DNA from: an uncultured Rhodospirillaceae bacterium
Lineage (GTDB): Bacteria > Pseudomonadota > Alphaproteobacteria > UBA9219
NCBI GenBank assembly: GCA_964559415.1
Contig: CAZLIG010000001.1
Span: forward strand, 1 to 37,390
Reading direction: 5' to 3'
DNA: 37,390 bases
Shown here: positions 1 through 37,390 of the stretch, piece after piece
Layout: every line of letters begins with the position of its first letter
Position numbering within the stretch: position 1 is the stretch's first letter
Program-made: the position numbers and the translations under genes
Notes under the pieces: model-generated
The model's input: only the letters and a program-made list of their open reading frames with translations
Databases searched by the model: none
Told to the model about the DNA's origin: nothing

Positions 1-678
1 AGGCGCTTCGGACACGCGCACATTGCGAGGGATAACCGTCTCGTAAACCTTGTCGCCGAAATATGCCCGAACATCGCTGGCTACCGCATCCGACAAGCTG
101 TTGCGCTTATCGTACATCGTTAGAACGACCCCCTGAATCTCGAGGTCGGGATTAAAGCGCGAACGAATGGCCTCAATCGTTTGAAGCAAGCTGGACACGC
201 CTTCAAGAGCATAAAATTCAGGCTGCAACGGGATTAAAATCGCATGAGCCGCCACAAGCGCATTAAGCGTAATGAGATTGAGCGACGGCGGGCAATCGAT
301 AAAAACGACGTCGTAATCCTTCGCGCTGCGATCGAGCGCATCCTTCATGCGCGACTCGCGACGATCCGTAGTCACAAGCTGTATCTCTGCCCCGGCCAAA
401 TCGGTCGATGACGTTATAACGGAAAGACTGGGGACGTTTGTCGGCTTCGCGACATCCTCAACGGACATTCCGTCGAACATAAGCTCATAAGTCCCGGTGC
501 CGCGTTCGGCCCGCACAAACCCAAGGCCCGTCGACGCATTCCCCTGGGGATCGGCATCAACAACAAGAACTCGCTTTCCAACGGCAGCAAGCGCCGTCGC
601 GAGGTTTACTGTAGTGGTGGTTTTCCCAACGCCGCCCTTTTGGTTTACGACAGCTATGATGCGGCAGTCAGAAGTCAT
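1..678 (-). CDS. parA: ParA/Soj-family chromosome partitioning ATPase (C-terminus cut by the window edge)
   Basis: Not in the ORF track because it runs off the left edge. My reverse-strand translation from the ATG at 678 gives MTSDCRIIAVVNQKGGVGKTTTTVNLATALAAVGKRVLVVDADPQGNASTGLG, which contains the deviant Walker A KGGVGKTT. It lies 8 nt downstream of the rsmG stop, as in the conserved mnmG-rsmG-parA array. Confidence 0.9.
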   Translation of the reverse strand, partial: MTSDCRIIAVVNQKGGVGKTTTTVNLATALAAVGKRVLVVDADPQGNASTGLGFVRAERGTGTYELMFDGMSVEDVAKPTNVPSLSVITSSTDLAGAEIQLVTTDRRESRMKDALDRSAKDYDVVFIDCPPSLNLITLNALVAAHAILIPLQPEFYALEGVSSLLQTIEAIRSRFNPDLEIQGVVLTMYDKRNSLSDAVASDVRAYFGDKVYETVIPRNVRVSEAP

Positions 679-685
679 GTTGGTG

Positions 686-1324
686 TTAGTGCCTGCGTCG
701 GAGATTTTTTATGACGAGAATCCGCCCGGAATCGTCGCTCCGGCTGGGGTAAATATCGGCATCGAATGTCCAATATTTTTTAGCATCTGTCAATTCTTCA
801 CTCAGGCTCTTGCCCTTTAAGAACAAGCAGATAGTTTCTTTTTTCATCAAGGGCTTGGCGTATTTTAAAAGCTCGGGAAGGGCTTTAACCGCGCGAGCCG
901 TGATAACATCCGCCTTAATATCGCGAATACTCTCGGCGCGCTCACGCCGGACGACAACGTCAAGCCGCAACTGATCGACAACAGCCTGAAGAAAGTCGGC
1001 CTTTTTCCCTACACTCTCGATCTCATAGATGCGCAGAGGCTTTTTTTTCTCCGCTGCAAGAATAGCCAAAACGAGTCCCGGGAATCCCGCCCCCGCACCC
1101 ACGTCAGCCAGCACGCGCGCCCCATCGGGAATAAACGGCATGAGTTGGGCGCTGTCCAAAAAATGGCGAGTATAAATGGCAGGGAGTGTGCTCTCGGAGA
1201 CGAGATTGAATTTTTCATTCCACTGAATTAATGAATCTCTGTACAGATTTAGCCTGTGGATAGTTTCACAGGTAACCGGGCAGGCAGAGAGAAACCTTTC
1301 TTCGTCCTGAGTCATGGGATACAA
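686..1324 (-). CDS. rsmG: 16S rRNA (guanine527-N7)-methyltransferase RsmG/GidB
   Basis: 212-aa ORF with the SAM-binding motif VLADVGAGAGFPGLVLAI. Its size and its position between mnmG and parA are typical. Confidence 0.9.
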   Translation of the reverse strand: MYPMTQDEERFLSACPVTCETIHRLNLYRDSLIQWNEKFNLVSESTLPAIYTRHFLDSAQLMPFIPDGARVLADVGAGAGFPGLVLAILAAEKKKPLRIYEIESVGKKADFLQAVVDQLRLDVVVRRERAESIRDIKADVITARAVKALPELLKYAKPLMKKETICLFLKGKSLSEELTDAKKYWTFDADIYPSRSDDSGRILVIKNLRRRH

Positions 1325-1342
1325 CCGTTCCGGAAATAAGGG

Positions 1343-3205
1343 CTACCCTACCCCGTTTCCCTTTCTTTTCACATAGCGCAGAAGCGCTATCACCGCTGCT
1401 GGGGTCACGCCCGGGATACGGGCCGCCGCCCCTAAAGTCTCGGGGCGGATTTGACGAAGCTTCTGCCGTATCTCTGTCGACAGGCTTCCAATTTCATCTA
1501 TATCGATATCCTCGGGAAGAAGCAGCGCCTCGTCCTTCTGGAAAGCCCGGATATCGATGTCCTGACGCTCCAGATACCCCGCATATTTCCCCTCGATCTC
1601 AAGCTGCTCCGCAACCTCTGGCGAAATTCCGACAAGTTCAGGCCAAACATCGGTAAGCTTCGAGAGCGAAATATCTCCGTAAGAAATAAGCTCCAGCGCA
1701 GATCGAACAACGCCATCCGCATTAACCCGAATTTCCTTGGCAGCAAGTTTATTAGGCGACGCCTTTAAATTACCCATAAGCTGTCGAGCATCGGAAAGCG
1801 CCCGCACCTTCTCGGTAAAAGCCTTCTGCCGAGCACCCCCAACACATCCGATCTCTATGCCTCTCGGAGTTAGTCTCTGATCTGCGTTGTCTGCCCTTAA
1901 CGTCAGCCTGTACTCTGCCCTTGACGTGAACATCCGGTAAGGCTCGTTGACCCCTTTAGTCACCAAATCGTCAATTAACACGCCAATATATGCCTGAGAC
2001 CTGTCTAAGGTGAATGCTGGCCGTCCCCCGGCCTTCAGAGCGGCGTTGAGCCCCGCCATTAAGCCCTGCGCCGCCGCCTCTTCATACCCAGTCGTCCCGT
2101 TGATTTGCCCCGCAAAGAAAAGCCCTGGCACCCGCTTAGTCTCTAGCGTCGGCTTTAGCTCGCGAGGATCGCTATAGTCATACTCGATGGCATACCCGTA
2201 TCGAACAACCCGCACCTCGGCGAGACCGCCAATCGACCTGATAAAGGAATCCTGGACATCAATCGGCAAAGAGGTCGCAATGCCGTTCGGATAGATAGTG
2301 TCATCACCAAGCCCTTCAGGCTCAAGGAAAATTTGATGCCTTTCCTTGTCGGCAAACCGAACGACTTTATCTTCTATCGACGGGCAATATCGAGGCCCAC
2401 GGCTTTTAATCTGACCCGAATACATCGGGGCGCGCTGTAAATTCGCCCGAATGATTTCGAGTGTTTTGTCGGTTGTATGAGTAATCCCACAAGCAACCTG
2501 AGGGTTGTATATCTTGGTAGTTAGCGTCGAAAACGGAACCGGAAATTCATCTCCCGGCTGCATCTCCATCCCGCTCCAATCAATGGTCTTTCCGTCCAAC
2601 CGCGCCGGAGTCCCTGTCTTCAGCCTCCCTAGCGCAAACCCCACCCGCTCAAGCGCAAAACTCAACCCACACGATGGAGGCTCATCGATCCTGCCCGCCG
2701 GAGTTTGCGTCTCTCCCTGATGAATAAGCCCCCGAAGAAACGTCCCTGTCGTGATAACAACGCATCGCGCATAATAACTCGCTCCTGACGCCGTAATTAC
2801 GCCGGATATTTCACCATCCTCCGAAACAATAATATCTTCAGCGGGATCAGCCTTAATCTCAAGGTTATCCTGCCCCAAAAGCGCTGAGAACATCGCCTGC
2901 CGGTAAAGCTTTCGATCCGCCTGAGCCCTAAGCCCCTGAACCGCAGGCCCCTTGCTCCGGTTTAGCACACGGAACTGGATGCCGGCTGCATCGGCAACAC
3001 GCCCCATAACGCCGTCCAACGCATCAATCTCCCGTACCAGATGCCCTTTTCCAAGCCCGCCAATAGCAGGGTTGCACGACATCTCGCCGATAGTCTCCAA
3101 CTTATGCGTCAGCAAAAGGGTTCGAGCGCCCGTTCTGGCTGCAGCCGCCGAGGCTTCGCAACCGGCATGACCGGCTCCAATCACAATGACATCATACGAG
3201 AACAT
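1343..3205 (-). CDS. mnmG: tRNA uridine 5-carboxymethylaminomethyl modification enzyme MnmG/GidA
   Basis: N-terminal FAD fold [15 protein letters not shown] plus family-typical blocks ([23 protein letters not shown]). I place the start at the ATG at 3205 ([10 protein letters not shown]) rather than the track's TTG at 3250. Confidence 0.95.
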
Positions 3206-3334
3206 CGCGGACAAATAAGGGAAACAGCCCACAAAATCAACAAAAACCAATCAAAAACGCACTAATTAATAATATCGTTATCATTATTCCGTACACTTGG
3301 ATCATACGAACAACTCCCTTTATTTTGAGGGAAA

Positions 3335-3994
3335 ATGGGACGGTTATTAACGCTTGAGGATTTGCAAAAGCAATTTGACATGACGCGCGACACGTTAGCT
3401 CTCGCGCGCAAAGCGATTCTTGACGCATCGCCCCTGCCCCCGGACTTTTCTCGAGATAGCTACAGTTTCTCGTACTTGCGCGCCGAACGCATCGGCATGG
3501 CCATCATTACGAACCGCCTCGAAGATATATCGTTTCTCCCGATGCACCTTGATCCTCGTGTCGAAATCATGATGGAAAGCAAGACCTCCATCAAGAAATG
3601 GCTTGGGTCGTCCTCCCATGACCAGCCAGATAGCGCATGTTTTGGAAACGACTTCATTCACGCTTTAACCCGCGTAGCCATCACCTTCGGCTGGCAAAGC
3701 CCCGAATTCAGATCTATGGCGCATCGCATAGGCGAGTTGTTCCACGACCTCTCTTGTCTCATCGGATTAATTTACTATGGGGTTTGGATGGCCGAAAACG
3801 GCATCGGCGGTGTGTTGGTTTCCGATCCTTACGATCTCGAGCGCACGGCACGGGAGATATTTGACCTCACCATGTCGCCTGAGGTGCTAGAGCTTATCGC
3901 CGACAATAAGCGCGCTACACAAAAAACAACACCGTCGTTACACATTGTCCCCGATATGGACCCGGAAACTCATATGCCGCCGCCGATCTCGTAG
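3335..3994 (+). CDS. hypothetical protein, no domain recognised
   Basis: 219-aa ORF in an otherwise empty stretch, divergent from mnmG and co-oriented with the downstream GGDEF gene. The composition looks protein-like, but I see no motif I can name. Confidence 0.5.
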   Translation: MGRLLTLEDLQKQFDMTRDTLALARKAILDASPLPPDFSRDSYSFSYLRAERIGMAIITNRLEDISFLPMHLDPRVEIMMESKTSIKKWLGSSSHDQPDSACFGNDFIHALTRVAITFGWQSPEFRSMAHRIGELFHDLSCLIGLIYYGVWMAENGIGGVLVSDPYDLERTAREIFDLTMSPEVLELIADNKRATQKTTPSLHIVPDMDPETHMPPPIS

Positions 3995-4094
3995 CTGAAA
4001 ATCTTAATAGCGCACGGCGTTAAAGACTTCCTTACCAGTCTCTGTATATTCTATTCCGACCTGCAATATTTGGGTGAGCGTCCCAAAAGGCATA

Positions 4095-5459
4095 ATGAAA
4101 AAACACCTTCCCTCTTCGACAAGCACGCGACACGAGGATGTCCGCAATCAGAAACAAAAACCGGAGTCGTCCGACTTCCGTTCCATTTTTGACGACTTTG
4201 TGCAAGGCGTGATTGTTCACAGAAACTTCAAGCCGCTCTATGCCAACAATGCCTTCGCCCGCACATTTGGCTACAAGGACGCAACCGAAATATTAGCCCT
4301 CCCCCTCCTCCGCACACTCGTCCCCGACGATGTGTGGCCCCGTCTGGAAATTGAATATGACGAAATGATGCGGGGCATCAAGGAGTCATACATAGGCCGT
4401 TCAAGAGGCATCCGAAAAGACGGACAAGAAATCTGGTGTGCCGTCACGTTGCGAGCTGTGTCATGGGCCGATGGACCCGCAATGATGCTAACCGCCTACG
4501 ACATTACGCGCCAGGTGGAGCTAGAATACGGCCTTCTCAAAAACGAACAAAAACTCCGCTCCGTTTTGGAAATCCTTCCGTATCCAATCTACATTTCGAG
4601 ACGAGACGACGGGCACATCATGTTCGTCAACAGAAAGAGCTGCCTGCTGTTCCAAAAGAGCGCAGGTCAATTTCTTAAATCAACCGCCATCGAGCTTTTC
4701 GTCGATCCGCAAGACAGGCTGAATCTCCTAAATTTATTTAAAACCGTTTCAGACGTACGCGATATCGAAGTCCGGATGAAAACCTCTCAGGGCCGCGCTT
4801 TTATCGCAGAGCTGGCGTCGATCGCCATAGACTACAACGGAGCGCCGGCCTTTCTCGTAGCGCTCAACGATATCTCGCAACGGAAAATTCTAGAAGCCGA
4901 ACTTTTCCGCCAAGCCTCCATCGACGCGCTGACGGGCATCAACAATCGCGGGCATTTCCAGAGTCTTGCCGAACAGGAAGTTCGCCGTGCGCGGCGCTTC
5001 TCGCGCGACCTCACAGCAATGATGATCGACATCGATCTCTTCAAGCCGATCAATGATACTTTCGGCCATGCCGCCGGAGATGCGGTTATTCAAGGGATTG
5101 TAAAACGTGCGACCGAAAGCCTCCGGCAATCCGATTGTATCGGGCGCGTCGGCGGAGAAGAGTTTGCCGTGATACTGCCTGAAACATCGATCTCCGCAGC
5201 TTACGACGTTGCGGATCGTCTAAGAAAACACATTGAAGAAAAGCCGATCGTCTGCGGACATCAAGCAATCTCATGCACAGTGAGCATCGGTATCGCCCAG
5301 CTTCTCCCAGACGACAGCGGCTTCGACGATATTCTGCGTCGTGCAGACAAAGCTCTGTATGCCGCAAAACAAGCCGGTCGAAACCGCGTAGAACCGAAAA
5401 AGGTTACGGTCGATACCCAACCTACGAATCCTAGAAGAAGGGCCTCTGATCAAAAATAA
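4095..5459 (+). CDS. PAS/PAC sensor diguanylate cyclase (GGDEF domain)
   Basis: C-terminal GGDEF domain with active site RVGGEEFAVILPE and an RxxD I-site (RQSD) five residues upstream. Family blocks DALTGINNR and DIDLFKPINDTFGHAAGD are present, and two PAS-like modules lie N-terminal. I prefer the ATG at 4095 (AAGG upstream) to the track's GTG at 4074. Confidence 0.9.
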   Translation: MKKHLPSSTSTRHEDVRNQKQKPESSDFRSIFDDFVQGVIVHRNFKPLYANNAFARTFGYKDATEILALPLLRTLVPDDVWPRLEIEYDEMMRGIKESYIGRSRGIRKDGQEIWCAVTLRAVSWADGPAMMLTAYDITRQVELEYGLLKNEQKLRSVLEILPYPIYISRRDDGHIMFVNRKSCLLFQKSAGQFLKSTAIELFVDPQDRLNLLNLFKTVSDVRDIEVRMKTSQGRAFIAELASIAIDYNGAPAFLVALNDISQRKILEAELFRQASIDALTGINNRGHFQSLAEQEVRRARRFSRDLTAMMIDIDLFKPINDTFGHAAGDAVIQGIVKRATESLRQSDCIGRVGGEEFAVILPETSISAAYDVADRLRKHIEEKPIVCGHQAISCTVSIGIAQLLPDDSGFDDILRRADKALYAAKQAGRNRVEPKKVTVDTQPTNPRRRASDQK

Positions 5460-5476
5460 GATCGAGGCCCCTCCTT

Positions 5477-6844
5477 TTACTCTTTATCCGTATTTGTCTG
5501 CCCGGACGATGAACTGCGGCGCGCTATTGTGGCACGCTGAACGGTCGGCGTTCCGCCGCCATTCTCATTTCCGCCAGGCTGCCCCATACTGTCGAAGAAG
5601 TCGGCGTTGGTCTTCGAATACTTGAGCTTATCAAGCAAGAACTCCATGGCATCGATGACGCCCATCGGCATAAGCACGCGGCGGAGAACCCACATCTTCG
5701 AAATCGTGGCTTTGTCGACAAGCAACTCTTCCTTGCGCGTACCCGACTTCGTGATATCGATAGAGGGGAACGTGCGCCTGTCCGAAAGCTTGCGATCAAG
5801 AATAATTTCCGAGTTACCTGTTCCCTTGAACTCTTCAAAAATAACTTCATCCATGCGGCTGCCTGTATCAATAAGCGCCGTCGCAATAATCGTGAGAGAC
5901 CCGCCCTCCTCGATGTTACGTGCCGCACCGAAAAATCTCTTCGGCCTCTGCAACGCATTCGCATCGACGCCACCCGTCAACACCTTGCCGGATGAAGGAA
6001 CGACGGTGTTATAAGCGCGAGCCAACCGCGTGATGCTATCGAGCAAAATCACCACATCGCGCTTATGCTCGACAAGCCGCTTGGCCTTCTCGATGACCAT
6101 TTCGGCAACCTGAACATGGCGCGTTGCCGGTTCGTCAAATGTGGAGCTGATCACCTCGCCCTTAACAGATCGAGCCATGTCCGTAACTTCTTCCGGACGC
6201 TCATCGATCAAAAGGACGATGAGATAGACTTCCGGATGATTGGTCGTAATTGCATGAGCTATATTTTGCATCATGACCGTCTTGCCGGTACGCGGAGGCG
6301 CGACAATCAGCCCGCGCTGCCCCTTGCCCAACGGACAAACGAGATCGATGATACGCGAGGTATATTCCTTCTTGGTCGGATCCGGCATTTCAAGTTTGAG
6401 ATGCTTCGTCGGATACAGCGCCGTAAGGTTGTCAAACCCAATACGATGGCGGGCCTTTTCAGGCTCCTCAAAATTGATCGCATTGACCTTGAGTAAGGCA
6501 AAATAGCGTTCTCCTTCCTTGGGAGAGCGAATCTCACCTTCAACCGTGTCGCCGGTGCGTAAATTAAATTTCCGAACCTGTGACGGAGAAACATAGATAT
6601 CATCCGGGCCCGGAAGATAATTCGCCTCAAATGATCGCAAAAAACCAAATCCGTCCGGCAAGACCTCTAAAACGCCTTCGCCAGTGATTGTTTGATTCGG
6701 TTGCTCGCCAACAATTTTTAAAATAGCAAACAACATATCCTGCTTGCGCATGGAACTGGCGGCTTCGACGCCATACTTTTCTGCCATAGCAAGAAGTTCA
6801 GCCGGAGTTTTGGCTTTCAATTCACGTAAATTTGTAGATGTCAT
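5477..6844 (-). CDS. rho: transcription termination factor Rho
   Basis: Walker [12 protein letters not shown]-binding N-terminus ([14 protein letters not shown]) and C-terminal blocks ([31 protein letters not shown]). I place the start at the ATG at 6844 ([10 protein letters not shown]), which is preceded by GAAGGATAAA. The track's 6895 start adds 17 unlikely residues. Confidence 0.95.
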
Positions 6845-7253
6845 TTTATCCTTCGTTATCGGGAAATTATGGCGATGCTGTCCGCCATTGGACAAGTTCC
6901 GCCAGTTGTTTTGGTGAGAGTCCGACGGGTAGAAAAATTTTCAGTACGAAAACGACTGCGCCGGAGCACAGCCTCTTTAGACAAACAAGCATCTAAAGTC
7001 AAGAAGTCCTTGCGGCACAGGCCTTAACCAAAACTATATTATTCATTCTCCAAAAGTTTTCTGATCCTGGAAGACAAAAACAGAAATTTTTATTCATAAT
7101 CATTAATAAAAAAGAGAGATTAATTTTATTGTCTCGTTAACCATTCTTATCTCGAAAACTTAATCCTTTTTTCCCTCGAAGACAAACTTTTCCCACTCTC
7201 TTCACCTAATAAGAATCTTATAAATAGATAGTAGAAGTAAGTTGGTACAGTGG

Positions 7254-7266
7254 GTTATGGGGATAA
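7254..7266 (-). promoter_or_regulatory. DnaA-box-like site (TTATCCCCATAAC on the minus strand)
   Basis: The plus strand reads GTTATGGGGATAA. Its reverse complement is identical to the 13-mer at 7535-7547. The core TTATCCCCA has one mismatch to TTATCCACA. Confidence 0.5.
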
Positions 7267-7391
7267 AAAAGACATAAAAGGTGATACCCAAGTTGCGCAC
7301 AAAATTTTTACGTTTCATAAACCCAAGTTAATTTTTGTTCATTGTTCGTAATTATTTATTAATCCTTATTAAACTATGGGTTGGATAACTC

Positions 7392-7400
7392 TGTGGAAAA
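7392..7400 (-). promoter_or_regulatory. DnaA-box-like site (TTTTCCACA)
   Basis: The plus strand reads TGTGGAAAA, one mismatch to the reverse complement of TTATCCACA. It is adjacent to a weaker box, TTATCCAAC, at 7380-7388. Confidence 0.4.
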
Positions 7401-7534
7401 CGGGGAAAAGTCGACCTCCAAACTTATCCCAGTTATTAACAAAGAGTAAATCATCGTTAACCAAGTTGGTGATAAAAGTATGAACGATTTTGTACGAAGA
7501 GTATAAAAAACGCCACCAGATCAAAATACCCCAC

Positions 7535-7547
7535 TTATCCCCATAAC
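7535..7547 (+). promoter_or_regulatory. DnaA-box-like site (TTATCCCCATAAC)
   Basis: Exact 13-nt inverted copy of 7254-7266. It lies 12 nt upstream of the DUF299 gene start. Confidence 0.5.
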
Positions 7548-7558
7548 TCATAGGTTCT

Positions 7559-8383
7559 ATGTCGTATCACATCCATCTCATTTCCGACTCGACCGGAGAA
7601 ACCATCGCATCGGTCGCAAAAGCTTGTTTAGCTCAGTTTGAAGATGTCGATGTCAAAAAGCACTACTGGAGCCTTATCCGTTCCGAACGCCTTCTAAAAA
7701 TGGTTCTCGACGGCGTGCGTGATAACTATGGCCTCGTCCTCTACACCTTCGTGGATCAGGATCTGCGAATGATGCTCGAACAATACTGCGATGAAAACGA
7801 CATACCTTGCGTTTCAGTGTTGAGGCCAATCTTAAGAGGACTTATTTCCCTATTTGGCAAACAACCTGCCCATAATCCGGGGCGCCAGCACACGCTGGAT
7901 GCCAACTACTTCGCCCGAATAGATGCGATAGACTTTGCAATGGCTCAAGATGATGGTCACGGCCAGGAAAAGCTATCAGACGCCGATGTTATTGTCATAG
8001 GCGTTTCGAGAACCTCCAAAACGCCGACGTGTATGTATTTAGCGGGCAGGGGCATTCGAGCGGCAAACGTCCCCTTTGTGCCTGGCCGCGAAATGCCAGA
8101 GTTTGGCAGGATGGAAAAGCCGCTTATTGTGGGTCTAACGAAGGATGTGGATAATCTGGTGGCAATCCGGCGAAATCGCCTGAAAATGCTAAAGGAACAT
8201 CACGAAACGGCCTACACGGACCCCGAGACTGTTCGTGAAGAACTGCTGGAGGCGCGCCGTTATTTCGCCAGGCTCGAATGCCCCGTAATTGATGTCTCCC
8301 GCAGATCCATAGAGGAGACGGCGGCAGAGATAATGATGCTTCTCTCGCGAAAAAGAGACGGCCTGAAGAATCCGGAAGCGTAA
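7559..8383 (+). CDS. putative pyruvate,phosphate dikinase / PEP synthase regulatory protein (DUF299 kinase-phosphorylase, RP001-like)
   Basis: 274-aa ORF. It has the N-terminal block HLISDSTGET and the P-loop-like GVSRTSKTPT characteristic of the DUF299/PSRP-PDRP family. Confidence 0.88.
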   Translation: MSYHIHLISDSTGETIASVAKACLAQFEDVDVKKHYWSLIRSERLLKMVLDGVRDNYGLVLYTFVDQDLRMMLEQYCDENDIPCVSVLRPILRGLISLFGKQPAHNPGRQHTLDANYFARIDAIDFAMAQDDGHGQEKLSDADVIVIGVSRTSKTPTCMYLAGRGIRAANVPFVPGREMPEFGRMEKPLIVGLTKDVDNLVAIRRNRLKMLKEHHETAYTDPETVREELLEARRYFARLECPVIDVSRRSIEETAAEIMMLLSRKRDGLKNPEA

Positions 8384-8463
8384 CGCAAAATTTGTGAATA
8401 AAGTGTTGGCACGGAACGATATCTGCGTTAAGAAGTCCTTAACGTTGCTTCCTTCCAAGACCT

Positions 8464-9369
8464 ATGATGCTTGCTCGCCGATCTTCCTCATCCAGATGGT
8501 ACTCGTCCACAACCGTCTTATCATGGCGCGGTTTCTCGCGACGTTTCTCGCCGGTTGTCTTTACGGCATTTGCTGTGTGCCTGATGATTCTTTCGCGCAC
8601 GCAACCAAACGCAGTATCCGCTATGAGGTCGTCGACAATTGACGTGCTTACGCCTGTTCTTGACGTTTTATCGCGACCCGCGAATGCCGTTCAGGAAATC
8701 AGCGCTTCCGTGCACGAGTTGCTTTTCTTGCGTTCCGAAAATGCGCGCCTTCGCGAAGAAAATGTGCACATGATCGAATGGCAGAATACGGTCGCTGTTC
8801 TCGAAAAAGAAAATCGTGAACTCCGCTCTCTGCTGAACTTTAAAACCGAACCTCGCGCGTCATACATATCCGCGCGAGTTATCGCCGATACAGGAGGCGC
8901 TTACGCGCGCGGCTTGATCATCACCGCCGGAAAAGCAGACGGTGTGCGCGAAGGCATGGCCGCAATGACGGGAGAGGGCCTGATCGGCCGCGTCATCGAA
9001 GCCGGCGAATGGTCTTCTCGTGTTTGGCTCATTTCTGACCTAAACTCACGAATCCCCGTTGCGATAACGGAAACGGGAGATCGCGCCGTTCTCGCAGGCG
9101 ACAACTCCGCCCAACCAAAGCTTTTGTTTTTGACTCGCGATGCCTCGGTTCCCGAAGGCGCGCACGTAACAACATCCGGGCACGGCGGCGTTTTCCCGCC
9201 AAATCTTCCGATAGGAACCTTGAAAGAAACATCGCGCGGAAACTTTGCCGTTGTTCCAAGCGCCAATCTTGGACGCATAACCTATGTTCGTCTCGTGGAT
9301 TTCGGCTTAGAAGGCAAGGTCCTTAATCACATTGAAAACAAGCTCCGGGCCGAGAGCAAAAAGAAGTAA
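8464..9369 (+). CDS. mreC: rod shape-determining protein MreC
   Basis: N-terminal TM segment, a coiled-coil (LRSENARLREENVHMIEWQNTVAVLEKENRELRSLL), then a beta-rich domain (GLIGRVIEAGEWSSRVWLISDLNSRIPV, TSGHGGVFPPNLPIG). It is followed by mreD and mrdA. Confidence 0.85.
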   Translation: MMLARRSSSSRWYSSTTVLSWRGFSRRFSPVVFTAFAVCLMILSRTQPNAVSAMRSSTIDVLTPVLDVLSRPANAVQEISASVHELLFLRSENARLREENVHMIEWQNTVAVLEKENRELRSLLNFKTEPRASYISARVIADTGGAYARGLIITAGKADGVREGMAAMTGEGLIGRVIEAGEWSSRVWLISDLNSRIPVAITETGDRAVLAGDNSAQPKLLFLTRDASVPEGAHVTTSGHGGVFPPNLPIGTLKETSRGNFAVVPSANLGRITYVRLVDFGLEGKVLNHIENKLRAESKKK

Positions 9370-9881
9370 TGGAAGCTTTGTGGCAACGCCTTGATTTATG
9401 GTTGAGAGCGGCGCTGCCATTGGCATCGGCTCTCTTCATGACATTGCTTGGGGTAGGGGTGTGGCCAATCCCATACATCGGAATGGTCATGCCGCCACTT
9501 TCGTTCATGGCGGTTTTTTATTGGTCCGCGCACCGGCCTGACTTGTTTCCGCCCGTTGCGGCATTCGGCATAGGGCTTCTGAACGACGTCATCGCTGATG
9601 GCCCGTTGGGGCCGTCCGCAATGTTGTTCACAATAGCGCATCAAATTATCTTTCAGCAAAGAAGCGTTTTCACGGGGCACTCGTTTTTAATGTTATGGAC
9701 CGGATACTGCATCGCGGCGACATCGATGATGATTTCGCAATGGGCCTTACAAGGAATTCTCCAATGGCAAATCGCCCCATTTTTTCCGGTATTGACGCAA
9801 GCGGTGTTAGGGATCGTGTTGTTCCCGATTGCGGGATGGGCCTTAATCCATCTCCAACGTAGTACGACGAGTCAGAGCTAA
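9369..9881 (+). CDS. mreD: rod shape-determining protein MreD
   Basis: 170-aa polytopic membrane ORF whose start overlaps the mreC stop. The FGIGLLNDVIADGPLG block is MreD-like, and the gene sits between mreC and mrdA. Confidence 0.78.
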   Translation: MEALWQRLDLWLRAALPLASALFMTLLGVGVWPIPYIGMVMPPLSFMAVFYWSAHRPDLFPPVAAFGIGLLNDVIADGPLGPSAMLFTIAHQIIFQQRSVFTGHSFLMLWTGYCIAATSMMISQWALQGILQWQIAPFFPVLTQAVLGIVLFPIAGWALIHLQRSTTSQS

Positions 9882-11728
9882 TGGCCGGCAACACCGAAAA
9901 ATCTCGTGTCTTCACCCGCCGGGCCATAATTCTTGGCGGCGCAAAAACAGCCTTGTTTTCGCTACTGGCGGGACGCCTCTATTACCTTCAGATTATTGAA
10001 GGAACCGAATACCATAAAATGGCGGAGGAAAACCGAATCAACCTTCGGATAATAGCCCCGCCGCGCGGACGTATTCTTGATCGCTATGGCGTGCCGCTTG
10101 CGATTAATGATCAGTCATTCCGGGTCGTCCTTCTTCCGGAACAGGTAAACGAACTAAAACCGCTACTGGAGAACCTCGGCAGGTATATCGCGCTCGACGA
10201 TGCCGACAAAAAACGCATCGAACGGGACATGAGGGAGCGTAGCGGATTTAATGCGGTGATTGTTCGCGACAACCTGACTCGCGATCAAATGGATATGATC
10301 GCAATTCATACGCCGGAGCTAATCGGCATCGATCTCGATGCCGGAGAAGTGCGCTCTTATCCATACGGAGAAACGACCGCTCATTTGCTTGGCTATGTCG
10401 GAATGGCCTCTAAAAACGAGGTTGATCGCGCCGAAGCGGATGAAGACAATATCTTGGGCGTCCCCGGCTACCGCGTTGGGAAAAACGGCGTCGAAAAACA
10501 ATACGAACGCGATATGCGCGGCAGGGCAGGGGACGTTGAGATGGAGGTTAACGCTCATGGCCGCGTGGTTCGCGAGCTCATGCGGCACGACCCAACTCCC
10601 GGGCAGGATCTGACGCTAGCAATAGATATAGGCCTGCAGCAATTTGCTCAACAAAGGCTTGCGCGCGAGGAGGGGGCCTCGGCCGTCGTTCTCGATATCT
10701 TCACAGGCGAAGTTCTGGTGATGGCTTCCCAGCCCAGTTTCGACCCCAATCTGTTTACCTACGGCATCAGCAAGGATGACTGGGATTCTCTTAACAAAGA
10801 TGTCCGTTCGCCTCTAATGAATAAAGCCATCGGCGGTGTTTATGCACCCGGATCGACGTTCAAGCCGATCACGGCGCTTGCTGCGTTGGAAGCGGATATA
10901 GTCGATCCAAAAGCGCGGGTGTACTGTCCGGGCTATTATGAACTCGGCGACCATAAGTTCCATTGCTGGAAAAAAGGCGGTCACGGCTCCGTCAACATGG
11001 TGGAGGCGATGGCTGGCTCTTGTGACACTTACTTCTACGACCTTGGAAAGCGCGTCGGCATCGATAAGATTCAGGCAATGGCGCAACGTTTCGGCTTCGG
11101 AAAAAAACTGAACGTAGACATCCCGCATGAACAAGGCGGCTTTGTTCCAAACCGGGCGTGGAAAAAGACAAACAAGCATCAGGAATGGCAACAAGGAGAA
11201 ACGCTAGTAAGCGCAATTGGGCAGGGGTTCTTATTAACTTCGCCGCTCCAGTTGGCTGTAATGGCGGCAAGAATAGCCAATAACGGTTTGGCTATAACCC
11301 CCCACGTCGCACAGAAAATCGGTGATCGCGTTGTTGCGCCCAAGCAATGGCCGTCGATGGGACTCGATCCAAAAAACCTCAAAATTGTGCAAGACGGCCT
11401 GTACGCTGTCGTCAATGAACAAACCGGAACGGCTTATGGAGCAAGAATTCCCGACAAAGGAATGGAGATGGCGGGGAAAACCGGTTCTGCGCAAGTTCGG
11501 CATATAAGTGAAGCTGAACGGCTGGATGGCGTAAAGAAAAATGAAACGCTTCCGTGGCGAGAACGCGATCATGCCCTCTTCGCGGGATATGCGCCGGTTG
11601 ACTCCCCTCGCTACGCTGTTGCGGTCGTCGTCGAACACGGCGGCAGCGGCGCGCACGACGCGGCGCCGATCGCCCGCGATATTCTCAAGGAGTGTCAGGA
11701 AAGACGAGGCTTGCCGGGAAATACCTGA
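9881..11728 (+). CDS. mrdA: penicillin-binding protein 2 (elongasome transpeptidase)
   Basis: N-terminal anchor plus PBP dimerisation region (RGRILDRYGVPLA). Transpeptidase motifs are SxxK (GSTFKP), SxD (SCDTYF) and KTG (GKTGSAQ). Its start overlaps the mreD stop. Confidence 0.93.
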   Translation: MAGNTEKSRVFTRRAIILGGAKTALFSLLAGRLYYLQIIEGTEYHKMAEENRINLRIIAPPRGRILDRYGVPLAINDQSFRVVLLPEQVNELKPLLENLGRYIALDDADKKRIERDMRERSGFNAVIVRDNLTRDQMDMIAIHTPELIGIDLDAGEVRSYPYGETTAHLLGYVGMASKNEVDRAEADEDNILGVPGYRVGKNGVEKQYERDMRGRAGDVEMEVNAHGRVVRELMRHDPTPGQDLTLAIDIGLQQFAQQRLAREEGASAVVLDIFTGEVLVMASQPSFDPNLFTYGISKDDWDSLNKDVRSPLMNKAIGGVYAPGSTFKPITALAALEADIVDPKARVYCPGYYELGDHKFHCWKKGGHGSVNMVEAMAGSCDTYFYDLGKRVGIDKIQAMAQRFGFGKKLNVDIPHEQGGFVPNRAWKKTNKHQEWQQGETLVSAIGQGFLLTSPLQLAVMAARIANNGLAITPHVAQKIGDRVVAPKQWPSMGLDPKNLKIVQDGLYAVVNEQTGTAYGARIPDKGMEMAGKTGSAQVRHISEAERLDGVKKNETLPWRERDHALFAGYAPVDSPRYAVAVVVEHGGSGAHDAAPIARDILKECQERRGLPGNT

Positions 11729-12044
11729 AAGGTCGGATGCCGGAGCGGATTTCCACCCTTTTAACGAAAACCAAGCTCCGGCTACCAACGCCTAAGACGG
11801 GAGCGGAAGGTCCGCGCATCCCGCCTTCTCTCTACTCTAGGCCGATCAAACCTAGTCGAAAGCCAAAGCTAAAGTCAACCCGTTGTTCATGAAACGTTCT
11901 AATACTTCTTCGGGTTTTTCTGAAGTAAAAGATGCCCGAAGAAAAGAAGTAAGTGGTTGTAACACAAAAGAAATACACAACCATTACGAACGTGTAATGT
12001 TAAGAAGTATTACTGTGCTCCGATTACCCCAACTCAAAGGGGGC

Positions 12045-13361
12045 CTAAAGGATGAACTTCGACAAATCGATGTTTTGAGCAAACTCGCTCAGCCGTTCGC
12101 GAACATAAGAGCCGTCGATAACAATGGTCTCCCCCGTTTTTTCACTCGCATCGAAACTGATGTCCTCAAGAAGCTTTTCGAGCAGCGTATGAAGTCTGCG
12201 TGCGCCGATATTCTCCACGCTGCTATTTACCTCCGCAGCAAGGCGAGCAATTTCATCAAGAGCATCTTCCGTAAAGTCGAGGGAAAGCTCCTCCGTCTTC
12301 ATAAGCGCCTTGTACTGTTTAATTAAACTCGCTTCCGGCTCAGTCAGGATGCGTTTGAAGTCTTCTCGAGAAAGAGGCTTAAGCTCGACGCGTATGGGCA
12401 AGCGTCCCTGAAGTTCCGGCAGGAGGTCGGAAGGTTTCGCCATGTGAAACGCGCCCGAAGCGATAAAAAGGATATGGTCGGTGCGCACGGCCCCATATTT
12501 GGTTGAAACCGTTGTTCCCTCGATGAGAGGCAAAAGGTCTCTCTGAACCCCCTCGCGGCTAACATCTCCGCCCCCCCGAAAACTCTCGGAGCGCGCCGCA
12601 ATCTTGTCGATTTCATCAAGAAAAACGATGCCGTTCTGCTCAACCTCGTCAACGGCCATCTCAACCACCTTGTCGTTATCAAGAAGCTTGTCGGCCTCCT
12701 CGTCGTGCAAAACCTTCAGAGCCTCCGAAACCGACATCTTTCTCGTTTTCGTCCGCGAGGCCCCCATTTTGCTGAACATTTCACCAAGGTTAATCATGCC
12801 CATCTGAGCGCCCGGCATCCCCGGAACATCGAACATCGGCAATCCCTGTCCGGCCGTGTCTTGAACCTGAACCTCGATTTCGCGGTCTTGAAGTTCCCCG
12901 TTCTCAAGCATATGCCGGAACTTGGTGCGCGTCTCCGGCGTCGCGCTTTCCCCGACAAGTGCGTCGATTGCGCGCTCCTGTGCGGCTTTGGCGGCGCGTG
13001 CATCGACTTCTTTGGTCATGCGCGCGCGAACCATTTTTATGGCGACATCCAGAAGGTCCCGAACGATCTGCTCCACATCCCGCCCGACATAGCCAACCTC
13101 TGTGAACTTTGTAGCCTCAACTTTATAAAAAGGGGCTTGGGCAAGCCTGGCAAGGCGTCGGGCAATCTCGGTCTTGCCCACGCCGGTCGGGCCGATCATA
13201 AGGATGTTTTTGGGAACGACCTCTTCCCGTAATCCCTCCGGAAGCTGCCGCCTGCGCCAACGGTTGCGCAACGCAATGGCAACGGCGCGCTTGGCTTCGT
13301 GCTGGCCGACGATATAGCGGTCAAGTTCGGCGGTAATTTCTTTGGGTGAAAGCGTCGTCAT
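12045..13361 (-). CDS. hslU: ATP-dependent protease ATPase subunit HslU
   Basis: Walker [16 protein letters not shown], Walker [12 protein letters not shown] and the C-terminal [18 protein letters not shown] block. It overlaps hslV by 4 nt. Confidence 0.96.
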
Positions 13362-13924
13362 GTAATGTCTATGCTCTCCAGTGTTACGTTGGTGTTTGTG
13401 TAAACGCAGATACCCGCTGCGATCTCAAGCGCTTTGCGAGCCATCTGTTCGGCATCGATGGTGTCGATGTTGTAGAGCGCGCGGGCTGCCGCAAGCGCAT
13501 AAGCTCCCCCAGAGCCAATCCCTATCAGACCGCCCTCCGGCTCAAGCACATCTCCGTTGCCTGAAAGGATGAGGCTCGTTTGAGCATCGGAAACCGCCAT
13601 CATAGCCTCGAGATGCCGAAGATACCTGTCGGTTCTCCAATCTTTCGCCAACTCGACGCAGGCACGCATAAGCTGCCCCGGATGTTTTTCGAGCTTCCCC
13701 TCAAGCCGTTCAAAAAGGGCAAAAGCATCGGCAGTCGCGCCCGCGAACCCTGCGATGACAGCCTCTGTTCCGCCGGATTTCAGCCGTCGAACTTTTCGAG
13801 CATTGCCTTTGACGATGGTTGCGCCCATCGAAACCTGTCCGTCGCCAGCAATGACGACCTTATTACCTTTCCGCACGGCAATGATGGTCGTGCCGTGCCA
13901 TAAGGGAGAAGGGGAGTTGGTCAT
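13358..13924 (-). CDS. hslV: ATP-dependent protease subunit HslV
   Basis: 188-aa ORF with the catalytic N-terminal Thr context ([12 protein letters not shown]) and the [14 protein letters not shown] block. Confidence 0.95.
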
Positions 13925-13973
13925 TTATATATCGGGATCTGGGGTTGTGTTCTTAGGTGAACAATATGAGTGA

Positions 13974-14001
13974 AGATAAGAAGTTTTTTATGTCAAACAA
14001 G
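13974..14001 (-). promoter_or_regulatory. candidate RpoH (sigma-32)-type heat-shock promoter for hslVU
   Basis: The minus strand reads CTTG-N17-CTTATCT. This fits the alphaproteobacterial sigma-32 consensus as I recall it (CTTG-N17/18-CYTATNT). The -10 element ends about 50 nt upstream of the hslV ATG. Confidence 0.4.
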
Positions 14002-14148
14002 GGGGAACGGCCTCCTGTCCCACATTTGTATCTCTGGCGGCCCAATCTTCTTTTGACGAGGGGAAACTCGTTAAGCCCGGTTTTTGCCAAAAATTAGGTA
14101 AATGAGTGCATTGATGAAAAAACCGGAAACGGATAAAATGGCGAATCA

Positions 14149-14526
14149 ATGTTTAAGGGGGCCGCCTTGCAACAAAGCATCGGAATTTCTGCATGGCCGG
14201 TGATGGAACCGGAAATCATGGATACCGACAGGTATCTGACCGGAGCCAACGCGCCAGAGTTCGAAGAAGACATTTCTTTGTGCATACAAAGCGGCGCGCG
14301 GTCGATGATTTTGGACTGCAGTCGGCTAACCTACATGACATGCGCAGGCCTCCGCGTTTTTTTCGGTATAGCGCGTAAAATGTACGCAGCGGGCGGCACG
14401 CTTTTCATAAAGGGACTGAAAGGACAGCCGCGACAGCTCTACTTTGCGTGCGGCATGGACGTGGTGGTTCCCTTGGTAAAGGAAGAGCGCCGGTCGCCAA
14501 TTCGCTCCCGTCAGCCCGCCGCTTGA
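14149..14526 (+). CDS. single-domain STAS protein (anti-sigma-factor-antagonist-like)
   Basis: 125-aa ORF whose core SMILDCSRLTYMTCAGLRVFFGIARKMYAAGGTLFIKGL has the STAS layout (compare LDLxxLxFMDSSGLGVL of SpoIIAA). The start is uncertain, with alternative Met codons downstream. Confidence 0.6.
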   Translation: MFKGAALQQSIGISAWPVMEPEIMDTDRYLTGANAPEFEEDISLCIQSGARSMILDCSRLTYMTCAGLRVFFGIARKMYAAGGTLFIKGLKGQPRQLYFACGMDVVVPLVKEERRSPIRSRQPAA

Positions 14527-14573
14527 TTTTGTCGCAGTTTGTTCCCGTCTCTATTTGTTAGAACAGGTGTTTT

Positions 14574-15029
14574 ATGTCTTTTGTTTCTGTTGCCATTACA
14601 AAACTTCCCCATGCCGAAGGGCTCGATCTTCCTTCCTATGCAACAGAGCATTCCGCAGGCATGGATTTGGTAGCTGCCGTTCAGGCGGATCTTGTTATGG
14701 CTCCGGGTGAGCGCAAGTTGATCCCGACGGGCCTTTCAATTGCATTGCCGGAAGGCTACGAAGCACAAGTCCGCCCGCGCTCCGGCCTCGCGTTAAAAAA
14801 TGGAATAGCCGTTCTGAATAGCCCCGGAACCATCGACGCCGACTATCGAGGCGAAGTACAGATAATCCTCGCAAACCTCGGAAGCGACGCCTTCACGATC
14901 AAGCGCGGAATGAGAATTGCGCAGATGGTGGTTGCACAATATAGCCGGGTATCGTGGCAGCAAGCCGATCAGCTTTCGGAGACAAAGCGCGGCGCAGGCG
15001 GCTTTGGATCGACCGGTACCGGCGCTTGA
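14574..15029 (+). CDS. dut: dUTP diphosphatase
   Basis: All five dUTPase motifs are visible ([40 protein letters not shown]). Confidence 0.95.
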
Positions 15030-15520
15030 TCGCCGCCAACAGCGATCACATATCGCGGCGGATACAAGACATTTCTTGCGCTTTTCTTCGGATCGAACAA
15101 AACAGTCAACCTTTTAGGATGAACCTCCTCGCTTGTCCTGGTCGATACTTTTCCCGAGATGCGAAGGCCACTGTCGTCAAAAAAATCGTAGGCGAGACTT
15201 AAAAAATTTTTACCAAGGATCTGAAACGCTTCTTGATCACCAATGAGGATAGCTTGAGTTGTCTGCCCCCTGGAAACCAGCATCATCTCCCTGTAAAATT
15301 TGGAGAGAAGAAAAACCCAAAAAACCGCAAACAAGGCCGCGTAAAAAAGAAGCCCCATCGAGATGACTCCGCGTGTTTCATAAAGAAGCGCCGCGTATCC
15401 CCCGCACAAAATCCAGACAGTAAGACAAGAAAGAATCTCAACAAAAGCCAGCACGCGCGGCTTAGCTTTCCGAGGAATTTGCTGCCTCAGTTCCTTGGGG
15501 GGCATCCACTCCGGAATCAC
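14969..15520 (-). CDS. membrane protein, DUF3592-like (two TM helices plus a small beta domain)
   Basis: 183-aa ORF starting 19 nt downstream of the SPFH gene stop. It has two hydrophobic helices ([43 protein letters not shown]) followed by a soluble domain. The family call is tentative. Confidence 0.5.
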
Positions 15521-15539
15521 GCGGCGCGCTCCGCAGGCG

Positions 15540-16397
15540 TCATTTCGCCCTGCTCAACAAACCGCGAACGGCTTCCTGAATGTCGGCAGGAATAATAACG
15601 AACTTGCCGTTCGCCGTTCCCGACATCTTTTCCAGCATCCTGATGTACTTTTCGCCGAGGAGGTAAGCCATCGGGCCATCCTTCTCGCCAATAGTTTCGG
15701 CAACTTTTCTGATAGCTTCCGAAGATGCTGCGGCCAGCGTCACCTGAGCCTCGGCATCGCGTTTGGCGGATTCAAGTCGCGCATCGGCCTGAAGGATCAT
15801 GGACTGCTTTTCGCCTTCCGCCCTCGTCACCATCGCCTTGCGTTCACGTTCAGAGGCAGCTTGCATCTCCATGGCCTTCTGCATCGAAGCGGAAGGCTTA
15901 ATGTCCTGAATTTCAACGGACTTTACGGTCAATCCCCAATCCATGACTTCCTCGGCGATGCTCTCGCGCAAGCGAGCCTTGATTTTGTCGCGCGACGACA
16001 GCGCAACGTCGAGTTCCATTTCGCCGACGATAGACCGAAGAGCCGTCATGATGAGATTACGGATGCCATCGGCAAAGTTCACGATGCCATAAACCGCCTT
16101 GACGGGGTTCGTAACCTTCACAAACGCAATCGCGTTGACGATTAGGAGTGCGTTGTCCTTGGTAATGACCTCCTGCTGAGGAACGTCAAGCATGATATCT
16201 TTGGTGATAACGCGGCTCGCGACGCGATCAAGATAGGGGATCATAAAATTCAGGCCGGGCAAAAAGGTACCAAAGTACTTGCCCAGACGTTCAACAACCC
16301 ATTCCTCGCCCTGAGGCACGATCCGTACCCCGCGCATGATCGTAACGACAGCGAATATAACGAGGACAATGGTAAAGAGCGTCCCGCCTGTGATCAT
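15540..16397 (-). CDS. SPFH/band-7 (stomatin-like) membrane protein
   Basis: N-terminal TM segment, then the SPFH core (VPQGEEWVVERLGKY, DVPQQEVITKDNALLIVNAIAFVKV, the LRSIVGEMELD block) and an Ala/Glu-rich coiled coil. It is paired with an upstream NfeD gene. Confidence 0.9.
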   Translation of the reverse strand: MITGGTLFTIVLVIFAVVTIMRGVRIVPQGEEWVVERLGKYFGTFLPGLNFMIPYLDRVASRVITKDIMLDVPQQEVITKDNALLIVNAIAFVKVTNPVKAVYGIVNFADGIRNLIMTALRSIVGEMELDVALSSRDKIKARLRESIAEEVMDWGLTVKSVEIQDIKPSASMQKAMEMQAASERERKAMVTRAEGEKQSMILQADARLESAKRDAEAQVTLAAASSEAIRKVAETIGEKDGPMAYLLGEKYIRMLEKMSGTANGKFVIIPADIQEAVRGLLSRAK

Positions 16398-16409
16398 TTT
16401 CGATCTCCC

Positions 16410-16853
16410 TTAGGCTCTGGTAATTTTTAAAAGGCTTCCCTCGACACTGACAACCTTGACGCGGCTTCCTGCTTCGATCTTCTCGTCAGCGACGCACTCC
16501 CAGACATCCGAGCCAATCAACGGCGTCTGAAATCGAACTTTAGCCTTTCCAAAAGGCTTGATGTCGTTAATAAGCAAACCCACCTCGCCCACGGCCTCTG
16601 CCGAGGAGCGTCCGGCTTTGATCTTGTGCTGATGCGGCTGAAAAACCTTGAACCACAAGACAACAAGCCCGATCGATGCCGCCATCCAGACAAGAAGCTG
16701 CGCGGTAAAACTTATTTCTGGTAAAAGAACCAATAGGATAGCAACGATAAGGCCCCCGAGGCCGAACCAGATCACGAAGAAGGCGGGCACGAGAAGCTCG
16801 GACACAACCAGCAAGATGCCGACGATTGCCCAATGATACCATTCTAATTGCAT
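16410..16853 (-). CDS. NfeD-family membrane protein
   Basis: 147-aa ORF with three TM helices and a C-terminal OB-like domain (GKAKVRFQTPLIGSDVWECVADEKIEAGSRVKVVSVEGSLLKI). This is the classic partner immediately upstream of an SPFH gene. Confidence 0.85.
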   Translation of the reverse strand: MQLEWYHWAIVGILLVVSELLVPAFFVIWFGLGGLIVAILLVLLPEISFTAQLLVWMAASIGLVVLWFKVFQPHQHKIKAGRSSAEAVGEVGLLINDIKPFGKAKVRFQTPLIGSDVWECVADEKIEAGSRVKVVSVEGSLLKITRA

Positions 16854-17061
16854 GAAGAGACGATGGCCTGTGAGCTCTTAAAAATTGATGAACAGCGGGT
16901 ATCCTAAGCCCAAAACGTGTGAAAAAGAAGAATCTTCTGGCAAAAACATGGTATTTTGTGCATAAGACCGCTTGGTTATGCAGAGCGCATAAACCGGCGT
17001 CGGCACACTGGACGACATCCTGGTCCCGGCGATTTCACAACAACTAATTAAGGAGTTCCCG

Positions 17062-17331
17062 ATGTCGATGACGACCGAAAAGAAAAAAGAAATTATTACC
17101 AAGCACGCGCGCGCAAAAAACGATACGGGATCACCCGAAGTCCAAATCGCGCTTTTGACCAACCGCATTAACCAATTGACCTCGCACTTCGAAACCCACA
17201 AGAAGGACCACCATTCGCGCCGTGGCCTTTTGTCGCTTGTCAGCAACCGCCGCAGCCTGCTGGATTATTTGAAGAAGAAAAAGCCCGCAGTCTATGAAAA
17301 GTTGATCGGCGAGTTGGGCTTGCGCAAGTAA
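17062..17331 (+). CDS. rpsO: 30S ribosomal protein S15
   Basis: 89 aa. The blocks [35 protein letters not shown] are diagnostic. Confidence 0.96.
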
Positions 17332-17589
17332 GCATCCGCATGGTCCGCGCGACGGCATCAGGCATATCTCAAACAGCGCAAAAGCCGCTGGGTCGGAAAG
17401 CTGACCCAGAATGCCGGATGTATCCGCTTGCACAAAAATATAAAACAGACTTCGGTGCTGGAGGGGATTACTTCCAGGCGCCGTTACGAACGTTCATGAA
17501 GCAACTAGCAGCATGAAAGGCCGCCCTGCATTGGGCAGGGGCGGGACTCACCGGAAGGCGAGGCCTTCCAAACAAGAAAGAGGAACAAA

Positions 17590-19704
17590 ATGTTCAAAGT
17601 TTACCGGAAAGAAATGGAATGGGGCGGCAGAATGCTGACGCTCGAAACGGGCCGGGTCGCGCGTCAAGCCGACGGCGCCGTTCTCGCCACTTACGGCGGC
17701 ACAACGGTTTTGTGCACTGTCGTAAGCGAACAAAAACCGAAGGAAGGCGAAGACTTCTTCCCGCTCACGGTCAACTACCAGGAAAAAGCATTTGCTGCAG
17801 GCAAGATTCCCGGCGGCTATTTCAAACGCGAAGGCCGCCCGAGCGAAAAGGAGACGCTCGTCAGCCGCCTGATCGATCGTCCGATCCGCCCGCTGTTTCC
17901 CGAAGGATATCGGAACGACACGCAAGTCATCGCGACAGTTTTGAGCCACGATCTCGAAAACGACGCCGATATCGTCGCGATGATCGGCTGCTCCGCAGCG
18001 CTCACGATTTCGGGCATCCCGTTCCTTGGCCCCATCGGCGCCGCACGCGTTGGCTATAAGAATGGCCAGTTCTTGCTGAATCCTCCGCGCCCCGAGCAGC
18101 CGGGCTCCGAGCTGGAACTCGTTGTCGCCGGTACGAAGGAAGGCGTCTTGATGGTCGAGTCCGAAGCGCAACAGCTTTCGGAAGCGACAATGCTTGATGC
18201 GGTTGTCTTCGGCCACAGCAACTTCCAGCCCGTAATCGACATGATCATTTCGTTGGCCGAAATGGCCGCGAAGGAACCGCGCGACTTGCCCCCTCCCTCT
18301 TACGACAAGAAGGCGCTCCAAGTCAGGCTGAAGGCTGTTATCGGTGACGACATTACGGCTGGCTATAACGAAACCGCGAAGCAGATCCGTTATGCAAAGC
18401 TGAACGCCGCTCAAGAAAAAGCTTTGGCCGCCATTCCTGAAACGGAATTCTCGCCGAAGCAAATTGCCGAAGGCGTCGAGCAGATGAAGTACGATTACGT
18501 GCGCGCAATGATCCTCGACAAGGGCCGCCGTATCGATGGACGCGACACAAAAACGGTTCGCCCCATCGTTTGCGAAGTGGGCATACTTCCGCGCGCGCAT
18601 GGTTCGGCGCTCTTTACCCGCGGCGAAACGCAGGCTCTAGTGGTCACGACGCTCGGCACGGCGCAAGACGAACAGATCGTCGACGCCCTGGACGGCGAAT
18701 ATCGCGAGCCCTTTATGTTGCACTACAACTTTCCTCCGTATTCGGTCGGTGAAACGGGCCGCATCGGCAGCCCCGGTCGCCGCGAAATCGGCCACGGCAA
18801 GCTTGCATGGCGCGCTGTTCATCCGCTGTTGCCCCCGAAGGAAAAGTTCCCCTACACGGTTCGCGTGGTCTCCGAAATCACCGAATCCAACGGCTCAAGC
18901 TCAATGGCCACCGTGTGCGGCTCGTCGCTCTCGTTAATGGACGCAGGCGTTCCAATGCCCGCGCCTGTCGCAGGCATCGCAATGGGCCTCATTAAGGAAG
19001 AGCGCGGTTTTGCCGTTCTCACCGACATTCTCGGTGACGAAGACCATCTTGGCGATATGGACTTCAAAGTTGCCGGAACCGAAAAAGGTGTTACGTCGCT
19101 CCAGATGGACATCAAGATCACGTCCATCACGGCGGAAATTATGAAGATCGCGCTTGAGCAAGCGAAGGCTGGCCGTATGCACATCCTCGGCGAAATGGCG
19201 AAAGCCATCGGCGGTGCACGCGAGTCGGTCAGTCAGAACGCGCCGCGTATCACCACGTTCTCGGTGCCCAAGGACAAAATCCGCGAAGTTATCGGAACGG
19301 GCGGAAAGGTCATCCGCGAAATCTGCGAAAAGACCGGAGCCAAGGTTGACATCGAAGACGACGGCACCATCAGTGTCGCAGCGATCGACCAAAGCGCAGC
19401 GGATGCCGCGATCAAGTGGATCAAAGGCATTGTCACCGAACCGGAGGTAGGAATTGTCTACACCGGCAAAGTCGTCAAAATTGTCGACTTCGGCGCATTC
19501 GTAAACTTCCTGGGTGCGCGGGACGGCTTGGTCCATATCTCGGAAATCAAGCCGCAACGCATTGAAAAAGTGTCGGATTTTCTCAAGGTTGGCGATGAAG
19601 TCAAGGTCAAGGTGCTCGGCATCGACGACCGCGGCAAAGTCAAGCTGTCGATGAAAGCCATCGATCAGGCGACCGGAGAAGACTTGCAGAACAAGCAAGC
19701 GTAA
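17590..19704 (+). CDS. pnp: polyribonucleotide nucleotidyltransferase (PNPase)
   Basis: 704 aa with two RNase PH domains, then KH ([10 protein letters not shown]) and S1 ([15 protein letters not shown]) domains. It follows rpsO after a 258-nt leader with hairpins at 17521-17544 and 17553-17569. Confidence 0.97.
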
Positions 19705-19728
19705 CTTCAGGAAACAAAGTTGTGAAAG

Positions 19729-19763
19729 CAAGCGGCGCCGAAAGGCGCCGCTTGTTTTTGTCT
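19729..19763 (+). terminator. rho-independent terminator of pnp
   Basis: 11-bp GC-rich stem CAAGCGGCGCC/GGCGCCGCTTG with a GAAA loop, followed by TTTTT. Confidence 0.85.
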
Positions 19764-19849
19764 TTACCCTTTGGTAACGCTGCACCTTTAGTCTTTCCGG
19801 CGAAGTCTCGCCAAGCTTCTTTTTTAGCCAACAACATTGCGTGTCAAAA

Positions 19850-20599
19850 ATGAAAGTTCTCGTCACCGTAAAGCGCGTCATCGACTACAACGTCAACATC
19901 CGCATCAAAGCAGATAATAGCGGTGTCGAGACAGCCAACGTCAAAATGTCCATGAACCCGTTCGACGAAATCGCCGTTGAAGAAGCGGTCCGTCTGAAAG
20001 AAAAGGGCATCGCGACCGAAACCGTCGTTGTGACCATCGGCCCCGCCGCTGCTCAGGAAACGTTGCGTACAGCCCTCGCGATGGGCATCGACCGCGCCAT
20101 CCATATTCCCGTGGACACCGAAGTTCAATCTCTCGGGGTTGCCCGCGCACTGAAAAAAATTGTGGAAAAAGAAAAGCCCGATCTTGTTATCCTGGGCAAA
20201 CAAGCCATCGATCAGGAAAGCAACCAAACAGGGGCTCTTCTCGCAGCACAACTTGGCTGGCCTCAAGGAACCTTCGTCTCAAAACTGGAGGTGGTGGACG
20301 GCCAAGCGAAGGTTACCCGCGAGATCGACGGCGGCCTCGAAACCGTGTCGCTTAAGCTCCCTGCTATCATCACGGCGGACTTGCGCCTGAATACCCCGCG
20401 CTTTGCGACGTTGCCCAACATCATGAAGGCGAAAAAACGCCCCTTGGAGACAATTCAGGTCGCCGATCTCGGTGTCGATTTGTCCCCGACAATCCAGATA
20501 CTGAAGGTCACGCCTCCTCCCGCGCGGAAAGGCGGCATCAAGGTTGCCGATGTCGCGGCGCTCGTCGAAAAGCTTAAAAACGAAGCAAAAGTGATTTAA
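19850..20599 (+). CDS. etfB: electron transfer flavoprotein beta subunit
   Basis: [15 protein letters not shown] start, then [11 protein letters not shown] and [14 protein letters not shown] blocks. The ATG at 19850 is preferred to the track's GTG at 19841. Confidence 0.93.
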
Positions 20600-20631
20600 C
20601 GACCGTCGCATATAGTTCGAAAGGAAATCTC

Positions 20632-21558
20632 ATGCCCACACTAGTTGTCGCTGAACACGACCATAAATCCCTCAAGCCCGCAACGCTAAACACCATAACA
20701 GCAGCCGCGAAGCTAGGCCCTGTCACGGTTCTCGTTGTCGGACTTGACGCCGCAGGGGCCGCTCAAGAAGCCGCCTCCATCCAAGGCGTGTCGGCAGTGC
20801 TTCACGCGGACGATGCGGCCTACGCCAACTTTCTCGCCGAAAATGTCGCCGCGCTTGTCTCAAAGCTCGCGCCCTCATATTCGCACATCCTTGCTCCCGC
20901 GACGAGCTTCGGAAAGAACGTTCTGCCCCGCGCCGCCGGACTCTGCGACGTCGCTCAAATCTCGGATATCATCGGCATTGAAAGCGAAGACACCTTTGTT
21001 CGGCCAATCTATGCGGGCAACGCTATCGCCACCGTGAAATCCACCGACAAGATCAAGTTCATCACGGTGCGCGGCACAGCCTTCGATAAGGCGGCCAAAG
21101 GCGGCAGTGCGCCCATCAAAAAAATCGAAGGGGCTGGAGAGTCGGGCCTATCAACATTTATCGGCGCGGAACTCACAAAATCGGAGCGTCCCGAACTCAC
21201 GGCAGCGACCATTGTCGTCTCGGGCGGACGCGGCTTGGATTCCGCAGAGAAGTTCAAAGCGACATTGGAACCCCTCGCCGACAAGCTGAAAGCAGCCATT
21301 GGCGCATCGCGCTCAGCGGTGGATGCGGGCTTCATATCGAACGATTGCCAAGTTGGCCAAACCGGCAAAATTGTCGCTCCAAATTTATACATAGCCGTCG
21401 GCATCTCGGGCGCTATTCAGCACTTGGCAGGTATGAAGGACAGCAAAACAATCGTCGCGATCAACAAAGACCCTGACGCGCCGATCTTCGCCGTGGCCGA
21501 TTACGGCATTGTCGGAGACTTGTTCACGGTCGTCCCAGACCTGATGAAAGCTCTTTAA
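20632..21558 (+). CDS. etfA: electron transfer flavoprotein alpha subunit
   Basis: C-terminal FAD-binding blocks ([45 protein letters not shown]). Confidence 0.93.
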
Positions 21559-21573
21559 TGAGAGAGCATTAGG

Positions 21574-21601
21574 AAAGGCGGCCTTCGGGCCGCCTTTTTT
21601 G
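21574..21601 (+). terminator. rho-independent terminator after etfA (could also serve the convergent HAD gene)
   Basis: Stem GGCGGCC/GGCCGCC with a TTCG loop, flanked by AAA on the left and TTTTTT on the right. Confidence 0.8.
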
Positions 21602-21603
21602 TA

Positions 21604-22521
21604 TCAGATAGGAGCCGGACGATGAAAGTGCCCCGCGATTTTGTTTATTTGTGCACGAACCTGAGTTGCAGTCGCTGCGGGGTAAACCCCGGTCAAAGGA
21701 TTCCCGTTGAATTCGAGACTTGAGACATTGTCCGATCCGACCCAAACAACCGGAACGCCAGCCCTGTATGCTGCAATGACGCCCGACTTTCCATCCTCGC
21801 AAACGCCGGAAGCAGCCCTTATCCGCTCTATGGTTCCCTCGGTAGGTTGCGAAAACCCCATCAGCAACGCCGTTTTTCTAAGCCCAAGATTATATGAAAA
21901 GGGATGGGGTTTTTTGTGCTCAAGAGAGATTTCTTCGGCAGCAACAATGAAATCCCAGCTTCGACCGACTTTATCCAACACGGTCATGTTTGTGATAAAA
22001 ATCGGATCGCCCAAGCTTCCCGTGACCGCGCCGACAATCCAATTCTCTTCGTGCATCTCTTCAATGATTTCTTCAATGCCTTCGCGAGGCCGCAGAAGAT
22101 CTCTGTTTCTAATAAAACCGCTAAGATGCATGGCACGAATAGTCGCAATTTCAGCCCGCATTTCCTCTGCTCCGGAAACGCCCTTCGCATTTTCGGAACC
22201 CTGCTTGCCGATAATCCAGCACGCGATCACGGCAGGATCTGAACCCCGCAAATACTGCCGCGCCATTTTCATGCTGCCGTCATCCTGCAGAACGGATATG
22301 TCGTGCAGTTGGTCGAACATCTCGTCCGTCAGCCTTACGCCGTAAGCTGCGGCGGCATCGATCCACGCCTGAACGTGAACCGGCTCGTTTTCCACAGTGC
22401 ACCCGTCAATATCCCAGTGCCAAGCACCTTGATGGAGAAACATGTCTCGATATTCCGGTGCGGAAGCTCTGGACGATGCCAAATAGTCTTCCAATCCGGC
22501 AGGAGCCAAAGAGGCAGTCAT
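21604..22521 (-). CDS. HAD-superfamily hydrolase with an enlarged cap region
   Basis: Motif I WDIDGCTVENE (DxDGT), motif II GAVTGS, motif III KKPHP and motif IV EDGKSGVIAAYRAG. About 110 residues lie between motifs I and II. Confidence 0.7.
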   Translation of the reverse strand: MTASLAPAGLEDYLASSRASAPEYRDMFLHQGAWHWDIDGCTVENEPVHVQAWIDAAAAYGVRLTDEMFDQLHDISVLQDDGSMKMARQYLRGSDPAVIACWIIGKQGSENAKGVSGAEEMRAEIATIRAMHLSGFIRNRDLLRPREGIEEIIEEMHEENWIVGAVTGSLGDPIFITNMTVLDKVGRSWDFIVAAEEISLEHKKPHPFSYNLGLRKTALLMGFSQPTEGTIERIRAASGVCEDGKSGVIAAYRAGVPVVWVGSDNVSSLEFNGNPLTGVYPAATATQVRAQINKIAGHFHRPAPI

Positions 22522-22537
22522 GGGTCCTCAGGGGCTA

Positions 22538-22567
22538 GGGGGCGGTAAACAAAAGTTTACCGCCCCC
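22538..22567. other. perfect 13-bp hairpin (GGGGGCGGTAAAC-AAAA-GTTTACCGCCCCC) between the EamA and HAD genes
   Basis: Read directly from the sequence. Neither strand has a U-tract after it. On the minus strand it ends next to the GAGGA Shine-Dalgarno of the HAD gene. Confidence 0.6.
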
Positions 22568-22591
22568 AAGAGCCCTGAATTTTGACTTGTG

Positions 22592-23509
22592 TTAATCGAT
22601 ACGCGGCATTGTGCGGCTGATGCGCCTCTCTTGCCGGAAGAGATATAAAGCGGAGGCGATAATCACCACCGATCCATAGAGCAGCGGCGGTTTCGGAACA
22701 TCCCCCCAAACCAAGAACCCCAAAAGCCCGCCCCAAATAATTTGAGTATATTGAAAAGGAGCAACCGCAACCACCGGGGCGTGCCTGTAGGCCTGCGCGA
22801 GCAAAGTCCACCCGATGCCGCCCAAAGCGCCCGCTCCGCACAAAGCCGCAAAAACCCAAGGTTCCATCGCAACGATGCCGCTCCAGCAGCATAAGAACAT
22901 TCCGCCGATGGCCAGGATAAGCCGCGAATAAAAAGCGGTGCTTTCGCACTTTTCTTTATCGGACACCAGCCGGAGCAGAAACATCTGTGTCGATGCGGCA
23001 AGCATATTTCCCGCGAGGAAAACATAGGGAACCCACGACCCTTCGTTCACAAAAAGATGGACGGGGTTAACGGCAATCGTCACTCCGACAAATCCCGCTA
23101 CAATGGCTAGCCCTCGCTTCCAGCCAATAACTTCCCTAAGGACAACCGATGCCATGCACGCCACTACCATCGGCGCGAGAAACGAGACAACGTACATATT
23201 TGCGAGCGGGAGCAGCGGTAATGCGGCCATCCAAAACGCGAACCCGACAAACTGCAATAACCCCAAGACAACCAGACCGTACCATCTATTGGGCTTCAAG
23301 TGATCAAGGGTGCCTCTCGCAGCAGTAAAGGCAAAAATTGTCGCCATGCTGGCAACACCGCAAATCAGCAGAATCTCTCCCTGCGGCACCCCGGCCTCCC
23401 GCGCCATTTTTAGAAAAGCATCGCTGATCGGCCACCCAATGAAAACAAGCAGGGCCAATGAAGCAGCGAGAGGATAGTTTCTTTTCGGCTGCAGAAAAGG
23501 GAAGGGCAA
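22592..23509 (-). CDS. EamA/DMT-family transporter
   Basis: 305 aa with about 10 hydrophobic helices in two repeated halves, a typical drug/metabolite transporter layout. Confidence 0.82.
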   Translation of the reverse strand: MPFPFLQPKRNYPLAASLALLVFIGWPISDAFLKMAREAGVPQGEILLICGVASMATIFAFTAARGTLDHLKPNRWYGLVVLGLLQFVGFAFWMAALPLLPLANMYVVSFLAPMVVACMASVVLREVIGWKRGLAIVAGFVGVTIAVNPVHLFVNEGSWVPYVFLAGNMLAASTQMFLLRLVSDKEKCESTAFYSRLILAIGGMFLCCWSGIVAMEPWVFAALCGAGALGGIGWTLLAQAYRHAPVVAVAPFQYTQIIWGGLLGFLVWGDVPKPPLLYGSVVIIASALYLFRQERRISRTMPRID

Positions 23510-23521
23510 AAAGAACTCCTG

Positions 23522-26254
23522 TTACTGGGCGGCTCCGTGACAGTGTTTGTACTTCTTGCCGGAACCGCATGGACAAGCCGCATTGCGCGGGGTATCGCCC
23601 CATGTTTCCGGGTTGGCTGGATCAAAAGGTTGGTTTTGCAAGGGCACAACGCCCATCGGACCGCTCCGCACGACCATGCCCTCTGGGAGTTCCTCGCCAA
23701 AAGCTCCTGCCGCCTCGGCGCCGCTCAATTCGGTCATGGCGGCTGCGCGCTGACGCTCAAGAACCTCTTCCATCGACGGCAACTGCATTCCCGCGTGCAT
23801 CAACGTCTTTGTAACCTTCTCCTTAACGGCGCCACGCATCATTTCGTAAAGACCAAAGGCTTCGCGGCTGTATTCGTTCAGCGGGTCGCGCTGACCATAG
23901 CCGCGCAAATGGATGCCCTGCCGCAGTTGATCGAGCGCCAAAAGGTGCTCCTTCCAAACCTGATCGAGCGTTCCAAGAAGCGCCGCTTTTTCGGCATGGC
24001 GCAAAGCGCTCGGATCGATGATCGAAGTCTTTTCTTTAATCTTATCTTCGGCGGCTTTCCTAACCCGCTCTTCGATCTCGACTTCGCTGGCGTTACCTTC
24101 CGCTGTCCATTCCTGCACGGGCAGATCAAGCGCCAAAACGTCCTTAATGTGTTCCTGCAATCCCTCAATATCCCACTGTTCGACGTAAGAATGCGGCGGA
24201 ATGGCGCTCCGTACCATGTCGTGAATGATTTCCTCGCGAAACTCGCGAATGAAATCGGAAACATCGCCCGAAGCCATAATTTCACGGCGTTGCTCATAAA
24301 TGACCTTGCGCTGGTCGTTCATGACATTGTCGAACTTGAGCAAGTTCTTGCGGATGTCGAAGTTGTGAGCCTCGACCTTCTGTTGGGCCTTCTCCAGCGC
24401 CGTGGTAATCCACGGGTGCGCAATCTTTTCGCCGTCACGAAGCCCGAGCCTCGCAAGAATGGCCTGAGTCTGATTGTGCGCGCCAAAAATGCGCATTAGA
24501 TCGTCTTCAAGCGATAGGAAAAACATCGAAGCGCCCGGGTCGCCCTGACGTCCGGAACGACCGCGAAGCTGGTTATCAATGCGGCGCGATTCATGCCGTT
24601 CGGTGCCGATCACGAACAAGCCGCCCGCCTTGCGAACCTGCTCGCGAGCCTCGTCGATTTCCTTGCGCAAAGCGGCCACGGTCGCAGCGTCGGGTTCGCC
24701 CTGAGCTTTCAACTCACCGAGGCGCGCCTCGAAATTGCCGCCAAGCTGAATGTCGGTGCCTCGGCCAGCCATGTTGGTGGCAATGGTGACAGCCCCGGGC
24801 CGACCGGCTTGGGCGATAATCGTGGCCTCCTGATCATGGAAACGCGCATTGAGAACGCTGTGCGGAACGCCCTTCTTCTTCAAAAGACCCGCAAGAAATT
24901 CAGACTTTTCGATAGACACTGTGCCGACAAGCGTCGGTTGCCCGCGCTTCCGGCAGTCGTCGATCAGCTTAATGATCGCCTCGTTTTTCTCCGCAAGGGT
25001 GCCATAAACCTCGTCGTTCATGTCATTGCGAATGACGGGGACATTCGTGGGAATCTCGACGACTTCAAGATTGTAAATCTCAGCAAACTCGGCAGCCTCG
25101 GTTAAAGCCGTCCCCGTCATGCCCGAAAGTTTCGGATACAGGCGGAAGTAATTTTGGAAAGTGATGCTTGCCAGCGTCTGGTTTTCGCGTTGAATCGAGA
25201 CGTGCTCTTTTGCTTCCAAGGCTTGATGAAGCCCATCCGAATACCGGCGGCCTTCCATCATGCGCCCCGTGAACTCGTCAATGATAATAACCTTGTCGCT
25301 CTTGACGATATAATCGACGTCTCTGGCGAACATCTTATGGGCGCGGAGCGCCTGATTGACATGATGAACGATCGACACGTTGGCGGGGTCGTACAAACCG
25401 CTGGAGTTGGGCGCAAGCAGTCCGACCTCTCCAAGCAAGACTTCGATACGTTCGTTACCCTGTTCTGTCAGAACGACGGTTTTTGCCTTCTCGTCTTTCT
25501 CATAGTCGGTCGGGTCCAGCTTGGGAATAACTTCATTGACGCGGATATAAAGCTCGGACGAGTCTTCTGCGGGGCCGGAAATAATCAACGGCGTGCGCGC
25601 CTCGTCGATCAAAATACTGTCCACTTCGTCCACGATGGCGAAGTTAAACGCGCGTTGAACGAGGTCTTCCTGCGCAAATTTCATGTTGTCGCGCAGATAA
25701 TCAAAGCCAAATTCGTTGTTTGTGCCGTAGGTGATATCGGCGGCGTACTGAACTTTACGCTCGTCGTCATCGAGCCCGTGGACGATGCATCCCACCGAAA
25801 GGCCCAAAAAGTTGTGTATCCGCCCCATCCACGCGCTGTCGCGACGGGCAAGGTAGTCATTGACCGTGACGATATGCACGCCCTTACCTGTCAAGGCGTT
25901 TAAGTAGCTAGGCAGAACGGCGACGAGAGTTTTGCCTTCGCCGGTGCGCATTTCCGAAATCTTGCCTTGATGCAGAACCATCCCGCCGCGTAGCTGAACG
26001 TCAAAGGGCCTTTGGCCCAAAACACGCCAGGCGGCTTCGCGAACTGTCGAAAAAGCCTCGGGAAGCAAAGAATCAAGTGTTTCCCCTTTCGCCAAACGCG
26101 CTTTGAACTCGTCGGTTTTGCCGCGAAGCTCCTCATCGGATAAGGACTTAAATTGCGGTTCCAAAGCATTAATCTGCGCAACGACAGGGGTCTGAGCCTG
26201 CAACGCGCGGTCATTGTGGGAACCAAAGATTTTACGGACGATGGAAGCAATCAT
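23522..26254 (-). CDS. secA: preprotein translocase ATPase SecA
   Basis: 910 aa with Walker A MRTGEGKT, the [19 protein letters not shown] block and the C-terminal zinc motif [14 protein letters not shown]. Confidence 0.98.
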
Positions 26255-26357
26255 TATGAACGTCAGCTTGGGGTGAGTGTTAACGCAAATATTTACGTGC
26301 TCTTTTAGATGGCTGTTTTAGCGTCAAAATGCAAGAGAATGTGGTATTAATTTAAGC

Positions 26358-26392
26358 ACAAAAAACCCTTCGGCGCATTGCGCCGAAGGGGG
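26358..26392 (-). terminator. rho-independent terminator of the dotH-dotG-dotF-like operon
   Basis: On the minus strand there is an 11-bp stem CCCTTCGGCGC/GCGCCGAAGGG with a 3-nt loop, followed by TTTTTTGTG. It lies 21 nt downstream of the stop at 26413. Confidence 0.82.
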
Positions 26393-26412
26393 GCGATTTC
26401 TTAATGGAAAAC

Positions 26413-27492
26413 TTACTGAACTGAACCTTTTGTTCCGCGCACGATCCAAGAATCGCCCTGAGGCTCAATAGCGGTAACTTTACCAACTCCCGCAACCATA
26501 TCGCCCACGTGAACTTTCTTCAGCTCTTTGGAGTCTGCGCTTTGGGAAATCCAACCTTCCCCGGTAGAGGCCGCGCGCAACACCCAAGAAGGGGTTGGCT
26601 CAGCTTTGGCAACAACCTTGCGTGTCTTCGGAGCGGACGGCTTAACGACCTTTTTGACCGGGGCGGGTGCCGCTACCTCGTCGAATGCCAAGTCATCGGC
26701 AGCTTTGCTAGGCGCAGCCTTACGGCCCAAACGCTTTTCAAGCTTGGCTATTCTCTGATCGAGGCTCTCCGCCGAGACGGGCGCTCCATCAATGGCCGAA
26801 AAGTGAGACAGCCTTTCGTTAGCCTGATCGAGTGCCTTTTGAAGGTCCTCTACGCGCGCCGATAACGCTTCGATTCGGGTGTCGGTATCGCTCTTGACTT
26901 GCGTTCCAGAGCCGGTGGTTTGCGGGGCAATCGCCTGCGAAGAAACCGGCGGCGGCAACGGCACAGCCTGAACGGCTCTAGAGCCGACGTTGGCGGCAAC
27001 AACGACTGGCGCAGCAGGAGCGGGTTCCTGCGGATTGGCAGGAAGGGGCGGTGGCGCTGGTATAGATGAAGTGGTGGGCGCTGCTCCCGATGGTTCAACG
27101 GCTGGCGCGAAGGAAGGAGCCGGTTCCGGAGAGAGAGGAGGAACGCTGCTGACCTGCGTAGCCTCGGGAAGAGTTGTTTGAGGCTGAGGCACTTTTTCTG
27201 CAAAAGAAGGCTTCGGACTCTCAACGCCGGGCAAAGAGTCCCCGTTCAGATGCCACCAAGCCGCGCCACCGAGCAAAGCAATGCCGCCAAGAGCAACGGC
27301 AACGGGAAGAAGGGCCGATCTTTTGGCCGGGACGACTATTTGCTCTTCGGGCGGAAGCCCGTCGGAAAATTCGTATTCGGAGGGAGCCTCGGCAGGCGCC
27401 TCCAGAGAAGAGTCTTCAGTGTCTTCCAAGGCCGTCTCAGACGACATATTTTCGTTGCGATCTTGCGGCCCTGAGCCGAAGTTATCTGTCAT
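26413..27492 (-). CDS. DotF/IcmG-like (IncI TraP-like) bitopic inner-membrane protein of a type IVB secretion core complex
   Basis: AGGAG Shine-Dalgarno 6 nt before the ATG at 27492. The layout is an acidic N-terminus, one TM helix (LLPVAVALGGIALLGGAAWW), a Pro/Ala-rich linker of about 110 aa, a coiled coil (RIEALSARVEDLQKALDQANERL) and a C-terminal beta domain. That domain (WVLRAASTGEGWISQ..VHVGDMVAGVGKVTAIEPQGDSWIVRGTKGSV) resembles the DotF C-terminus as I remember it. Its position directly after a dotG-like gene supports the call. Confidence 0.6.
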   Translation of the reverse strand: MTDNFGSGPQDRNENMSSETALEDTEDSSLEAPAEAPSEYEFSDGLPPEEQIVVPAKRSALLPVAVALGGIALLGGAAWWHLNGDSLPGVESPKPSFAEKVPQPQTTLPEATQVSSVPPLSPEPAPSFAPAVEPSGAAPTTSSIPAPPPLPANPQEPAPAAPVVVAANVGSRAVQAVPLPPPVSSQAIAPQTTGSGTQVKSDTDTRIEALSARVEDLQKALDQANERLSHFSAIDGAPVSAESLDQRIAKLEKRLGRKAAPSKAADDLAFDEVAAPAPVKKVVKPSAPKTRKVVAKAEPTPSWVLRAASTGEGWISQSADSKELKKVHVGDMVAGVGKVTAIEPQGDSWIVRGTKGSVQ

Positions 27493-27528
27493 TACAAGCT
27501 CCTGCGTTTAACGGACGCGCGCGTCCGA

Positions 27529-29037
27529 TCAATAGTTTTGCTGATGGACGTAAGGCAAGTTGCCGGTGCGTCCAGAGGTGAGGCGGCCGCTATTATACCC
27601 ATTATTCATCCCGGTATAAGGCCCATTTTGATAGGAACCCCCCGACGCGCCGCCACTATAATCGGCTTCGCCCGGAGCATAGTTGACATTATACCCTTGC
27701 CCCGACATATCGGCAGCCGACTGAGCCACCGACTTTGGATCTCTCACGGCGGTCAGAAAGAACATTCCAAAAGGCGTGCCCGGCGCGACGCGGACCAACG
27801 GCTTGGTCAAGTTCGCCTGCTGTTGGAAAAACTGGCCGACGGTGTTGGCGGCCTGCCCCATGCCAGAATACATGCCTTGTTTGAACCCGGATTCGGCCTG
27901 TGTCGTAATGGTAACCGAGCCGTTTGTGGTGATGGAGGTCCCGCCTTGGCCCATCGCCTGCCCAACGCCTTGGATAAAGGAGGCTGCGGCGGGGAGAACA
28001 ACCCGAGAGAAATAACGTTCATCCACTTCAGTCGCCATGCCGCCAAGCGTGGTCTCCGGATCAAGCGCAATGGCGTTGATGGGATAATCCTTTCCGTTTC
28101 GGTCCGCCAAAGAGAATTTCATAACCAGATATTTCTCATACCCATCGGCAACTTGAAACGCCCCAATAGCGCGTGCACCGGTAAGCGGGCCGGAAACGAT
28201 CTGGGCGAGGATTGGACCGGGGACGTCCGAATTAGCTTCCGACAAAAGCTGCGCATAGCTAACGGTTCCCGCAGGTACGATGGGTTTCTGTTCTTCCGCC
28301 ACAGGGCTTCCGCCTGCGCCGGTCGCGCCGGATGGAATGTCTCCGCCGCCGCCGATGATTCCGTCGCCCCCGCCCCCGCCACGCCCTGCGGCGCCTTTAT
28401 CGTCCTTGGTGGATACGGTAACGGCCTTCATCCCTGTAGCCTGCCAGCTCGACATCAACTGGGTAAGCTGCTTTTGCATGGCCTCGGCAAGCGAGTTGTC
28501 AAAGCCGTCGCCGCGCCGCTGCTGCACGGCCTGCTGCTGTTGCTGCTGCATCTGCCGCCGCAGCTGGTCGGTCTCGGCGCGAAGCTCCTTCATAGGATCG
28601 GCTTCTTTTCCGAGTGAGTTGTTGTTCGAGACTTCGCTCGCTTGGCCGATGGGCGTGGGAATAGCGCTTCCATTCGTATCAAGGGCGCGCTGAATGCGTT
28701 CATTGTTGGCAAGTTCGGTTTGCTGACGATGATAGGGCGATGCCGCACCGCCCGGCGCTTCCTTGATAGCGGGCGGGCGCGCGAGATGCGCAACTTCCTT
28801 GCTCGTATCGTTGTGGCCGAAGAATTTAATGGCCGCCGCGCCAACGGCGAAAACGCCGACCACCAGCGCGGTAAACTTGAACAACGGATTCGTATGCCAT
28901 GCCTCGGCAATATTGCCGATAGCGCCGCTTTTCGAGGACGACTCGTCCCCCGGACCCATTTCTTCGATTTCCGAAAACTCGTTCTCGTTGTTGTTCTCGC
29001 TGTTATCGCCGTTTTCGTTTTCGAAATTAGTTGTCAT
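27529..29037 (-). CDS. DotG/IcmE-like protein (VirB10/TrbI-domain T4SS core component)
   Basis: N-terminal cytoplasmic acidic tail and one TM helix (FKFTALVVGVFAVGAAAIKFF). The C-terminal VirB10/TrbI-type domain reads PAGTVSYAQLLSEANSDVPGPILAQIVSGPLTGARAIGAF ... INAIALDPETTLGGMATEVDERYFSRVVLPAAASFIQG ... VRVAPGTPFGMFF. The start overlaps the upstream gene's stop by 11 nt. Confidence 0.8.
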   Translation of the reverse strand: MTTNFENENGDNSENNNENEFSEIEEMGPGDESSSKSGAIGNIAEAWHTNPLFKFTALVVGVFAVGAAAIKFFGHNDTSKEVAHLARPPAIKEAPGGAASPYHRQQTELANNERIQRALDTNGSAIPTPIGQASEVSNNNSLGKEADPMKELRAETDQLRRQMQQQQQQAVQQRRGDGFDNSLAEAMQKQLTQLMSSWQATGMKAVTVSTKDDKGAAGRGGGGGDGIIGGGGDIPSGATGAGGSPVAEEQKPIVPAGTVSYAQLLSEANSDVPGPILAQIVSGPLTGARAIGAFQVADGYEKYLVMKFSLADRNGKDYPINAIALDPETTLGGMATEVDERYFSRVVLPAAASFIQGVGQAMGQGGTSITTNGSVTITTQAESGFKQGMYSGMGQAANTVGQFFQQQANLTKPLVRVAPGTPFGMFFLTAVRDPKSVAQSAADMSGQGYNVNYAPGEADYSGGASGGSYQNGPYTGMNNGYNSGRLTSGRTGNLPYVHQQNY

Positions 29038-30295
29038 GTTCTTCTTCCCGCAAAATTTGAGCGCGAACGAGAGCGCCGTTGTCCGACAGCAACAGAACGG
29101 GCGCAGAGCCTACTTCATAAACGGAAGTGCCGTCCGGAGACACCATGCTCGCATTCCATGCCGGCGAGAGCAGCGTGAGCGGTGTGCGTAAATAGACCTT
29201 CTCGCCGATAGCCCAAGCTTTGGTGCGAGCGTCGAGCCCGCCTACCTTGATGCGCTTGGCGCCGGCAGGTGGCGTGGTTTCAAGAAACTGGGCTAGCGTG
29301 CCGTCACCGGCCTCGGGCCGCGAGGCGCGGTCGACGAGTTGAGGCTTGGCTTGAGGCCCGGATTTATCGATGCGAGCGTCATACCGCAAATCAACGGTCG
29401 GGCCGCCGGAAGAGAGCTTGAAAATGACGGGCGTAGCAAGATTTTTGAGCATCACCGAAAGGTTACCCACGCCAACGCGCGTCAAAGGCATGATGCGAAC
29501 AACGTGCGATCCGGCTTGAGTGGAAGAGACTTCGAAATTCCCGCCGATGCCGACATCGAGAATGGGCCAAGGTTCGCCGGTTGAATCCACAATGGTAACG
29601 GTGGTGACAAAACCCGCATTCAGATTGATCTGCGGCGGCGTAACGCCCGGATCAAGGGACACGGGAATCAGCCGCGTGATCCCTTTGGGCGTACCTTCAT
29701 AAGGGGGCTGCGCTGCGTGTTGAGTCTGTTCCAGCCTCTTCATAAAGTCGCGGATCTGATCCGGCGACAAAGGAAGAAGGCCGCTCGACGCCCTCTGGAA
29801 CGATTTAGCGTTATAGTCGCGTTCCTTTTTCAAAGAATCTACATCCGCATCGACTTGCGCCTGAAGAGCGGCGGCCGTGGCTTGTTCGGCAAGCTTCGTA
29901 GGGTCGTTTGAGAACGCTGAAGCAGGAGGAGGCGCGAGGATCTCGATACCCGAAGAACTCGGAACAATCTTTTTCTGTGCCGTATTTTGGGCGACAGTTG
30001 TGGGCAACGAAGGTTCAGGCACCGATACTCCCGATGTGGAGACGGGCCGCATGGGATAGGTGTCGGCTGCATAGCCTTGAGCAGGCGGCGCGCTGGGCGT
30101 AATCGCGCCTGCGGAAGCAGCATCGTTGGATGAATTCGGGATGGCAACGCCCGAAGGGGCGCCAAAGGCAAAAGAGCAAGTCCCTGAAAAAGCGAGCAAC
30201 GCGCTTGCCGTTAGCAGGAAGAATTTCCTCCGTCTTTCGAGGAGGTGAAGCGGCGGGTGCAGCAAAGGACATCTCCGGAGCAAAAGCTCTATCAA
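29027..30295 (-). CDS. DotH/IcmK-like (IncI TraN-like) T4BSS outer-membrane core component
   Basis: Signal-peptide-like N-terminus (RRRKFFLLTASALLAFSGTCSFAFGAP). A central conserved block matches the IcmK/DotH core from memory: LPLSPDQIRDFMKRLEQTQHAAQPPYEGTPKGITRLIPVSLDPGVTPPQINLNAGFVTTVTIVDSTGEPWPI ... GNLSVMLKNLATPVIFKLSSGGPTVDLRYDARI. The frame has no ATG start; the track start at 30295 is TTG. A TTG at 30265 preceded by GGAGA at a 6-nt spacing is the more likely start. Confidence 0.75.
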   Translation of the reverse strand: MIELLLRRCPLLHPPLHLLERRRKFFLLTASALLAFSGTCSFAFGAPSGVAIPNSSNDAASAGAITPSAPPAQGYAADTYPMRPVSTSGVSVPEPSLPTTVAQNTAQKKIVPSSSGIEILAPPPASAFSNDPTKLAEQATAAALQAQVDADVDSLKKERDYNAKSFQRASSGLLPLSPDQIRDFMKRLEQTQHAAQPPYEGTPKGITRLIPVSLDPGVTPPQINLNAGFVTTVTIVDSTGEPWPILDVGIGGNFEVSSTQAGSHVVRIMPLTRVGVGNLSVMLKNLATPVIFKLSSGGPTVDLRYDARIDKSGPQAKPQLVDRASRPEAGDGTLAQFLETTPPAGAKRIKVGGLDARTKAWAIGEKVYLRTPLTLLSPAWNASMVSPDGTSVYEVGSAPVLLLSDNGALVRAQILREEEHDN

Positions 30296-30339
30296 TAGAA
30301 TCTTCTTGTTTGACCACAGGAAAGTTAATAGTACGTTTA

Positions 30340-30369
30340 CTTATACAGTCCGTTTATTCCCTAATTCAA
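30340..30369 (-). promoter_or_regulatory. candidate sigma-70 promoter of the dotH-like operon
   Basis: The minus strand reads TTGAAT-18 nt-TATAAG. It lies about 45-75 nt upstream of the candidate start codons, in the 147-bp divergent intergenic region. Confidence 0.35.
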
Positions 30370-30442
30370 GCCCTTCCGAAACACAAAAAATCACTCTCCC
30401 ACAATAATAGTTCGGCCTTCGAAATTAACCAAGAGGAATGAA

Positions 30443-30844
30443 ATGCCAAACCTTCACGTGGTCCTTCTTTACGCTGGAATATTGGGGCTTTTTTTAATGG
30501 TTCTCTCGTTCAATATGTTGAGAGCCTGGCGTCAGGACAAAGGGGCAAGGGGGGGAAATCGAGAGCTTTTGCGAGCCGAGGCCTTGGTCTCGAGCTTCGG
30601 GGAGTATGTGCCGCTGGCCCTGATACTGCTTGCCGTGGGGGAAATGGCTGGCATGCCCCCGGAGGCTTTGCACCTGCTTGGATCTGGCCTTGTCGCGGCA
30701 AGACTCATGCACGCGTTCGGCTCCAACTATACGTGGAGTTCGGACTTTCTCAGATTTGCTGGCGCGCAACTGACGTATCTCGTCATCAGCATCGCAAGTT
30801 TTTCCTGCCTGATGTTTTACGTAGTGCCGAGTATGCCCCGATAA
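30443..30844 (+). CDS. MAPEG-family inner-membrane protein (YecN-like)
   Basis: 133 aa, aligning by eye with E. coli YecN (LRAW..G..GG..ELLRA.....FGEYVPLALILLAVGEM.G ... AARLMHAFG). AAGAGGA Shine-Dalgarno before the ATG. Confidence 0.8.
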   Translation: MPNLHVVLLYAGILGLFLMVLSFNMLRAWRQDKGARGGNRELLRAEALVSSFGEYVPLALILLAVGEMAGMPPEALHLLGSGLVAARLMHAFGSNYTWSSDFLRFAGAQLTYLVISIASFSCLMFYVVPSMPR

Positions 30845-32359
30845 CTAATCCCGCTTAATCGGATCGAAAATCTCGGGCTCCGTTGCAGGGCTTGTCTCCT
30901 TGCCTTCGTCGAAATGCGCGGTTCTAAGAAGCCGCAGCAACAATTCGACGTCTTCCCTAAACGAAGCGTCATAGGCCGAAAGCTCTTCGATTTTGCGCAC
31001 GGCGTGAATAACCGTTGTATGATCGCGCCCCCCAAACTTGCGCCCGATCTCCGGAAGGCTGCGCGGCGTCAATTGCTTGGCTAGATACATCGCGACTTGC
31101 CTCGGTCTAGCGACAGCCCGCGACCGCCGGGCGGAATGCATATCCGCGACTCGAACGTTGTAATGCTCCGCGACCTTCTTCTGAATCTCGTCAATCGTTA
31201 CGCGGCGTTCCGAGGCGCGCAACATATCGGAAAGAACTTCTTGCGTCATCTCAAGGGAGATTGTGCGACCAACGAGTTGGGCATGAGCAACAATCCTGTT
31301 AAGGGCCCCCTCAAGTTCGCGCACGTTCGACGCGATCTTATGAGCGAGGAACTCCATAACCTTGTCCGGCACCGGGCAACCAAGCTTCTCTGCTTTCGCG
31401 TGAAGAATCCCCAATCGCAATTCGTAGCTAACAGGATGCAAGTCGGCCACCAAGCCCCAGCCCAGTCTCGACCTCAACCGCTCTTCCATGCGATCAAGGT
31501 CTTGGGGTGACTTGTCCGCAGATATAATGACCTGCCGGTTGCGATCTACCAAGGCATTGAAAGTATGAAAGAACTCTTCCTGCGTGGAATCTTTGCCGCT
31601 GATGAACTGCACATCGTCGATCATCAAAACATCAACAGAACGGAATTGTTCCTTAAACGAAACGGTATCCCTGAAGCGGAGGGCACGTACGAATTGGTAC
31701 ATAAACTTCTCCGCCGACATATAGATGACGCGTCGATGCGGGTAATTTTTGCGGATATGCCACGCTATCGAGTGCATTAAATGCGTTTTACCCAAACCAA
31801 CGCCGCCATAAAGGAAAAGCGGATTAAAAGCCGGATTCTCCGTATCTGCGACGCGCCGGGAGGCGGCATAAGCCAACTCGTTTGATTTTCCAACGACGAA
31901 ATTGTCGAATGTGAACCGGGAATCAAGATCCGCTGACAGATCCCCAATAAAGCTCTCCGGGGCTGAAGAAGCAGGGGGCAGAGGCCGACCTATAGGCGCC
32001 AACGGCGTTACGGCAGCGGCGTCAATGGCCGTTTTGGCCTGTGCGGCCTTCGAGAGTGGAGATAACACAGAAAATGTAACAGCTCCCTGAGGCACGATTT
32101 CCTGCCACATGGAAAGAATGGCTTCGCCGTAATGAGCCTCGACCCAATCGCGCATAAAGCGCGTGGGGAGTACGAGCGCGGCGCAGTCCGAACCGGTCTT
32201 GCTGTCGTGAACGACCTCGCCCGTCATGGGCTCAAGCCATCTGCGAAAAGCGGTTTCACCAAAACGGATACGAAGAGAAGATCGAAGGCTACTAAAGGCC
32301 GCCTCGGGATTTTCGGAATCATCTTCCTTGGAAATCACGTTCGATAGAACCTTCATCAC
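30845..32359 (-). CDS. dnaA: chromosomal replication initiator protein DnaA
   Basis: AAA+ Walker A GGVGLGKTHL, Walker B VLMIDDVQF, the sensor block SNVRELEGAL and a C-terminal DNA-binding domain (GRKFGGRDHTTVIHAVRKI). Confidence 0.98.
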   Translation of the reverse strand: MMKVLSNVISKEDDSENPEAAFSSLRSSLRIRFGETAFRRWLEPMTGEVVHDSKTGSDCAALVLPTRFMRDWVEAHYGEAILSMWQEIVPQGAVTFSVLSPLSKAAQAKTAIDAAAVTPLAPIGRPLPPASSAPESFIGDLSADLDSRFTFDNFVVGKSNELAYAASRRVADTENPAFNPLFLYGGVGLGKTHLMHSIAWHIRKNYPHRRVIYMSAEKFMYQFVRALRFRDTVSFKEQFRSVDVLMIDDVQFISGKDSTQEEFFHTFNALVDRNRQVIISADKSPQDLDRMEERLRSRLGWGLVADLHPVSYELRLGILHAKAEKLGCPVPDKVMEFLAHKIASNVRELEGALNRIVAHAQLVGRTISLEMTQEVLSDMLRASERRVTIDEIQKKVAEHYNVRVADMHSARRSRAVARPRQVAMYLAKQLTPRSLPEIGRKFGGRDHTTVIHAVRKIEELSAYDASFREDVELLLRLLRTAHFDEGKETSPATEPEIFDPIKRD

Positions 32360-32584
32360 AACCCCGTAGGAAACACTCTGACAAAAAGAAACCGCGCACC
32401 CGAAGAAATCCTCCGGATAATCCAGACAGACTTGAATTAGGATGTAGAGCGAGCCAAGAAAGGAGAGGCGCCGTAGAGACGATAATCAGAAACGGGCTGT
32501 GATCTGTATCCGTTCATAGTTTCGATCCATGTCTACGAGACGCGCATCCAAAAGCGAGAGGACCATAGATCAAACCGCGCGCAC

Positions 32585-32593
32585 TTGTCCACA
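32585..32593 (+). promoter_or_regulatory. DnaA-box-like site (TTGTCCACA) in the dnaA upstream region
   Basis: One mismatch to TTATCCACA, about 225 nt upstream of the dnaA start. It is consistent with dnaA autoregulation. Confidence 0.4.
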
Positions 32594-32716
32594 GGTCCGA
32601 AGAGAGAACGCGCCAAAATTTTTTCACAGTTGGGAAAAATTTTTCTTGTCACTGAAAAAAACGCGAGAACAAAAAACGAAACGAAGATATTCACGATGTA
32701 AAGACAAAAAATGAAA

Positions 32717-32753
32717 TAAAAAAAATCGCCGCATCTAATTCTGATGCGGCGAT
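32717..32753 (-). terminator. rho-independent terminator of rpsT
   Basis: On the minus strand there is an 11-bp stem ATCGCCGCATC/GATGCGGCGAT with a 7-nt loop, followed by a run of T. It lies 25 nt downstream of the rpsT stop. Confidence 0.85.
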
Positions 32754-32778
32754 TGGTAAAGCCAAAAGAGGGAACTAA

Positions 32779-33045
32779 TTACGCTTTCTTGGCAGCCTTG
32801 GCGCGCTTCGCAAGACGAGACGTTTTGCGTGCAGCGGTTTTCCAATGCAGAGTCTTCCCTGCGCCCTTCGCAAGAGCGGATTCGGCTTTGCGCAAGGCGG
32901 TGATAGCAACCTTAACGTCACCCGAGGCGGCAGCGACTTCCGCCTCTTTGGACAAGGTGCGGATCGTCGAGCGCCGCGAACGATTGACTTCATTGCGCTT
33001 GACGGTCTGGCGTGCGCGCTTCTTAGCGGATTTGTGGTTGGCCAT
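32779..33045 (-). CDS. rpsT: 30S ribosomal protein S20
   Basis: 88 aa starting MANHKSAKKRARQTVKRNEVNRSRRS, a typical S20 N-terminus. Confidence 0.96.
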   Translation of the reverse strand: MANHKSAKKRARQTVKRNEVNRSRRSTIRTLSKEAEVAAASGDVKVAITALRKAESALAKGAGKTLHWKTAARKTSRLAKRAKAAKKA

Positions 33046-33312
33046 AATCTTTCCTAAATTTCGTTTGGAGTTAATGCATCGCCCGCAGTCCCGGAAGATC
33101 TATGCGTGCGAGAGAAAACTCATACGCAAGGGCGTTAAAACGGTCAAGCAAAATCAGTTAAATAGGCCACTTGTCGCGAAGCTTTGAGAAGGGCAGGGGC
33201 TTTGGTAAATTGGGTCTAGACCCTGAAGGAACAAGACTTTATGTTGAACTTGGCGAGACCGGGCGGTTCCTGATGAACCGCAGGCAAAATTCAGGGACAG
33301 AACGGCTTACTC

Positions 33313-33957
33313 ATGACGGATAACAATTTCTTGCAAGAGGTTCAGGAAGATTTCGAACGTAAACGGCTTGAAGCGCTTTGGAAAAAGTATGGCTTTTGGG
33401 TTGTCCTCGCTGCCGTTGGCATTGTGGTATCGACCGCCAGTTCGACAGCCTACCGGTCTTGGAAGATGGAGCATAACCGCAAGCTCACCCAGAAGCTTTT
33501 GGTGGCAAACACCGAAGCGCCCGAAATTTCAAAGAACATAAACCTGCTTGAGAACTTCGCCGAAGAATACAAAGGCTCAAGCCATGCGGCGCTTGCTTCT
33601 TTGCGCGCCGGCGCTTTGGCGCTTAACGAGCACGACAATGCCAAGGCGGCAGCCACCTTCGACAAGCTCGCAGCGGATGAAAAAGCCGATCGCACGCTTC
33701 GCGATTTGGCGACGTTGCTTTCTGTCCAGGCCCAGATGGACACAGGGAATCCCGAAGAGCTTTTCGCAAGATTGAAACCGTTGACTGCCGACGATGCGGC
33801 CTTCCGGTATTCCGCGCTCGAAGCGCAAGGCTACCTTTCGCTACGCAAGGGAGACAAGGCGGCGGCCCAAGCCATCTTCTCTCGGTTGTCGCAAGACACC
33901 CAAGCTCCGCGCAGCCTCGCGTCCCGCGCGACTGATGTTCTTCGTACTCTTAACTAG
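33313..33957 (+). CDS. YfgM-like membrane-anchored TPR-like protein
   Basis: 214 aa with an N-terminal anchor (YGFWVVLAAVGIVVSTA) and a helical Ala-rich domain. It lies immediately upstream of bamB-der, matching the yfgM-bamB-der arrangement known from E. coli. Confidence 0.6.
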   Translation: MTDNNFLQEVQEDFERKRLEALWKKYGFWVVLAAVGIVVSTASSTAYRSWKMEHNRKLTQKLLVANTEAPEISKNINLLENFAEEYKGSSHAALASLRAGALALNEHDNAKAAATFDKLAADEKADRTLRDLATLLSVQAQMDTGNPEELFARLKPLTADDAAFRYSALEAQGYLSLRKGDKAAAQAIFSRLSQDTQAPRSLASRATDVLRTLN

Positions 33958-33967
33958 GGTAAGGCTT

Positions 33968-35296
33968 ATGAACCGAAAAGCATTGAACCGCGCCGTTTTG
34001 CTTTCCGCAGCGGTGGCGCTTGCCGCGTGCGGCGGAACCAAAAACAAGATTGGCTCAACGGTCAAAGGCGAACGCATCGCCGTGATTGAGCAAACAAAGG
34101 CTATAGAGCCCGACAAAGAACTCGCAGCTTCAGTCAAGCCGACATTGCCGCGCGAAGTCGTGAACCTGTCATGGCCTCAGGCCGGATACGACAGCCAACA
34201 CGCGGTTCCGAATGCGCAAGCATCCGTTACCCCCGGCATTCTCTGGAAAGCTGACATCGGCGCGGGATCAAGTTCCGACTTCAAGCTTATCGCGCATCCT
34301 GTCGCGGCTCGGGGCTATGTTTTCACGATGGATGCCGAGGGCCGCGTCCGCAGCTTCGACGCCGAAACAGGGCAAAGAGTGTGGGAAACGGACACCACTC
34401 CCAAAGGCAGTGACGAACCCGCGATGGGCGGAGGCTTGGCAATCGACGGCGACACGCTTTATGCCACCACCGGTTTCGGCGATGTCTACGCGCTCGAAAT
34501 GAAAACCGGAAAAACGAAGTGGCAAAGATCGCTGCAAAAGCCGTTGCGCGCCGCACCCGCCGTCTTCGACAACCGCGTGTATGTCGTGAGCGTCGATAAC
34601 GATCTGAATGCGGTCGACGCCACCGATGGCCAGGTCCTTTGGCGCCAATCCGGCATCACCGAAAGTGCGGCCCTCATGGGCGCGGCAAGCCCGGCAGTGC
34701 AGGGCGACGTTGTTATTGTCGCTTATAACTCCGGCGAACTCTTCGGCCTGCGCACGCAGAATGGCCGTGTGTCTTGGAACTACACGCTCGCCGCCCCTGC
34801 GCAAGTGGGCGCTCTTCCCGCTATCGCGGATATTCGCGGTCTCCCGGTCATCGACCGAGGACAAGTCTTCGCCATAAGCCATAGCGGCCGCATCGCGGCG
34901 ATAGACCAGCGAACCGGAGAACGCATCTGGGAATCCGAAATCGGCGGCATCAACACCCCCGTCGTTGCGCGAGATACAGTGTTCATCTTTGGTAACGACA
35001 GCCAGTTGATTGCGCTTGACCGCAAAAGCGGACGCCCGATATGGGTCTCAAACTTGCAGAAAAACGAAGACCCTGCCGACAAAGCTTCGGACCGCGTCGT
35101 ATGGACAGGCCCGATCCTCGCGGGAGAAAAGCTCTGGATGGTAAACTCGATGGGAACGCTAACCAGCTTCTCGCCGGAGACCGGAGCGACGGAAACAAAA
35201 ATCGATCTTGGCAGGCCTGTATATCTCTCGCCAATAGTCGTCAACAAGACGTTTTACGTTGTGACCGACGACGGAAAACTGATCGCATTGCGGTAA
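33968..35296 (+). CDS. bamB: outer-membrane protein assembly factor BamB (PQQ-like beta-propeller lipoprotein)
   Basis: The start is taken at the ATG at 33968, giving MNRKALNRAVLLSAAVALAACGG, a signal peptide with a lipobox LAAC. Repeated propeller blades follow (e.g. VYVVSVDNDLNAVDATDGQVLW, GRIAAIDQRTGERIWE, QLIALDRKSGRPIW). The track's 33794 start overlaps the upstream gene. Confidence 0.86.
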   Translation: MNRKALNRAVLLSAAVALAACGGTKNKIGSTVKGERIAVIEQTKAIEPDKELAASVKPTLPREVVNLSWPQAGYDSQHAVPNAQASVTPGILWKADIGAGSSSDFKLIAHPVAARGYVFTMDAEGRVRSFDAETGQRVWETDTTPKGSDEPAMGGGLAIDGDTLYATTGFGDVYALEMKTGKTKWQRSLQKPLRAAPAVFDNRVYVVSVDNDLNAVDATDGQVLWRQSGITESAALMGAASPAVQGDVVIVAYNSGELFGLRTQNGRVSWNYTLAAPAQVGALPAIADIRGLPVIDRGQVFAISHSGRIAAIDQRTGERIWESEIGGINTPVVARDTVFIFGNDSQLIALDRKSGRPIWVSNLQKNEDPADKASDRVVWTGPILAGEKLWMVNSMGTLTSFSPETGATETKIDLGRPVYLSPIVVNKTFYVVTDDGKLIALR

Positions 35297-35303
35297 ATAT
35301 ATA

Positions 35304-36653
35304 ATGTCCTTTACAGTAGTCATTGCCGGACGCCCGAACGTCGGAAAGTCCACGCTCTTCAATCGCCTTGTCGGAAAGCAAATGGCGCTTGTCCATGACG
35401 AGCCGGGAGTCACGCGCGACTGGCGCGAAGGCGAAGGCCATCTCTTCGATCTCAGGTTCCGCGCTATTGATACCGCAGGCCTCGAAGCGGTGCGAGCCAA
35501 AGGCAGCTTCTCTGCCCGAACCGCCCAGCAGACCAAAGAAGCCTTCAAACAGGCCAACGTCATCCTTCTCATCGTCGATGCGCGGGCAGGCTTGACGGCA
35601 GAAGACGAGACAATCGCGCGCGAAATCCGCAAAACGGGAAAACCCATCGTGCTCCTCGGCAACAAGTGCGAAAGCGAGACGTTGCCTCAAGGAATGCAGG
35701 AGGCAACCTCTCTCGGCTTCGGAGAACCGCTGCCAATCTCCGCCGCTCACGGCGATGGCATGATGGAGCTGTACCAAGCGATAAACAAGTACGCGCCGGA
35801 AGAACAGGGCGAAAATGAGGAAGAGTCCGAAGAAAAAAGCCTCATTCTCGCGGTGGTCGGTCGCCCCAATGCGGGTAAATCGACGCTGATCAACCAGCTT
35901 ATCGGTGAAGATCGAATGCTGACCGGCCCCGAACCCGGCCTAACCCGCGACGCCGTTCCGATTGCATGGGAACACAACGGCAAGCCCGTCCGCCTGATCG
36001 ATACGGCAGGGATGCGCCGCCGGGCTCGTGTTACAGAAGCGCTTGAACGCTTAAGCGTCCAAGAAACATTGCGCGCCATCCGTCTGGCAAACGCCGTCAT
36101 CCTCGTGCTCGATTCAACGCAGCCTTTCGACAAGCAAGACCTAATCATCGCGCACCACGTGATCGAGGAAGGCCGCGCACTGGTCATCGCGCTAAACAAG
36201 TGGGATTTGGTCAAGGACAAAAAACTAGTTGCGAAACAGATCCGGGAAAAAGCGCGCGTGTCGCTGGCTCAAGTCGAGGGCGTCCCCCTTGTTCCGGTCG
36301 TCGCTCTCGAAGGCAAAGGCCTGAAAGACCTGATGCGCGAAACCATGCGTATGTACGAAAACTGGAATGTGCGCGTCTCGACAGGAAAACTAAATCGATG
36401 GCTCGAAACGATGGAAGAGTCGCACCCCCCGCCCATTACCGCAGGCCGACGCATCAAACTGCGCTATATGACGCAAATAAAAAGCCGCCCGCCGACTTTT
36501 GCCATGTGGGTCAACAAACCCGTCGACCTGCCCGAAAGCTATCTGCGCTTTCTCACGCATGGGCTTCGGGACACCTTCAAACTCGAAGGCGTCCCCATCC
36601 GCTGGCAAACAAAGAAGAGCGAAAATCCCTACGAGGGAAAAAAGAAAAAATAA
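35304..36653 (+). CDS. der: ribosome-biogenesis GTPase Der/EngA
   Basis: Two tandem GTPase domains (GRPNVGKSTLFN, DTAG, NKCE and GRPNAGKSTLIN, DTAG, NKWD) plus a KH-like C-terminus. Confidence 0.97.
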   Translation: MSFTVVIAGRPNVGKSTLFNRLVGKQMALVHDEPGVTRDWREGEGHLFDLRFRAIDTAGLEAVRAKGSFSARTAQQTKEAFKQANVILLIVDARAGLTAEDETIAREIRKTGKPIVLLGNKCESETLPQGMQEATSLGFGEPLPISAAHGDGMMELYQAINKYAPEEQGENEEESEEKSLILAVVGRPNAGKSTLINQLIGEDRMLTGPEPGLTRDAVPIAWEHNGKPVRLIDTAGMRRRARVTEALERLSVQETLRAIRLANAVILVLDSTQPFDKQDLIIAHHVIEEGRALVIALNKWDLVKDKKLVAKQIREKARVSLAQVEGVPLVPVVALEGKGLKDLMRETMRMYENWNVRVSTGKLNRWLETMEESHPPPITAGRRIKLRYMTQIKSRPPTFAMWVNKPVDLPESYLRFLTHGLRDTFKLEGVPIRWQTKKSENPYEGKKKK

Positions 36654-36746
36654 AAGGGATGGAGAGCCGCCATTACTTCGTTACGCACCCCAGAAGGCTC
36701 CAATAAAAGAAAGACCGTCTTTTATATAAAGCTTTTCATCTTTGCT

Positions 36747-37390
36747 GTGGCGCTATTGCTTGTGAGCGGACACACGACCAAATACCTTTTGGAACGAAAC
36801 GTCGGCGTCGATTTTTATCAGTACTGGGCTGTAGGCTTAGGGCCAAAACTAACCAAGGGCGAGCTCAAAAGCCCATACGTCGACCTAAAAAAATACGTCG
36901 CTACCTTCGATGCCTATGTGCAAAAAACGAACGACCTCCGCCTTTTTGCGGTGAACAAGGTCGATCATCGTTTCTACGAGCATGGCCTCGACATTCCCGG
37001 CACCCCGCTGCTTTACGCAGCATTCGCCGCCTCGCCGCTCGACTACTCATGGGCCTTTTTCCTCTTCTCATCTGCAAAGACGGTCCTCTTCGCGATGGGA
37101 GTCATGCTGCTTCTGCTGCGCACAAGATCAAAACTCTCTCTGCTTATGCCTGTTTCCTTGGCAGTAGCCTTCGACTACGGCCCTTTAGTAAACGACCTGA
37201 AGGCGGGCAACATCGCCGCACTCCAGTTTTTTGTCATCGTCTTTCTGTCCTATGTGCTTGAAGCAGGCCCAGCGAGAAGGGCAAAGCCTCGGCGGTCCTA
37301 TGCTTCCGGCATGATCTTCATGAGCGTTTTGACGTTATTCTTGCTCGTCAAACCAAACATTCTGTTCATTGCTTGTGCTTTGTCCGCCTC
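36747..37390 (+). CDS. polytopic membrane protein, GT-C/DUF2029 (GT87)-like glycosyltransferase; partial, 3' end beyond the window, start uncertain
   Basis: Not in the ORF track. My translation of the frame open from 36654 to the window end gives ...KLFIFAVALLLVSGHTTKYLLERNVGVDFYQYWAVGLG...GTPLLYAAFAASPLDYSWAFFLFSSAKTVLFAMGVMLLLL...AALQFFVIVFLSYVL. That is several TM helices and an early DF..Y loop, as in DUF2029-type proteins. There is no in-frame ATG; GTG 36747 and TTG 36756 are the first canonical starts. Confidence 0.5.
   Translation, partial: MALLLVSGHTTKYLLERNVGVDFYQYWAVGLGPKLTKGELKSPYVDLKKYVATFDAYVQKTNDLRLFAVNKVDHRFYEHGLDIPGTPLLYAAFAASPLDYSWAFFLFSSAKTVLFAMGVMLLLLRTRSKLSLLMPVSLAVAFDYGPLVNDLKAGNIAALQFFVIVFLSYVLEAGPARRAKPRRSYASGMIFMSVLTLFLLVKPNILFIACALSA

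Follow-up and report, generated by a model that had tools for sequence, protein, structure and literature searches.

[quoted passage not shown] Searches of the literature on alphaproteobacterial and Holosporales Dot/Icm or T4BSS found no account of the lineage studied here, and a review of the Holosporales points to the T6SS instead. The closest known systems share a gene order, icmK(dotH)-icmE(dotG)-icmG(dotF) in the icmTSRQPONMLKEGCDJB region of Legionella and Coxiella and traN-traO-traP in the IncI plasmids. In the rvh T4SS of Rickettsiales, the genes of one machine are located in several small islets amid housekeeping genes and are stably inherited. We analysed a stretch of 37,390 nucleotides (the window) from an uncultured alphaproteobacterium, in which three co-oriented minus-strand genes form a compact unit (26413-30265) in the canonical icmK-icmE-icmG order with translational coupling. 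The trio is probably an islet belonging to a Dot/Icm-type T4BSS that is dispersed and vertically inherited, an export machine with other parts encoded elsewhere. Its host is alphaproteobacterial and does not belong to the Legionellales, and the trio is severed from dotI/dotJ upstream and dotE/dotP/dotN/dotO downstream and lies between secA and dnaA, with a MAPEG gene on the dnaA side (Table 1).

Table 1. Features of the dotH-dotG-dotF-like operon (window positions)
Feature	Position	Strand	Remarks
Candidate sigma-70 promoter	30340..30369	-	-35 TTGAAT 30364-30369, N18, -10 TATAAG 30340-30345
Invariant 25-nt block CTATTAACTTTCCTGTGGTCAAACA	30307..30331	-	between candidate -10 and ribosome-binding site
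Gene 1 (dotH), maximal ORF	29027-30295	-	422 aa
dotH/icmK	29027..30265	-	likeliest start TTG 30265, 412 aa, N-terminal signal peptide
dotG/icmE, short form (ORF, gene 2)	27529..29037	-	502 aa; overlaps dotH by 11 nt
Probable dotF/icmG (ORF, gene 3, dotF-like)	26413..27492	-	359 aa
Intrinsic terminator of the operon	26360..26390	-	stem 26366-26390: 11 bp, 9 G-C pairs, 3-nt loop; then T6

The initial annotation had described a single three-gene transcription unit with overlapping first and second genes, arranged as in Legionella, Coxiella and IncI plasmids, ending at a strong terminator and lying between secA and dnaA amid housekeeping genes free of mobile-element signs and of any further T4SS component. 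All of this was borne out: the open reading frames, the overlap and the G-C-rich terminator stem followed by TTTTTT delimit the unit, and the overlap is kept in every related locus, dispersed or contiguous. A Pfam scan of the other ORFs of at least 150 aa that do not merely overlap annotated genes found the trio to be the sole T4SS genes in the window; all the remaining scanned ORFs were housekeeping or ordinary cellular genes, except the ORF at 3335-3994, which had no Pfam match. Searching the window by tblastn with DotI, DotJ, DotE, DotP, DotN, DotO and DotM from a complete locus returned nothing, and neither DotC nor DotD is encoded within it. No integrase or relaxase domains were detected by the ORF scan, tRNA and Rfam scans of the window were empty, no repeats were found in it, and the GC content of the trio (0.54-0.59) is similar to that of the flanks (0.53-0.56).

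The product of gene 1 is firmly identified as DotH/IcmK, a VirB9-like protein in which both the periplasmic-ring (PR) and outer-membrane-cap (OMC) domains are present, and in this the profile search, phmmer and the fold comparison with the Legionella core-complex structures agreed with the initial annotation. It matched Pfam PF12293 at 1.5e-72 (244 bits; cut-off 25) and L. pneumophila IcmK (6x62) at 6e-48 in phmmer. An AF2 model built from a 64-sequence MSA (pLDDT 75.6) matched DotH in 7muc at a Foldseek E-value of 4.5e-26, with TM scores of 0.71 for the PR domain against 7mue and 0.83-0.84 for the OMC domain against 7mud and 6x62; VirB9 homologues ranked next after the DotH structures. The homology to Legionella DotH thus extends across both structural domains. 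A GGAG motif at 30273-30276 precedes the TTG codon at 30265 and both are kept in related loci, so DotH is most likely 412 aa long with its start at this codon. The database gene call P0001, a DotH of 331 aa, is too short when compared with this conserved start.

Gene 2 is likewise firmly assigned, as the initial annotation had read it, to DotG/IcmE with an N-terminal membrane anchor and a C-terminal VirB10/TrbI domain. The protein has an acidic N-terminus and one transmembrane helix; a Q- and G-rich linker leads to the VirB10/TrbI domain (residues 254-427), and a G/Y/N-rich tail of 70 aa follows. It was above the cut-off for Pfam TrbI (2.6e-14, 53.9 bits; cut-off 35), and residues 153-429 aligned to residues 768-1043 of L. 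pneumophila DotG (E about 1e-23, phmmer), i.e., to its C-terminal VirB10 domain. The match to NCBIfam IcmE/DotG (5.7e-47, 160 bits) did not reach the equivalog cut-off of 750, since the protein has no long N-terminal repeat region; it also differs from Legionella DotG, which has 1048 aa, in carrying the G/Y/N-rich tail. The NCBIfam TraO model scored lower (2.2e-24, 86 bits; cut-off 225).

The third protein is probably DotF/IcmG, judging from sub-threshold profile matches and synteny. It shows a DotF-like architecture, in which an acidic N-terminus is followed by one transmembrane helix, a Pro-rich linker and a coiled coil, with a conserved beta domain of ~60 aa (WVLRAA...VGD...GKVTAI...G.KGS.Q) at the C-terminus, but it is longer than Legionella DotF and only remotely matched. 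Its top NCBIfam match was IcmG_DotF_IVB (E 1.9e-4), which was also the top match for the orthologues in L034 (2.4e-10), L004 (2e-7) and L009 (1.4e-5), all of them, like that of the window protein, below the cut-off of 200 bits. In contiguous loci its counterpart sits between dotG and a traQ/dotE-like gene. The C-terminus could also be aligned to that of IncK2/Z TraP (hhalign E 0.02), and the score against NCBIfam TraP was 14 bits (cut-off 135). Neither the protein by itself nor a profile of 7 sequences matched PDB sequences beyond coiled-coil noise, and a single-sequence AF2 model of residues 190-359 (pLDDT 64) had no Foldseek match below E = 3. Of the initial assignment, therefore, the canonical position and the recurrent weak profile matches speak for DotF/IcmG, while a PDB sequence or fold match did not emerge.

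The promoter proposed upstream of dotH is present in the sequence but was not called by a generic consensus scan. In the alignment, a pair of a -35-like and a TATAA[GA]-like element spaced by N18-19 was found at the same position upstream of seven of seven orthologous loci, and the candidate has phylogenetic support because this position is kept; it may accordingly be regarded as a candidate promoter of the operon. Downstream of it, the 25-nt block occurs once in the window as compared to zero copies expected from shuffles, and it is invariant in the upstream-region alignment. All six other dnaA-arrangement loci covering the upstream region contain its core, 38 other loci all lack it, and it was not found upstream of the dotO and dotIJ islets. 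The block probably serves as an operator situated at the transcription start or immediately 3' of it. An RNA element upstream of dotH was rejected, as RNAalifold gave -0.21 kcal/mol and no covariation on the conserved region.

The initial annotation had suggested comparing the synteny in related genomes, and the arrangement does recur. A single uncultured clade of Alphaproteobacteria shows the order dnaA-MAPEG-dotHGF-secA in eight or more contigs or MAGs; dnaA-MAPEG-dotH-dotG-dotF-secA was seen whole in L001, L002, L004, L009, L010 and L043, and L003 shows dotH-G-F-secA, the stretch that its contig covers. DotH is 59-75% identical among these loci. Hundreds of metagenomic relatives are labelled Alphaproteobacteria. 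In a neighbour-joining tree of 128 DotH sequences, 52 belong to the clade that the dnaA-arrangement loci delimit, the stem of which is very short and without bootstrap support, and none of the 18 contiguous or DotO-linked DotH sequences fell inside it. The dN/dS ratio was 0.08-0.12 for each of dotH, dotG and the dotF-like gene, and the trio is under purifying selection. This bears on a further reading raised initially, in which the trio is a domesticated remnant, and on that of a decaying remnant of a lost T4BSS. The isolation of the trio from other dot/icm genes would fit such decay, but eight or more loci have intact ORFs, the translational coupling, SD sequence, start codon and promoter position are all kept, and the structure prediction is highly confident for both domains of DotH. 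A dN/dS of about 0.1 contradicts this reading and excludes it for practical purposes, and we give it hardly any probability.

Sister lineages retain the genes in contiguous form. Their canonical loci (L005, L014, L016, L024, L035) have the order dotI-J-H-G-F-E-P-N-O-M, by which the L/M-K-E-G-C-D-J-B order of Legionella is kept. In four of them (L005 on a 1.02-Mb ENA scaffold, L014, L016 and L024) the genes are orthologous, at 50-61% identity for DotH, 44-50% for DotG and 30-39% for the DotF-like protein, with the same 11-nt overlap. These loci differ from the window in carrying p200-dotI-dotJ upstream of the trio and traQ/dotE-like, p133, dotN, icmB and dotM genes downstream, and in lacking the 25-nt block. 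These contiguous sister-lineage loci are where DotM and DotN were encountered.

Two sister MAGs with the dnaA arrangement also encode IcmB/DotO on another contig. In GCA_028708035.1, the closest relative, IcmB/DotO P0208 is located on JAQVZU010000059.1 and dotHGF on JAQVZU010000002.1; in GCA_026225415.1, P0152 is located on JAMFSS010000009.1 and dotHGF on JAMFSS010000006.1. A third MAG, judged from neighbouring accession numbers, probably holds both dotHGF and IcmB. In both sister MAGs icmB is solitary and follows a phaR-like gene, and its product is 72-74% identical to IcmB of a contiguous locus; among the matches listed, IcmB was at least 68% identical across 120 clusters. The assignment of IcmB is based on JGI/NCBI names, its place in contiguous loci and its resemblance, over the full length, to genes of IncI-type and other plasmids; IcmB had no Pfam, NCBIfam or PDB match above threshold (P0152 had no PDB match), and the copy at L011:10001-12994 had only a sub-threshold NCBIfam match, to TraC. 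In L011, a P-loop protein of 377 aa is encoded close to icmB; it is not DotB, its matches being at Walker-A level only (E about 0.01). Solitary dotI-dotJ islets amid housekeeping genes were found in related sequences (L021, L042, L044). The DotI homology search recovered no DotI from the two trio-bearing MAGs, and the sole same-contig link, between DotI P0331 and DotH P0018 (dnaA arrangement, L043), is a coincidence of size, the longest contig being 124,240 nt for each.

Because close relatives keep other parts as separate islets, the trio is better seen as a piece of a dispersed system than as a stand-alone one. The initial annotation had regarded it as a stand-alone, three-gene-only module, and this view fails at the genome level, since the sister MAGs hold IcmB and related sequences hold dotIJ islets; its alternative reading of a scattered, rvh-like T4BSS is supported by the solitary IcmB/DotO in two MAGs of the same arrangement. 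For the genome of the window itself the evidence comes from the sister MAGs, in which IcmB is the one link within the same genome. A DotH-DotG-DotF scaffold spanning the periplasm and co-opted for another role, for example as an envelope tether or as a conduit serving a different machine, would agree with the trio having its own promoter, terminator and lineage-specific 25-nt block missing upstream of the dotO and dotIJ islets, with its deeply conserved housekeeping neighbourhood, and with the lack of any further T4SS gene in 37 kb. We consider such a scaffold very unlikely, as a full-length, highly conserved IcmB/DotO is kept by the same MAGs, dotIJ islets persist in related sequences, and the trio proteins are still similar to their counterparts in contiguous T4BSS loci and have gained no new domains. 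Moreover, outer-membrane localisation of Legionella DotH depends on the lipoproteins DotC and DotD.

A dispersed system could also serve conjugation, as the DNA-transfer apparatus (IncI-like, MPF-I) of an integrated element that has degenerated, rather than being a protein or effector translocator. The IncI1/IncK plasmids (R64 type; example L045) share the order of a dotI-like gene, traN(dotH), traO, traP and traQ, their TraO is about the same size as DotG of the window, homologues of DotH, DotG and IcmB occur on thousands of conjugative plasmids, and IcmB-like genes are present on alphaproteobacterial megaplasmids typed MPF_I by MOB-suite. We nevertheless regard this origin as unlikely. The best plasmid DotH match was 36% identical over 60% of the protein (the DotH core), on which ground a recently integrated plasmid was rejected as well, and the Dot/Icm models outscored the IncI models (IcmE 160 vs TraO 86 bits), with both TraO and TraP under their own cut-offs. 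The IcmL and IcmJ models were the best or only matches for the dotI and dotN genes of relatives. The window, in which relaxase, integrase, tRNA and repeats were not found and the GC content is like that of the flanks, has a chromosomal and syntenic context, and the arrangement has been passed on vertically throughout a deep clade. Effector systems such as rvh typically have their genes dispersed into housekeeping regions. The likeness to rvh lies in this organising principle of dispersed islets and is an analogy, as rvh is P-type (VirB/VirD4, type IVA) with duplicated components, whereas the system described here is I-type (Dot/Icm).

In a dispersed T4BSS, an ancestral contiguous locus dotI-dotJ-dotH-dotG-dotF-dotE-dotP-dotN-dotO-dotM... 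would have been broken up in the clade, with dotHGF becoming fixed between MAPEG/dnaA and secA, icmB/dotO becoming a solitary gene beside the phaR-like gene, and dotI-dotJ with a small upstream gene becoming another solitary islet. DotH would be secreted and take part, through its two beta-sandwich domains, in the periplasmic ring and outer-membrane cap, DotG would span from its inner-membrane anchor to the outer membrane, and the DotF-like protein would be an inner-membrane-anchored subunit of the periplasmic ring. These three would co-assemble with parts encoded elsewhere, presumably including DotB, DotC, DotD, DotL and DotA, and further islets would be expected in the genome of the window itself. 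The assembled machine would deliver macromolecules, in all likelihood proteins, to a target cell.

Provided that the machine is complete and active, these would be unrecognised environmental bacteria, probably manipulating protists or other cells, and they would offer a natural experiment on how a machine of 20-plus genes is co-ordinated after operon break-up. A bolder reading, which we put forward tentatively and think rather doubtful, is that a whole uncultured alphaproteobacterial lineage carries vertically inherited T4BSS islets (dotHGF by dnaA and about 19 kb from oriC, icmB by phaR, dotIJ behind a GcrA-like gene), the core islet under its own invariant operator, and has an undescribed, ancient host-interacting or cell-targeting lifestyle independent of the Legionellales. 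If so, cell-cycle or replication-linked control might extend to the machine.

The possibility had been raised at the outset that relatives carry a fuller, already annotated dot/icm set, and this proved partly true, as relatives hold more of the genes, to which PGAP and JGI had already given dot/icm names. For annotation, a dotHGF trio that stands isolated on a MAG contig is thus not to be taken for a stand-alone system.

In the best-supported reading of the sequence, the operon supplies a dispersed Dot/Icm-type type IVB secretion system (T4BSS) with three subunits of its core complex, and some other parts of such a system are seen in sister MAGs and related sequences. The three-gene minus-strand unit proposed in the initial annotation proved real: the ORFs, the 11-nt overlap of genes 1 and 2 and the intrinsic terminator behind gene 3 (11-bp stem with 9 G-C pairs, then T6) were all recovered, and genes 2 and 3 are 36 nt apart. 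The Pfam scan of the ORFs showed that the rest of the window carries housekeeping or ordinary cellular genes (gidAB, a GGDEF protein gene, rho, mreCD, pbp2, hslUV, dut, rpsO-pnp, etfAB, secA, dnaA, rpsT, bamB and der), except one 219-aa ORF with zero Pfam matches even at E 0.01. The tblastn search of the window with DotI, J, E, P, N, O and M also gave zero matches, and the earlier claims of no other T4SS component and of ordinary flanks without visible mobile elements both held; the GC content of the trio (0.54-0.59) is close to that of its flanks (0.53-0.56). The tRNA and Rfam scans of the 37-kb window found none. Three near-consensus DnaA boxes lie in an AT-rich gap (GC about 0.40) bounded by rho and a gene for an RP001-like kinase/pyrophosphorylase, with two more just downstream of it; the gap is the likely oriC and is separated from the trio by about 19 kb.

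Coordinates of the features in the window and in the compared loci
Feature	Sequence	Position	Strand	Remark
gene 1 (dotH) ORF	window	29027-30295	minus	maximal ORF
gene 2 (dotG) ORF	window	27529-29037	minus	ORF call
gene 3 (probable dotF) ORF	window	26413-27492	minus	ORF call
DotG tail	window	27529-27747		residues 430-502
Intrinsic terminator, stem	window	26366-26390		after gene 3
TTGAAT-N18-TATAAG	window	30340-30369		candidate promoter
25-nt block CTATTAACTTTCCTGTGGTCAAACA	window	30307-30331	minus	downstream of -10, at about +1 to +30
GGAG	window	30273-30276		upstream of dotH
TTG	window	30265		probable dotH start
secA	window	23522-26254		one flank of trio
MAPEG gene	window	30443-30844		other flank, divergent from trio
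dnaA	window	30845-32359		next after MAPEG gene
219-aa ORF	window	3335-3994	plus	between mnmG and PAS-GGDEF gene
AT-rich gap	window	6896-7558		likely oriC
DnaA boxes in gap	window	7258, 7392, 7535
DnaA boxes after gap	window	8146, 8393
GcrA-like gene	L005	7815-8417		before dotI
GcrA-like gene	L021	9514-9990		before dotI
GcrA-like gene	L042	9508-9993		before dotI
GcrA-like gene	L044	9508-9984		before dotI
Intermediate locus	L007	15854-18987		dotI to dotN, then groES/groEL
Mobile mystery protein A homologue	L011	21618-22088
Phage-integrase fragment	L012	1-439		contig end
IcmB-like gene	L046, Bosea sp. RAC05 pBSY19_1	13986-17021
IcmB-like gene	L047, Methylorubrum extorquens AM1 megaplasmid	20001-22937

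The gene 1 product is identified by profile, sequence and predicted fold as DotH/IcmK. It covers the full Pfam model PF12293 (1.5e-72) and matches L. pneumophila IcmK in phmmer (6e-48), and its AF2 model, built with 64 homologues as input, has a pLDDT >90 across both beta domains. In the structural comparison this model matches first the DotH chains from cryo-EM maps of the Legionella machine (7muc, 4.5e-26; TM 0.71 for the periplasmic ring and 0.83-0.84, with an rmsd of about 2 Å, for the outer-membrane cap), followed by VirB9, TrwF and CagX. The gene 2 product, which scores above the Pfam cut-off for TrbI and in NCBIfam matches IcmE/DotG (5.7e-47) better than TraO (2.2e-24), is by sequence a short-form DotG/IcmE, of which residues 153-429 match Legionella DotG 768-1043. 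Unlike Legionella DotG, it lacks the long N-terminal repeat region, and it carries a G/Y/N/S-rich tail of about 70 aa C-terminal to the VirB10/TrbI domain that has no equivalent there in the alignment; a C-terminal stretch is likewise unaligned in the DotG of relatives. The gene 3 product is only probably DotF, as a remote assignment. Its top NCBIfam match is IcmG_DotF_IVB (1.9e-4), as it is independently for its orthologues (2.4e-10, 2e-7 and 1.4e-5), all far under the curated cut-off; hhalign pairs the beta domain at its very C-terminal end with the corresponding end of an IncK2/Z TraP (E 0.02), and its counterpart in contiguous loci lies between dotG and a traQ/dotE-like gene. For gene 3 no match came from searching PDB sequences or from an AF2 model made from the single sequence. 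Thus the initial product names stand for DotH and DotG, and that of DotF remains probable from sub-cut-off matches and synteny.

The arrangement rpsT-dnaA-MAPEG-dotH-dotG-dotF-secA-EamA-...-etfAB-pnp recurs in JAQVZU010000002.1 (L001, DotH 75% identical to that of the window), a 585-kb JGI contig (L004), JAMFSS010000006.1 (L009), JARLJC010000370.1 (L010), Ga0265297_10000443 (L043) and the short contigs L002 and L003, the last covering the dotH-G-F-secA part. Approximate dN/dS values against L001 and L004, with dS near saturation, were 0.08-0.12 for each trio gene and 0.03 for secA. The conserved arrangement and low dN/dS argue that the trio is a functional unit inherited vertically, and they rule out both the domesticated remnant offered as one earlier alternative and a recent insertion. 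In the NJ tree of 128 DotH sequences, the loci with this arrangement define a clade of 52, the stem of which is short and unsupported; none of the 18 known contiguous or DotO-linked DotH sequences falls inside it.

The candidate promoter TTGAAT-N18-TATAAG is present as first described, although a generic consensus promoter scan did not call it; in seven aligned orthologous upstream regions, each has a -35-like/N18-19/TATAA[GA]-like pair in identical placement. Because the GGAG and TTG are both kept in this alignment, DotH is most likely 412 aa long with its signal peptide, and the 331-aa database call (P0001) was rejected as too short. The 25-nt block downstream of the -10 is invariant in 7/7 loci of the dnaA arrangement and was found in 0/38 other loci, among them contiguous T4BSS loci and the islets with dotO or dotIJ; it has no predicted RNA fold. 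It looks like a lineage-specific candidate operator, gained together with the new location.

The trio had been described as stand-alone, which is not supported at genome level, because two sister MAGs carry a solitary icmB on other contigs. With IcmB of the contiguous locus L005 as query, P0152 (74% identical) was located on contig JAMFSS010000009.1 of GCA_026225415.1, between a phaR-like gene and lysS, and contig 6 of the same MAG has the dnaA-dotHGF-secA arrangement. The MAG nearest to the window, GCA_028708035.1, carries P0208 (MDD4616979, 72% identical) on JAQVZU010000059.1, where it is also solitary after a phaR-like gene; DotH of this MAG (MDD4615615) is 1,364 accession numbers away. Accession proximity suggests a third such MAG (DotH MDR3425751, IcmB MDR3424077). 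The protein is called IcmB on the basis of its names in the source databases, its place in the locus and its similarity, along the whole length, to genes of thousands of IncI-type and other plasmids, rather than of a curated model. Traces of mobile elements occur near the solitary icmB islets: L011 encodes, 9 kb downstream, a homologue of 'mobile mystery protein A', and L012 ends in a phage-integrase fragment, but neither adjoins icmB.

The DotI metagenome scan and contig look-ups revealed three dotI-dotJ islets (L021, L042 and L044), each preceded by a gene for a 158-200-aa protein and otherwise neighboured only by housekeeping genes. DotI P0331 and DotH P0018 of the dnaA arrangement have identical sources and NCBI organism labels, and the longest contig of each is exactly 124,240 nt, which suggests that they share one contig. 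In more distant relatives (L005, L014, L016, L024 and L035; DotH about 50-61% identical) the genes are contiguous in Legionella order: p200 - dotI - dotI-like (dotJ) - dotH - dotG - dotF-like - traQ/dotE-like - p133 - icmJ/dotN - icmB/dotO - dotM. L007, from a 'Bdellovibrionales'-labelled MAG, keeps the genes from dotI to dotN together and continues with groES/groEL without icmB; its gene order represents an intermediate stage in the dispersal. Together with the solitary icmB genes, these islets and contiguous loci support the scattered T4BSS that was among the first alternatives. The protein ahead of dotI-dotJ is always present, in contiguous and dispersed loci alike, and faintly resembles GcrA, a regulator of the cell cycle (Pfam 1.4e-4; NCBIfam 0.01).

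The window DotH and DotG are members of the Dot/Icm (MPF-I) family, and the whole unit would work alike. DotH, which is VirB9-like, would be the subunit of ring and cap, DotG a VirB10-like one crossing the inner and outer membranes, and the DotF-like protein a ring subunit with an inner-membrane anchor, while the energising and inner-membrane parts, at least IcmB and DotI/J, would be supplied from separate islets. Since the dotH/dotG overlap is conserved, translation of the two genes is probably coupled, which would fix their stoichiometry. Export of protein into another cell is the default reading, by analogy with chromosomal, dispersed T4SSs; the Rickettsiales rvh system is similarly dispersed but belongs to a different T4SS class. 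The dispersed system could instead be a conjugation apparatus, as the plasmid-borne relatives of IcmB might suggest, but this is less likely because relaxase and mobile context are absent from the window and Dot/Icm models outscore IncI models.

The T4BSS has been treated as a trait of Legionellales, Piscirickettsia and Fangia (PMC8896642, PMC11338181), and a Holosporales review indicated a T6SS instead. Our literature search found no account of the present lineage or its dispersed dot/icm organisation. I-type components are nevertheless not unheard of in Alphaproteobacteria, because PGAP and JGI auto-annotations already name 'DotH/IcmK family', 'IcmB' and 'IcmL', and the M. extorquens AM1 megaplasmid is typed MPF_I by MOB-suite. 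Megaplasmids of cultured Rhizobium, Methylorubrum, Bosea, Martelella and Methylosinus carry IcmB-like genes (40-44% identity over 97-99% of the length). Within 14-20 kb of those in Bosea and M. extorquens there is no DotH, G, F, I, J, N or M, and Bosea has a T4CP-like gene 10 kb further upstream; these findings may point to another dispersed or divergent MPF-I system.
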